This document shows, one piece after another, positions 1-64,000 of a stretch of 64,000 nucleotides of DNA. Both the position numbers and the translations under genes were made by a program. Below the pieces are notes generated by a model. It worked only from the letters and a program-made list of their open reading frames with translations, did not search any database and was not told where the DNA came from. The stretch comes from Heterodontus francisci (taxonomy: Eukaryota). Location: NCBI RefSeq assembly GCF_036365525.1, contig NC_090399.1, positions 42,750,430 through 42,814,429 of the forward strand, written 5' to 3'. Position 1 is the first letter of the stretch; each line of letters begins with the position of its first letter.

Positions 1-1716
1 CATTGGTAGGGTGTTGAATGAATACTTCACATCTGTCTTCACCCAAGAGAATGAGGATGTAGATATGGAACTCAAAGAGACTGTGAGGTTCTTGAGCAAA
101 TTGTCATAGGGAGTGACAAAGTATTGGAGGTTTTGGCAGGCTTAAAAGTGGACAAATCTCCAGGTCCAGACGATTTGTGTCCCAGGATGCTGTGGGAGGC
201 GAGGGTGGAGATTGCAGGGGCTCTGACCTTAATTTTTAATTCCTCTTTGGCCACGGGGGAGGTGCCAAAGGACTGGAGAACAGCTAAAGTGGTCCCACTA
301 TTTAAGAAAGGTTGTAGAGATAAGCCAGGGAACTACAGACCAGTGAGTCTCATGTCAGTGGTAGGGAAACTATTGGAGAAAATTCTGAAGGAGAGAATCT
401 ATCTCCACTTGGAGAGCCAAAATTTGATTAGGAATAGTTAACATGGCTTTGTCAGAGGGAGGTCATGCCTAACAAATTTGATTGAATTTTTTGAGCATGT
501 GACCAGGTGTGTCGATGAGGGTAGTGCAGTTGATGTAATTTACCTGGATTTCAGCAAAGCCTTTGACAAGGTCCCACATGGGAGACTTATCAAGAAAGCA
601 AATGCACATGGGATACAGGGTAACTTGATGAGATGGATTCAAAATTGGCTTAGCGTAGGAGACAGAGAGTGATGACAGACGGCTGTTTTAGTGACTGGAA
701 GCCAGTGTCCAGTGGCGTACCACAGGGATCTGTGCTGGGTCCCCTATTGTTTGTCATTTATATAAACGACATAGATGACTATGTGGGGGGCAGGATCAGT
801 AAGTTCACGGATGACACAAAGATTGGCCGAGTGGTTAACAGTGAGGTTGAGTGTCTTGGGTTACAGGAAGATATAGACGAGATGGTCAAGTGGGCAGAAA
901 AGTGACAGATGGAATTTAACCCTGAAAAGTGTGAGGTGATACACTTTGGAAGGAGTAATGTGACACGGAAGTATTCAATGAATGGCCTGACACTGGGAAG
1001 TTCCAAGGAACAAAGGGAACTTGCCGTGTTTGTCTATAGATCTCTGAAGGCAGAAGGGCAGGTTAATAGGGTGGTGAAAAAGGCATATGGGACACTTGCC
1101 TTTATCAATCGAGGCATAGATTACAAAAGCAGAGAGGTCATGTTGGAGTTGTATAGAACTTTGGTAAGGCCACAGCTGGAGTACTGTGTGCAATTCTGGT
1201 CGCCACATTATTGGAAGGTTGTGATTGCACTGGAGGGGTTCAGAGGAAATTCAGCAGGATGTTGCCTGGGATGGAACATTTAAGCTATGAAGAGAGGTTG
1301 GATAGGCTTGGGTTGTTCTCGCTGGAGCAGAGAAGACTGAGGGGTGACCTGATTGAGTTGTACAAGATTATGAGGGGCATGGACAGGGTGGATAGGGAGC
1401 AGCTGTTCTCTACTTGAAGGATCAGTTACGAGGGGACACAAGGTTAAGGTGAGGGGCAGGAGGTTTAAGGGGGATTTGAGGAAGAACTTTTTTGACAGTC
1501 TGGAATGCACTGCCTGGGAGGGTAGTAGAGGCGGGTTGCCTCACATCCTTTAAAAAGTACCTGGATGAGCACTTGGCATGTCATAACATTCAAGGCTATG
1601 GGCCAAGTACTGGCAAATGGGATTAGGTAGACAGAGAGGTATCTTTAATGCATCGGTGCAGACTCGATGGGCCGAAGGGCCTCTTCTGCACTGTATTATT
1701 CTGTGATTCTGTGATT
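1..1716 (+). mobile_element. CR1-clade LINE (HER1-like), decayed RT region and 3' end
   Basis: RT fragments [45 protein letters not shown] and [13 protein letters not shown], broken by stops and frameshifts. 3' tail ...GGGCCGAAGGGCC...(ATTCTGTG)2. Confidence 0.93.
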
Positions 1717-2352
1717 ATTTGAATATGCAGATTAAAATCACCCATGACAATTGCTGTGCCCTTCTTACATGCTTCCATTATTTCCCAATTTATACTTTGT
1801 CCTAAAATGAGGCAACTCTTCAGGGGGCCTACAGACGACTCCAACCCATGACTTCTTCCTCTTGCTATTCCTTATTCCCACCCAAACTTATTCCACATCA
1901 CAATCTATTGCACCTATATCACTACTCACCACCGCACTGATACCTTCCTTTATTAACAAAGCTACCCTACCTCCTTTTCCTTTTTACCTATTTTTCCGGA
2001 ACGTCGAATACCCTTGAATATTGAGTTCCCAGTCTTTGTCAGCCTGCAACCACGTCTCTGTAATTGCTATCAAGTCATATTCATTTATTTCTATTCATGC
2101 CATCAACTCATCTATCTTGTTACAAATGCTGTGTGATTTCAGATAAAGAGCCTTAAGCTTTGACTTTTTACCATTATTACTCATTCTGGTTCTAATTTCT
2201 GCTGCACTCTTCTGCTTATAATTTCTTCCCCTTCCTGTCACACTTTGATTACCATTCACCTCTTCATTATCCTGCACCTCTGCTCTCTCGTTTCTTTTTG
2301 ATTTTTTAAACGTCCCTTCAATTGAACCCTCCCCCCAACTAATTAGTTTATT
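1717..2352 (-). mobile_element. CR1-clade LINE fragment, endonuclease N-terminal region
   Basis: Minus-strand ORFs read LKALYLKSHSICNKIDELMA and KKGTAIVMGDFNLH, both APE-endonuclease motifs. Confidence 0.85.
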
Positions 2353-3584
2353 CACTGACCGAGGGTTAATGCCCCAGTACCCAGTCTGGCACTGCCCCTC
2401 TCACACCCCATCACTCACTGACTGAGGGTTAATGCCCCAGTACCCAGTCTGGCACTGTCCCTCTCACAACCCATTCCTCACTGACCGAGGGTTAATGCCC
2501 CAATACCCAGTCTGGCACTGTCCCTCTCACAACCCATTACTCACTGACTGAGGGTTAATGCCCCAAGTACCCAGCTTGGCACTGTCCCTCTCACACCCCA
2601 TTACTCACTGACTGAGGGTTAATGCCCCAGTCCCCAGTCTGGCACTGTCCCTCTCACAACCCATTCCTCACTGACCGAGGGTTAATGCCCCAATCCCCAG
2701 TCTGGCACTGTCCCTCTCACAACCCATTACTCACTGACTGAGGGTTAATGCCCCAATACCCAGTCTGGCACTGTCCCTCTCACACCCCATTACTCACTGA
2801 CTGAGGGTTAATGCCCCAGTACCCAGTCTGGCACTATCCCTGTCACAACCCATTACTCACTGACTGAGGGTTAATGCCCCAGTACCCAGTCTGGCACTGT
2901 CCCTGTCACAACCCATTACTCACTGACTGAGGGTTAATGCCCCAGTACCCAGTCTGGCACTGTCCCTCTCACACCCCATCACTCACTGACTGAGGGTTAA
3001 TGCCCCAATACCCAGTCTGGCACTGTCCCTCTCACACCCCATTACTCACTGACTGAGGGTTAATGCCCCAGTACCCAGTCTGGCACTGTCCCTCTCACAA
3101 CCCATTCCTCACTGACCGAGGGTTAATGCCCCAGTACCCAGTCTGGCACTATCCCTGTCACAACCCATTACTCACTGACTGAGGGTTAATGCCCCAGTAC
3201 CCAGTCTGGCACTATCCCTGTCACAACCCATTTCTCACTGACTGAGGGTTAATGCCCCAGTACCCAGTCTGGCACTTTCCCTCTCACACCCCATCACTCA
3301 CTGACTGAGGGTTAATGCCCCAATACCCAGTCTGGCACTGCCCCTCTCACACCCCATTACTCACTGATTGAGGGTTAATGCCCCAGTACCCAGTCTGGCA
3401 CTGTCCCTCTCACAACCCATTCCTCACTGACCGAGGGTTAATGCCCCAGTACCCAGTCTGGCACTTTCCCTCTCACACCCCATCACTCACTGACTGAGGG
3501 TTAATGCCCCAATACCCAGTCTGGCACTGTCCCTCTCACACCCCATTACTCACTGACTGAGGGTTAATGCCCCAGTACCCAGTC
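2352..3584. repeat. 63-bp minisatellite, block 1 (~19.5 units)
   Basis: Unit CACTGACTGAGGGTTAATGCCCCAGTACCCAGTCTGGCACTGTCCCTCTCACACCCCATTACT. Confidence 0.97.
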
Positions 3585-3612
3585 GAGATAAGGAGGCCCA
3601 AAAGAAAAGAAA
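3583..3612 (+). mobile_element. ~30-nt 3' terminal fragment of the RTE element
   Basis: TCGAGATAAGGAGGCCCAAAAGAAAAGAAA is identical to the RTE 3' end at 6916-6945. Confidence 0.95.
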
Positions 3613-4343
3613 ACTCATTCTGGTTCTAATTTCTGCTGCACTCTTCTGCTTATAATTTCTTCCCCTTCCTGTCACACTTTGATTACCATTCACCTCTTCA
3701 TTATCCTGCACCTCTGCTCTCTCGTTTCTTTTTGATTTTTTAAACGTCCCTTCAATTGAACCCTCCCCCCAACTAATTAGTTTATTCACTGACCGAGGGT
3801 TAATGCCCCAGTACCCAGTCTGGCACTGCCCCTCTCACACCCCATCACTCACTGACTGAGGGTTAATGCCCCAGTACCCAGTCTGGCACTGTCCCTCTCA
3901 CAACCCATTCCTCACTGACCGAGGGTTAATGCCCCAATACCCAGTCTGGCACTGTCCCTCTCACAACCCATTACTCACTGACTGAGGGTTAATGCCCCAA
4001 GTACCCAGCTTGGCACTGTCCCTCTCACACCCCATTACTCACTGACTGAGGGTTAATGCCCCAGTCCCCAGTCTGGCACTGTCCCTCTCACAACCCATTC
4101 CTCACTGACCGAGGGTTAATGCCCCAATCCCCAGTCTGGCACTGTCCCTCTCACAACCCATTACTCACTGACTGAGGGTTAATGCCCCAATACCCAGTCT
4201 GGCACTGTCCCTCTCACACCCCATTACTCACTGACTGAGGGTTAATGCCCCAGTACCCAGTCTGGCACTATCCCTGTCACAACCCATTACTCACTGACTG
4301 AGGGTTAATGCCCCAGTACCCAGTCTGGCACTGTCCCTGTCAC
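3613..4343 (+). repeat. 731-bp direct copy of 2179-2909 (CR1 fragment plus ~9 units of the 63-bp minisatellite)
   Basis: Same start (ACTCATTCTGG) and same order of unit variants. The rare variant CCCCAAGTACCCAGCTTGGC recurs at offset 1434. Confidence 0.95.
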
Positions 4344-6945
4344 CAGGTTTCATGGAGGCACCCAAGATCACGTCGTTGGCACCAGCTAGACCTCATTGTC
4401 ACAAGGCGAGCCGCCTTAAACAGTGTTCAAATCACACGCAGCTTCCACAGTGCGGACTGCGACACCGACCACTCCCTGGTGTGCAGCAAGGTTAGACTCA
4501 GACCAAAGAAGTTGCATCATTCCAAGCAGAAGGGCCACCCGCGCATCAACACGAGCAGAATTTCTCACCCACAGCTGTTACAAAAATTTCTAAATTCACT
4601 TGTAACAGCCCTTCAAAACACTCCCACAGGGGATGCTGAGACCAAGTGGGCCCACATCAGAGACGCCATCTATGAGTCAGCTTTGACCACCTACGGCAAA
4701 AGTGCGAAGAGAAATGCAGACTGGTTTCAATCTCATAATGAAGAGCTGGAACCTGTCATAGCCGCTAAGCGCATTGCACTTTTGAACTACAAGAAAGCCC
4801 CCAGCGATTTAACATCCGCAGCACTTAAAGCAGCCAGAAGTACTGCACAAAGAACAGCTAGGCGTTGCGCAAACGACTACTGGCAACACCTATGCAGCCA
4901 TATTCAGCTGGCCTCAGACACCGGAAACATCAGAGGAATGTATGATGGCATGAAGAGAGCTCTTGGGCCAACCATCAAGAAGATCACCCCCCTCAAATCT
5001 AAATCGGGGGACATAATCACTGACCAACGCAAACAGATGGACCGCTGGGTTGAGCACTACCTAGAACTGTACTCCAGGGAGAATGCTGTCACTGAGACTG
5101 CCCTCAATGCAGCCCAGCCTCTACCAGTCATGGATGAGCTGGACATACAGCCAACCAAATCGGAACTCAGTGATGCCATTGATTCCCTAGCCAGCGGAAA
5201 AGCCCCTGGGAAGGACAGCATTACCCCTGAAATAATCAAGAGTGCCAAGCCTGCTATACTCTCAGCACTACATGAACTGCTATGCCTGTGCTGGGACGAG
5301 GGAGCAGTACCCCAGGACATGCGCGATGCCAACATCATCACCCTCTATAAAAACAAAGGTGACCGCGGTGACTGCAACAACTACCGTGGAATCTCCCTGC
5401 TCAGCATAGTGGGGAAAGTCTTTGCTCGAGTCGCTCTGAACAGGCTCCAGAAGCTGGCCGAGCGCGTCTACCCTGAGGCACAGTGTGGCTTTCGTGCAGA
5501 GAGATCGACTATTGACATGCTGTTCTCCCTTCGTCAGATACAGGAGAAATGCCGTGAACAACAGATGCCCCTCTACATTGCTTTCATTGATCTCACCAAA
5601 GCCTTTGACCTCGTCAGCAGACGTGGTCTCTTCAGACTACTAGAAAAGATCGGATGTCCACCAAAGCTACTAAGTATCATCACCTCATTCCATGACAATA
5701 TGAAAGGCACAATTCAACATGGTGGCTCCTCATCAGAGCCCTTTCCTATCCTGAGTGGTGTGAAACAGGGCTGTGTTCTCGCACCCACACTTTTTGGGAT
5801 TTTCTTCTCCCTGCTGCTTTCACATGCGTTCAAATCCTCTGAAGAAGGAATTTTCCTCCACACAAGATCAGGGGGCAGGTTGTTCAACCTTGCCCGTCTA
5901 AGAGCGAAGTCCAAAGTACGGAAAGTCCTCATCAGAGAACTCCTCTTTGCTGACGATGCTGCTTTAACATCTCACACTGAAGAATGCCTGCAGAGTCTCA
6001 TCGACAGGTTTGCGTCTGCCTGCAATGAATTTGGCCTAACCATCAGCCTCAAGAAAACGAACATCATGGGGCAGGATGTCAGAAATGCTCCATCCATCAA
6101 TATTGGCGACCACGCTCTGGAAGTGGTTCAAGAGTTCACCTACCTAGGCTCAACTATCACCAGTAACCTGTCTCTAGATGCAGAAATCAACAAGCGCATG
6201 GGTAAGGCTTCCACTGCTATGTTCAGACTGGCCAAGAGAGTGTGGGAAAATGGCGCACTGACACGGAACACAAAAGTCCGAGTGTATCAGGCCTGTGTCC
6301 TCAGTACCTTGCTCTACGGCAGCGAGGCCTGGACAACGTATGCCAGCCAAGAGCGACGTCTCAATTCATTCCATCTTCGCTGCCTTCGGAGAATACTTGG
6401 CATCAGGTGGCAGGACTATATCTCCAACACAGAAGTCCTTGAAGCGGCCAACATCCCCAGCTTATACACACTACTGAGTCAGCGGCGCTTGAGATGGCTT
6501 GGCCATGTGAGCCGCATGGAAGATGGCAGGATCCCCAAAGACACATTGTACAGCGAGCTCGCCACTGGTATCAGACCCACCGGCCGTCCATGTCTCCGTT
6601 ATAAAGACGTCTGCAAACGCGACATGAAATCGTGTGACATTGATCACAAGTCGTGGGAGTCAGTTGCCAGCATTCGCCAGAGCTGGCGGGCAGCCATAAA
6701 GACAGGGCTAAATTGTGGCGAGTCGAAGAGACTTAGTAGTTGGCAGGAAAAAAGACAGAGGCGCAAGGGGAGAGCCAACTGTGCAACAGCCCCAACAAAC
6801 AAATTTCTCTGCAGCACCTGTGGAAGAGCCTGTCACTCCAGAATTGGCCTTTATAGCCACTCCAGGCGCTGCTTCACAAACCACTGACCACCTCCAGGCG
6901 CGTATCCATTGTCTCTCGAGATAAGGAGGCCCAAAAGAAAAGAAA
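4335..6945 (+). mobile_element. RTE-clade LINE, 5'-truncated and young
   Basis: Starts inside the endonuclease domain (HQVSWRHPRS..QLD..SADCDTDH). Has a short 3' UTR and an (AAAAG)n tail. Confidence 0.95.
4344..6887 (+). CDS. RTE ORF: endonuclease C-terminus, reverse transcriptase and C-terminal C2H2-type zinc finger; uninterrupted but 5'-truncated
   Basis: No internal stops. Motifs NYRGISLL, FIDLTKAFD, GVKQGCVLAP, LLFADD, FTYLGS and CSTCGRACHSRIGLYSH. Confidence 0.93.
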   Translation, partial: QVSWRHPRSRRWHQLDLIVTRRAALNSVQITRSFHSADCDTDHSLVCSKVRLRPKKLHHSKQKGHPRINTSRISHPQLLQKFLNSLVTALQNTPTGDAETKWAHIRDAIYESALTTYGKSAKRNADWFQSHNEELEPVIAAKRIALLNYKKAPSDLTSAALKAARSTAQRTARRCANDYWQHLCSHIQLASDTGNIRGMYDGMKRALGPTIKKITPLKSKSGDIITDQRKQMDRWVEHYLELYSRENAVTETALNAAQPLPVMDELDIQPTKSELSDAIDSLASGKAPGKDSITPEIIKSAKPAILSALHELLCLCWDEGAVPQDMRDANIITLYKNKGDRGDCNNYRGISLLSIVGKVFARVALNRLQKLAERVYPEAQCGFRAERSTIDMLFSLRQIQEKCREQQMPLYIAFIDLTKAFDLVSRRGLFRLLEKIGCPPKLLSIITSFHDNMKGTIQHGGSSSEPFPILSGVKQGCVLAPTLFGIFFSLLLSHAFKSSEEGIFLHTRSGGRLFNLARLRAKSKVRKVLIRELLFADDAALTSHTEECLQSLIDRFASACNEFGLTISLKKTNIMGQDVRNAPSINIGDHALEVVQEFTYLGSTITSNLSLDAEINKRMGKASTAMFRLAKRVWENGALTRNTKVRVYQACVLSTLLYGSEAWTTYASQERRLNSFHLRCLRRILGIRWQDYISNTEVLEAANIPSLYTLLSQRRLRWLGHVSRMEDGRIPKDTLYSELATGIRPTGRPCLRYKDVCKRDMKSCDIDHKSWESVASIRQSWRAAIKTGLNCGESKRLSSWQEKRQRRKGRANCATAPTNKFLCSTCGRACHSRIGLYSHSRRCFTNH

Positions 6946-8572
6946 ACTCATTCTGGTTCTAATTTCTGCTGCACTCTTCTGCTTATAATTTCTTCCCCTT
7001 CCTGTCACACTTTGATTACCATTCACCTCTTCATTATCCTGCACCTCTGCTCTCTCGTTTCTTTTTGATTTTTTAAACGTCCCTTCAATTGAACCCTCCC
7101 CCCAACTAATTAGTTTATTCACTGACCGAGGGTTAATGCCCCAGTACCCAGTCTGGCACTGCCCCTCTCACACCCCATCACTCACTGACTGAGGGTTAAT
7201 GCCCCAGTACCCAGTCTGGCACTGTCCCTCTCACAACCCATTCCTCACTGACCGAGGGTTAATGCCCCAATACCCAGTCTGGCACTGTCCCTCTCACAAC
7301 CCATTACTCACTGACTGAGGGTTAATGCCCCAAGTACCCAGCTTGGCACTGTCCCTCTCACACCCCATTACTCACTGACTGAGGGTTAATGCCCCAGTCC
7401 CCAGTCTGGCACTGTCCCTCTCACAACCCATTCCTCACTGACCGAGGGTTAATGCCCCAATCCCCAGTCTGGCACTGTCCCTCTCACAACCCATTACTCA
7501 CTGACTGAGGGTTAATGCCCCAATACCCAGTCTGGCACTGTCCCTCTCACACCCCATTACTCACTGACTGAGGGTTAATGCCCCAGTACCCAGTCTGGCA
7601 CTATCCCTGTCACAACCCATTACTCACTGACTGAGGGTTAATGCCCCAGTACCCAGTCTGGCACTGTCCCTGTCACAACCCATTACTCACTGACTGAGGG
7701 TTAATGCCCCAGTACCCAGTCTGGCACTGTCCCTCTCACACCCCATCACTCACTGACTGAGGGTTAATGCCCCAATACCCAGTCTGGCACTGTCCCTCTC
7801 ACACCCCATTACTCACTGACTGAGGGTTAATGCCCCAGTACCCAGTCTGGCACTGTCCCTCTCACAACCCATTCCTCACTGACCGAGGGTTAATGCCCCA
7901 GTACCCAGTCTGGCACTATCCCTGTCACAACCCATTACTCACTGACTGAGGGTTAATGCCCCAGTACCCAGTCTGGCACTATCCCTGTCACAACCCATTT
8001 CTCACTGACTGAGGGTTAATGCCCCAGTACCCAGTCTGGCACTTTCCCTCTCACACCCCATCACTCACTGACTGAGGGTTAATGCCCCAATACCCAGTCT
8101 GGCACTGCCCCTCTCACACCCCATTACTCACTGATTGAGGGTTAATGCCCCAGTACCCAGTCTGGCACTGTCCCTCTCACAACCCATTCCTCACTGACCG
8201 AGGGTTAATGCCCCAGTACCCAGTCTGGCACTTTCCCTCTCACACCCCATCACTCACTGACTGAGGGTTAATGCCCCAATACCCAGTCTGGCACTGTCCC
8301 TCTCACACCCCATTACTCACTGACTGAGGGTTAATGCCCCAGTACCCAGTCTGGCACTATCCCTGTCACAACCCATTACTCACTGACTGAGGGTTAATGC
8401 CCCAGTACCCAGTCTGGCACTATCCCTGTCACAACCCATTACTCACTGACTGAGGGTTAATGCCCCAGTACCCAGTCTGGCACTGTCCCTCTCACACCCC
8501 ATTACTCACTGACTGAGGGTTAATGCCCCAATACCCAGTTTGGCACTGTCCCTCTCACAACCCATTACTCAC
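6946..8572 (+). repeat. Third copy of the target segment: CR1 fragment plus 63-bp minisatellite (~23 units, ~7119-8572)
   Basis: 6946-8351 matches 2179-3584 at offset 4767, including the rare variants at 7328 and 8131. Confidence 0.95.
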
Positions 8573-8621
8573 CTGCAGAGACCCCTCCACACAGAAGGAC
8601 CAGCACTATCAGTCCAATCAT
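8573..8621 (-). CDS. Signal-peptide (leader) exon 1, probably of an MHC class I heavy-chain gene; downstream exons are not in the window
   Basis: ATG at 8621 gives MIGLIVLVLLCGGVSA plus a phase-1 G, then the donor G|GTGAGT. This matches my recollection of shark class I leaders ending in LLCGGVSA. The linked SXY-type module supports the call. Confidence 0.68.
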
Positions 8622-8806
8622 TGTTGCTTCTCTCGACAGGCTGCAAAGAACAATTTGTGGGAAATCCTTTCCAAAAGACTGTTGCTTCTCAGTCTGTGAG
8701 CTGTGCCCTGTATTGATGGTGATAAACTCTGTTGCGGATAAATCAGACTGCTCCAGACTGATTGGACAGTAACTTATTGTCAAGCCAATCAAATTTAAAA
8801 CAAACT
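8622..8806 (-). promoter_or_regulatory. Proximal promoter and 5' UTR of the leader exon
   Basis: Two opposite-orientation CCAAT boxes (CTGATTGG at ~8758-8765, CCAAT at ~8785-8789) and a kB-like GGGAAATCC at ~8659-8667. Confidence 0.5.
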
Positions 8807-8953
8807 ATGAATCATCAGGCTCCAAGCAGAATAGTTCCAGACAGATTGACTCAGGAGCCCCAACAAAATAACAAACAAGACCGCATTTGTTGACAACGCG
8901 AACGGTAGGTGGCGCTGTTTTGGCACATGCGCAAATACAGCATGTATATACAG

Positions 8954-9400
8954 GGAAGGAGAGAAGGGGAGGAAGGAAAGGGGGAGGGAGGAAGGAAAGA
9001 GGGGGAGGGAGGAGGAAAGAGGGGGAGGGAGGAGGAAAGAGGGAGTGGGGGAGGGAGGAAAGAGTAGTGGGGGAGGGAGGAAAGAGGGAGTGGGGAAGGA
9101 AAGAGGGGGAGGGGGAAAAGGAAAGAGGAGGAGGGGGAGGGGGAAGGAAAGAGGGGGGTGAGGAAAGAGGGGGAGGGAGGAGGAAAGAGGGAGCGGTGGG
9201 GGAGGGAGGAAAGAGGGAGTGGGGGAGGGAGAAAAGAGAGGAAGGAGAAGAGGGAGGGGGGAAGGAAAGAGGGGGAGGGGGAAAAGGAAAGAGGGGGAGG
9301 GGGAAGGAAAAAGGGGGGTGAGGAAAGAGGGAGTGGAGGGGGAAAGAGGGAGAGGGCGGAGCGTGGGGGGAGAGGGAGGGAGGGGAGAGTGGGGGGGGAG
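8954..9400 (+). repeat. Polypurine (G/A) low-complexity tract
   Basis: Degenerate GGGAGGAGGAAAGAGGG-type repeats with almost no pyrimidines. Confidence 0.9.
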
Positions 9401-9659
9401 CAGCGGAGCGGAAGAGGAGTGCCTTTTTCTGTGCATGCGCCAGAAACACAACAGCAAAAGACTTGCTGGCCAGTCCCTGGACCCGGCGACACCAATGTCT
9501 TCGCACGCTCGCTCCCCGCAGCTCTCTGCGGCCTCTCGCTTCCAGCCCTCTCCATTCAGCCGTTCCCTCCAGCTGCGGATGCCCAATCCAGTTGCTTCTC
9601 CCCTATTTCTCCACTGTACTTCAGGCATTGCAACTGTCTGGTCCCTGCATTTTGCATGC

Positions 9660-10010
9660 TCCCTCTCCCCTCCCCTCCCCCCTCTCCATCTTCACCTCCC
9701 CCTCTTCACCCACCCCTCCCTCCCCCTCTTCATCCACCCCTCCTCTACCCCGCTACCTCCACCCCTCCCTCTACCCCTCCCTCTACCCCCCTACCTCCAC
9801 CCCTCCCTCTACCCCCCTACCTCCACCCCTCCCTCTACCCCCCTACCTCCACCCCTCTACCTCCACCCCTCCCTCTACCCCCCTACCTCCACCCCTCCCT
9901 CTACCTCCACCCCTCCCTCTACCCTGCTACCTCTACCCCCCTACCTCCACCCCTCCCTCTACCCCCCTACCTCCACCCCTCCCTCTACCCTCCTACCTCC
10001 ACCCCTCCAC
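9660..10010 (+). repeat. C-rich tandem repeat (~27-bp CCTCCACCCCTCCCTCTACCCCCCTAC)
   Basis: Directly visible; G-run-rich on the minus strand. Confidence 0.9.
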
Positions 10011-11127
10011 CACAGTTGAATATCTGAAGTGCAGTTGCAAAGTCGGGGAAATAGCATGCAAATCAAAGCCTCAACAATTCTGGGGTTAATTATTGAAAAG
10101 TTTTATTAAGTTCATTAAGTATCCGAGGAACTGCTGTGCATGGATACATGAGTGTTGTGTCCAGCATTCCCGTTAGACAGACAGGCCGAGTCTCTGCTAT
10201 GCACAGCTAAAGAGATTGTTCCTGGAGAGCCTTGTGGTGAATAAACGCTTGGCTCTCTATTCCACTACTGTATTGTCCATGTGAAGAAGGCAAAGTCACA
10301 AGAGTCTGAGCTCAGTCTATTCTTGGTGAATGTTCCCCAAGCGCATCCCAATGTGCATTCCCAATTCATCCATAAATGCAATGATCCTTTCCACATCGTG
10401 ACGAGCTCTGCAGCATGATCCAGTTGTCTTCGTTGCTTGAATGCTGACCTTAAGTCTCAAGGATTGTTTTCTCGACGGCATGTTTTACATGAAAAGAAAT
10501 AAAGCAAATCAGAGTCAGAGCTTGCCTCCCTCCATCCACTGAAATGACTGTTGTGCACACCTTTTTAAGTTCTGCAGTGAAGGCACCAATTGATAACGTC
10601 GCCAATGAAGCACTTATTACCCACCTCAGATGCAGGAATCAGCACATCCTTGCGTCATCTCCTGCACTGCCTCCTTTGCTTGAATGTCGTCCTTAAGTGT
10701 CAAGGATTGTTTTCTCAAGGGCACATTTTACACGAAAGAAAATAAGGAAAGAACATCAGTGTCAGAGCTTCCCTCCCTCCAATGAAATTACTGTTGAGCA
10801 TGCTCTGTGTTCTGCGGTGAAGGCATGTACTGATAACACCGCCAATGAATCACTTAGTACCCACCTCAGCTGTAGGAGGCAGGATGATGTAACTGCCCCT
10901 ATCTCGTGATGGTTCAATGCTGCTCTCAGGGAAAACATGAATGATGTGAGGGTGCTGGAAAAAGAAGCACATTTCTTTTGGACTATGAACATAAAGCAGG
11001 CCATTTAGCCCAGCTGTTCCCTGCTAGTGGTTATGTTACTCATGCGTCTTCCCATCCATTCCCATTTAATCCTGCCTACTACTATCAGCATCATCTTCCA
11101 TTTCTTTCACTCTTATCTACCTTTGCC

Positions 11128-14100
11128 TCAAAGCAACACTGAGGATGGAGAATGGTGTGGCTGCACTCCCACCTCACCAGTTGTGTACGCAGCAAGAGCA
11201 TTCACATTTGTGCTACCACTGGACACGACATGCTTGTTTCTTTTAGTGCTCAGTCCCTTCTTGCTGAATGTTCCAGAACTGCTTGAACCGTTTGGATGCC
11301 CTCTCTGCTTGACAGGCAGCAGCTGGCAATTGCGGAGCCTCACAAGGCTCTGCATGGTTGTTTCAAAGGCAGATGGGGAAACAGGTGGATGTGTGTCCAT
11401 GTGCACTGCTCTGATGGGTGCAGGAACAGGTGGCACTGTGTCCACGTGCACTGCTCTGACGGGTGCAGGAACAGGTGGCTGAGTGCCCACGTGCACTGCT
11501 CTGATGGGTGCAGGAACAGGTGGCAGTGTGTCCATGTGCACTGCTCTGATGGGTGCAGGAACAGGTGGCAGTGTGTCCATGTGCACTGCTCTGATGGGTG
11601 CAGGAACAGGTGGCTGTGTGTCCATGTGCACTGCTCTGATGGGTGCAGGAACAGGTGGCACTGTGTCCATGTGCACTGCTCGGATGGGTGCAGGAACAGT
11701 TGACTGTGTGTGCATGTGCACTGCTCTGATGGGTGCAGGAACAGGTGGCTGTGTGTCCATGTGCACTGCTCTGATGGGTGCAGGAACAGTTGACTGTGTG
11801 TGCATGTGCACTGCTCTGATGGGTGCAGGAACAGGTGGCTGTGTGTCCATGTGCACTGCTCTGATGGGTGCAGGAACAGGTGACTGTGTGTCCATGAGCA
11901 CTGCTCTGATGGGTGCAGGAACAGGTGACTGTGTGTCCATGTGCACTGCTCTGATGTGAGCAGGAACAGGTGACTGTGTGTCCATGTGCACTGCTCTGAT
12001 GGGTGCAGGAACAGCTGACTGTGTGTCCATGTGCACTGCTCTGATGGGTGCAGGAACAGGTGGCTGTGTGTCCATGTGCACTGCTCGGATGGGTGCAGGA
12101 ACAGGTGGCTGTGTGTCCATGTGCACTGCGCTGATGGGTGCAGGAACAGGTGATTCTGTGTCCATGTGCACTGCTCTGATGGGTGCAGGAACGGGTGATT
12201 GTGTGTCCATGTGCACTGCTCTGATGGGTGCAGGAACGGGTGATTGTGTGTCCATGTGCACTGCTCTGATGGGTGCAGGAACAGGTGGCTGTGTGTCCAT
12301 GTGCACTGCTCTGATGGGTGCAGGAACAGGTGGCAGTGTGTCCATGTGCACTGCTCTGATGGGTGCAGGAACAGGTGGCAGTGTGTCCATGTGCACTGCT
12401 CTGATGGGTGCAGGAACAGGTGGCTGTGTGTCCATGTGCACTGCTCTGATGGGTGCAGGAACAGGTGGCACTGTGTCCATGTGCACTGCTCGGATGGGTG
12501 CAGGAACAGTTGACTGTGTGTGCATGTGCACTGCTCTGATGGGTGCAGGAACAGGTGGCTGTGTGTCCATGTGCACTGCTCTGATGGGTGCAGGAACAGT
12601 TGACTGTGTGTGCATGTGCACTGCTCTGATGGGTGCAGGAACAGGTGGCTGTGTGTCCATGTGCACTGCTCTGATGGGTGCAGGAACAGGTGACTGTGTG
12701 TCCATGAGCACTGCTCTGATGGGTGCAGGAACAGGTGACTGTGTGTCCATGTGCACTGCTCTGATGTGAGCAGGAACAGGTGACTGTGTGTCCATGTGCA
12801 CTGCTCTGATGGGTGCAGGAACAGCTGACTGTGTGTCCATGTGCACTGCTCTGATGGGTGCAGGAACAGGTGGCTGTGTGTCCATGTGCACTGCTCGGAT
12901 GGGTGCAGGAACAGGTGGCTGTGTGTCCATGTGCACTGCGCTGATGGGTGCAGGAACAGGTGATTCTGTGTCCATGTGCACTGCTCTGATGGGTGCAGGA
13001 ACGGGTGATTGTGTGTCCATGTGCACTGCTCTGATGGGTGCAGGAACAGGTGGCTGTGTGTCCATGTGCACTGCTCTGATGGGTGCAGGAACAGGTGATT
13101 GTGTGTCCATGTGCACTGCTCTGATGGGTGCAGGAACAGGTGGCTGTGTGTCCATGTGCACTGCGCTGATGGGTGCAGGAACATGTGGCTGTGTGTCCAT
13201 GTGCACTGCTCTGATGGGTGCACGAACAGGTGGCAGTATGTCCATGTGCACTGCACGGATGCGTGCAGGAACAGCTGGCTGCGTGTGAACGTGCACAGCT
13301 CTGATGGGTGCAGGAACAGGTGGCTGTGTGTCCATGTGCACTGCTCTGATAGGTGCAGGAACAGGTGGCACTGTGTCAATGTGCAGTGCTCTGATGGGTG
13401 CAGGAACAGTTGACTGTGTGTCCATGTGCACTGCTCTGATGGGTGCAGGAACAGGTGACTGTGTGGCCATGTGCACTGCTCTGATGGGTGCAGGAACAGG
13501 TGGCTATGTGTCCATGTGCACTGCTCTGATGGGTGCATGCAGGTGGCACTGTGTCCCTGTGCACTGCTCTGATGGGTGCAGGAACAGGTGGCTGTGTGTC
13601 CATGTGCACTGCTCGGATGGGTGCAGGAACAGGTGGCTGTGTGTCCATGTGCACTGCTCGGATGGGTGCAGGAACAGGTGGCTGTGTGTCCATGTGCACT
13701 GCTCTGATGGGTGCAGGAACAGGTGGCTGAGTGTCCACGTGCACTGCTCTGATGGGTGCAGGAACAGGTGATTGTGTGTCCATGTGCACTGCTCTGATGG
13801 GTGCAGGAACAGGTGGCTGTGTGTCCATGTGCACTGCTCTGATGGGTGCAGGAACAGGTGGCTGTGTGTCCATGTGCACTGCTCGGATGGGTGCAGGAAC
13901 AGGTGGCTGTGTGTCCATGTGCACTGCTCTGATGGGTGCAGGAACAGGTGGCTGAGTGTCCACGTGCACTGCTCTGATGGGTGCAGGAACAGGTGATTGT
14001 GTGTCCATGTGCACTGCTCTGATGGGTGCAGGAACAGGTGGCTGTGTGTCCATGTGCACTGCTCTGATGGGTGCAGGAACAGGTGATTGTGTGTCCATGT

Positions 14101-17100
14101 GCACTGCTCGGATGGGTGCAGGAACAGGTGATTGTGTGTCCATGTGCACTGCTCTGATGGTTGCAGGAACAGGTGGCAGTATGTCCATGTGCACTGCTCT
14201 GATGGTTGCAGGAACAGGTGACACTGTGTCCATGTGCACTGCACGGATGGGTGCAGGAACAGGTGGCTGCGTGTGAACGTGCACAGCTCTGATGGGTGCA
14301 GGAACAGGTGGCTGTGTGTCCATGTGCACTGCTCTGATGGGTGCAGGAACAGGTGGCACTGTGTCCATGTGCACTGCTCTGATGGGTGCAGGAACAGTTG
14401 ACTGTGTGTCCATGTGCACTGCTCTGATGGGTGCAGGAACAGTTGACTGTGTGTCCATGTGCACTGCTCTGATGGTTGCAGGAACAGGTGGCTGTGTGTC
14501 AATGTGCACTGCTCTGATGGGTGCAGGAACAGGTGGCTGTGTGTCCATGTGCACTGCTCTGATGGGTGCAGGAACAGTTGACTGTGTGTCCATGTGCACT
14601 GCTCTGATGGGTGCAGGAACAGTTGACTGTGTGTCCATGTGCACTGCTCTGATGGGTGCAGGAACAGGTGACTGTGTGTCCATGTGCACTGCTCTGATGG
14701 GTGCAGGAACAGTTGACTGTGTGTCCATGTGCACTGCTCTGATGGGTGCAGGAACAGATGGCTGAGTGTCCACGTGCACTGCTCTGATGGGTGCAGGAAC
14801 AGATGGCTGAGTGTCCACGTGCAATGCTCATTTGGGTGCAGGAACAGGTGACTGTGTGTCCATGTGCATTGCTCTCATGGGTGCAGGAACAAGAGACTGT
14901 GTGTCCATGTGCACTGCTCTGATGGGTGCAGGAACAGTTGACTGTGTGTCCATGTGCACTGCTCTGATGGGTGCAGGAACAGATGGCTGAGTGTCCATGT
15001 GCACTGCTCTGATGGGTGCAGGAACAGTTGACTGTGTGTCCATGTGCACTGCTCTGATGGGTGCAGGAACAGGTGACTGTGTGTCCATGTGCACTGCTCT
15101 GATGGGTGCAGGAACAATTGACTGTGTGTCCATGTGCACTGCTCTGATGGGTGCAGGAACAGATGGCTGAGTGTCCACGTGCACTGCTCTGATGGGTGCA
15201 GGAACAGATGGCTGAGTGTCCACGTGCAATGCTCATTTGGGTGCAGGAACAGGTGGCTGTGTGTCCATGTGCAATGCTCTGATGGGTGCAGGAACAGGTG
15301 GCAGTGTGTCCATGTGCATTGCTCTCATGGGTGCAGGAACAGGAGACTGTGTGTCCATGTGCATTGCTCTCATGGGTGCAGGAACAGGTGACTGTGTGTC
15401 CATGTGCAATGCTCTGATGGGTGCAGGAACAGGTGGCTGTGTGTCCATGTGCAATGCTCATTTGGGTGCAGGAACAGGTGACTGTGTGTCCATGTGCATT
15501 GCTCTCATGGGTGCAGGAACAGGTGACTGTGTGTCCATGTGCACTGCTCTGATGGGTGCAGGAACAGGTGGCTGTGTGTCCGTGTGCAATGCTCATTTGG
15601 GTGCAGGAACAGGTGACTGTGTGTCCATGTGCACTGTTCTGATGGGTGCAGGAACAGGTGACTGTGTGTCCATGTGCACTGCTCTGATGGGTGCAGGAAC
15701 AGGTGACTGTGTGTCCATGTGCACTGCTCTGATGGTTGCAGGAACAGGTGATTGTGTGTCCATGTGCACTGCTCGGATGGGTGCAGGAACAGGTGGCAGT
15801 GTGTCAATGTGCACTGCTCTGATGGGTGCAGGAACAGGTGGCTGTGTGTCCATGTGCACTGCTCGGATGGGTGCAGGAATAGGTGGCACTGTGTCCATGT
15901 GCACTGCTCTGATGGGTGCAGGAACATGTGGCTGTGTGTCCATGTGCAATGCTCTGATGGTTGCAGGAACAGGTGGCACTGTGTCCACGTACACTGCTCG
16001 GATGGGTGCAGGAACAGGTGGCTGTGTGTCCATGTGCACTGCTCTGATGGTTGCAGGAACAGGTGGCACTGTGTCCATGTGCACTGCTCTGATGGGTGCA
16101 GGAACAGGTGGCAGTGTGTCCATGTGCACTGCTCTGATGGGTGCAGGAACAGGTGGCACTGTGTCCATGTGCAGTGTTCGGATGGGTGCAGGAACAGGTG
16201 GCAGTGTGTCCATGTGCACTGCTCTCATGGGTGCAGGAACAGGTGGTAGTGTGTCAATGTGCACCGTTCTGATGGGTGCAGGAACAGTTGACTGTGTGTC
16301 ATGTGCACTGCTCTGATGTGTGCAGGAACAGGTGACTGTTTGTCCATGTGCACTGCTCTGATGGGTGCAGGAACAGGTGACTGTGTGTCCATGTGCACTG
16401 CTCGGATGGGTGCAGGAACAGGTGACTGTGTGTCCATGTGCACTGCTCTGATGGGTGCAGGAACAGGTGACTGTGTGTCCACTTGCACTGCTCGAATGGG
16501 TGCAGGAACAGGTGGCTGTGTGTCCACTTGCACTGCTCTGATGGGTGCAGGAACAGGTGACTGTGTGTCCACTTGCACTGCTCGAATGGGTGCAGGAACA
16601 GGTGGCTGTGTGTCCACTTGCACTGCAGTGATGGGTGCAGGAACAGGTGACTGTGTGTCCACTTGCACTGCTCGAATGGGTGCAGGAACAGGTGGCTGTG
16701 TGTCCATGTGCACTGCTCTGATGTGTGCAGGAACAGGTGGCTGTGTGTCCATGTGCACTGCTCTGATGTGTGCAGGAACAGGTGGCTGTGTGTCCATGTG
16801 CACTGCTCTGATGTGTGCAGGAGCAGGTGGTTGTGTGTCCATGTGCACTGCTCTGATGTGTGCAGGAACAGCTGGCTGTGTGTCCATGTGCACTGCTCGG
16901 ATGGGTGCAGGAACAGGTGACTGTGTGTCCATGTGCACTGCTCGGATGGGTGCAGGAACAGGTGGCTGTGTGTCCATGTGCACTGCTCTGATGGGTGCAG
17001 GAACAGGTGGCTGTGTGTCTATGTGCACTGCTCTGATGGGTGCAGGAACAGGTGACTGTGTGTCCATGTGCACTGCTCTGATGGGTGCAGGAACAGTTGA

Positions 17101-20100
17101 CTGTGTGTCCATGTGCACTGCTCTGATGGGTGCAGGAACATTTGGCAGTGTGTCAATGTGCAGTGCTCTGATGGGTGCAGGAACAGTTGACTGTGTGTCC
17201 ATGTGCACTGCTCTGATGGGTGCAGGAACACGTGACTGTGTGTCCATGTGCACTGCTCGGATGGGTGCAGGAACAGGTGGCTGTGTGTCCATGTGCACTG
17301 CTCGGATGGGTGCAGGAACAGGTGGCTGTGTGTCCATGTGCACTGCTCTGATGGGTGCAGGAACAGGTGGCTGAGTGTCCACGTGCACTGCTCGGATGGG
17401 TGCAGGAACAGGTGATTGTGTGACCATGTGCACTGCTCTGATGGGTGCAGGATCAGGTGGCTGTGTGTCCATGTGCACTGCTCTGATGGGTGCAGGAACA
17501 GGTGATTGTGTGTCCATGTGCACTGCTCTGATGGTTGCAGGAACAGGTGGCACTGTGTCCATGTGCACTGCATGGATGGGTGCAGGAACAGGTGGCTGCG
17601 TGTGAACGTGCACAGCTCTGATGGGTGCAGGAACAGGTGGCTGTGTGTCAATGTGCACTGCTCTGATGGGTGCAGGAACAGGTGGCTGTGTGTCCATGTG
17701 CACTGCTCTGATGGGTGCAGTAACAGGTGGCTGTGTGTCCATGTGCACTGCTCTGATGGGTGCACGAACAGGTGGCACTGTGTCCCTGTGCACTGCTCGG
17801 ATGGGTGCAGGAACAGGTGGCTGTGTGTCCATGTGCACTGCTCGGATGGGTGCAGGAACAGGTGGCTGTGTGTCCATGTGCACTGCTCTGATGGGTGCAG
17901 GAACAGGTGGCTGAGTGTTCACGTGCACTGCTCGGATGGGTGCAGGAACAGGTGATTGTGTGACCATGTGCACTGCTCTGATGGGTGCAGGAACAGGTGG
18001 CTGTGTGTCCATGTGCACTGCTCTGATGGGTGCAGGAACAGGTGATTGTGTGTCCATGTGCACTGCTCTGATGGTTGCAGGAACAGGTGGCACTGTGTCC
18101 ATGTGCACTGCATGGATGGGTGCAGGAACAGGTGGCTGCGTGTGAACGTGCACAGCTCTGATGGGTGCAGGAACAGGTGGCTGTGTGTCAATGTGCACTG
18201 CTCTGATGGGTGCAGGAACAGGTGGCTGTGTGTCCATGTGCACTGCTCTGATGGGTGCAGGAACAGGTGACTGTGTGTCAATGTGCACTGCTCTGATGGG
18301 TGCAGGAACAGGTGGCTGTGTGTCAATGTGCACTGCTCTGATGGGTGCAGGAACAGTTGACTGTGTGTCCATGTGCATTGCTCTGATGGGTGCAGGAACA
18401 GTTGACTGTGTGTCCATGTGCACTGCTCTGATGGGTGCAGGAACAGGTGGCTGTGTGTCAATGTGCACTGCTCTGATGGGTGCAGGAACAGTTGACTGTG
18501 TGTCCATGTGCACTGCTCTGATGGGTGCAGGAACAGTTGACTGTGTGTCCATGTGCACTGCTCTGATGGGTGCAGGAACAGGTGGCTGTGTGGCCATGTG
18601 CACTGCTCTGATGGGTGCAGGAACAGTTGACTGTGTGTCAATGTGCACTGCTCTGATGGGTGCAGGAACAGTTGACTGTGTGTCAATGTGCACTGCTCTG
18701 ATGGGTGCAGGAACAGTTGACTGTGTGTCAATGTGCACTGCTCTGATGGGTGCAGGAACAGTTGACTGTTTGTCAATGTGCACTGCTCTGATGGGTGCAG
18801 GAACAGGTGATTGTGTGTCCATGTGCACTGCTCTGATGGTTGCAGGAACAGGTGGCACTGTGTCCATGTGCACTGCATGGATGGGTGCAGGAACAGGTGG
18901 CTGCGTGTGAACGTGCACAGCTCTGATGGGTGCAGGAACAGGTGGCTGTGTGTCAATGTGCACTGCTCTGATGGGTGCAGGAACAGGTGGCTGTGTGTCC
19001 ATGTGCACTGCTCTGATGGGTGCAGGAACAGGTGACTGTGTGTCAATGTGCACTGCTCTGATGGGTGCAGGAACAGGTGGCTGTGTGTCAATGTGCACTG
19101 CTCTGATGGGTGCAGGAACAGTTGACTGTGTGTCCATGTGCATTGCTCTGATGGGTGCAGGAACAGTTGACTGTGTGTCCATGTGCACTGCTCTGATGGG
19201 TGCAGGAACAGGTGGCTGTGTGTCAATGTGCACTGCTCTGATGGGTGCAGGAACAGTTGACTGTGTGTCCATGTGCACTGCTCTGATGGGTGCAGGAACA
19301 GTTGACTGTGTGTCCATGTGCACTGCTCTGATGGGTGCAGGAACAGGTGGCTGTGTGGCCATGTGCACTGCTCTGATGGGTGCAGGAACAGTTGACTGTG
19401 TGTCAATGTGCACTGCTCTGATGGGTGCAGGAACAGTTGACTGTGTGTCAATGTGCACTGCTCTGATGGGTGCAGGAACAGTTGACTGTGTGTCAATGTG
19501 CACTGCTCTGATGGGTGCAGGAACAGTTGACTGTTTGTCAATGTGCACTGCTCTGATGGGTGCACGAACAGGTGGCTGAGTGTCCATGTGCACTGCTCTG
19601 ATGGGTGCAGGAACAGGTGACTGTGTGTCCACGTGCACTGCTCTGTTGGGTGCAGGAACAGGTGGCAGGTTGTCCATGTGCACTGCTCTGATGGGTGCAG
19701 GAACAGGTGGCAGTGTGTCCATGTGCACTGCTCTGATGGGTGCAGGAACAGGTGGCTGTGTGTCCATGTGCACTGCTCTGATGGGTGCAGGAACAGGTGG
19801 ATGTGTGTCCATGTGCACTGCTCTGATGGGTGCAGGAACAGGTGATTGTGTGTCCATGTGCACTGCTCTGATGGGTGCAGGAACAGGTGGCTGTGTGTCC
19901 ATGTGCACTGCTCTGATGGATGCAGGAACAGGTGATTATGTGTCCATGTGCACTGCTCTGATGGTTGCAGGAACAGGTGGCACTGTGTCCATGTGCACTG
20001 CATGGATGGGTGCAGGAACAGGTGGCTGCGTGTGAACGTGCACAGCTCTGATGGGTGCAGGAACAGGTGGCTGTGTGTCCATGTGCACAGCTCTGATGGG

Positions 20101-23100
20101 TGCAGGAACAGTTGACTGTGTGTCCATGTGCACTGCTCTGATGGGTGCAGGAACAGTTGACTGTGTGTCCATGTGCACTGCTCTGATGGTTGCAGGAACA
20201 GGTGGCACTGTGTCCATGTGCACTGCTCTGATGGGTGCAGGAACAGGTGGCTGCGTGTGAACGTGCACAGCTCTGATGGGTGCAGGAACAGGTGACTGTG
20301 TGTCCATGTGCACTGCTCGGATGGGTGCAGGAACACGTGACTGTGTGTCCATGTGCACTGCTCTGATGGGTGCAGGAACAGGTGACTGTGTGTCCACTTG
20401 CACTGCTCGAATGGGTGCAGGAACAGGTGGCTGTGTGTCCACTTGCACTGCTCTGATGGGTGCAGGAACAGGTGACTGTGTGTCCACTTGCACTGCTCTG
20501 ATGGGTGCAGGAACAGGTGATTGTGTGTCCATGTGCACTGCTCTGATGGGTGCAGGAACAGGTGGCTGTGTGTCCATGTGCACTGCTCTGATGGGTGCAG
20601 GAACAGTTGATTGTGTGTCCATGTGCACTGCTCGGATGGGTGCAGGAACAGGTGATTGTGTGTCCATGTGCACTGCTCTGATGGTTGCAGGAACAGGTGG
20701 CAGTATGTCCATGTGCACTGCTCTGATGGTTGCAGGAACAGGTGACACTGTGTCCATGTGCACTGCACGGATGGGTGCAGGAACAGGTGGCTGCGTGTGA
20801 ACGTGCACAGCTCTGATGGGTGCAGGAGCAGGTGGCTGTGTGTCCATGTGCACTGCTCTGATGGGTGCAGGAACAGGTGGCACTGTGTCAATGTGCACTG
20901 CTCTGATGGGTGCAGGAACAGGTGGCTGCGTGTGAACGTGCACAGCTCTGATGGGTGCAGGAACAGGTGGCTGTGTGTCCATGTGCACTGCTCTGATGGG
21001 TGCAGGAACAGGTGGCACTGTGTCCATGTGCACTGCTCTGATGGGTGCAGGAACAGTTGACTGTGTGTCCATGTGCACTGCTCTGATGGGTGCAGGAACA
21101 GTTGACTGTGTGTCCATGTGCACTGCTCTGATGGTTGCAGGAACAGGTGGCTGTGTGTCAATGTGCACTGCTCTCATGGGTGCAGGAACAGGTGGCTGTG
21201 TGTCCATGTGCACTGCTCTGATGGGTGCAGGAACAGTTGACTGTGTGTCCATGTGCACTGCTCTGATGGGTGCAGGAACAGTTGACTGTGTGTCCATGTG
21301 CACTGCTCTGATGGGTGCAGGAACAGGTGGCTGTGTGTCAATGTGCACTGCTCTCATGGGTGCAGGAACAGGTGGCTGTGTGTCAATGTGCACCGTTCTG
21401 ATGGGTGCAGGAACAGTTGACTGTGTGTCATGTGCACTGCTCTGATGTGTGCAGGAACAGGTGGCTGTGTGTCCACTTGCACTGCTCCGATGGGTGCAGG
21501 AACAGGTGACTGTTTGTCCATGTGCACTGCTCTGATGGGTGCAGGAACAGGTGACTGTGTGTCCATGTGCACTGCTCGGATGGGTGCAGGAACAGGTGAC
21601 TGTGTGTCCATGTGCACTGCTCTGATGGGTGCAGGAACAGGTGACTGTGTGTCCACTTGCACTGCTCGAATGGGTGCAGGAACAGGTGGCTGTGTGTCCA
21701 CTTGCACTGCTCTGATGGGTGCAGGAACAGGTGACTGTGTGTCCACTTGCACTGCTCGAATGGGTGCAGGAACAGGTGGCTGTGTGTCCACTTGCACTGC
21801 TCTGATGGGTGCAGGAACAGGTGACTGTGTGTCCACTTGCACTGCTCGAATGGGTGCAGGAACAGGTGGCTGTGTGTCCATGTGCACTGCTCTGATGTGT
21901 GCAGGAACAGGTGGCTGTGTGTCCATGTGCACTGCTCTGATGTGTGCAGGAACAGCTGGTTGTGTGTCCATGTGCACTGCTCGGATGGGTGCAGGAACAG
22001 GTGACTGTGTGTCCATGTGCACTGCTCGGATGGGTGCAGGAACAGGTGGCTGTGTGTCCATGTGCACTGCTCTGATGGGTGCAGGAACAGGTGGCTGTGT
22101 GTCTATGTGCACTGCTCTGATGGGTGCAGGAACAGGTGACTGTGTGTCCATGTGCACTGCTCTGATGGGTGCAGGAACAGTTGACTGTGTGTCCATGTGC
22201 ACTGCTCGGATGGGTGCAGGAACAGGTGACTGTGTGTCCATGTGCACTGCTCGGATGGGTGCAGGAACAGGTGACTGTGTGTCCATGTGCACTGCTCTGA
22301 TGGTTGCAGGAACAGGTGGCAGTATGTCCATGTGCACTGCTCTGATGGTTGCAGGAACAGGTGACACTGTGTCCATGTGCACTGCACGGATGGGTGCAGG
22401 AACAGGTGGCTGCGTGTGAACGTGCACAGCTCTGATGGGTGCAGGAACAGGTGGCTGTTTGTCCATGTGCACTGCTCTGATGGGTGCAGGAACAGGTGGC
22501 ACTGTGTCAATGTGCACTGCTCTGATGCGTGCAGGAACAGTTGACTGTGTGTCCATGTGCACTGCTCTGATGGGTGCAGGAACATTTGGCAGTGTGTCAA
22601 TGTGCAGTGCTCTGATGGGTGCAGGAACAGTTGACTGTGTGTCCATGTGCACTGCTCTGATGGGTGCAGGAACACGTGACTGTGTGTCCATGTGCACTGC
22701 TCTGATGGGTGCAGGAACAGGTGGCTGTGTGTCCTTGTGCACTGCTCTGATGGGTGCACGAACAGGTGGCACTGTGTCCCTGTGCACTGCTCGGATGGGT
22801 GCAGGAACAGGTGGCTGTCTGTCCATGTGCACTGCTCGGATGGGTGCAGGAACAGGTGGCTGTGTGTCCATGTGCACTGCTCTGATGGGTGCAGGAACAG
22901 GTGATTGTGTGTCCATGTGCACTGCTCTGATGGTTGCAGGAACAGGTGGCACTGTGTCCATGTGCACTGCATGGATGGGTGCAGGAACAGGTGGCTGCGT
23001 GTGAACGTGCACAGCTCTGATGGGTGCAGGAACAGGTGGCTGTGTGTCAATGTGCACTGCTCTGATGGGTGCAGGAACAGGTGGCTGTGTGTCCATGTGC

Positions 23101-26100
23101 ACTGCTCTGATGGGTGCAGGAACAGGTGACTGTGTGTCAATGTGCACTGCTCTGATGGGTGCAGGAACAGGTGGCTGTGTGTCAATGTGCACTGCTCTGA
23201 TGGGTGCAGGAACAGTTGACTGTGTGTCCATGTGCATTGCTCTGATGGGTGCAGGAACAGGTGACTGTGTGTCCATGTGCACTGCTCTGATGGGTGCAGG
23301 AACAGGTGGCTGTGTGTCAATGTGCACTGCTCTGATGGGTGCAGGAACAGTTGACTGTGTGTCCATGTGCACTGCTCTGATGGGTGCAGGAACAGTTGAC
23401 TGTGTGTCCATGTGCACTGCTCTGATGGGTGCAGGAACAGGTGGCTGTGTGTCCATGTGCACTGCTCTGATGGGTGCAGGAACAGGTGACTGTGTGTCCA
23501 CTTGCACTGCTCGAATGGGTGCAGGAACAGGTGGCTGTGTGTCCATGTGCACTGCTCTGATGTGTGCAGGAACAGGTGGCTGTGTGTCCATGTGCACTGC
23601 TCTGATGTGTGCAGGAACAGGTGGCTGTGTGTCCATGTGCACTGCTCTGATGTGTGCAGGAACAGCTGGCTGTGTGTCCATGTGCACTGCTCGGATGGGT
23701 GCAGGAACAGGTGGCTGTGTGTCCATGTGCACTGCTCTGATGGGTGCAGGAACAGGTGGCTGTGTGTCTATGTGCACTGCTCTGATGGGTGCAGGAACAG
23801 GTGACTGTGTGTCCATGTGCACTGCTCTGATGGGTGCAGGAACAGGTGACTGTGTGTCCATGTGCACTGCTTGGATGGGTGCAGGAACAGGTGGCTCTGT
23901 GTCCACTTGCACTGCTCGGATGGGTGCAGGAACAGGTGGCTGTGTAATTGAGCAACAAGGAGACGGTACCATATTTGAGGGAAGTGGAGCTTTGTACAGG
24001 CAGGTGTCTGTATGGTCCATCAGATCATTAGGCCTGGGGGTGAAACACTCAGGGTCCTTGGATTGTGGCACGTGACTGATGTCCAGCGCTTGGCCACCTC
24101 CATCCAAGGTGCTTCTTAGCAATTGTTGGGCATGGTAAATGGCTCCATCTCATCAGCCAGTCCTTGCTGCCAGCGGAGAGTCTGTTGCCGCAGCCAGTCC
24201 AGTTTCCTCATGACTGCTGCCGTTCCACTCTGCAGAACGGCCTGTTGTAGCTGGTACAATTGATCTGAAAGCAAGCGGTATTTTTCATTGTAGCTGAAGG
24301 GCCTTGGCTGTTCCTCTGTAATCACAATGGCAGCAGCCATGCCTGTCGTCGTTGGTGTCTGCGATGCACGCCAGCGGCAGGTGGGGGCAAGCCTGTCCAA
24401 TAGCATGTTTGCAGGGCAACAAAGTCTGAATGAAGAAGATGCAGCTGCGGGTAGCCTGGCCATCATGTATCTGCAGTGTGTACTGTTTGGCACCAGAAAT
24501 CACAGTCACTGTGCCTTCATCCTGCTCCTTGACATGTACTCGCTGAATGTGGCTATGATCCTGATGCATCAGCTTCATAACATGACTGGTCAATCCCGTG
24601 TAAAATGATTGTAGATCTGCTGGTGCCTCTGCGATGCGCTTGAAAGAGGCTCCCTGCAGGAATGTGTAATAGGCACTCTCCCAATCCGGGACACTATTGT
24701 GGAAGATCAGCGCTGAGATGCATTCCTTCATGGATGAGGAGGAGTGAAGCAGGTGCTTTATCTTGCCACTCTCTGACTCAATGCGATTGTTGGTGTTGTT
24801 CCCAAACGTTAGGACTTTACCGCGTGAACATGCTGCCCACATCTCCTTCTGTGGAATCCAGTTTGTCAGCAGGTAGTCCTGCAGGGGTGGGTAGAGGTGT
24901 CCAATCCTTTCTACACAACTTGTGATCTTCTCCTGCAAATGTGCATGAACCATTTCCTTGCAGATCATAAACAACTGATCCCTCAGTTCACCATTCAGTG
25001 GGTCGCTGCTGATCTTCCTCCTCAAGCTCTGCATCACATGGAACTGACAGAGGAGAACCGTTGCAGCTGGGAGATGCTTCCTGATCGCATTGATCTCATT
25101 GATGTCTTTATCCACAATGGCTGATCTCACGCGGCAGGCGCTGGATCCCATGAAATCGACAAAATCACCCACAATCTCGTCCAGCATCTGAGACGTCTCA
25201 TTCCTCACCATGGCATAGAACACAGCCCTGCCCCTACCAGCATTGTCCTGCACCATCACCTGGTACAGAGGGTAGCCGTATTTGTTCACCTTGTACGTTC
25301 CGTCCATGAACAGCAGTTCAGGAAAGGCCTGCATGTGGGCCTTCATGGCTGGTGTCATGAAGGCAATATAGAGGATGTTGCTTCCCTGCAGGCCAACCCG
25401 TACTGCAGCCCCGTCCTGCTGAATCTTCTCCAGCGTATCACACAGCGCATCCATGCTGTCATCCCCTGTTTTGAGCCGGGATTTTACATTTCTAATGTCA
25501 CTAAGGGTTATGGTCTTATTGAATGAACGCGCGATATAATCCTTCAGCTGTTTGTTCCCAGCCTGCAGCTTGACCAACTCTTCTACCTTCTGCCTTTCAT
25601 CGTGGTTCAGTTGTCGTCTCCTTGCATAGAAGCGTAAACATTCTGGATGCAAAACATGACCGGTATGTACAAGATGGTAGGAGCTGACACACAGTTTGTT
25701 CTTGCTCGTATTGAATTTCACACTGATGAAGACCTCACAGCCCAGGGCGAGATACCTGAAAAGTTACACAGACATTCAATGAGCACGCCCCACGTGCCCT
25801 CACTAAAACGCCAGCCATCCCCAGGTGTGTTGCTGGCAGCAGTTTACATGTGCACCATGACAAGGTCCCAAAATCTGGTGCGCACCTGTTTCGCCATTGG
25901 TCTATCCAGGAAATCACAACAAAGGCAGTCCGTAGACACGGGGGCGGTATGCGCGTGGCTTTGTGGGCACAGGATCTCACTGACGAGATGTATTGATACT
26001 GCAAATCGAATCTTGGTTCAATGGGCATCAAGGAACAGCTTTACAGGACTGACAAGCTACACAAGTGTAAATGTAGTGACCGCAGCACCTACCTCTGATT

Positions 26101-26364
26101 CGGTCTCACTCCAGTAGAATGGATGCGTGGCTGCCCATAGTGTACACAGCACAGCCTCACTGAGGCATAAGCACAACAGCAAAGTACATTTAAATAGCAT
26201 TGTTAACATAGTGAAACATAACAAGGCACATCACAGGATGTGCCTGCAGACCATGCTACCTGTTGAAACATCTCAGGTTTACTGCTGAAGTCGTCATAAC
26301 TCTCGAACTCCTGGGTTGTGAAGGTGGCAAGGAACTGCTCTGTGGAATCTACTGACGTTGCCAT
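11128..26364 (-). pseudogene. Decayed MULE (FAR1-DDE-SWIM, ZSWIM3-like) transposase gene interrupted by the 45-bp array
   Basis: Probable ATG at 26364 (MATSVDST..FESYDDF) with donor CAG|GTAGCA at 26260. The core 24285-25721 has FMDGTYK (D), IVDKD (D), CQFH, TNNRIES (E) and a degenerate SWIM (CIFFIQTLLPCKH). It continues through frameshifts to the post-SWIM helix SYNEKYR..W and, after the array, to PVKQRGHPNGS. Confidence 0.85.
11379..23945. repeat. 45-bp minisatellite, ~12.6 kb, ~279 units
   Basis: Unit ACAGGTGGCTGTGTGTCCATGTGCACTGCTCTGATGGGTGCAGGA. I found only three indel-bearing units (~13537, ~16300, ~21430). Confidence 0.99.
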
Positions 26365-26525
26365 GATCGAAGTTTGAGGTTCAGGAAGGCTATTAAGGGA
26401 CCACACGGGAAACATGAGATGAGATAAGAAATACAGAATGCACTCCATTGAAACGTTACAAAAACGAACGTGACCGTTTAGATGGTAGGTTGTTCGCTGG
26501 ACTGCAGCACAGGTACTGCCTGCAC

Positions 26526-26670
26526 ACAGCAACTCACAACAGGAACTGGAGCACATGCGGTGCCCCAGACAATGGAAATGCTTTCAGAGCAGCTTGCAAC
26601 AGGGACTGGAGCACATGCGGTGCCCCAGACAATGGAAATGTTTTCAAAGCAACTTACAACGGCAGAGCAA
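26526..26670. repeat. 60-bp tandem duplication (~2.4 copies)
   Basis: ACTGGAGCACATGCGGTGCCCCAGACAATGGAAATG occurs at 26545 and 26605. Confidence 0.9.
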
Positions 26671-26789
26671 CTTACCTTGGAACAATCTCCTGTGTCTAAT
26701 AAAAATGAAGCAAATCTCCAAAACGACTAAATAATTCAGATAAAATGCGAGAAAATGCCCGACGAAACCTCTCCTCCATCCACTTTCAA

Positions 26790-27023
26790 AAAGTCGCGCC
26801 GAAGCTTTGACGCATGCGTGAATATCCGAAGATGGACGCATGCGCAGAGGACAACCTGGCACGTTGCCCGAGGAAGACGTCGTAACGCGATGATGTCATC
26901 TGCGCATGCGCAAAGCGGCTCTGGCAAGCCGGACCGCAGCGCATGCGCAGAGAGCAGGAGACCGTGTGCGCATGTGCGCACCGCGGCGCAGCCTGATGAC
27001 GTCAGCGCTGACGAAGCGTTGCC
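26790..27023 (-). promoter_or_regulatory. CpG-rich putative transposase promoter at the element end
   Basis: Perfect NRF1 palindrome TGCGCATGCGCA at 26901-26912 plus several variants, and a CRE TGACGTCA at 26997-27004. Lies upstream of the transposase ATG. Confidence 0.6.
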
Positions 27024-27055
27024 ATGAATCACTTTGAACAAACATCATGAACTAT

Positions 27056-27098
27056 CTAATCAGAGAAATGCTGATTGTTACATCACCAGTTGCCAGGG
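27056..27098 (-). promoter_or_regulatory. MHC-type X1-X2-Y module (RFX / CREB-ATF / NF-Y), with a one-mismatch Y box
   Basis: Minus strand reads CCCTGGCAACTGGTGATGTAACAATCAGCATTTCTCTGATTAG: X1 CCTGGCAAC, X2 TGATGTAA, Y CTGATTAG. The Y box starts 35 nt after the first C, the same spacing as in HLA-DRA as I recall it. Confidence 0.7.
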
Positions 27099-27159
27099 AG
27101 GATAAATATTTGACACAGAAAGTGACAGAGGGAAGAGTGTTATGAACAGGATGGGGTCA

Positions 27160-29200
27160 TTCATTCAGACGTTCGGGCCTGCTACACTATTCAAATGGAT
27201 CATTGCTGATCCTGTATCTTAATTCCATTTTCCTGGCTTTCCTCCAAATCCCTTGATACCGTTATCCAATAATAATCGCTTAATCTTGGTCTGAAAAGTT
27301 CCCATTGTCCCAACTTCCACAACTATTTTGAGGAGAGAGTTCCAAATGTTTATTACCCTTGTGAAAATGTGCTTCCTGATTTCCCTCCTAAACAGCATAG
27401 CTCGAATTTTAAGATGGTAGATTCATAGAGTCATTCATGTCATAGGAGGAGGCCATTCGCCCCATCGAGTCCATGACAGCTCTCCATGGAACAATCCAGT
27501 CAATCCCACTTTTCCACTTGATCCCCGTTGTCCTGCAAGTGTATTTCCTTCAGCTGCCCATCCATTTTTCACCACCCTCGTGGGCAGTGAGCTCCAAGTC
27601 ATTACCACTCACTGCGTAAAAATAATTCTTCCTCACATTCCCCCTGCAGAATTTCCCCAAAGCTTTCAATCTGTGTCCCCCTAGTCCTTGTTCGATTAGT
27701 TAATGGGAACAAATTTTCCTTGTCTACCTTATCAAAGCCTGTCATAATCTTATACACTTCTATTAAATCTCCCTCAATCTCCTTTGTTTTAAGGAGAATA
27801 AACCCAGCTTTCCCAACCTAAACTTATAACTAAAATCCTCCATCCCTGGATCCTCACATCCTTGCTGAAGTGTGATAACCAGAAATGGATGCAATTCTCC
27901 AATTGGGGCGTCACCAGAGCTTTGTAAAGGTTCAGCATAACTTCCATGCTTGTGTACTCAATGCCACTGTTTATGAAGCCCAAGATCCCATCTGCTTTGC
28001 GAACCACTCTCTCAATATGTCCTTCCAAGGTTGATGCACATGCACCCCCAGATCCCCCTCTTCCTTCACATTCTTTAGAACTGTGCTATTAAGTATATAT
28101 TGCCTCACCCTATCCCTGCAGCCAAAATATATCACCTAACACTTATCTGTATTAAATTCTATCTGTCACCTGTCTGCCCATTCTGCTAGCCTATGTCCTT
28201 TTGCAGGCAGTTTATATCATCCTCACTGTTTGCCACTCCTCTAAGTTTGGTATCAGTGGCAAATTTGGAAATTCTACTCTGTATTCCAATATCCAAGTCA
28301 TTTATCTATAGCAAAAAAAACAGTGGTTCCAGCACTGACCCTTGGGGAACATCACTGTCTACCATCCTCCAGTCTGAAAAACAGCCATTTACCACCACTC
28401 ACTGTTCTCTGTACTTCAGCCAATTTTTTATCCAATTGGACTCCAACCCTCCTATTCCATGAGCCTCAATTTTGTTAACCACAATTTTTTGCGGTTCCTT
28501 ATCAAACGCTTTTTAAAATTCCATAGAAACAACATCCATCACATTCCCATCATCAACCTTCTCTGTAACTTCATCAAAAAATTCAATTTGATTAGTTAAG
28601 CATAATCTGCCTTTTCCAAATCCATGCTGGTTCTCCTTAATTCACTCAAACCTCTCCAAGTGCCTGTTGATTTTTTACCCTGATCATTGTTTCTAAAACC
28701 TTACCCACCACTGATGTTAAACTAACTGGCCTGTAGATGCTCGGACTGTCCTTACACCCTTTCTTGAATAAGGATGCCATATTTGACACTCTCTAATCGT
28801 CTGGCACCTCCCCCACATCCAGGTAAGATTGGAAGATTATGGCAAGCCCTTCCACAAGCTCCTCTCCATTTCCTTTCGCAAACTGGGATGCAACCAGTGA
28901 TTTATCTACCCAAAGCAATACCAGCCTTTTTCATCACCCTCCCTCTCGATTTTTACCCTATCCATTGCCCCTACTCTGATTTTGTCAGATTCTTCTTCCT
29001 TAGTAACCAACAATACAAAGTACTAATTAAGTATTCTAGCCTTGCCCTGTGCCCATGGGCCCTTAGTAGGCCCCACTCCATCTCTTACTACCTGCTTACT
29101 AGTTACATGAAGATTTTTGGGTTCCCTTTTATGTTGACTGCCATTCTATTCTCATTCTTTCTTTGCCAGGCTTACTTTCCTCATCACCACCCCTCTCAAT
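27160..29200 (-). mobile_element. CR1-clade LINE fragments (two 3' ends, internal deletions)
   Basis: GILGFINSGIEY..LENCIHFW and reverse-complement matches to VPQGSV and FATDTKL. The tail GGCCATTCGCCCCATCGAG is at ~27450. Confidence 0.85.
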
Positions 29201-29209
29201 TAATTGCAT

Positions 29210-29775
29210 TGGGCTCATCTTTTATCCTCCCCGCCCGTCTCACTGTGCTCTCACTCTCTTGGCTACTTTTTTATCCTCCCCGCCAGTCTCACTGTGTTCT
29301 CACTCTCTCAGCTGCTCTTTTATCTTTCTCGCCGGTCTCACTGTGCTCTCACTCTCTCGGCTGCTCTTTTATCCTCCTCGCCGATCTCACTGGGCTCTCA
29401 CTCTCCGGGCTGCTCTTTTATCCTCCCCGCCAGTCTCACTGTGCTCTCACTCTCCGAGCTGCTCTTTAATCCCCCCCCCCGCCGGTCTCACTGTGCTTCC
29501 ACTCTCTCAGCTGCTCTTTTGTCCTCCCTGCCGGGCTCGATGTGCTCTCTCTCTCCGAACTGCTCTTTATCCTCCTCGCCGGTCTCACTGCGCTCTCACT
29601 CTCCGAACTGCTCTTTTATCCTCCCCACCAGTCTCACCGTGCTCCCACTTTCTTGGCTGCTCATTTATCCTCCTCGCAGGTCTCACTGTGCTCTCACTCT
29701 CCGGGCTGCTCTTTTAACCTCCCCACCGGTCTCACTGTGTTCTCACTCTCCGAGCTGCTCTTTTATCCTCCCCGC
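29210..29775. repeat. 49-bp minisatellite (~11.5 units)
   Basis: Unit CTGCTCTTTTATCCTCCCCGCCGGTCTCACTGTGCTCTCACTCTCCGAG, with starts at 29312, 29361 and 29410. Confidence 0.92.
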
Positions 29776-29789
29776 TGATATTTTCCTTG

Positions 29790-30860
29790 TTCTCAATTCC
29801 TCCACCACAGGAAATAGTTGCCCTGTCTCAACACTGTTGAATCCTTTTATCATTATAAATACCTCAATCAGATCATCCTTCAACCTTCTATACAAGGGGA
29901 ATACAAGCCAAGTGTATGTAACCTCCCTTTATGCTCTGGTATCATTCTGGTCAATCTGCACTGCACCCCCTCCAAGAACAATATATCCTTGCTGAGGGGC
30001 ACTGCCCAGAACTGAACACAGTTCCTCCAGGTGGGGTCTGACCAAGGCTCCGTCCACCTGAATCATCACTTCCTCCACTTTGTATTCCAGCTCCCTCGAG
30101 ATGAAGGCCAATATTTCATTAAACAGACTGGTGAAATGGACAGATCCACAACAGATACAATTTAATGCAGAGAACTGTTTGAAGTGATGCATTTTGGAAG
30201 GAAGAATGAGGAGAGGCAATATAAACTAAATGGCACAATTTTAGAGAGGATGCAAGGATGGAGAGAGCTGGTGTGTGTATGTACACAAATCACTGAAGGT
30301 GACAGGACAAGGTGAGAAGTCTGTTAAAAATGCATTTCAGATCCTTGGCTTTATAAGTAGAGACACAGAGTACAAAAGCAAGGAAGTTATGAAGTTATGG
30401 TAAACCTTTATAAATCACTGGTTAGACCCCAGCTGGAATATTGTGTCCAATCCTGGGCACCAGACTTTGGAAATGATGTCATGGCCTTGGAGAGGGTGCA
30501 GAGGAGATTTATTTTTTATTTTATTTAGAGATACAGCACTGAAACAGGCCCTTCGGCCCACCGAGTCTGTGCCGACCATCAACCACCCATTTATACTAAT
30601 CCTACACTAATTCCATATTCCTACCACATCCCCACCTGTCCCTATATTTCCCTACCACCTACCTATACTAGGGGCAATTTATAATGGCCAATTTACCTAT
30701 CAACCTGCAAGTCTTTGGCATGTGAGAGGAAACCGGAGCACCCGGAGAAAACCCACGCAGACACAGGGAGAACTTGCAAACTCCACACAGGCAGTACCCA
30801 GAATTGAACCCGGGTCGCTGGAATGGGACCAGGGATGAGGGAGTTCAGTTAATATGAAGA
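29790..30860. mobile_element. CR1 fragments, minus (29790-30120) then plus (30120-30860), interrupted by a SINE
   Basis: ALVRPHLEE on the minus strand; VKWTD..QFNAE..VMHFG and RPQLEYCVQ on the plus strand. Confidence 0.75.
30511..30822 (-). mobile_element. HE1-type SINE, 5'-truncated
   Basis: Near-identical to the copies at 40748 and 46951, with the CR1-like tail TTAGAGATACAGCACTGAAACAGGCCCTTCGGCCC. Confidence 0.9.
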
Positions 30861-31159
30861 GACAATTCAGTATTTTTTTTTCAGATGTTTGAATGTTTAT
30901 TTAATGTTCTGTTGAGTTGTGCAGTGCCCTGACTGAACCAATGTGGTTACAACAACCAATGGGAGGGAATTATTTGATCAAATTATTTGGCTTTGAAATT
31001 GGGTGACAGATTTAATTGGTCAATAACCTCTCATTGTAATTTCTATTATATTGTTCACTTTTAGTCAGTCAGATATCTGAAAGTAACTGAGCAGCTGACT
31101 GGTTACTTGAGGCAATACTGAATATTACACTTTGGGAGGTTGAGGAGCTATAGGGATAC

Positions 31160-31450
31160 ATTTGGGGAGGAGGGTGGGTGGGAAAAACAGACACCAGGAG
31201 CAGGGGGCTGGGGGAAAAGACACTCAGTGGAGGGGAGGGGAGACACTCAGTGGGGTGGGTTTGGGGAAGAAGACACTCAGTAGAGGGGAGGGGAGACACT
31301 CGGTCGGGAGTGGGTTTGGGGTGGTGGGAGAGACAACCAGAACTGGGAGGGTGGGGGGAGAGACACAGAGCTGGTGGGGGGATAGACAGAGAGCTGCGGG
31401 GGGGGGGGGGGGGGGTGGGAGACACTCGGGGTGGGGGAAGGGGACACGCT
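31160..31450. repeat. G-rich degenerate repeat (GGGGAGACACTCAGTGGGG) with a poly-G run
   Basis: Directly visible. Confidence 0.8.
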
Positions 31451-31963
31451 GAGAGGGCCCGACACCCCAAGGGGCAACACACTGAGCTGTGATATCCTGA
31501 AGTGAAAGACTCTGAATTTTGACTCTGGGGTGAGACTCGCTCGGGTGTGATGTTGGGGTGCGAGTCGCTGGGGTGAGAGGGTGAACACAGAATCTGCTAT
31601 TGGGAGATGACTCTGGGCCTTGCTGGTACAGTTGTGGCTCTCACTCTGAGTGTCAGTGACATGCTCGATGTGGGGGTTTTATTAGAAGTGAAAGTGGAGG
31701 AAACAGACTTTCTCGGAAGAAGCTGGACTGCAGCCAGTGAACAGGCTCTGCACTGTGACTGGGAATGTGTAACAGAATCGTGCTGTCCTCACTGGCAGGA
31801 TTCAGACCCAGATACTCAGCTGATGCTGTGTTTCTCTTTAAAACAACAGCAACTAAACACTTCAAATAATTCACAGGCTGCTTGGCCTTGGGAGAAGTCC
31901 TGGGGACATGAACAGTGCTGTATAGACGAGAATTTGATCAACAACTTTCTAAAAGTTAGTTCA

Positions 31964-31997
31964 GGGACTTTCCAACAGTGATAAAGATAAGGAAGTG
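31964..31997 (+). promoter_or_regulatory. Compact NF-kB / GATA / GATA / ETS motif cluster
   Basis: GGGACTTTCC at 31964-31973, TGATAA at 31979-31984, AGATAA at 31985-31990 and AGGAAGTG at 31990-31997. Confidence 0.5.
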
Positions 31998-32387
31998 GGC
32001 AGCAAGCAAACAACTATATGGGTGGGCCCAGGGGGAGCAACCAAGGAGTGGGAGGGGATAGTGTACAGGGTCAAAGTGTAAAGTCTGTAGTTTGAACACA
32101 GTATTTCAGGGCAATGAAATCCCTGAAAGAACTTTCTTCACAGTCTCATTCCCAGCCTTTACCCCATTCACCCATCACCCCTTTCCCCCCACTCAGTAAT
32201 AAACCCTAATTGTGAAATAAACCACAAACCTGGTAAAATACTGTACCCACAGAAATGTACCGTACATCCAATAATAAACACAACAACCAAAAATATACAG
32301 TGCACTCAGTAATAAACCATACATGCAATTATATATCATAAACCCAGTGATTAAACCGCACACCCAGTGACAAACTGCACCCTCTCC

Positions 32388-35300
32388 GTAATAAACCGTG
32401 CAAGTAATAAACCAGACCCTCCATAATAAACCACAAAAGTAATAAACCAGACCCTCCATAATAAACCACACAATTAATAAACCAGACCCTCCATAATAAA
32501 CCACAGAAGTAATAAACCAGACCCTCCATAATAAACCTACAGAAGTAATAAACCAGACCCTCCATAATAAACCTACAGAAGTAATAAACCAGACCCTCCA
32601 TAATAAACCACAGAAGTAATAAACCAGACCCTCCATAATAAACCTACAGAAGTAATAAACCAGACCCTCCATAATAAACCGACAGAAGTAATAAACCAGA
32701 CCCTCCATAAGAAACCACACAATTAATAAACCAGACCCTCCATAATAAACCTACAGAAGTAATAAACCAGACCCTCCATAATAAACCACAAAAGTAATAA
32801 ACCAGACCCTCCATAATAAACCTACAGAAGTAATAAACCAGACCCTCCATAATAAACCACAGAAGTAATAAACCAGACCCTCCATAATAACCTACAGAAG
32901 TAATAAACCAGACCCTCCATAATAAACCACAAAAGTAATAAACCAGACCCTCCATAATAAACCTACAGAAGTAATAAACCAGACCCTCCATAATAAACCA
33001 CACAATTAATAAACCAGACCCTCCATAATAAACCTACAGAAGTAATAAACCAGACCCTCCATAATAAACCACAGAAGTAATAAACCAGACCCTCCATAAT
33101 AACCTACAGAAGTAATAAACCAGACCCTCCATAATAAACCACAAAAGTAATAAACCAGACCCTCCATAATAAACCTACAGAAGTAATAAACCAGACCCTC
33201 CATAATAAACCACACAATTAATAAACCAGACCCTCCATAATAAACCTACAGAAGTAATAAACCAGACCCTCCATAATAAACCACAAAGGTAATAAACCAG
33301 ACCCTCCATAATAAACCACACAATTAATAAACCAGACCCTCCAGAATAAACCACAGAAGTAATAAACCAGACCCTCCATAATAAACCTACAGAAGTAATA
33401 AACCAGACCCTCCATAATAAACCACACAATTAATAAACCAGACCCTCCATAATAAACCTACAGAAGTAATAAACCAGACCCTCCATAATAAACCACAAAA
33501 GTAATAGACCAGACTCTCCATAATAAACCTACAGAAGTAATAAACCAGACCCTCCATAATAAACCACACAATTAATAAACCAGACCCTCCATAATAAACC
33601 TACAGAAGTAAAAAACCAGACCCTCCATAATAAACCACACAATTAATAAACCAGACCCTCCATAATAAACCTACAGAAGTAATAAACCAGACCCTCCATA
33701 ATAAACCTACAGAAGTAATAAACAAGACCCTCCATAATAAACCACAAAAGTAATAAACCAGACCCTCCATAATAAACCTACAGAAGTAATAAACCAGATC
33801 CTCCATAATAAACCACACAATTAATAAACCAGACCCTCCAAAATAAACCTACAGAAGTAATAAACCAGACCCTCCATAATAAACCACACAATTAATAAAC
33901 CAGACCCTCCATAATAAACCTACAGAAGTAATAAACCAGACCCTCCATAATAAACCACACAATTAATAAACCAGACCCTCCATAATAAACCTACAGAAGT
34001 AATAAACCAGACCCTCCATAATAAACCACACAATTAATAAACCAGACCCTCCATAATAAACCACACAATTAATAAACCAGACCCTCCATAATAAACCTAC
34101 AGAAGTAATAAACCAGACCCTCCATAATAAACCACACAATTAATAAACCAGACCCTCCATAATAAACCTACAGAAGTAATAAACCAGACCCTCCATAATA
34201 AACCACACAATTAATAAACCAGACCCTCCATAATAAACCACACAATTAATAAACCAGACCCTCCATAATAAACCACACAATTAATAAACCAGACCCTCCA
34301 TAATAAACCTGCAGAAGTAATAAACCAGACCCTCCATAATAAACCACACAATTAATAAACCAGACCCTCCATAATAAACCTACAGAAGTAATAAACCAGA
34401 CCCTCCATAATAAACCACACAATTAATAAACCAGACCCTCCATAATAAACCACACAATTAATAAACCAGACCCTCCATAATAAACCTACAGAAGTAATAA
34501 ACCAGACCCTCCATAATAAACCACACAATTAATAAACCAGACCCTCCATAATAAACCACACAATTAATAAACCAGACCTTCCATAATAAACCTACAGAAG
34601 TAATAAACCAGACCCTCCATAATAAACCACACAATTAATAAACCAGACCCTCCATAATAAACCACACAATTAATAAACCAGACCCTCCATAATAAACCAC
34701 ACAATTAATAAACCAGACCCTCCATAATAAACCACACAATTAATAAACCAGACCCTCCATAATAAACCTACAGAAGTAATAAACCAGACCCTCCATAATA
34801 AACCACACAATTAATAAACCAGACCCTCCATAATAAACCTACAGAAGTAATAAACCAGACCCTCCATAATAAACCTACAGAAGTAATAAACCAGACCCTC
34901 CATAATAAACCACACAATTAATAAACCAGACCCTCCATAATAAACCACACAATTAATAAACCAGACCCTCCATAATAAACCACACAATTAATAAACCAGA
35001 CCCTCCATAATAAACCACACAATTAATAAACCAGACCCTCCATAATAAACCACACAATTAATAAACCAGACCCTCCATAATAAACCTACAGAAGTAATAA
35101 ACCAGACCCTCCATAATAAACCACACAATTAATAAACCAGACAATTAATAAACCAGACCCTCCATAATAAACCACACAATTAATAAACCAGACCCTCCAT
35201 AATAAACCTACAGAAGTAATAAACCAGACCCTCCATAATAAACCACACAATTAATAAACCAGATCCTCCATAATAAACCACACAATTAATAAACCAGACC

Positions 35301-38300
35301 CTCCATAATAAACCACACAATTAATAAACCAGACCCTCCATAATAAACCACACAATTAATAAACCAGACCCTCCATAATAAACCTACAGAAGTAATAAAC
35401 CAGACCCTCCATAATAAACCACACAATTAATAAACCAGATCCTCCATAATAAACCACACAATTAATAAACCAGACCCTCCATAATAAACCACACAATTAA
35501 TAAACCAGACCCTCCATAATAAACCACACAATTAATAAACCAGACTCTCCATAATAAACCACACAATTAATAAACCAGACCCTCCATAATAAACCACACA
35601 ATTAATAAACCAGACCCTCCATAATAAACCACACAATTAATAAACCAGACCCTCCATAATAAACCACACAATTAATAAACCAGACCCTCCATAATAAACC
35701 ACACAATTAATAAACCAGACCCTCCATAATAAACCACACAATTAATAAACCAGACAATTAATAAACCAGACCCTCCATAATAAACCACACAATTAATAAA
35801 CCAGACCCTCCATAATAAACCTACAGAAGTAATAAACCAGACCCTCCATAATAAACCACACAATTAATAAACCAGATCCTCCATAATAAACCACACAATT
35901 AATAAACCAGACCCTCCATAATAAACCACACAATTAATAAACCAGACCCTCCATAATAAACCACACAATTAATAAACCAGACCCTCCATAATAAACCACA
36001 CAATTAATAAACCAGACCCTCCATAATAAACCTACAGAAGTAATAAACCAGACCCTCCATAATAAACCACACAATTAATAAACCAGACCCTCCATAATAA
36101 ACCACACAATTAATAAACCAGACCCTCCATAATAAACCTACAGAAGTAATAAACCAGACCCTCCATAATAAACCACACAATTAATAAACCAGACCCTCCA
36201 TAATAAACCACACAATTAATAAACCAGACCCTCCATAATAAACCTACAGAAGTAATAAACCAGACCCTCCATAATAAACCTACAGAAGTAATAAACCAGA
36301 CCCTCCATAATAAACCACACAATTAATAAACCAGACCCTCCATAATAAACCACACAATTAATAAACCAGACCCTCCATAATAAACCACACAATTAATAAA
36401 CCAGACCCTCCATAATAAACCACACAATTAATAAACCAGACCCTCCATAATAAACCACACAATTAATAAACCAGACCCTCCATAATAAACCTACAGAAGT
36501 AATAAACCAGACCCTCCATAATAAACCACACAATTAATAAACCAGACAATTAATAAACCAGACCCTCCATAATAAACCACACAATTAATAAACCAGACCC
36601 TCCATAATAAACCTACAGAAGTAATAAACCAGACCCTCCATAATAAACCACACAATTAATAAACCAGATCCTCCATAATAAACCACACAATTAATAAACC
36701 AGACCCTCCATAATAAACCACACAATTAATAAACCAGACCCTCCATAATAAACCACACAATTAATAAACCAGACTCTCCATAATAAACCACACAATTAAT
36801 AAACCAGACCCTCCATAATAAACCACACAATTAATAAACCAGACCCTCCATAATAAACCTACAGAAGTAATAAACCAGACCCTCCATAATAAACCACACA
36901 ATTAATAAACCAGACCCTCCATAATAAACCACACAATTAATAAACCAGACCCTCCATAATAAACCACACAATTAATAAACCAGACCCTCCATAATAAACC
37001 ACACAATTAATAAACCAGACTCTCCATAATAAACCACACAATTAATAAACCAGACCCTCCATAATAAACCACACAATTAATAAACCAGACTCTCCATAAT
37101 AAACCACACAATTAATAAACCAGACCCTCCATAATAAACCACACAATTAATAAACCAGACCCTCCATAATAAACCTACAGAAGTAATAAACCAGACCCTC
37201 CATAACAAACCACACAATTAATAAACCAGACCCTCCATCATAAACCACACAATTAATAAACCAGACCCTCCATAATAAACCTACAGAAGTAATAAACCAG
37301 ATCCTCCATAATAAACCACACAATTAATAAACCAGACCCTCCATAATAAACCACACAATTAATAAACCAGACCCTCCATAATAAACCACACAATTAATAA
37401 ACCAGACCCTCCATAATAAACCACACAATTAATAAACCAGACCCTCCATAATAAACCACACAATTAATAAACCAGACCCTCCATAATAAACCTACAGAAG
37501 TAATAAACCAGACCCTCCATAATAAACCACACAATTAATAAACCAGACCCTCCATAATAAACCACAAAAGTAATAAACCAGACCCTCCATAATAAACCTA
37601 CAGAAGTAATAAACCAGACCCTCCATAATAAACCACACAATTAATAAACCAGACCCTCCAAAATAAACCTACAGAAGTAATAAACCAGACCCTCCATAAT
37701 AAACCACACAATTAATAAACCAGACCCTCCATAATAAACCTACAGAAGTAATAAACCAGACCCTCCATAATAAACCACACAATTAATAAACCAGACCCTC
37801 CATAATAAACCACACAATTAATAAACCAGACCCTCCATAATAAACCTACAGAAGTAATAAACCAGACCCTCCATAATAAACCTACAGAAGTAATAAACCA
37901 GATCCTCCATAATAAACCACACAATTAATAAACCAGACCCTCCATAATAAACCTACAGAAGTAATAAACCAGACCCTCCATAATAAACCACACAATTAAT
38001 AAACCAGACCCTCCATAATAAACCTACAGAAGTAATAAACCAGACCCTCCATAATAAACCACACAATTAATAAACCAGACCCTCCATAATAAACCACACA
38101 ATTAATAAACCAGACCCTCCATAATAAACCTACAGAAGTAATAAACCAGACCCTCCATAATAAACCACACAATTAATAAACCAGACCCTCCATAATAAAC
38201 CTACAGAAGTAATAAACCAGACCCTCCATAATAAACCACACAATTAATAAACCAGACCCTCCATAATAAACCTACAGAAGTAATAAACCAGACCCTCCAT

Positions 38301-39564
38301 AATAAACCACACAATTAATAAACCAGACCCTCCATAATAAACCTACAGAAGTAATAAACCAGACCCTCCATAATAAACCACACAATTAATAAACCAGACC
38401 CTCCATAATAAACCACACAATTAATAAACCAGACCCTCCATAATAAACCACACAATTAATAAACCAGACCCTCCATAATAAACCTACAGAAGTAATAAAC
38501 CAGACCCTCCATAATAAACCACACAATTAATAAACCAGACCCTCCATAATAAACCACACAATTAATAAACCAGACCCTCCATAATAAACCTACAGAAGTA
38601 ATAAACTAGACCCTCCATAATAAACCACACAATTAATAAACCAGACCCTCCATAATAAACCACACAATTAATAAACCAGACCCTCCATAATAAACCTACA
38701 GAAGTAATAAACCAGACCCTCCATAATAAACCACACAATTAATAAACCAGACCCTCCATAATAAACCTACAGAAGTAATAAACCAGACCCTCCATAATAA
38801 ACCTACAGAAGTAATAAACCAGACCCTCCATAATAAACCACACAATTAATAAACCAGACCCTCCATAATAAACCTACAGAAGTAATAAACCAGACCCTCC
38901 ATAATAAACCTACAGAAGTAATAAACCAGACCCTCCATAATAAACCACAAAAGTAATAAACCAGACCCTCCATCATAAACCTGCAGAAGTAATAAACCAG
39001 ACCCTCCATAATAAACCTACAGAAGTAATAAACCAGACCCTCCATAATAAACCACACAATTAATAAACCAGACCCTCCATAATAAACCACACAATTAATA
39101 AACCAGACCCTCCATAATAAACCACAGAAGTAATAAACCAGACCCTCCATAATAAACCACACAATTAATAAACCAGACCCTCCATAATAAACCACAAAAG
39201 TAATAAACCAGACCCTCCATAATAAACCACAAAAGTAATAAACCAGACCCTCCATAATAAACCTACAGAAGTAATAAACCAGACCCTCCATAATAAACCA
39301 CACAATTAATAAACCAGACCCTCCATAATAAACCACACAATTAATAAACCAGACCCTCCATAATAAACCTACAGAAGTAATAAACCAGACCCTCCATAAT
39401 AAACCTACAGAAGTAATAAACCAGACCCTCCATAATAAACCTACAGAAGTAATAAACCAGACCCTCCATAATAAACCACACAATTAATAAACCAGACCCT
39501 CCATAATAAACCACACAATTAATAAACCAGACCCTCCATAATAAACCACACAATTAATAAACCA
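32388..39564. repeat. 35/36-bp minisatellite, ~7.2 kb, ~200 units
   Basis: Constant core TAATAAACCAGACCCTCCATAATAAACC plus a variable tail: TACAGAAG, ACACAAT, ACAGAAG or ACAAAAG. Confidence 0.99.
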
Positions 39565-40747
39565 TGATGATGGTATCTGTCCATCTCGGGAGACAATGGA
39601 CTTTGTCCAAGGTGTGTGTCATTTCTGAATTGAACAACTTCTGTTGTGGCTGTAGAGGCTGGCTCGTGAGTGGCATTCCCTTACACAGCTGGCACAGATG
39701 AACAACATTGGCCCAAGGTTTGTTTCTGTTTGTTTTCCTTCTGCCGGCCTCTCTTTTCTGCCATCATTTATTTTGTCTTCTGCTTTTTCCACACTCTTCC
39801 TGACTGCCTTTCTCCAGACACTCCAGTCAGTGTAGTATAATGGCCTGAAAGGGTTAATGTTTGAGACAGTGAGAGTAAACCCCTCCCATAGCAGTGATGA
39901 GGATGTAATGGTCACATGGGTATTAGGCTGGGAAGAAGCTAGAAGCAGCACGAGAAGTGTTGGCTAGACAGGCTTGTGGAGAGTGTAAATAGTTATATGT
40001 ATATTATAAACAAGTTATTCATTAACCCTGCAAAGACTCTGAAACTTCTGTTAACAACACTCAATCCAGGCGACAACAATACCCAAGAGTCAGCAGCAAG
40101 GACTTCCCACACATCGACTCTGATCCCGGTCAATTTGAGGTCTAGCTTTCAGACATCCTTGTATCGCAGACATGGATGACCTGTTGGTCTCGGCCAATAG
40201 CTCGCGTCTTTGTGTATGCAGCCATCAGCTGTCACTCATTTAGCCAACGAATTTGCCGCTGACTCAAGAGGGCAAACATGCTGGGGATCCCTATACACCG
40301 GTATACTTCTGTATTTGACACACTGTCCTGCCAGGAGATGCCCAATATCTGTCTGAGGCAGCAGAGCTGGAAGCTGTTCAGTCACTTTTCTTGGCTTGCA
40401 CAAGTTGTCCATGTTTCGCTACTATAAAGGAGGGTGCTGAGAACACAAGTCTGGTACACGCAGAGCATTGTATTTTCGGTTAGTTTGCTGTTGGTCCACA
40501 CTCACCTTCTCAACTTTAACATGACAGCTGCGGCCTTGGCAATGTTGGTGCTGATTTCGGCATCAAAGGGGCAGGTTGCTGGTGATTGTTGATCCAATGT
40601 ATGTGAAGCTGTCGCTGACCTCCAGAGTGAGGTTGTCCATGTTGATGGAAGGTGGAGTCTCTATGTCCTGACACATATCTTTTGTCTTCCTGACACTGAT
40701 CATCAGTCTAAACTCCTTGCAGGCCCAGGAGAACCGATCTACAAGTT
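39565..40747 (-). mobile_element. Older RTE LINE, 3' part (decayed)
   Basis: Zinc finger FICASCVRECHSRASLYSH, a 3' UTR resembling 6900-6920 (CCATTGTCTCCCGAGA) and a (CAT)n tail. Confidence 0.88.
39831..40059 (+). mobile_element. Short solo-LTR-like insertion inside the RTE
   Basis: TGT...ACA termini, and it interrupts otherwise colinear RTE sequence. No clean TSD. Confidence 0.55.
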
Positions 40748-41095
40748 TATTTTATTTTATTTAGAGATACAGCACTGAAACAGGCCCTTTGGCCCACCGA
40801 GTCTGTGCCAACCAACAACCACCCATTTATACTAATCCTACATTAATCCCATATTCCTACCACAGCCCCACCTTCCCTCAATTCCCCTACCACCAACCTA
40901 TACTATGGGGAATTTATAAAGGCCAATTTACCTATCAACCTGCAAGGCTTTGGCTGTGGGAGGAAACCGGAACACCCGGAGGAAACCCAAGCGGTCACAG
41001 GGAGAACTTGCAAACTCCACACAGGCAGTACCCAGAATCGAACCCGGGTTGATGGAGCTGCGAGGCTGCGGTGCTAACCACTGCACCACTGTGCT
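40748..41095 (-). mobile_element. HE1-type SINE
   Basis: tRNA-like head (CACAGTGGTGCAGTGGTTAGCACCGCAGCCTC..GGTTCGATTC) on the minus strand, with a CR1-like tail. Confidence 0.92.
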
Positions 41096-42085
41096 CACGT
41101 GCTCATGTGCATCAATTTCCTGACACTCACCTCCACTCGCGATGGCAAGGATCAGATCTGTGAGATAATTGATGCTGCCATCAGCAGAATTCCCAGCACT
41201 GAGGGACTGTACCTTCTAAATGATTTCAACACAAGGGTGGGTACCAACTACACAGCTTGGCCAATGTGCATAGGGCACCAGGGAATTAGCACGATGAACA
41301 AAAATGGACAGAGGTTGCTGGAGCTATGCTGTCACCATGGACTGTGTGTGATGAGCAGCTCCTTCCAGGTCAAGCCCATGTCACAAGGTGTCCTGGAGAC
41401 ATCCGAGATCAGGCCACTGGCACCAGCTCGACCTTATCACCAGACGTATCACCCTCAATAGTGTCCTCATCACTCACAGCTATCACAGTGCTGACTGTGA
41501 CACTGACCACTCTCTGATGTGTAGCAAGGTCAGGCTTCAGCCAAGGAAACGATACCAATTCAAGAAAAAAGGTCGTCCTCGGATCAACACTTGCTGTACC
41601 ACTGACCCAAACAGGACCCAAGAGTTCCTCAACATCCTCGATCAGACTCTTTCAGATAACAATACCCAAAACCAGAGTGCGGTGTCAAAATGGGATCATC
41701 TGCATGTCACCATCTATAACTCTGCACTCATTGCATAGAAGAAAAGAGATCGGAAAACCCGCACTGCTGTAACATCTCCATGAACACTTGTGTCTCTGTT
41801 GGAAGGAAAGATCTGTGCCTCAAGATATGCATCATGCATACATTGTCACCTTGTACAAAACTAACGGGGATCACAGTGACTGCAACAATTACTGAGGCAT
41901 CTACTTGCTCGACATGATTTTCTCACTTCGGCAATTACAGGAGAAGTGCCATGAACAGCGCAGACCGCTCTACATTTCCTTCATAGACCTCACCAAGACC
42001 TTCAATCTTGTCAGCAGAGACGGATTCTTCAAACTGCTGTGGAAAATAGGCTGCGCTCCTAGACTCCTGGATGTTACATCTTTAT
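41096..42085 (+). mobile_element. Older RTE LINE, endonuclease and N-terminal RT part, inverted relative to 39565-40747
   Basis: LLNDFNTRVG, SWRHPRSGHWHQLDLI, SADCDTDH, RQLQEKC and FIDLTK, with internal deletions. Confidence 0.88.
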
Positions 42086-42352
42086 TATAGAATTATAGAA
42101 CAGGAGTCTAAAAGATGGTTAAACATAAAGTGATAGAAAATCCTATTAAAAATGAGTTAAAATATCTGTGGAGCAATGCCCACAGTATCTGTAATAAAAC
42201 AGGTGAGCTGGAGGCGATTGTGTATTGGGAGAAACCAGATGTAGTCGGGATTACTGAGACATGGCTACTGAAAATTCAGGGACTGGGAATTAAACATTGC
42301 AGGGTATAACATATTTAGAAATGACAGAGAGGGATAAAAGGAAGGTGGAGTA

Positions 42353-44238
42353 CAAAGAACAGAGAACAGTGCAGCACAGGAACAGGCCATTCGGCCCTCC
42401 AAGCCTGCGCCGATCTTGATGCCTGCCTAAACTAAAACCTTCTGCACTTCCGGGGACCGTATCCCTCTATTTCCAACCTATTCATGTATTTGTCAAGATG
42501 CCTCTTAAACGTCGCTATCGTACATGCTTCCACCACCACCCCCGGCAGCAAGTTCCAGGCACTCACCACCCTCTGTGTAAAGAACTTGCCTCGCACATCC
42601 CTTCTAAACTTTGCCCCTCTCACCTTAAACCTATGTCCCCTAGTAACTGACTCTTCCACCCTGGGAAAAAGCTTCTGACTATCCACTCTGTCCATGCCGC
42701 TCATAACTTTGTAAACCTCCATCACGTTGCCCCTCCACCTCCGTCGTTCCAGTGAAAACAATCCGAGTTTATCCAACCTCTCCTCATAGCTAATGCCCTC
42801 CAGACCAGGCAACATCCTGGTAAACCTCTTCTGTACCCTCTCCAAAGCCTCCACGTCCTTCTGGTAGTGTGGCGACCAGAATTGCACGCAATATTCTAAG
42901 TGTGGCCTAACTAACGTTCTGTACAGCTGCAGCATGACTTGTCAATTTTTATACTCTATGCCCCGACCGATGAAGGCAAGCATGCCGTATGCCTTCTTGA
43001 CTGCCTTATCCACCTGCGTTGCCACTTTCAGTGACCTGTGGACCTGTACGCCCAGATCTCTCTGCCTGTCAATACTCCTAAGGGTTCTGCCATTTACTGT
43101 ATACTTCCCACCTGCATTAGACTTTCCAAAATGCATTACCTCACATTTGTCCGGATTAAACTCCATCTGCCATTTCTCCGCCCAAGTCTCCAACCGATCT
43201 ATATCCTGCTGTATCCTCTGACAATCCTCATCACTACCCGCAACTCCACCAACCTTTGTGTCGTCCGCAAACTTACTAATCAGACCAGCTACATTTTCCT
43301 TCAAATCATTTATATATACTACAAACAGCAAAGGTACCAGCACTGATCCCTGCGGAACACCACTAGTCACATCCCTCCATTCAGAAATAGCACCCTTCCA
43401 CCTCTATCTTCTTTGACAGAGCCAGTTCTGTATCCATCTTGCCAGCTCACCTCTGATCCAGTGTGACTTCACCTTTTGTACCAGTCTGCCATGAGGGACC
43501 TTGTCAAAGGCTTTACTGAAGTCCATATAGATAACATCCACTGCCCTTCCTTCATCAATCATCTTTGTCACTTCCTCAAAAAACTCAATCAAATTAGTAA
43601 GACACGACCTCCCCTTCACAAAACTATGCTGCTTCTCACTAATAAGTTTGTTTGTTTCCAAATGGGAGTAAATCCTGTCCCGAATAATCCTCCCTAATAG
43701 TTTCCGTACCACTGACGTGAGGCTCACCGGCCTATAATTTCCTGGATTATCCTTGCTTCCCTTCTTAAACAAAGGAACAACATTGGCTATTCTCCAGTCC
43801 TCTGGGACCTCACCTGTAGCCAATGAGGATGCAAAGATTTCTGTCAAGGCCCCAGCAATTTCTTCCCTTGCCTCCCTCAGTATTCTAGGGTAGATCCCAT
43901 CAGGCCCTGGGGACTTATCTACCTTAATGCTTCGCAAGACACCCAACACCTCCTCCTTTTTGATAATAAGATGACTGAGACTATCTACACACCCTTCCCT
44001 CGGCTCATCATCCACCAAGACCTACTCTTTGGTGAATACTGATGCAAAGTACTCATTTAGTACCTCGCCCATTTCCTCTGGCTCCACACATAGATTCCCA
44101 TCTCTGTCCTTGAGTGGGCCAACCCTTTCCTGAGTTACCCTCTTGCTCTTTATAAAAAGCCTTGGGATTATCCTTAATCCTGTTTGCCAATTACTTTTCA
44201 TGACCCCTTTTAGCCCTCCTGACTCCTTGCGCTGATTA
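42353..44238 (-). mobile_element. Younger CR1 LINE (RT and 3' end), 5'-truncated
   Basis: YMDFSKAFDKVPH, SGVPQGSV, KFADDTK and RPHLEYCVQFWSP. Flanked by a 6-bp TSD GGAGTA (42347-42352 and 44239-44244). Confidence 0.93.
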
Positions 44239-44390
44239 GGAGTAGCATAATGGCAGCAGAAAAAAAGGGATGCAGCTATTTGCAAGACAGAAATAGAATT
44301 CATATGGATAGAGATAAAAGATAATAAATGATCAATCACACGAACAGCTCTAGTCTACAGACCCCACCTAATAGATGTAGAAAGAAATAT

Positions 44391-45411
44391 AGTTACTACC
44401 AAGCCGGGAGAAATGCACTGTTAATTCTGTCCCACTTCTCCACGGGTCACAACACATCAATAAATTTTTTCCACCAAACAAAGAATAGCCAATTAGATTC
44501 TATTTGTCCCCCAGAATAAAGCACACCAACCAGGTTTCTTTAAACAACAACAACACTAACTATTTTTAAAAAAGTCTTTACTAATGAGATAAATCTATAT
44601 ATGTGAAAGCTCCTTATTTCCCTCGTCTTCATGCACACACATGCATTAAAAAAAACAGTTAAGTGGGAAAAAAAGGTTTTGATTTACAGCTGTTTCTTCG
44701 AAATAGAATGAATAATAAAATAAATCAGTTTGTCACGTTCTGGTAGGATATTCTTCAGTTAGGTGAGGTGTCCCAGAGTCGCATAGTCAAATGCTACATA
44801 AAGTCTCTCCAGGCGAGGTTGATGAGCAGTCTATGATGGATAGGCATTCAAGGCAATTCAGCTACAGCAGGCATCATATAGGTTTTTCAGCAGGAGTGTA
44901 GCAACAGGTTCCAGGATTTCCCAAAACACAGGAGGAAACAGGAACCACACTGGATGCAGGAATTCATCAGAGACAGGAATCAATAGGAATCTGCCAGCTT
45001 TCAAATACAGGATTTATTTTCAAGAGATGCAAGTTTCCTTTTCAGAGAGAGGTATTTTCTGGGTCTTCCACTTTGATCTCCAGGCAGGTTAGAAACCAAA
45101 TTTCAAATGCCTGCTGTTCGTCCAACTCACTGGTTTAAAAAGAGTCGAAAATGAAAGTAAATCTTACTGAGCTGATCACATGATCAGACACAGTGTCTCC
45201 CCTGTCATTCACAGTGTTGCTCTGAGGAGTTCAAAGACCGCTGACTGGCGTCCTTGAAACTGCTTGCTTTCCTATTCTTGTATACAAAGTCAACATCCAA
45301 AAGTTTCAGATATTTACAGGTGTCCATGTCTACTGAACATCCTTTTTTCCATTTTTTTAAAAACACATAGAATTCTAAGATTTTAGTACAAAAATAAAAC
45401 CTCTTGTAACA
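44391..45411 (-). mobile_element. Solo LTR (Gypsy-type), ~1.02 kb
   Basis: Termini aGTTAC...GTAACA with a 4-bp TSD ATAT. The end sequence is related in reverse complement to 49400-49441. Confidence 0.8.
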
Positions 45412-45414
45412 ATA

Positions 45415-45940
45415 TGCATACCACACTTTAGAAGTGACATTAAGGCATTAGAGAGAGTGCATAAGAGTCACGAGAATGGTTCTAGGGATGAGGAACTTCA
45501 GTTCTGTGGATAGTTTGGAGAAACTGGAGCTGTTCTCCTTGGAGAAGAGGAGATTTGATAGAGGTGTTCAAAATCATGAGGGGTCTGAACAGACTAGATT
45601 GGGAGAAACTGTTCCCATAACTGTTCCCATTCGCAGAAAGATTCAGAACCAGAGGACAATGATTCAAGACAATTGGCAAAAAAAAACCAATGGTGACATG
45701 GGGAAAACCTGTTTTATATACAGCAAATGGTTAGGATCTGGAATGCACTACCTGAGAGTGTGATGGAGGCAGATTCAATAGAGGCTTTCAAAACAGAATC
45801 GGATAATTATTTGAAGAGAAAAACAATCAGGACTATGGGGAAAAGGCAGGGAGTGGGACTAGTTGAGTTGCTCTTGCAGAAAACTGATACGGCAGGCTGA
45901 ATGGCCTCCTTCTGTGCTGTAACCATTCTATGATTCTGTA
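45415..45940 (+). mobile_element. CR1 3' fragment
   Basis: GMRNFS..LEKLELFSLEKRR, with tail GGCTGAATGGCCTCCTTCTGTGCTG..ATTCTATGATTCT. Confidence 0.8.
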
Positions 45941-46429
45941 ATTCTAATAATTGTGGGTGATTTCAACAAAACAGATATTAGTTGGACGGGAGAGGTAGGT
46001 AAAGGGGAGAAGGGAATGGAGTTCCTACAATGTGTACAGGACTCCTTTCTAACCCAATATGTAAAAAGCCCAACAAGGGAAGATTGCTCTTAGATCTAGT
46101 AATGGGGAATGAACCAGAGCAGATAAGAGAAGTAAAAACAGAGGAACATCGAGGCAATAGTGACCATAATATAACACACTTTAAGATGATGATAGAAAAA
46201 AAGTCAGAAGTATGACCTGGATAACAGATTGGAGTAAAGCTGATTTTGAGGGACTGAGAATAGAACTTGGGAAAATAAAATGGGAAAAAATATTGGCAAA
46301 CGATGATGCAGATTCTAGAACAACAATGGGAAACATTTAAAACTGTGTTCAGCAGAGTGCAGGAAAATATATTCTGCGAGAATGAAAGAACAAACTAAAC
46401 ACTCGTGAGACTCTATGGATGAATAAAGA

Positions 46430-46715
46430 ATGATCTGGAATTGAAAGCTAGTCTCAGTCATGGTGCCATGAAACTATCATCAATTGTCGTAAAAGCCCAT
46501 GTGGTTCACTAATGTCTGTTAGGAAAGGAAATCTGCTGTCCTTACCTGGTCTGACCGACATGTGACTCCAGACCCACAGCAATGTGGTTGACTCTTAACT
46601 ATGCTCTGAAATAGCCTAACAAGCCACTCAGTTGTCAAGGGAAATTTGGGATGGGCAACAAATTCTGACCTTGCCAGCAATGCCCACATCCCAATAAAGA
46701 ATAAAAAGTAAAAAA
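46430..46715 (+). mobile_element. SINE body and 3' end sharing its tail with the LINE at 53405-54175
   Basis: The tail GGGATGGGCAACAAAT..GCCAGCAATGCCCACATCCCA matches 54115-54160. Confidence 0.7.
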
Positions 46716-46950
46716 ACAAAAATTAGGAAAGCACAGAGGAACTCTGAAATTAAATTATCAAAGAACAAAACAAAATAGTAAAATATTTCACTGACACATC
46801 AATAAAAAAGGAGGAAGGCTATGATGGGAATAGGACTATTAAGGATAGACAGGATAATACCACAGGTAAGGATAGAGAGATGGCAGAAATAATAAATAAT
46901 TATTTTGCTTTGTTGGTTATCAGGGAAATAGAACAGGTGAGCATGATTGA

Positions 46951-47287
46951 GTTTAGAGATACAGCACTGAAACAGGCCGTTTGGCCCACCGAGTCTGTGC
47001 CGACCATCAACCACCCATTTATACTAATCCTACACTGATCCCATATTCCTACCACATCCCCACCTGTCCCTATATTTCCCTACCAATACTAGGGGCAATT
47101 TATAATGGCCAATTTACCTATCAACCTGCAAGTCTTTTGGCTGTGGGAGGAAACCAGAGCACCCGGAGGAAACCCACGCAGACACAGGGAGCACTTGCAA
47201 ACTCCACACAGGCAATACCCAGAATTGAACCCGGGTCACTGAAGCTGTGAGGCTGCGGTGCTAACCACTGCGCCACTGTGCCGCCCC
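46951..47287 (-). mobile_element. HE1-type SINE, full length
   Basis: Head GGGCGGCACAGTGGCGCAGTGGTTAGC with A/B boxes. TTGA flanks it on both sides. Confidence 0.93.
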
Positions 47288-47779
47288 TTGATATTGAATG
47301 ATGAAATGAGCAATGAAATAAGTGCATGTAAAAGAAAAGGAGGATGTACTGAATAAACTAATCAAACTTGAAGAGGATAAAGCCTCCAGTCTGGATGGAT
47401 TTTACCCATTTTTTAAAAAAGAATCTAGGGAAGAGATAGCAGAGGCATTACTACACATATTTAATAGGTCATTAGAAAAAGGTGTAGTGCCAGAGGACTG
47501 GCAGATAGCTAGCATAACTTCTCTACTTAAGGGGAACAAAATATACCCAGGGAATTATAGACCAGTTAGCTTCACATCGGTGGTAGGAAAAATAATGGAA
47601 TCCCTACTAAAGGAAAGAATAGAAGGACATCTTGAAATGAAAAATATAATTATGAATACTCGGTATGGATTTCAAAAGGGAAAATGTTGCTTGACCAACA
47701 TTAATGAATTTTTTGAGGAGGTAACAGGGATTAGACAATGGTAATACAGTGGATTCAATTTGTCTGGACTTTCAAAAGG

Positions 47780-48105
47780 CCTTTTATTTATCTGTTTCTG
47801 GGATGTGAGCATCGTTGGCTTGGCCAGCATTTATTGTCCATCCCTAATTTCCCTTGAGAAGGTGGTGATGAGCTGCCTTCCTGAACCACTGCAGTCCATG
47901 TGGGGTAGGTACAACTACAGTGCTGTTAGGAAGGGAGTTCCAGGATTTTGACCCAGTGACGGTGATATAGTTTCAAGTCAGGATGGTGTGTGACTTGAGT
48001 GGAACTTGCAGGTGGTGATGTTCCCATACATCTGCTGCCCTTGTCTTTCTAGGTGGTGGAGGTCGGGGGTTTGGAAGGTGCTGTGTAAGGGGCCTTGGTG
48101 TGTTG
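47780..48105 (-). mobile_element. LINE 3' fragment of the family at 53405-54175
   Basis: Reverse-complement match to 53870-54165. Confidence 0.8.
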
Positions 48106-48304
48106 CCTTCAATAAGGTGCCCCAGAATAGACTAATGAACAAGGCCAGATAATATGGAGTCAGGGGATAAGTGGCAGAATGGATTGCTAGCTGGCTTCAA
48201 GATTGAAAGCAGTGAGTGGGAGTAAAGGGTTATTATTGAGACTGGCAGAAGGTAGATAGTAGTGTTCTACAAGGATCAGTGCTGGGAACACTGCTGTTCA
48301 CAAC

Positions 48305-49441
48305 TGTTTGAGGGTTTCCATTTTTGTTTGTTAAAACTTGAAAATTTATAATTTCAAGCTGAAAAGAGATTCCATGGATGCTGGAGTCTTGAAGAAGCTG
48401 AACTTTGTGGGGTTTTTTAAAGGAAGGTCACCAAAAGGCTTGGATTGAGACTGGAACTGTAAACAGTTACTGGAAAGCATCTGGTTTCAAATAAAAACCC
48501 AGCAGGGGTTGTTTTGTGATGTTTGCAGAGAGGTGACAAGCCAAGATTTATGGTAGTCATGAGACGGAATTCTGGAAAAGTTTTAGTTTCAAGTTAAACT
48601 GTTAAAAAAGGCAGTTTTGCTGATTGACCCAGCAGGAGAAGACAACTCACCTCTTACTCTTGAAATAATCCTGCATCAAGAGATTCCTATTTCCTCCTGT
48701 TTCTGAAGGAAAGCCTGCACGATTAAATAACTTGCATGTCAAATATGTGGAACTGAAACCTTTGTTTATACATTTCTGCTTTAAGACCTGACTGAAGCCT
48801 TCTGTAGCTGCATCATTTGGAAAGCCTACCCAAACTGATCAGCAACATCACCTGGAAAGAACTGTTATTGGAAGATCCCATTGACAGCTGGCGATACCTT
48901 TGGGACATCTCAGCAAAACATAGGACGACCTTCCATACATTCTCTTCAGCCTGAGAGTTTTTGGTTCTTTTAATTTCTTCTACTTCTTTGTAACAGCTGT
49001 AAACAAAAATCCCTTTTATTTTTTCCCGGTTAACCGGTTGTGTATGTATGTATGTGTGCGTGAGGGCTAGGATAAATGAAGGGCTTTAATTTTTCAATTT
49101 GTGTGTATGTTTTACTTCATAATTGGTTAATACTTAGATTAGATTAGAGATACAGCACTGAAACAGGCCCTTCGGCCCACCGAGTCTGTGCCGACCATCA
49201 ACCACCCATTTATACTAATCCTACACTAATCCCATATTCCTACCAAACTTAGTTTATAATAAACTGCTAATGTTTTTGTTTATTAAAGAAACCTGCTTGG
49301 TGTTGTTTATTCTGGGGAAAAATAGGGTATATAGGCTAAAAATAGACTGTTTCAGTAAGTTGGAAAATTTAAATATATGTTGTGATCTGCGGAGAAGTGG
49401 GACTGGATTAACAGTGCATTCCTCCCGCATCGGTCATAACA
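48305..49441 (+). mobile_element. Solo LTR (Gypsy-type) containing a SINE fragment at 49138-49246
   Basis: TGTT...AACA termini with CAAC/CAAT flanks. The SINE tail fragment has the TSD ACTTAG (49132-49137 and 49247-49252). Confidence 0.78.
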
Positions 49442-49804
49442 CAATTTGGACTTTAGAATCAGAAATGCAATTTCTAAATTTGTCAAAGACACCAAATTGT
49501 GAGGGAATAGTCAATACTGAAGAGGACTGCAATAAATTACAGAAGGACATTAATAAACTTGCAGAATTGTCAAATAATTGGCAAAAGAAGATCAACATGG
49601 ATAAATGTGAGTTAGTAGATTTTGATAAGAAGAATAGGAAGGTCACTTATTACTCAGAAGGTCCGAGTCTGGGGGTAGGGAGAGGAAAAAAGGGATCTCA
49701 GAGTACAAATACACCAATCACTAAAAGTTATGCCACAAGTTAGCAAGGCCATGAAAATCAGTAATCCAAGCTTTATTTCGAGGATAGAATTGAAAAGTAG
49801 GGAC

Positions 49805-50150
49805 GCTCTCCCCCTTCCCCGTCTCTCTCTCTCTCCCCCCTTCCCCATCTCTCTGTCTCCCTTCCTCATCACTCTCTGTCTCTCTCTCTCTTCCCCGTCA
49901 CTCTATCTCTCCCCCTTCCCTGTCTCTCTCTCTCTCCCCCCTCCTCGTCTCTCTCTCCTCCCTTCCCCGTCTCTCTCTCTCTCCCCCCTTCTTGTCTTTA
50001 TCTCTCTCTATCCCGTCCCCATCTCTCTCTCTCTCCCCCTCTTCGCTGCCTCTCTCTCTCCCTCTTCCCCATCTCTCTCTCTCCCTCTTCCCCTCTCTCT
50101 CTCTTTCCCTTTCTCTGTCTCTGTATCTCCCTCGCTCCGTGCTCCCCACT
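49805..50150. repeat. CT-rich low-complexity tract
   Basis: Directly visible. Confidence 0.9.
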
Positions 50151-51019
50151 CTAGTTCCATGTTCCCACTACTCGCTGCAGCCAAACCAGATATTTACCAT
50201 GCCTGTATTATTTAAGTTGGAGCAAGTGGAGACGGGAACCGGCCCAGTGTGCAGGGTACAGGACATTTACTGAACCGCACAAAAGCAACAGGGGTGGCTG
50301 ATCCCCCAGGGTGCCTGCACTGCATTCCACCAATCAGCGCTAACCCCGCCTGGGCAGCCCCTGTCAGTCACAGAGAGTGACCAATCACAGGCAGGAGTTT
50401 CCACACAAGGCGGTCATCAATCAGAGCTGAGCCACGGACAGATTGTTGGGCTGGAAGGAAACCTTTGGCAGGCCAGATTCTGGCCCATGGGCTGTATGTG
50501 GACAACCCTGATATAGAGGCACTGGAGGAGCAGAGAAGATTCACAAGGATGGTACCAGAAATGTGGGGTATATTTATCAGGAAAGGATTCACAGGCTGGG
50601 TCTCTTTACTGTTGAAAAATAAAGGCTGAGAGGTCCCCTAATAGAGATCTTTAAAATTCTGAAAGGTTTTGATAGAGTGGATACAGAGAGAATGTTTCCA
50701 CTTGTGGGGAAAAGCAGAACTAGAAGCTATCAATATAAGATAATCACCAAGAAATCCAATAGGGAAATCAGAAAAATCTTCTTTACTCAAAGATTGGTGA
50801 GAATGTGGAACTCGCTACTACAGAGAGTGGTTGGAGTGAATAGTATAAATGTATTTAAGGGTAGACAAGTATATGAGGGAGAAGGAATAGAGGATTATGT
50901 TGACTTAGATGAGGAAAGATGGGAGGAGGCTCGAATGGAGCATAAACACCAGTATGGACTGGATAGGCCAAATGGCCAGTTTCTGTGTCGTATATCCTAC
51001 ATAACCCTGTTACAACTTC

Positions 51020-52059
51020 ACATGTTGTTGTCAAGGTGCAGGAGCCCTCCTTTCCTGTCTGAAAACAGCCTGCACACGGCTGTTTCACTTCTGCAGTTAC
51101 ATCTGCTGGCCAACAGAGAGCTCCTTTGAGCAGCAACTCATCCAAACACTCAGCACTCACTTGAAAGCAAAAGAAGTCTCTGTCAGTCAGACAGGGCTCT
51201 CGACTGCTCCCTCACACTCAGGGTAATTGATCAGACACAGCAGTGGTGTCAGGTGTCAGTGAACGGTAGCGCACGTACTTCCTTCCAAAGTGTTTCCACA
51301 TGCTGAGGTACAAAGAGGTCGAGAGGCGTCAAATCCTTTGGTGTGTTATAGTAAATAAGGATTCTTTCTTTTTATATGGAGCAAAGATGGAGAGCTGAGG
51401 TGAGAGAAGGGAAAGAAAGCTTTACAATACTGGATACTTTACTGAGGAGTTTTATTCAGGATCTTCACATTTTGAGACTAAAACGCTGCCAATGGCACTA
51501 AGAAGACACTTGCCCTGCAAGGGGTCAGGCGGCACAATCAGGTAGATCAGCTTGTAAACTGTGTGAAGTCAGAATGCAAAGTTTACAAAACTTATCGCAC
51601 CAGTAGGAGTCAAACCTGCAATCTTTCAATCTATAGTCGGATGAGTTTTGCACCACCGACCCGATCAGTGAGTGTTAGTGCACATCCTGCACAGCTGCAA
51701 TGCTAGCAGATATACAAGCAGTGACGGTAGAAATCATGTGGTGAACTATCAGGAAAGAGAATTATTTTTACTGCTTCCCTTCAATGGTTGAGCATGAAAT
51801 GCTGTGAACCTGCACTGGAAAGTGAAACAAACTTATCCTTCGGTTACTGGTTTAATTCCAGCTTGAAGGAGTGTGTGTCTTTTTAGAGTAATTGTGTTCA
51901 AGCAGCAATTAGCTGAAGGCAGTGCTCTTAACTTAACAAGTAGATTCTGGTTTAACATGTTGCTGCCAAGGTGCAGGAGCCCTCCTTTCCTGTCTGAAAA
52001 CAGCCTGCACATGGCTGGTTCACTTCTGCAGTTACATCTGCTGGCCAGCAGAGAGCTCC
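51020..52059. repeat. 105-bp direct repeat with a 935-bp period (51020-51124 and 51955-52059)
   Basis: CATGTTG..CAAGGTGCAGGAGCCCTCCTTTCCTGTCTGAAAACAGCCTGCAC..AGAGAGCTCC occurs twice. Confidence 0.9.
51596..51662 (-). pseudogene. Degenerate tRNA-Arg(ACG)-like sequence
   Basis: Aligns by eye to the reverse complement of vertebrate tRNA-Arg-ACG (..AGGAGTCGAACCTGGAATCTTCTGATCCGTAGTCAGACGCGTT..). It has substitutions in the T-loop and anticodon and a D-arm deletion. Confidence 0.6.
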
Positions 52060-55016
52060 ATTTTTCCCAAAAATATACTTTATTCCTAAAATTTGTAAAA
52101 ATACATCACAGTTCAAATTGGACATTATAGAAATTGCAATACAGATCAGTTTCTTCAGTACAGTACATGAGGTGCCTCTCTTCACTTACCATTAAAGGTT
52201 ATATTTATAATGTACCTTTCATGTCAAACGAGGGGTTTTACATGGGTTCCAGCCTCTCGGTTCACTATGGTGGGGGTGGGAGGACCTTACACAGTGACCT
52301 TTCTCCATTGAGCCTTTGCAGCGGCTGCCCCAAGCTTTAATGCATCCCTCAGCACCTAGTCCTGTACTTTGGAATGTTCCAGTCTACAACACTCGGTCAT
52401 TGACAGCTATTTGCACTGGAAGACCAGCAGGTTTTGGGCAGCCCAAAAAGGGTCGTTCACCAAGTTGATGTTCCTCCAGCAGAAGTTGACCTTTATCTCG
52501 GTGTGTGTCCCTGGGAACAGACAATAGAGCACTGAGTCCTGCATTAAGGAGCTGCTCTGGATGAACCTCGACAAAAACTGCTGCATCACTTTCCAGACCT
52601 GCTTTGTGAAGGAACATTCCAGAAGGAGGTGGATGACGGTCTCTTCCCCACCCACAGCTAACTCGAGGACAGCATGCAGATGCAAGCTACATCTTGGTGC
52701 TTGTTTGAAAGTTCTGGTGATGAGGTATTCTGCCAAATGACTAACAGTCTGCTCGGGGAATCATCCGACAGGGTCCACCATCTCCTTTTCCCAAAGGGCC
52801 TCGAGGACATTCCATGTGGATCGCTGCCTGTGGTCATAGGAGTTTTTCAGTACAAACTTTACCACGAGGGACAGGTGGTATGGCACAATCTAACTGAATG
52901 GAGCATTCTGCAGCAACATGGTCGGACCCATCCTTCATAACACAAGGACAGATTGAACCTCAGCACGTGATGACACTTGGTGTTTGCGTACTGGGGGATG
53001 CAGCCACACACAAAGGTGGCCATCAGGATGAGGGGGATGTAGGGTACGTTTTTCCCCCTTTATCTAGAGGTTTGAACATCATGTCCCTCCGGACACGGTC
53101 CATTTTCGTTCTCCGGATAAAATGGAAGATGGCTCGGGTGACTGCCATGGCACAGGAGTGGGGTATGGGCCAGACCTGAACCACATACAGCAACACTGAT
53201 AGTACCTCACATCTGATAATCAGGTTCTTGCCCGCTTTGGAGAGGGAACACTGCTCCCACATGACCAGTTTCTGTTTCACCATGGCTACTTGTTCCTTCC
53301 AGTTTTTGACGCATGCCCCAGTTCCTCCAAACCATATGGCCTCGCTCTTGCTGCAATTTACTTTCATTCCCGAGGCCAGTTCAAACTGGTCACAGATGCT
53401 CATCTATCTGCAAACGAACAACAAATCCGAGCAGAGAAACAAGAGAGAATCTAACCATCTCCTCTTGACATTCAATGGCATTACAATCACTGAATTCCCC
53501 ACTATCAACATCCTGGGGGTTATCATTGACCAGAAACTGAACTGGATCAGCCATATAAATACTGTGGCTAAAATAGTAGGTCAGAGGCTAGGAATCCTGC
53601 GGTGAGTAACACACCTCCTGACTCCCCAAAGCCTGTCCACCAACTACAAGGCACAAGTCAGGAGTGTGATGGAATACTCTCCACTTGCCTGGATGGGTGC
53701 AGCTCCAACAACACTCAAGAAGCTCGGCACCATCCAGGACAAAGCAGCCCGCTTGATTGGCACCCCATTCACAAACCTTCACTCCCTCCGCCACCAACGC
53801 ACAGTGGCAGCAGTGTGTACCATCTACAAGATGCACTGCAGCAACTCACCAAAGCTCCTCAGACAGCACCTTCCAAACCAGTGACCTCTACCACCCAGAA
53901 GGACAAGGGCATCAAATGCATGGGAACACCACCACCTGCAAGTTCCCCTCCAAGTCACACACCATCCTGACTTGGAACTATATCGCCGTTCCTTCATTGT
54001 CGCTGGGTCAAAATCCTGGAACTCCCTTCCTAACAGCACTGTGGGTGTACCTACCCCACATGGACTGCAGCGGTTCAAGAAGGCAGCTCACCACCACCTT
54101 CTCCAGGGCAATTAGGGATGGGCAATAAATGCTGGCCTGGCCAGTGACGCCCACATCCCAGGAATGAACAAAAAGGAAGACGGTGACGTCGTCCATGTGC
54201 ATGGAGGCTTTGACACGAGTGCCTCCGCTGCCAGAGATTGTCACCTTTTATATCAGTAGCCTTCCTAATGGACTCAGCAAGAGGTTCGATACAGCAACAA
54301 ACAAGACTGGGGAGAGAGGACAGCCCTGTCTGACTCCAGATTTGATCGGGAAATTTTCTGATTCCCACCATTGATTGAGACTGCACTACTGATGTTTGTG
54401 TAGAGCAGTTTGATCCAATTGAGGATTCCATCCTCAAACCCCATTTTGGAGAGCGTGTCCATCATGTAGGTGTGCGATATCCTTTCAAAAGCCTCCTCCT
54501 GGTCCAGGCTGATGAGTCAGGTGTCCACCCTCCTGTCCCATACAAAGTCTCGCGCTACTCAGGGATGCGATCGCCTATCTGAAATCTTCCTGCCAGGTAC
54601 AGTACAGGTCTGATCGGGGTGAATCACCAGCTCTAGAGCAGGCTTGACCCGACTGGCGATGACTTTGGACAGAATCTTGTAGTCAACATTAAGCAGTGAG
54701 ATGGGCTGCCAATTTATGATTTCTGCCCTCTCCCCTTTCCGCTTGTAGATGAGGGTGACGATGCCTTTCCTCATGGATTCTGACATGCTGCCGGCCAGGA
54801 GCATACTCTCGTATACTTCCAGCAGGTCCGGGCCGACCGAGTCCCACAGGGCCGAATACAACTCAACCGATAAGCCATCGCTTAGGTTTTGGAGTCTAAG
54901 TTTTACTCGTCTCGAAGGACCTGACGGCCTTTGTCAGCTCATCCAGAGTTAGCGGCTTGTCCACACTCTCCCACATGCTGTCATCTAAGACCTCCATGAT
55001 AGACGACAGGAAGGAT
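52060..55016 (-). mobile_element. Tx1/L1-clade LINE, decayed RT and CCHC region plus 3' end
   Basis: VTLIYKRKGE..NWQPISLLNVDYKILSK, PDQTCTVPGR, ASMHMDDV and zinc knuckle EETVIHLLLEC. The T-rich 3' end with TTTATT starts at 52060. Confidence 0.88.
53405..54175 (+). mobile_element. CR1/L2-type LINE 3' portion nested in the Tx1 element
   Basis: INILGVIIDQKLNW..HI and MEYSPLAW..IQDKAARLI, with a 3' tail at ~54165. Confidence 0.85.
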
Positions 55017-55399
55017 TAGGATGAATGGGAGGAGAAAAGGAGAATTAAGAAAGAAAGTAAGAGACAATGAGGAGAGAAAGAGAGAGGAGTGATAGAGGAA
55101 GATACAGAGGAGGAAAAGTAGAAGGAGATGGAAAAGGAATGTGAGAGACAGAGGGTGTGGCAGTGTGTGAATAATTCCTCAGAATGAACTGATGAAACTT
55201 CCAGTAGAATTCTGATGAGCAAATGTAATTTGAAGGTGTTGTTAGGATGCTGTCAGATTGTGAGATTTTAATTGTACTGGTCAAGTGTGTTTATCACTCT
55301 CAGTCTGTTTTGCCAAATGTTACTTTTTCTTATTTACTGATTGAATAAATATACTTACAGAATAGAATCCAAGATTTATTGTTTGTAATGAATCACATA

Positions 55400-57770
55400 A
55401 GAATGAAACATAAGAAGTAGGAGCAGGAGTAGACCATTCGGCCCCTCGAACCTGCTCCACAATTTATTAAGATCACAGCTGATCCACAACCTCAACTCCA
55501 CATTCCCACACAAAACAATTATCCTGAGATTTCCTTAGACTCCAAAACCTACTGAGCTCAGTCTTTAATATACTCAGTGACTGAATATCCACAGCACTAT
55601 GGAGTGGACAATTTCAAAGATTCACAACCCTCTGAGTGAAGAAATTTCTCCTCATCTCAGTGGAAATAGTCGACTCCTTATCCTGAGACTCTGCCCCCTA
55701 GTTCTAGGCTCTCCAGCCAGGGGGAAACAGTCTCTCATCTACCCTGTCAATCCCTCTCAGAATCTTGTATATTTCAAGGAGACCACCTCTCATTCTTCTA
55801 AACTCCAGAGAATATAAACCCATTCTACTCAATCTCTCATCACAGGAATTTACATCGTGAAGAGGTTTGTCGCATCCCCTCTATGGCAAAAATTTCCTTC
55901 CTTAGGTACACAGACCAAAACTGTACACAGTACTCCTGGGGTGGACTCATCAAAGCCCTGTACAATTACAGTATTTAAATCTCCATTATGCAAGTTTGTT
56001 AATGTCTTCAGGTATTTTATTGCACTGTTCCTCTGTATTAACTTACTCTCAATTTGGATTTGTCTGCAAATCTTGCGAACAGCACTGAGATGAGGAGAAA
56101 TGTCTTCACGCAGAGGGTTGTGAATATTTGAAACTGTCCACTCCATATGGACTGCAGCGGTTCAAGAAGGCAGCTCCCCACCACCTTCTCAAGGGCAGTT
56201 AGGGATGGGCAATAAATTATATTATTCAAAGAATTCAATAAGGTTGGTCAAGTATGACCTTTTTACAATATGTGCTGACTACTCTTTATTCTATTACTTG
56301 TTTCTTGATGTGTTTCTGTTACATCTTTGAATAAAGATTCCATTATCTTTCCTGTCACTGACATTATGCTAACTGGTCTGAAGTTTTTTGGACTTGTTCT
56401 ATGTTCTGCTTTAATATAAGAATCAGACTCATGGCACTATTCCCTATTCTGATGATTATTAATGAACAGATAATTCACAGAATCACTCAGAATCACAGAT
56501 TAATTTCAATGCAGAAGGTGGCCATTCAGCCCATCGTGTCCTCACCGGCTCTCTGAAAGAGCAACTCCCTCAGTTTCATTCCCCTGCCTTCTCCCCATAA
56601 CCCTGCACATTCCTCCTTTTCATATAACTGTCTAATTTCCTTTTGAATACTTCAATTGACCCTGCCTTCACCATGTTTACAGGCAGCGCATTCCAGACCT
56701 GAACCACTCGCTGCGTTTTCCTCATGTCACTTTTGCTCCTCTTACCAAATACTTTAAATCTGTGCCCTCTCGTTCTCGATCCTTTCATGAGTGGGAACAG
56801 TTTCTCTCTATCTACTCTGTCCAGGCCCCTCATGATTTTGAATATCTCTATCAAATCACCTCTCAGCCTTCTCTTCAAGGAAAACAGTCCTAACTTCTCC
56901 AATCTATCTTCATAACTGAAATTCCTCATCCCTGAAACCATTCCCGTGAATCTTTTCTGTACTCTCTCCGATGCCCTCACATATTTCCTCAAGTGCGGCG
57001 CCCAGAATTGGACGCAATACTCCAGCTGAGACCGAGCTAGTGTCTTATACAAGTTCAACATAACTTCCTTGCTCTTGTACTCTATGCCCCTATTAATAAA
57101 GCCCAGGATACTGTATGCTTTATTAACCGCTCTCTCAACCTGTCCTGCCACCTTCAATGACTTATGCACATATACACCTAGGTCCCGCTGCTCCTGTGAC
57201 AATATTGAAAACACTGGTCCCTTTAATTAAACAGGACTCATTTCAGTGCTAATAGAGAGCAGGTGATACTCATTATAGTTTAGGGCTGGGTTTTTGCCCA
57301 GTTGCGGGGTTGCCTTTGGACAGAGAGTTAGTCCAGATGGAAAGAGTGGGAACTGATGTTTGGACTGAACTATGAATTGCCAGTAAAACAGTTGTAGATC
57401 TGAGACTGAGATCGGCTTCCTAATTTTGGTGACTGGACATCTGTCTGTTTCACACCTGAACCCCCTTTAGAATTGTACCCTTTATTTTATATTGTCTCTC
57501 CATGTTATTCTGACCAAAATTAATCACTTCACATTTCTGTGCATTGAATTTCATCTGCCACCTGTCTGCCCATTCCACCAACTTGTCTATGTCTTTCAGT
57601 TCTACATTATCCTCCACACAGTTCACAATACTTCCAAGTTTCGTCTGCAAACTTTGAAATTGTGCCCTGTACACCAAGTACTAGGTCATTAATATATATC
57701 AGGAAAAGCAAGGGTCCCAACACTGATCCCTGCGGAACACTACTACAAACCTTCCTCCAGCCCGAAAAGT
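55400..57770 (-). mobile_element. CR1 LINE fragments (at least two copies)
   Basis: ORF 56576-57214 (DLGVYVHKSL..QLEYCVQFWAP) plus [10 protein letters not shown] and KFADE. Tails lie at ~55410 and ~56480. Confidence 0.88.
57197..57454. mobile_element. 258-bp solo-LTR-like insertion in CR1
   Basis: TG...CA termini with a 4-bp TSD CCTG (57193-57196 and 57455-57458). Confidence 0.72.
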
Positions 57771-57789
57771 AAACTAAACCTTGTCCTAG

Positions 57790-58640
57790 GAGTGTGTTTA
57801 AACACCAACTCATAAGTTGTGCAACCTGTTGTAGACTATGGGATTATTCTGTAAGAGAACAGAAAATAGTCTAGCCTGTGTCAAAGAGAAACATGGAAAT
57901 TACTGCCTAGCTTGTCAACTATCAAATACTTCTGCAAAGACCTCGTCACAATTTGTACACTTCTTTCTGCAGCACCATTCGATGCTGGGTGATATGGTGG
58001 TTTTAGAGTGTGATTGACTCCATTCTTACTCAGAAATATTTCAAACTCTTCTGACATAAACTGTGGACCATTATCTGACACCAATACCTCTGGCAACCCA
58101 TAAATTGCAAAACAACTTCTCAAAACCTCAATACTTTTATTACTTGTGGTATTGGGGATGGACTCGACATTTATCCACTTGCTATAGCTATCGACCAAAA
58201 CAAAATACTCTTTTCCTTCCACTTCTAAGAAATCGACATGTACTTGTTCCCACGGTTTTCTTGTGTTTGACCATGGAACGAAAGGAACCTTGTTTGGATC
58301 ATTTCTCATTCTGAGACACACTTCACAACTTTTTACCAACTCTTCAATATCTCGATCTACCTTTGGAGACTAAAAATAGCTTCTTGCTACTGTTTTCATC
58401 TGGAGTATCTCTGTGTGCTCTTGATGAAGTTCCTCTAACAATCTCTTTCTAAACCTTGGTGGAATAATGACTCTTAAATCCCATAGGAAACAGCCTTGAT
58501 CTACACTCAGTTCATTTCTACGTGTGAAATACTCCTGCAATTTCTCATCATCACACTCTTTAGACCAGACATTCATGACATAATTGAACACTTTACTGAG
58601 CACCACATCCTTGTGAGGTTCTTCACTAATTTTTCAGGTT
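57790..58640 (-). mobile_element. Gypsy integrase fragment, copy 1
   Basis: HHCC region (LHQEH..ARSY..CEVC) and D-D-E core (VHVDF, LVSDNGPQF, HPASNGAAER). Confidence 0.9.
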
Positions 58641-58784
58641 TTAATTTAAGTTTTGTTTCATTTCCCTGTTTGAACAAATATATTTATTTATACTACACAT
58701 AACAGGGGCCTGGAGAATAAAGGCTCCCTCGACAACTAAAAAAGAGATACATCGTCAAGCTCCCTGTACACTTTGTTGACAAAC

Positions 58785-59382
58785 ACAGTGAGGAGGGATG
58801 GACAGGGAGAGAGAGAGGAGTGGAGAGAGGGGAAGGGGCAAGAGAGGGAGGGAAACAGGGAATGGGAGAGAGAGAGTGTGTGTAGGATAGAGATTAGGAT
58901 GGAGAGATGGTGAGGGAGGGTGGTGAGTGAGGGTGAGAGATGGATTGGGTAGAGTGGGAGAAGGTAAAGGGTGAGATGGAGGGGGGGACAGGGACTGGGT
59001 GAGGGAGGATGTAGGGAGTGAGGGAATCGAGAGAAAGAGGGGAGGGAGGTGGGAAAGGGGAGAGGGATGGGGAGACAGGGAGAGAGTGTGGGTTGGCGAG
59101 AGGCATGGGGATGACAGAGAGTGTGGGGAGGGGAGAGCGAGTCAAATAGAAAGAAAGAGGGTGACTGAAAGACCAAATGAGAGTGTAAGTGAGAGGGGGA
59201 GGTGGAGGGTGTAGAGGGAGGTGTGACAGAGAAAAAGTGGGGAAAGAGAGATTGACAGCATGAGAGAGATTGAAAGAGAAAGTGAGAGCAAATGACAGAC
59301 AAAGCGAGAGATGAAGAGGGAAACAGAGACAGAGATATAGGGAAAGAGAGAGAGAAAACAAGAGACTGAAAGATAATGTGAG
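58785..59382. repeat. GA-rich tract; 58856-59085 is duplicated at 60072-60303
   Basis: Both copies share unique strings such as GTGAGAGATGGATTGGGTAGAGTGGGA. Confidence 0.85.
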
Positions 59383-59990
59383 AGCCTGTATCAAAGAGAA
59401 AGATGGAGACATGGAAATTACTGCCTAACTTGTCACCTAGCAAATACTTCTGCAAAGACCTCTTCACAATTTGTACACTTCTTTCTGCAGCACCATTTGA
59501 TGCTGGGTGATATGGTGGTATTAGAGTGTGTTTGACTCCATTCTTACTCAGAAATATTTCAAACTCTTCTGACATAAACTGTGGACCATTATCTGACACC
59601 AACACCTCTGGCAACCCATAAATTACAAACCAACTTCTCAAAAACTCAATAGTTTTAGTACTTGTGGTATTGAGCATAGACTCAACATTAATCCACTTGC
59701 TATAGCTATCGACCAAAACAAAATACTCTTTCCCTTCCACTTCAAAGAAATTGACATGTACTTGTTCCCACGGTTTTCTTGTGTTTGATCATGGAATGAA
59801 AGGAACCTTGGTTAGATTATTTCTCATTCTGAGACACACTTCACAACTTTTCACCAACTCTTCAATATCTCGATCTACCTTTGAAGACAAAACTAGCTTC
59901 TTACTACTGCTTTCATACGGACTATCCCCGTGTGCTCTTGATGAAGTTCCACTTACAATCTTTCTCTAAATCTTGGTGGAATAATAGATC
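59383..59990 (-). mobile_element. Gypsy integrase fragment, copy 2
   Basis: Closely similar to copy 1 (EGKEYFVLVDSYSKWINVES..SDNGPQFMSEEF). Confidence 0.9.
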
Positions 59991-60302
59991 TTAAAGACAA
60001 AAAAAGACACACTGTGTAGCAGGGTGCGAGAGAGGGTGAGAAAGTGACATTAGGAGTTATATAAAGATAAAGAGGGAATGGGAGGGAGAGAGAGTGTGTG
60101 TAGGATAGGGATTGGGACAGAGAGATGGTGAGGGAGGGTGGTGAGTGAGGGTGAGAGATGGATTGGGTAGAGTGGGAAAAGGTAAAGGGTGAGATGGAGG
60201 GGGGGACAGGGACTGGGTGAGGGAGGATGTAGGGAGTGAGAGAGTCGAGAGAAAGAGGGGAGGGAGGTGGGAAAGGGGAGAGGGATGGGGAGACAGGGAG
60301 AG

Positions 60303-61380
60303 AGGTTATAAGGTTATCTTTATATAACTCCTTTAATCTTAGAAACTTCCCAAGGTGCTTCACACAAGCAGTATAAAGCAAGATTTGATAAAAGCCACAT
60401 AAGGTGATATTATAATGTAGAAATGTGGTTTAAGAGGGTCTTTAAGGAGACAGGGCAAGAGGCAGAGATGTTTGAGAGGAAATGCTAGAGCTTAGGGCCC
60501 AGGCAGCTGAAGGCACGGCTGCCAATGGTGGAGCGATTAAAATCAGGGAAGATTAACAAGACAGAATTAGAGGAGCGTAGAGATCTCAGAGGTTTGTAGG
60601 GCTTTATGAGATTACAGAGATAGGCAGGGGTGTAGTGGCTTGAGTAGGTTACAGAGATAGCTTGGGGCATTGGGGCTGGAGTAGGTTAGAGATAAGTAGG
60701 AGTGTCGGGGCTGGAGGAGGTTACAGAGATAGGGAGGGGTGTAGGGGCTGGTTGAGGTTACAGAGATAGGGAGGGGTGTAGGGGATGTGTTTTCCAACTA
60801 TGTTGCTGAGGGGCAGCATGTAGGGGACAAATATGAGGGGCCAAGGATAGATCCTGGGGGACACCAGAGGTAATGGTGTGGGAGCAGGAAGAGAAGCCAT
60901 TGTAAGTGATTCTCTGACTCTGATTAGATAGATAAGCATGAAACCAGGTGAGAGCAGTCCCACCCAGCTGGACGACAGTGCAGAGGTGTTGGAGGAGGAT
61001 GGTGTGGTCAACCATGTCAAAGACTGCAGACAGGTTGAAAAGGACGAGGAGGGAAAGTTGACCTTTGTCACAGTCACATAGGATGTCATTTGTGACTTTG
61101 ATAAGAGCTGTTTCAGTATGGTGACAGGGGCAGAAACCTGATTGGAGGATTCAAACATGGTGTTCTGGGAAAGATGACCATGGATTTGGGAGGTGACAAC
61201 ACGTTCAAGGACTTTGGAGAGGAAAGGGAGTTTGGAGATGGCGCGTTAGTTTGTAAGACAGAGCGGGACAAGGGCTGTTTTTTTTTAGGAGAAGGATGAT
61301 AACTGGAGATTTGAAAGGGAGTGGGATAGAACTTGAGGAGAGGGAACAGTTAACAATATCAACTCATATGGTAGCCAGGA
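60303..61380 (-). mobile_element. L2-clade LINE fragment with 3' end
   Basis: VDHTILLQHL..GTALTWFHAYLSNQSQ..TSGVPQ and YKPLRSLRSS..GSRAFS..GPKL. Confidence 0.82.
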
Positions 61381-61917
61381 AAGGACTCAGCCCCGTCCAT
61401 CTGAGCACCGCAAAGCTGAGGCCCCGGGGCTGTCGGCTCCTGTGCCGAGCCCGACCCCACTCCCTATCCTAGTCCCTCGGCTGGGCTTGTCCTGACACAA
61501 ACCTCCCACACCCAACACCGTCTGACTCGGAGAAAGAGGAAGAAAGAGAGATGGCAGTGACCAGATGGTGGGAATGGAAGGGAGACGGACTCAAATAAAG
61601 TGTCTCCAGAAAAATAATCAATTCACATGAGAAGATTTCCAGCATCTGCAGCATTTTGAATTTTGTAAGAACATTTTTGTTTTCTGAGCAGATGTGAGGA
61701 GCTGAGAATCGAACCAATGGAGATGGAGGAGAGACTGTGGCTGCTGTTTCTCCTCCTGTCCTGCAGGGGGTGGTGTTAGTCTCTTCCAGCCCCCACTCCC
61801 ACCGCTGGGGGTATTTTCACATCCCAGCGATTCCTGCTGTCATTCTGTTGATGGAAGTCTGGGGATAAATTTTCCATTTATGGACTGGAAACACTGGGAC
61901 CTGCCCCTGGGCTGCTC

Positions 61918-62809
61918 TCAGTTGTTTTGTTTATTCATTAATTGAATAATTGATGTAACTGGATATTTCACCGCGATCTTGACCTGCTCTCTGAACTTGG
62001 ACTGAGTCACCACATAAATAAATGTGTTTGTGCAGCAACTTAATGTCAGCAGCATATATTCGAATAACTGAAATATATATTCAGAATCGGTGCAATCCGT
62101 GTTCTGTTCCTGTAATGTTATAAGAATTCTGAAAAAAACACCAACCACAGAAGTATGAAGTTGCCGGATATGCTGAAGAGTAAAATCACAGACTTCCTTC
62201 TGCTCTCCATCTCTGGGTCACTGTGATTCTCTCCCTTGCTCTGACCCCTCAGTCCCTTACGGACTCGAGTGGCCACTAAAATGTATCTGACTGTCAGAGT
62301 GTTGAGCAACAGGATTAAAGCGAATGGGATCAATGGGGTTAAAACCAATTCAAACCTGGCATATCTCACCCATCCAGGATCAGTAAAATAGCTTGGCTTT
62401 GCAAACCAGAACCACGGTAGATTGTCGATTATCTCTCCAGGTTCATATATAAAGTAGAAGGGGACATTTTTTAAAACTGAGCAGAATACAGGTTGTTGCT
62501 AGAACCACAGCCGCAGTTTTCTCGGTACAATATTTTGTTTTCAGCTTCTGGCAACAAATGGCCACAAATCGATCTAAGGTGAAAGTGATGGTGAACCAGA
62601 CAGAACAGTCTATGGCTGCACAAAGCAGGAGAAGGATAACACTACACACAGGAATGATCCCTGGAAATAATAATAAATGATCCGCCACAGTATGACCTCA
62701 GTGATAATGACCAGTAGATCCGCCGTTGCCATGGCCACCAGGTAGCCAGTGGTGCAGGTGGAGAGGCCGCACTTTCCCCGGGACAGGATCACAATCGCCA
62801 GTAAATTAA
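61918..62809 (-). pseudogene. GPR139-like class A GPCR, main coding exon, frameshifted
   Basis: Acceptor ..CTCTCTTACAG|TTAAT at 62810/62809. Motifs ILSRGKCGLS..YLVAMATADLL, DCSVWFT..FTLDRFVAIC and CTNTFIY..SKFRE. Split across four ORFs, so at least three frameshifts. Confidence 0.88.
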
Positions 62810-62882
62810 CTGTAAGAGAGAGAAGGGAAAAGAGACAGGAAATTACTGATCAAACATTCTCCGTGTCTGACCCAGACAGTAA

Positions 62883-63535
62883 GGGCAGGATTTTAGCACA
62901 AAAACAGGGGTCAGAGGTTAAAATATAGAAATCTTAACCCTGATCCCAACTGACCTCCAACCTGCCCACCTCCAGATCGGACTTCACCCCTCCGTGGGAT
63001 CTCACCCTACCACTCCCTGGAGTCAGACACCACCATCACTAGGACCATAACTCCCTGGGATCAGAGTCTCCTCCTTGGATGGGACTCCCCTACAGGCTCG
63101 GACCCGCTCTACCAGGATCAAACCACCTTCCCGTGTTCGGAAGCCCCCGAAAAATCAGGTTTCATCGTGTCTTGGATCAGTCACTCCCCTCGTCCTCCCC
63201 CGACTTGGACCACACTGTAGGAGAGGAGACCACTCCCCGGTGTTGAGGATCGACAGACCAGTGATCGGAGATGTCACCCCTCTCTCCCCCTCTGGAGATG
63301 GTGATTGGACACCCCCCGATATCAGGCATCTCCCCAAAACACCGGAGTCAGCATTTGGACCGCCCTGGTCTTGAGGCCTGCTCCAGAGTCCGCCCTGCCC
63401 GACTGGAGGCCAAGCCTGTCAATCAGGCTGACTTCAGGGTGGGGAACCTGTCAAGGATAAAAGAGGCAGTCTGTGGAGTTAAAACTCTGAAACTCTGCTC
63501 CCCACCTATGTCACTCACCCCTGTTAATATCCAGG
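62883..63535. mobile_element. Possible MITE / non-autonomous DNA element with internal degenerate repeats
   Basis: Imperfect inverted ends GCAGGATTTTAGCA and TGTTAATATCCAGG. Confidence 0.35.
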
Positions 63536-63549
63536 AATAAACATTGGCG

Positions 63550-63900
63550 TAAAAACAAAATACTGAAACTGCTGTAAATCTGATAAAAATAGGAGAATAT
63601 TGAAAAAAACTCAGCAGGTCAGGCAGCATCTGTGGAGAGAGAAACAGAGTTAATGTTTCAGGCTGATGGGCTTTCATCAGAACTGGAAGATATTAGAGAT
63701 TAACAGTTTTAAAGCAATCATGTAGTCAGTGAAAAGTGGGGTATAGGGGGAGGAAAGAACAAAAGGGAAGGTCTGTGATCGGGTGGAGGGCAGGAGTGAT
63801 TCAATGATAAAAGGGATGATGGTGCAAGGTGAATGGGACAATTAAAGAAACAGAGGATGGGTCCAGAGGAGGTGTAAATGGTTACAGCAGAATAACAGAG
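63550..63900. mobile_element. Common shark repeat, probably a Penelope-like terminal region
   Basis: CTCAGCAGGTCAGGCAGCATCTGTGGAGAGAGAAACAGAGTTAA, recognised from memory. A related inverted fragment lies near 61635-61670. Confidence 0.5.
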
Positions 63901-64000
63901 GAGAAGGTTCCAGGGGCCGGGAAAAGTGATGGAGAATGGTGGGTAGACTCCAGGGGTGTGGACCAGTCTGCCAGCTGTGTACTAATAAGGGATCCTCACC

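What the first reader, a model, noticed from the sequence alone, without database searches (positions are those of the whole stretch)
2179..8351. RTE insertion with a triplicated target: 731-bp and 1406-bp duplications and two identical 3' junctions
Seen: the order is A[1-1406], then a ~30-nt RTE tail, then A[1-731], then 2.6 kb of RTE, then the full A. Both RTE 3' ends join the same base (..CCCAAAAGAAAAGAAA|ACTCATTC) with identical tail length. Both 5' junctions fall inside the 63-bp minisatellite, with shared TC at 3583-3584 and probable CCCTGTCAC microhomology at 4335-4343 (compare the older RTE copy, CCCATGTCAC near 41375). Established: RTE-clade elements can make unusually long target duplications (about 200 bp for C. 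elegans RTE-1). Inference: this is either two sequential insertions at one nick with kb-scale TSDs (the tail first), or one event in which the RT switched repeatedly between RNA and target DNA. Simple unequal crossover between TSDs would give A731 twice, not A1406. Either route would make this RTE a driver of minisatellite and intron expansion.
Basis: partly seen in the sequence, partly recalled or inferred. Interest (0 to 1): 0.82.

Follow-up and report, generated by a model that had tools for sequence, protein, structure and literature searches.

The report
Shark RTE insertion with triplicated target
A young jumping gene (an RTE-type LINE) in a shark genome sits between three perfect copies of its own target DNA (1.4 kb, 0.7 kb and the original) and left its tail twice. 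This looks like the trace of one insertion that went through extra copying steps; the large duplication has a precedent in human L1, the doubled tail has only a looser one.

Summary
A[1-1406] (2179-3584), a 28-30-nt RTE tail, A[1-731] (3613-4343), a 2.6-kb 5'-truncated RTE with an intact reading frame (4344-6945) and the full A (6946-8572) follow one another. There is not one mismatch between the copies, and both tails are identical and join the same base.

New here:
- The 9-nt microhomology CCCTGTCAC at the RTE 5' junction is native RTE sequence and is among the longest words that A and this RTE piece share.
- The upstream edge (T5 at -14..-10, then T|A) fits the published RTE cleavage signature. 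The tail|A junction lacks it.
- The target is the antisense 5' part of a CR1-like LINE. Its reading frame runs unbroken across 2178|2179, which fits an empty-site junction.

Best reading (about 0.5): one target-primed reverse transcription event in which a DNA 3' end 1406 nt downstream copied the cDNA/target template twice, through two microhomology-guided switches. Two independent insertions at one nick are less likely.

Kb-scale duplications and template-switch insertions are documented for human L1, so this is a new variant of a known kind. Other notes of this scan on the same genome report 11-bp and 101-bp RTE duplications; I did not check them.

The parts
1623..2178 (-). X: endonuclease-coding 5' part of a decayed CR1-like LINE on the minus strand. 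This is the upstream flank of the RTE target.
   Evidence: The minus-strand translation shows the typical LINE endonuclease start (LKALY..NKIDEL..ITETWLQ) and a GDFN motif. One search gives a weak Exo_endo_phos_2 hit (E 0.011, below the curated cut-off). One search shows high word depth in 2000-2199, so this is a repeat family.
2165..2179 (+). Inferred RTE endonuclease target: T5 at 2165-2169 (P-14..P-10), T at 2178 (P-1), A at 2179 (P1). The bottom-strand nick is inferred between 2178 and 2179.
   Evidence: Sequence. It fits the 'Tn-TA' insertion signature described for RTE-clade LINEs (PMC6007223; PMC13295347). The minus-strand frame of the host LINE is open across 2178|2179, which fits an uninterrupted ancestral junction.
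2179..3584 (+). A1: copy of target positions 1-1406. It consists of 169 nt of unique sequence plus 19.6 units of the 63-bp array.
   Evidence: 0 mismatches to 6946-8351; array at 2348-3584.
3583..3612 (+). First RTE tail fragment: the last 28 nt of the RTE (3585-3612) plus a 2-nt TC (3583-3584) shared with the target. It ends in (AAAAG)2AAA.
   Evidence: identical to 6916-6945; the motif occurs only twice in the window.
3613..4343 (+). A2: copy of target positions 1-731. Its last 9 nt (4335-4343) are also RTE sequence (microhomology).
   Evidence: 0 mismatches to 2179-2909 and 6946-7676. Searches show the 9 nt are native RTE sequence; it is one of only four 9-mers, the maximum length, shared by A and the RTE piece.
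4344..6945 (+). 5'-truncated RTE-type LINE. The open frame has 848 sense codons in phase from 4344, ending at the stop codon 6885-6887. The 3' UTR is 58 nt (6888-6945) and the tail (AAAAG)2AAA is at 6933-6945.
   Evidence: no internal stop. RVT_1, E 5e-33; it aligns to residues 198-1043 of a 1048-aa endonuclease+RT relative; it differs from the family majority at only a handful of sites.
6946..8572 (+). A3: the full target (original copy), 169 nt of unique sequence plus 23 units of the 63-bp array. Its first 1406 nt are the duplicated part.

Best explanation
I propose one aberrant target-primed reverse transcription (TPRT) event of a young, very abundant RTE-type LINE.

Shown directly:
- The order of the segments, and the perfect identity of the copies.
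- The two identical tail|target junctions.
- The 2-nt and 9-nt microhomologies at the two 5' junctions.
- The RTE-type cleavage signature at 2178|2179.

Inferred course of events:
1. The RTE endonuclease nicked the bottom strand between 2178 and 2179 of the ancestral locus X-A.
2. The A-side 3' OH primed cDNA synthesis on the RTE RNA (tail first), as far as the position that is now 4335-4344.
3. The strand that completed the insertion was not a top-strand end a few bases away. It was a DNA 3' end 1406 nt downstream, inside the 63-bp array: either a distant nick or a growing replication end stalled in the array.
4. That end annealed through TC to the cDNA 28 nt from its start. It copied the tail and then ran on into the attached target strand, giving tail + A1-731.
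5. It came off, re-annealed through the 9-nt CCCTGTCAC to the 3' end of the same cDNA, and copied RTE + tail + A again.
6. The cDNA 3' end then filled in the other strand.

This gives X-A1406-tail-A731-RTE-tail-A. It explains why both tails are identical: there was one cDNA. It also explains why both extra A copies start exactly at the nick. The net effect is 2.1 kb of duplicated target, which adds about 28 units of the 63-bp repeat.
For: - Exact anatomy and 0 mismatches over 1406 + 731 nt.
- The tail motif occurs only at the two junctions.
- The 9-nt microhomology is native RTE sequence (table 7 and records 17 and 25). It is one of the four longest words shared by A and the RTE piece, which is what annealing-driven joining predicts.
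- The Tn-TA signature is present at 2178|2179 and absent at 3612|3613 (PMC6007223; PMC13295347).
- The host-LINE frame is continuous across 2178|2179, so X|A fits the empty-site junction.
- Tails of other family copies differ in length and composition (tables 5c and 7). Identical tails therefore fit one cDNA better than two events.
- Precedent in human L1: TSDs up to 5.3 kb with a median of 1.5 kb in NER-deficient cells and over 100 bp in under 10% of HeLa events, with a distant nick or replication end proposed as primer (PMC5223499); small tandem duplications and same-orientation template-switch insertions (PMC11702581); microhomology at the junctions of 5'-truncated inserts.
Against: - No read spanning the locus could be examined. 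One search gave only short contigs, which cannot resolve three identical copies.
- The order of the switches, and whether a host polymerase or the RT made them, cannot be read from the product.
- A 2-nt microhomology is weak.
- The array has no canonical G-quadruplex motif, and its predicted DNA folding is only modestly (top strand) or not (bottom strand) better than shuffles. Stalling in the array is therefore conjecture.
- The Tn-TA rule comes from other RTE lineages and was not tested for this shark family.
- There is only one locus.
Confidence: 0.5

Rival explanations
1. Two sequential RTE insertions at the same nick. First a 28-nt tail-only insertion with a 1406-nt TSD, then a 2.6-kb RTE inserted at the tail|A junction with a 731-nt TSD.
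For: It gives the observed order without any template switch (logic). Unchecked scan notes report tandem LINE fragments with a triplicated 10-bp target in this genome (s1-872961). They also report RTE TSDs of 11 and 101 bp, so TSD length in the family may be loose. (tables 5 and 5c) shows other loci where an RTE tail is followed within 0-40 nt by a 5'-truncated RTE.
Against: It needs two kb-scale TSDs, each rare (RTE TSDs are mostly 7-15 bp), at one base within a time too short for a single mutation in about 3.5 kb of copies. The second nick would fall at a junction that has lost the T-stretch/TA signature, while the intact signature remained at 2178|2179. The identical tails would be a coincidence, since tails in the family vary. 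The tail-then-RTE contigs are expected by chance in a family this abundant.
Confidence: 0.12
2. One TPRT event resolved differently on the two strands, or two alleles in the population. This gives a tail-only product (X-A1406-tail-A) and a simple product (X-A731-RTE-tail-A), followed by unequal exchange within A between the two.
For: Crossing the second A of the first product with the first A of the second product gives exactly the observed order (logic). Both junctions show annealing-type microhomology.
Against: It needs an extra recombination step between two rare products that are present together. There is no direct evidence for either intermediate.
Confidence: 0.1
3. An ordinary earlier RTE insertion with a 731-nt TSD was rearranged later by replication-based template switching (FoSTeS/MMBIR) or repair in the unstable array, unrelated to retrotransposition.
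For: Minisatellites and long direct repeats are prone to such events. The junction microhomologies of 2 and 9 nt fit MMBIR.
Against: It needs at least three switches, two of them between the TSD copies, instead of two. The new junction would have to fall by chance 28 nt from the RTE end. It still needs a 731-nt TSD to start with.
Confidence: 0.1
4. Assembly artefact: the real locus holds fewer copies of A.
For: Three 100% identical copies lie in a region full of satellites. Perfect identity is what a false duplication would show.
Against: The A1406|tail junction shares only 2 nt, so it cannot arise from overlapping reads at a repeat; it has to exist in molecules. There are no Ns or gaps. All five junctions fit TPRT rules (nick signature, intact tail, microhomology), which an assembler would not produce.
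Confidence: 0.15

Closest known systems
Large target-site duplications of human L1 (Gilbert 2002/2005 and Symer 2002 as cited in, and Servant et al. 2017 =, PMC5223499)
   Same: A kb-scale direct repeat of the target starts exactly at the endonuclease nick and flanks a 5'-truncated LINE. A distant second nick or replication end is proposed as primer.
   Different: Those were seen in cultured, mostly repair-deficient human cells with L1. Here it is an RTE-type element, in an assembled shark genome and so apparently germline, with three target copies and two tails instead of two copies and one tail.
Complex L1 insertions by template switching and small tandem duplications at insertion sites (PMC11702581)
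   Same: Same-orientation concatenated reverse-transcribed pieces within one TPRT event, local duplication at the site, and microhomology at the junctions.
   Different: There the concatenated pieces come from different RNAs. Here the same tail appears twice, with 731 nt of target DNA between the two copies.
Microhomology-mediated 5' end attachment of truncated LINEs (Zingler 2005 as cited in PMC4245944; PMC4245944)
   Same: The 5'-truncated insert is joined through microhomology (9 nt and 2 nt).
   Different: The annealing partner lies 731 and 1406 nt from the nick, not within about 15 nt.
FoSTeS/MMBIR complex duplications (from my own knowledge, not checked here)
   Same: Serial template switches with short microhomology give direct duplications with inserted templated pieces.
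   Different: Here one of the templates would be a retrotransposon cDNA still attached to its target.

Membership tests
RTE-clade non-LTR retrotransposon | One long ORF of about 1000-1066 aa with an N-terminal AP-type endonuclease and an RT, in an element of about 3.3 kb | tested here: met
   Relatives are 1040-1050 aa with PF03372/PF14529 + PF00078 on contigs of 3.2-4.2 kb. This copy aligns to residues 198-1043 of one of them, so its endonuclease is mostly truncated. RVT_1 E 5e-33. Feature as described in PMC1291365.
RTE-clade non-LTR retrotransposon | Unusually short 3' UTR ending in A-rich tetra- or pentanucleotide repeats | tested here: met
   The stop codon ends at 6887 and the 3' UTR is 58 nt, ending in (AAAAG)2AAA. 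Feature as in PMC1291365.
RTE-clade non-LTR retrotransposon | The RT domain groups with RTE-1/BovB in a phylogeny | not tested
   No reference RTE, CR1, L2 or L1 sequences could be brought in by reference. The named hits are only 'hypothetical' or 'uncharacterized' proteins.
RTE-clade non-LTR retrotransposon | Insertion signature: T-stretch about 10 nt upstream, then TA at the start of the TSD, with A first when the tail is A-rich | tested here: met
   T5 at P-14..P-10, T at P-1, A at P1. Signature from PMC6007223 and PMC13295347. This is one site only.
Canonical TPRT insertion of an RTE | TSD of clade-typical length (mostly 7-15 bp) | tested here: not met
   The duplicated target is 731 and 1406 nt, against 7-15 bp in PMC6007223.
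Canonical TPRT insertion of an RTE | Complete 3' end with tail next to the target, and a direct repeat of the target that begins right after the tail and ends at the element's 5' junction | tested here: met
   Both tail|A junctions are at the same base. A2 ends at the RTE 5' junction and A1 ends at the tail fragment's 5' junction.
L1-type large-TSD event | One insert flanked by two copies of a target of over 100 bp up to kb size | tested here: not met
   There are three copies and two reverse-transcribed pieces. The RTE with A2 and A3 alone would meet the feature.
MMBIR/FoSTeS-type complex duplication | Two or more breakpoint junctions with short microhomology, and templated segments from nearby in direct order | tested here: met
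   2-nt and 9-nt microhomologies, and the segment tail+A1-731 is copied twice. Dependence on replication is not testable here.
Assembly false duplication | Junctions lie at shared repeats or gaps, and no read spans the structure | tested here: inconclusive
   The A1406|tail junction shares only 2 nt and there is no N, which argues against an artefact. Spanning reads could not be checked.

The most novel reading that the evidence does not exclude
The cDNA flap of an RTE insertion in progress served as a template for a replication end stalled 1.4 kb away in a minisatellite. If so, this hyperabundant shark RTE family recurrently produces kb-scale target duplications and adds blocks of units to tandem arrays: a retrotransposition-coupled route of satellite and segmental growth in the germline.
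Probability: 0.15. Interest if true: 0.7.

Novelty: new variant of a known kind. Interest (0 to 1): 0.5.

Why it matters
The last steps of LINE integration are the least understood part of TPRT: where the second strand is primed, and by what. They have been studied almost only for L1, in cultured or tumour cells.

If this locus is real, it is a mutation-free natural record in which all five junctions can be read to the base. It shows an RTE-type element making a kb-scale target duplication and using one cDNA twice. It also shows how a single insertion can more than double the amount of a minisatellite at a locus.

As a single locus it is a good example, not a new principle. It gains weight only if a genome-wide census finds more cases.

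Tried and rejected
- **Read-level check.** The one read-laying run returned only Logan contigs. These place identical copies at one site and cannot show copy number, spanning or the empty allele. It was still useful for the family's 5' continuation and for tail variation.
- **The look-up of encoding contigs.** I tried it on the chimeric ORF 4308-6884, which would have found only this very junction in other assemblies.
- **Simple unequal crossover, 3' transduction, read-through transcripts.** None of these produces the A1406|tail junction together with X|A.
- **RT-only model.** Here the RT copies the target top strand and jumps back to the RNA 3' end. It needs the template to end exactly at A1 (a blunt double-strand cut) twice, so I kept it only as a variant.
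- **G-quadruplex or hairpin cause for breaks in the array.** There is no canonical G4 motif, only 33 long-loop motifs, and the folding energy is close to shuffles.
- **Hairpin in the RTE 3' UTR.** The tail fragment starts at the apex of a predicted hairpin, but the fold is no better than shuffles (z -0.03). This is not evidence.
- **Pfam on the first 119 and last 195 residues** gave nothing.
- **The ~200-bp TSD of C. elegans RTE-1** could not be found in the paper library.
Full report
**1. What is there**

- 2179-3584 (1406 nt, 'A1') is identical to 6946-8351.
- 3613-4343 (731 nt, 'A2') is identical to the first 731 nt of both.
- The 30 nt before the two A starts (3583-3612 and 6916-6945) are identical.
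- Nothing upstream of 2179 resembles the tail.
- There is no mismatch anywhere in these copies, and the window has no N.

A consists of 169 nt of unique sequence followed by a 63-bp tandem array. In the full copy ('A3', 6946-8572) the array has about 23 units. Their variant pattern is distinctive, so the register of the copies is unambiguous. The tail motif occurs only at these two places in the window.

**2. The element**

4344-6945 carries an open frame of 848 sense codons, in phase from 4344, that ends at the stop codon 6885-6887. It has a strong RVT_1 match. Solved-structure relatives are L1 ORF2p and R2.

The word search finds about 1045-aa relatives with an AP-type endonuclease plus RT on contigs of 3.2-4.2 kb, in lancelet, sea star, shrimp, snail and carp, at 60-70% identity. 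This copy aligns to residues 198-1043 of one of them, so about 200 N-terminal residues are missing.

The single long ORF, the 58-nt 3' UTR and the tail (AAAAG)2AAA are the features by which PMC1291365 describes the RTE clade. I did not make an RT phylogeny, so 'RTE-type' rests on architecture.

Laid contigs show that the family is extremely abundant in the source species. It is also present at 99% identity or more in another organism and in runs labelled soil metagenome. This copy differs from the family majority at only a handful of sites. It is therefore young.

**3. The junctions**

- *3' junctions.* Both tails end at the same base and have the same length. Other copies of the family have tails of different length and composition (tables 5c and 7).
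- *RTE 5' junction.* Contigs of other copies match the window from 4335 with no difference and read unrelated RTE sequence before it (table 7; records 17 and 25). The relative has K-P-H-H-R-V-S-W where this copy reads P-C-H-Q-V-S-W. So CCCTGTCAC at 4335-4343 belongs to both A (positions 723-731) and the RTE. It is one of only four 9-mers shared by A and the RTE piece, and no longer word is shared. This is what annealing-driven joining predicts.
- *Tail-fragment 5' junction.* Two nucleotides, TC, are shared.
- *Upstream edge.* The sequence before 2179 has T5 at P-14..P-10 and T|A at the edge. This is the 'Tn-TA' signature reported for RTE-clade LINEs with A-rich tails (PMC6007223; PMC13295347). 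The tail|A junction at 3612|3613 has no such signature.

**4. The target**

On the minus strand, 1623-2355 encodes the start of a CR1-like LINE endonuclease (LKALY..NKIDEL..ITETWLQ, GDFN). That frame is open across 2178|2179. X|A therefore fits the uninterrupted ancestral sequence, that is, the empty-site junction. The RTE went antisense into the 5' part of another LINE whose upstream region carries the 63-bp array. Word depth falls from X to the unique part of A to the array, which fits a 5'-truncation gradient of that family. Nothing shows that this is an intron.

**5. How it most likely arose**

Write the locus as X-a-b-c, with a = A1-731 and b = A732-1406. The product is X-a-b-t-a-R-t-a-b-c, with t the tail and R the rest of the RTE.

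The b|t junction cannot come from homologous exchange between copies, nor from an assembler overlapping reads, because only 2 nt are shared there.

The simplest route I can find is one TPRT event:
1. A bottom-strand nick at X|a.
2. cDNA synthesis of t and R on the a-side 3' OH.
3. A DNA 3' end at the end of b (a distant nick or a replication end) anneals through TC 28 nt into the cDNA and copies t and then a.
4. It dissociates, re-anneals through the 9-nt word at the cDNA 3' end, and copies R, t, a, b, c.
5. The cDNA end then completes the other strand.

This route needs one distant 3' end and two microhomology-guided primings. It explains the identical tails and why each extra copy starts at the nick. 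All of these steps are inference from the product.

**6. Rivals**

- *Two sequential insertions.* These need two rare kb-scale duplications at one base, a second nick at a site that lacks the signature, and identical tails by coincidence.
- *Exchange between a tail-only product and a simple product.* This gives the right order but adds a step.
- *Later replication-based rearrangement of a simple insertion.* This needs three switches.
- *Assembly error.* It is made unlikely by the b|t junction and by the TPRT logic of all junctions, but it is not excluded.

**7. Age**

No difference is seen in about 3.5 kb of copies (1406 + 731 + 1406). The expected number of changes is therefore below about 3 at 95%, which means rate times time is below about 8.5e-4 per site. 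With an assumed rate of 1e-9 per site per year (my assumption, not measured here) this is under about 0.85 million years. It would be longer if shark rates are lower. Conversion between copies could also hide changes.

**8. Compared with what is known**

RTE TSDs are usually 7-15 bp, 10-12 bp or 20 bp.

For human L1:
- TSDs over 100 bp occur in under 10% of HeLa events. In NER-deficient cells they reach 5.3 kb with a median of 1.5 kb. A distant nick or an exposed replication or repair end was proposed as primer (PMC5223499).
- Small tandem duplications and same-orientation template-switch insertions were seen in L1 expression models (PMC11702581).
- Microhomology at truncated 5' ends is established.

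The kind of event is therefore known. What is new is the element type, the natural and apparently germline setting, and the doubled tail with target DNA between the copies. Unchecked notes of this scan on the same genome mention RTE TSDs of 11 and 101 bp, and a Tx1 pair with a triplicated 10-bp target. These are leads for a census, not evidence.

**9. Verdict**

This is a new variant of a known kind, and its interest is moderate until spanning reads and a genome-wide census are done.

Noticed in passing
window 4335-6931 (runs X5-X7 and X12): Runs labelled 'soil metagenome' (about 20-76 million letters of contigs) hold 0.38-0.50 of the sampled words. In X5, contigs tile the RTE from 243 nt upstream of 4335 to 6931 at about 99-100% identity (records 17-24). 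This could be contamination or mislabelling, or another host carrying a near-identical RTE.
   Followed up: partly
window 1-1720 (+): A decayed CR1-like LINE (RT fragments, weak RVT_1 hit) ends in a short (ATTCTGTG)-type repeat near 1700-1720. It lies directly next to the antisense LINE that carries the RTE target.
   Followed up: partly
window 2095-2400 (-) and 7115-8572: The 63-bp array lies upstream (in LINE sense) of the antisense CR1-like LINE's endonuclease start, and that frame stays open into the first array unit. The array may be a monomer-like 5' region of that LINE family.
   Followed up: no
window 4308-6887 (+): Because A2 abuts the RTE in frame, the mechanical ORF starts at an ATG inside the minisatellite and reads 859 codons into the RTE. 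This is a chimeric frame of no evident significance.
   Followed up: no
other loci of the genome, seen as joints 3606-3613 -> 5447-6894: Single-locus-depth contigs show an RTE tail followed within 0-40 nt by another 5'-truncated RTE in the same orientation. One case has only the last ~52 nt repeated. This could be chance nesting in a very abundant family, or re-use of 3' junctions or template jumps.
   Followed up: no
window 41386-41910 (+): An old relic of a related RTE family (70-73% identity to the young copy). It includes the homologue of the microhomology word, CCCATGTCAC.
   Followed up: partly
window 11380-23945 and 32384-39564: Very long tandem arrays (45-bp units x 279; 35-bp units x about 200) lie in the same window. 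The region is unusually rich in minisatellites.
   Followed up: no

Follow-up and report, generated by a model that had tools for sequence, protein, structure and literature searches.

A transposase coding linker as the probable source of a 45-bp satellite in a horn shark MULE element

The 64,000-nucleotide stretch of Heterodontus francisci DNA analysed here (the window) contains a 12.6-kb tandem array of a 45-bp unit. Most probably, with a probability that we put at about 0.8, this array is a non-coding minisatellite that began as 15 duplicated codons in the C-terminal transposase linker of a ZSWIM3-like shark MULE and reached 279 units by unequal exchange, free of protein constraint, in a broken copy of the element. 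Transposon-derived satellites are known, for example from Rehavkus in Tribolium; what is new is the tracing of the monomer to the transposase coding linker of a shark MULE.

The array and the broken gene around it

An earlier, sequence-only reading of the window had counted about 279 units of 45 bp, and the array indeed comprises 279.3 copies at 11380-23945 (92% matches; length as assembled). The unit reads in the coding direction of a MULE/ZSWIM3-like transposase gene, the exons of which run from 26364 to 11128 on the minus strand. The translated unit is MDTQPPVPAPIRAVH. The array is entered as PCCSI-TQPPVPAP and left as MDTHPPVSPSAFETT...KQRGHPNGS, the last unit continuing in phase into unique coding sequence. 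The 278 detected units include 102 distinct sequences, on average 5.2% from the consensus. The 45-mer does not recur elsewhere in the window, where the best match outside the array is 16 nt long (E 2.1). Unrelated satellites of 35, 49 and 63 bp are abundant in the window. The features are as follows, P numbers designating related predicted proteins and X numbers sequencing runs.

26729..27064, strand not assigned: 5' region of the element, containing GCGCATGCGC and TGACGTCA motifs; the element probably ends near 27064
26528..26660, strand not assigned: tandem repeat of a 60-bp unit (2.2 copies), within the element and upstream of the ATG; summed depth in X1 163,000-190,000
26260..26364, minus: transposase exon 1, starting with the ATG at 26364 and followed by a GT donor at 26259; matches the N-terminus of P0001 and P0026
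26093..26169, minus: exon 2 remnant, 3' half; the acceptor and about 30 codons found in P0001, P0002 and P0010 are missing
25756..26092, minus: intron 2, 337 bp, GT..AG; identical 337-bp skip in X11 contigs
24285..25755, minus: main transposase ORF with RNase H/MULE domain; out-of-frame stop at 24285-24287
24105..24400, minus: post-SWIM helix with EKYR motif, frame shifted and closed prematurely by a stop at 24116-24118
23946..24104, minus: unique linker 5' of the array (DGGG...MDHT...PCCSI); aligns with P0001, P0003, P0007 and P0026
11380..23945, minus: the 45-bp array (279.3 units), with duplicated blocks as long as 17-18 units
11128..11379, minus: C-terminal tail beyond the array (SAFETT...KQRGHPNGS...), ending in a stop at 11128-11130
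10425..11127, strand not assigned: element 3' region with a two-copy repeat of about 243 bp; the 3' end itself was not located

The main ORF encodes a MULE-type DDE transposase, as judged by its PF10551 score (66 bits, cutoff 27.6) and by the DGTY, DKD and IESE motifs at ORF residues 152, 216 and 327. All three catalytic residues are in place (D at ~25304, D at ~25112 and E at ~24779), and PF21056 scores 99 bits. The gene also carries several lesions. Besides the loss in exon 2, the residues of which are encoded by an X5 loose end at 26169, the window copy lacks 29 nt at ~24397, has a stop at 24118 and is one base shorter at 24105 than other copies. The 29 nt are found in contigs of X5, X11 and X15 and as loose ends in X1, and the base missing at 24105 occurs in all four runs. 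The SWIM finger, in which the first Cys is replaced by Arg, is hit by the 29-nt loss; Pfam returns no SWIM match for it, while P0010 scores 17.5 (cutoff 19.6) and the distant P0004 20.1. The frameshift caused by this loss leads to the stop at 24285-24287, 340 bp ahead of the array.

The same order of domains (N-terminal domain, RNase H-like MULE domain, helical region, SWIM) is seen in ZSWIM1/ZSWIM3-like proteins (Pfam PF21056, PF21599, PF21600). However, these represent a single conserved host gene, whereas the shark family is dispersed, mostly broken and multi-copy, with five gene models, named 'ZSWIM3-like' by NCBI, on five H. francisci scaffolds that differ in length. A domesticated ZSWIM3-type host gene was rejected: there is no single intact orthologous locus, but a copy with private lesions and many paralogues. 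The dispersed copies, the 5,041 heterogeneous X1 contigs and the deletion derivatives, the joints of which have short sides, are those of a multi-copy MULE transposon.

In X1, depth drops from 18,379 to 40 beyond 27064, and in the remaining three runs it reaches 0, so that the 5' end of the element is likely to lie near this position. On the other side, loose ends in X5 and X11 join ~10930-10958 to the element. MULEs generate target site duplications of 8-11 bp, and MULEs lacking terminal inverted repeats (TIRs) exist, according to the accessible part of a review (PMC6446971). Here, only chance 8-11-mer matches were found, none at a plausible element end. The best inverted match between the element ends, of which the 3' one was not located, is at shuffle level (28 versus a mean of 27), and neither the 45-mer nor the 60-mer was found in inverted form at the opposite end.

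Unit number at one site in related copies

The origin of the unit is best read from the relatives of the window copy, a series drawn from predicted proteins and not from DNA. Three of the five H. francisci models extend to the array site and share its flanks: one has a single ancestral motif in place of a full unit, another has one unit, and the third has three. The closest models, P0002 and P0010, end ahead of the site, and the array size of near relatives is hence outside the series. P0007 has one diverged full unit (scoring 50 at residue 293 against a median of -1) as well as one degenerate unit, the full one being in frame and continuous with both flanks. P0003 has three near-identical units (scores 93, 93 and 64) in the +1 frame, behind a frameshift, and exits with the same ending, CRAL. 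The single ancestral motif of P0001, P0005 and P0026 is placed by the flanks alone, as its match to the unit is no better than background (best scores of 21-23 lie elsewhere in the protein). P0005 and P0026 also share a separate 36-residue duplication in the linker. The window tail is 43-46% identical to P0001 718-827 and P0007 230-370. Path distance from the window copy increases in the order P0010, P0003, P0007, P0001, and unit number falls as distance grows, in a tree of which four of the five inner branches are open.

Thus 0, 1, 3 and 279 units occur at one site, and the monomer is homologous to the transposon and has low-copy relatives, as in a TE-derived satellite. The sequence-only reading had placed the birth of the unit in the linker that follows the post-SWIM helix and precedes a (K/R)RGRP(K)G-like motif (QRG-x-x-x-G in this family), a proposal supported by P0007, P0003 and the copies with the ancestral motif. 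It would have lost ground had other copies lacked any 45-mer here; P0007 has one and P0003 three.

It is rather improbable that a pre-existing 45-bp satellite was inserted or converted into the linker, with the short arrays elsewhere being contracted remnants. Such an event would suit a window rich in unrelated satellites, and free-standing arrays could explain why the 45-mer far exceeds its flank in the DNA runs X1 (491,587 versus ~7,000) and X15 (9,972 versus ~30). Nevertheless, the diverged P0007 unit runs in frame into both flanks, distant relatives keep the motif once, and the end of the array is in phase with the coding sequence. Moreover, contigs running into unlike sequence make up a share of 0 in X1 and 0.01 in X15, although the repeat contigs are short.

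Reading frame and amplification of variants

The second alternative, which appears less probable still, is a tolerated or selected coding VNTR, a long Pro/Thr/His-rich spacer in active copies that decayed later in the window copy. Its attraction lies in the unit length, a multiple of three, and in the small number of lesions. As had been reported, the array contains three indels (-1 at ~21432, -1 at ~16303 and -2 at ~13560; net -4 bp). The "few" stops of the earlier account were four K-stop units (15628, 15493, 15268 and 14863) and one at ~19938; a sixth, at ~13506, had been missed. The first 56 units in the entry frame are free of stops. The linker also tolerates in-frame change, as witnessed by the P0007 unit and the P0005/P0026 duplication, and intron 2 appears spliced in contigs of X11, the RNA status of which is a guess.

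However, translation would not reach the array. The frame that enters it is closed upstream by stops at 24287, 24155 and 24152, and the post-SWIM helix, in a different frame, ends at its own stop at 24118. Since stops lie upstream in both frames, the array occupies a position homologous to the coding linker, as the sequence-only reading held, but, contrary to that reading, is not inside an open transposase frame. Likewise, the entry and exit sequences are as it described, while their absolute frames differ because the indels sum to -4. A mucin-like coding VNTR was rejected in the window, in which no open frame runs from the gene start through the array (stop at 24285-24287, net -4 bp, six in-frame stops). 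The predicted repeat of about 4,200 Pro/His/Thr-rich residues is therefore abandoned: translation stops before the array, and the unit variants give no sign of coding constraint.

The scarcity of stops is itself expected, since only 2 of the 135 one-step changes create one in the coding frame, and both stop alleles occur. With each allele counted once on the consensus background, 12 of the 62 distinct alleles are synonymous where 15.9 would be expected (p = 0.96 for this number or more); this test omitted 3 of the 278 detected units (an edge unit and two indel-shifted ones) and the unit with the 2-nt loss. The comparison of stop avoidance in the coding frame with the other five, a check proposed earlier, gave no significant frame; the lowest p value, 0.066, belonged to an antisense frame and concerned an excess of synonymous variants. 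Purifying selection was thus not detected among unit variants. Furthermore, frame-breaking alleles were themselves amplified. Both -1 deletions share diagnostic neighbours, and hence represent one event copied over 5.1 kb; one nonsense allele is present in four units, and the P0003 units sit behind a frameshift.

Protein searches point the same way. HMMER returned 12 matches among 1.84 billion representatives, none with several in-frame units; P0007 alone is related, the other 11 being, on inspection, unrelated Pro-rich or repetitive proteins. A weak search for longer homologues (861-2455 residues) matched 2 of 3,777 candidates, both from oomycetes, and no shark protein. A query of ten units plus the tail matched none of 116 candidates; this search is insensitive, because it also missed P0007.

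Inflation of a real array by mis-assembly is very improbable: two adjacent block duplications, of 17 and 16 units, are free of mismatches, but about 245 units are left even without both, the 102 distinct units and the many blocks at long offsets with 0.2-1.3% divergence indicate a real history, and independent runs also show the unit in high abundance.

The linker-derived, non-coding minisatellite would then have arisen as follows. A single motif, as in distant relatives, may have given rise to one full unit (P0007) and then to three in the closer P0003, a series seen at the protein level. A few near-identical units would have grown into the observed blocks of 5-18 units, presumably by slippage and unequal crossover or conversion. 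The window copy cannot translate the array, and frame-breaking mutations in the array were themselves copied. Expansion after inactivation, mentioned earlier as a caveat, fits the data best, even though the upstream lesions cannot be dated relative to early expansion.

Spread of the array and relation to known systems

The contigs of 4 of the 24 listed runs (X1, X5, X11 and X15) were compared over window positions 23817-27150. X1 and X15 are DNA runs; for X5, as for X11, RNA status is a guess. Summed depth in X1 is 491,587 in the repeat bin, ~7,000 in the linker, 700-2,100 in the catalytic core and 13,700-18,400 at the 5' end, contig depth being no measure of copy number. In X5 and X11, joints to 26379 skip nearly the whole coding region; their short sides (18-29 nt at 80% likeness) were flagged as unreliable. 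A joint of the array to the 60-mer (23842-26585) was not counted, having sides of 18-26 nt in units that share a short word. In reads from three organisms there are hints of internally deleted derivatives and of a very abundant 45-mer. Internally deleted, non-autonomous derivatives that keep both ends and the array region might be mobilised by intact copies and so spread the 45-mer. For the transposon as a carrier of the satellite, as envisaged in the sequence-only reading, contig depth and deletion joints thus give no more than a hint.

A close parallel is Rehavkus of Tribolium, MULE-related and likewise with a resident tandem repeat ranging from few copies to very long arrays (2-12 repeats for TfSat25, up to 80.5 kb for TCsat12, in the accessible parts of PMC12581902 and PMC6446971); its entry in the latter reads 'Minisatellite in Cterm'. 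However, Rehavkus repeats lie in inverted termini or before the 3' TIR, whereas the shark unit comes from a coding linker; the search for inverted termini gave none, and foldback copies of the 45-mer or the 60-mer were not seen at the opposite end. The Rehavkus transposase has a PHD finger, unlike the proteins of this vertebrate host: the window tail, P0001, P0010 and P0026 gave no PHD match. The Cys-rich C-terminus of P0004 (38% identical) looks PHD-like by eye, yet gave no PHD match. Phantom MULEs of aphids also have a minisatellite by the transposase ORF, listed after it in Table 1 of PMC6446971 (seen in part), whereas the shark array lies within the coding-sequence position, with coding homology on both sides. 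Tandem monomers from TE coding sequence are further exemplified by HinfI (CR1 ORF2) and by PROsat and Pvc20 (LINE-1 ORF2). These are derived from retrotransposons, while the shark array still sits within its parent gene and shows intermediate copy states; the accessible portion of PMC9659126, which describes them, contains no case from a DNA-transposase ORF. Our literature search found no paper on the shark family, nor one describing a satellite that comes from the ORF of a DNA transposase; Repbase or Dfam, outside that search, may already contain the element.

The finding suggests that a shark has a genuine MULE family with multiple copies; the vertebrate MULEs listed by 2019 were judged mis-identified (PMC6446971, accessible part). 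That the array encodes no giant repeat protein makes it less surprising. The initial duplication from which a satellite grows can rarely be seen. In the shark element the monomer lies in former coding sequence, and the codon frame, the flanks and the transposase tree provide an outside clock by which the states of one, few and many units can be ordered. One can also ask how large an array must become before a transposon can no longer code, and whether the array is from then on carried by derivatives. On a broader and more tentative view, which we hold to be somewhat less than an even chance, a recently mobile, intron-bearing MULE family of horn sharks would have made a satellite from 15 of its own transposase codons and would be spreading kilobase arrays genome-wide on non-autonomous derivatives, with all stages from one motif to hundreds of units in one genome.

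The transposase gene and its lesions

Judged by its predicted transposase, the element in the window is a MULE. The ORF at 25763-24285 matches the Pfam MULE profile at 66 bits (cutoff 27.6) and the ZSWIM1/3 RNase H-like profile at 99 bits, and the catalytic D, D and E motifs are all kept. The gene and its array are laid out as follows:

26364-26260, minus strand: exon 1 of the transposase
26169-26093, minus strand: exon 2 remnant, its first half missing relative to P0010 and P0001
337 bp, minus strand: intron 2, GT..AG
25755 onward, minus strand: exon 3 of the transposase
11380-23945, minus strand: 45-bp tandem array, 279.3 copies, 92% matches (Tandem Repeats Finder)

Contigs of run X11 also skip the 337 bp of intron 2. 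Compared with P0010 and P0001, two Heterodontus francisci gene models, the window copy has an Arg in place of the first SWIM Cys, a frame shift at ~24397, a stop at 24118 and a second frame shift at ~24105. These lesions were checked against other copies in contigs from 4 of the 24 listed runs, covering three organisms. The other copies carry 29 extra bases at 24397 (contigs of X5, X11 and X15; loose ends in X1); in all four runs they have one extra base at 24105, and their codon at 24116-24118 is a sense codon. The window copy is broken upstream of the array; translation of its main ORF terminates at 24285-24287, 340 bp ahead of it.

The array and its growth

The ~279 units and the entry and exit junctions described in the sequence-only reading are borne out. 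Split on the minus strand, the array gives 278 units of 102 kinds, translating as MDTQPPVPAPIRAVH. Neighbouring units are spaced by 45 bp at 274 of the 277 steps; two steps measure 44 bp and one 88 bp. The indels sum to -4, so that entry and exit lie in different absolute frames. In-frame stops are indeed few, but they affect six units, one more than first counted. A repeat product of about 4,200 residues is impossible from the window copy, since the main ORF stops before the array and the frame entering from the linker, after 56 units and a frameshift, closes at 21356. The giant repeat protein is therefore rejected.

The units show no coding constraint. Among 275 units, 62 of the 135 possible single-base alleles are present. 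In the transposase frame, 12 synonymous alleles are observed against a transition-matched expectation of 15.9, and both of the two possible stop alleles occur. None of the six frames of the unit is significant (lowest p 0.066). The low stop count reflects the codons of the transposase frame, in which just 2 single-base changes give a stop; the two remaining sense frames have 7 and 4 such changes.

The array has grown by block duplication. Blocks of 17 and 16 units are duplicated with zero mismatches, and further blocks of 9-12 units recur 91-145 units away, differing by 0.2-1%. Two 1-base deletions have identical rare neighbours in homologous blocks 5.1 kb apart, indicating that a frameshift was copied while the array grew. 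A single nonsense allele occupies four units.

Outside the array, the 64-kb window has no further 45-mer; it holds unrelated satellites at 32384-39564 (35-bp unit, ~204 copies) and 29218-29775 (49-bp unit, 11 copies). Between 63-bp tandem arrays (region 2179-8572) lies a LINE-type reverse transcriptase frame (4302-6887, 861 aa, RVT_1); 2179-2347 recurs identically at 6946-7114, so a 63-bp array and its flank appear duplicated around the LINE. A ~243-bp segment is present twice, 78% identical, at 10425-10877, downstream of the transposase stop.

Probable origin of the unit in the linker

A protein search gave nine matches at E <=1e-20 among 4,379 candidates. Four of them are H. francisci models, and a fifth model, P0010, was recovered as a cluster member. 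P0010 agrees with the window copy at 424 of 453 core residues, which makes a horn shark the likely source of the window. No two of the five models share a scaffold length, and three of them reach the array site (P0002 and P0010 stop short). P0001 lacks a full unit and has a single motif between the array flanks; the great white and basking shark proteins P0005 and P0026 likewise have a single motif at the site. Scored against the unit, this ancestral motif stays within background, and only its flanks locate it. P0007 has one diverged in-frame unit (score 50 versus a median of -1) preceded by a degenerate one. In P0003 a frameshift comes first, and the three units beyond it, in the +1 frame, lead into the same exit sequence. 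Distance from the window copy increases in the order P0010, P0003, P0007, P0001 (most inner tree branches are unsupported), so that unit number tracks relatedness. An independent insertion of the array does not fit units found in place in P0007 and P0003; these predicted low-copy states fit a stepwise birth in the linker, where the sequence-only reading had placed the array's origin.

The first 15-codon duplication would have arisen within a tolerant linker, taken as such because lamniform proteins carry an independent 36-residue duplication close to the site. A few further rounds would have followed, then free expansion through unequal exchange in copies no longer needing the frame, and the array may have spread on non-autonomous derivatives. 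Direct support covers the position, the lesions, the lack of selection, the block duplications and the low-copy states in relatives.

Four Carcharodon and Cetorhinus proteins (P0005, P0025, P0026, P0027) represent a conserved transposase-derived model in which the entire RNase H domain is missing, the N-terminal domain and the SWIM region remain, and the linker bears the 36-residue duplication; in lamniform sharks this gene is a candidate for domestication. P0001 (855 aa) is a full-length open frame in which Gly replaces the first catalytic Asp and Ala the catalytic Glu. It is possibly a domesticated, catalytically dead copy, as its linker insert is common to the lamniform proteins.

Possible spread, element ends and known systems

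Summed contig depth, which is not copy number, hints that element ends are more numerous than cores and the 45-mer many times more numerous than its flank. In DNA run X1 it is 491,587 on the bin with the last units versus ~7,000 on the linker (9,972 versus ~30 in DNA run X15), 700-2,100 on the catalytic core, 13,700-18,400 at 26729-27064 and 40 beyond. The 5' boundary of the element probably lies near 27064, and searches of the window located no 3' end, TIRs or TSD. Joints to 26379 (X5 and X11), like others in X1, bypass most of the coding sequence, their short sides of 26-29 nt making them weak.

Upstream of the transposase ATG, a 60-bp repeat (26528-26660) has 2.2 copies in the window and an X1 summed depth of 163,000-190,000, ~10x its flank; the element may thus carry a second satellite. 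Clustered GCGCATGCGC and TGACGTCA motifs, which resemble NRF1 and CRE promoter sites, occupy the 5' end (26836-27020), and similar single motifs occur near 8925 and 9435.

The sections of PMC6446971 cited here give a DDE transposase, TIRs or none, and an 8-11-bp TSD as MULE traits, describe a C-terminal minisatellite in Rehavkus and one after the ORF in aphid Phantom, and doubt the vertebrate MULEs in Repbase at that time. Terminal repeats of Tribolium Rehavkus have grown from 2-12 copies to 80.5 kb, as excerpted from PMC12581902. The shark element operates similarly to Rehavkus, but falls outside it on PHD and foldback ends. P0004 (813 aa) is a full-length relative at 38% identity; it has an RGRPK motif, and its Cys/His-rich C-terminus is PHD-like by eye and has no Pfam PHD match. 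It may link the shark family to Rehavkus-type elements. As far as the cited parts of PMC9659126 and PMC6947457 go, TE-derived satellites are many and mostly come from non-coding parts, the ORF-derived ones from LINEs; those of PMC10620051 report tandem-repeat-rich regions in shark genomes. Sharks are unmentioned in the main text of bioRxiv 10.1101/2021.09.26.461848, and the family could already be listed in Repbase, Dfam or the supplementary tables of these papers. The origin of a satellite from the coding sequence of a transposase, in a dead MULE copy of a shark, is well supported; it is for the later expansion of the array that disregard of frame is shown.
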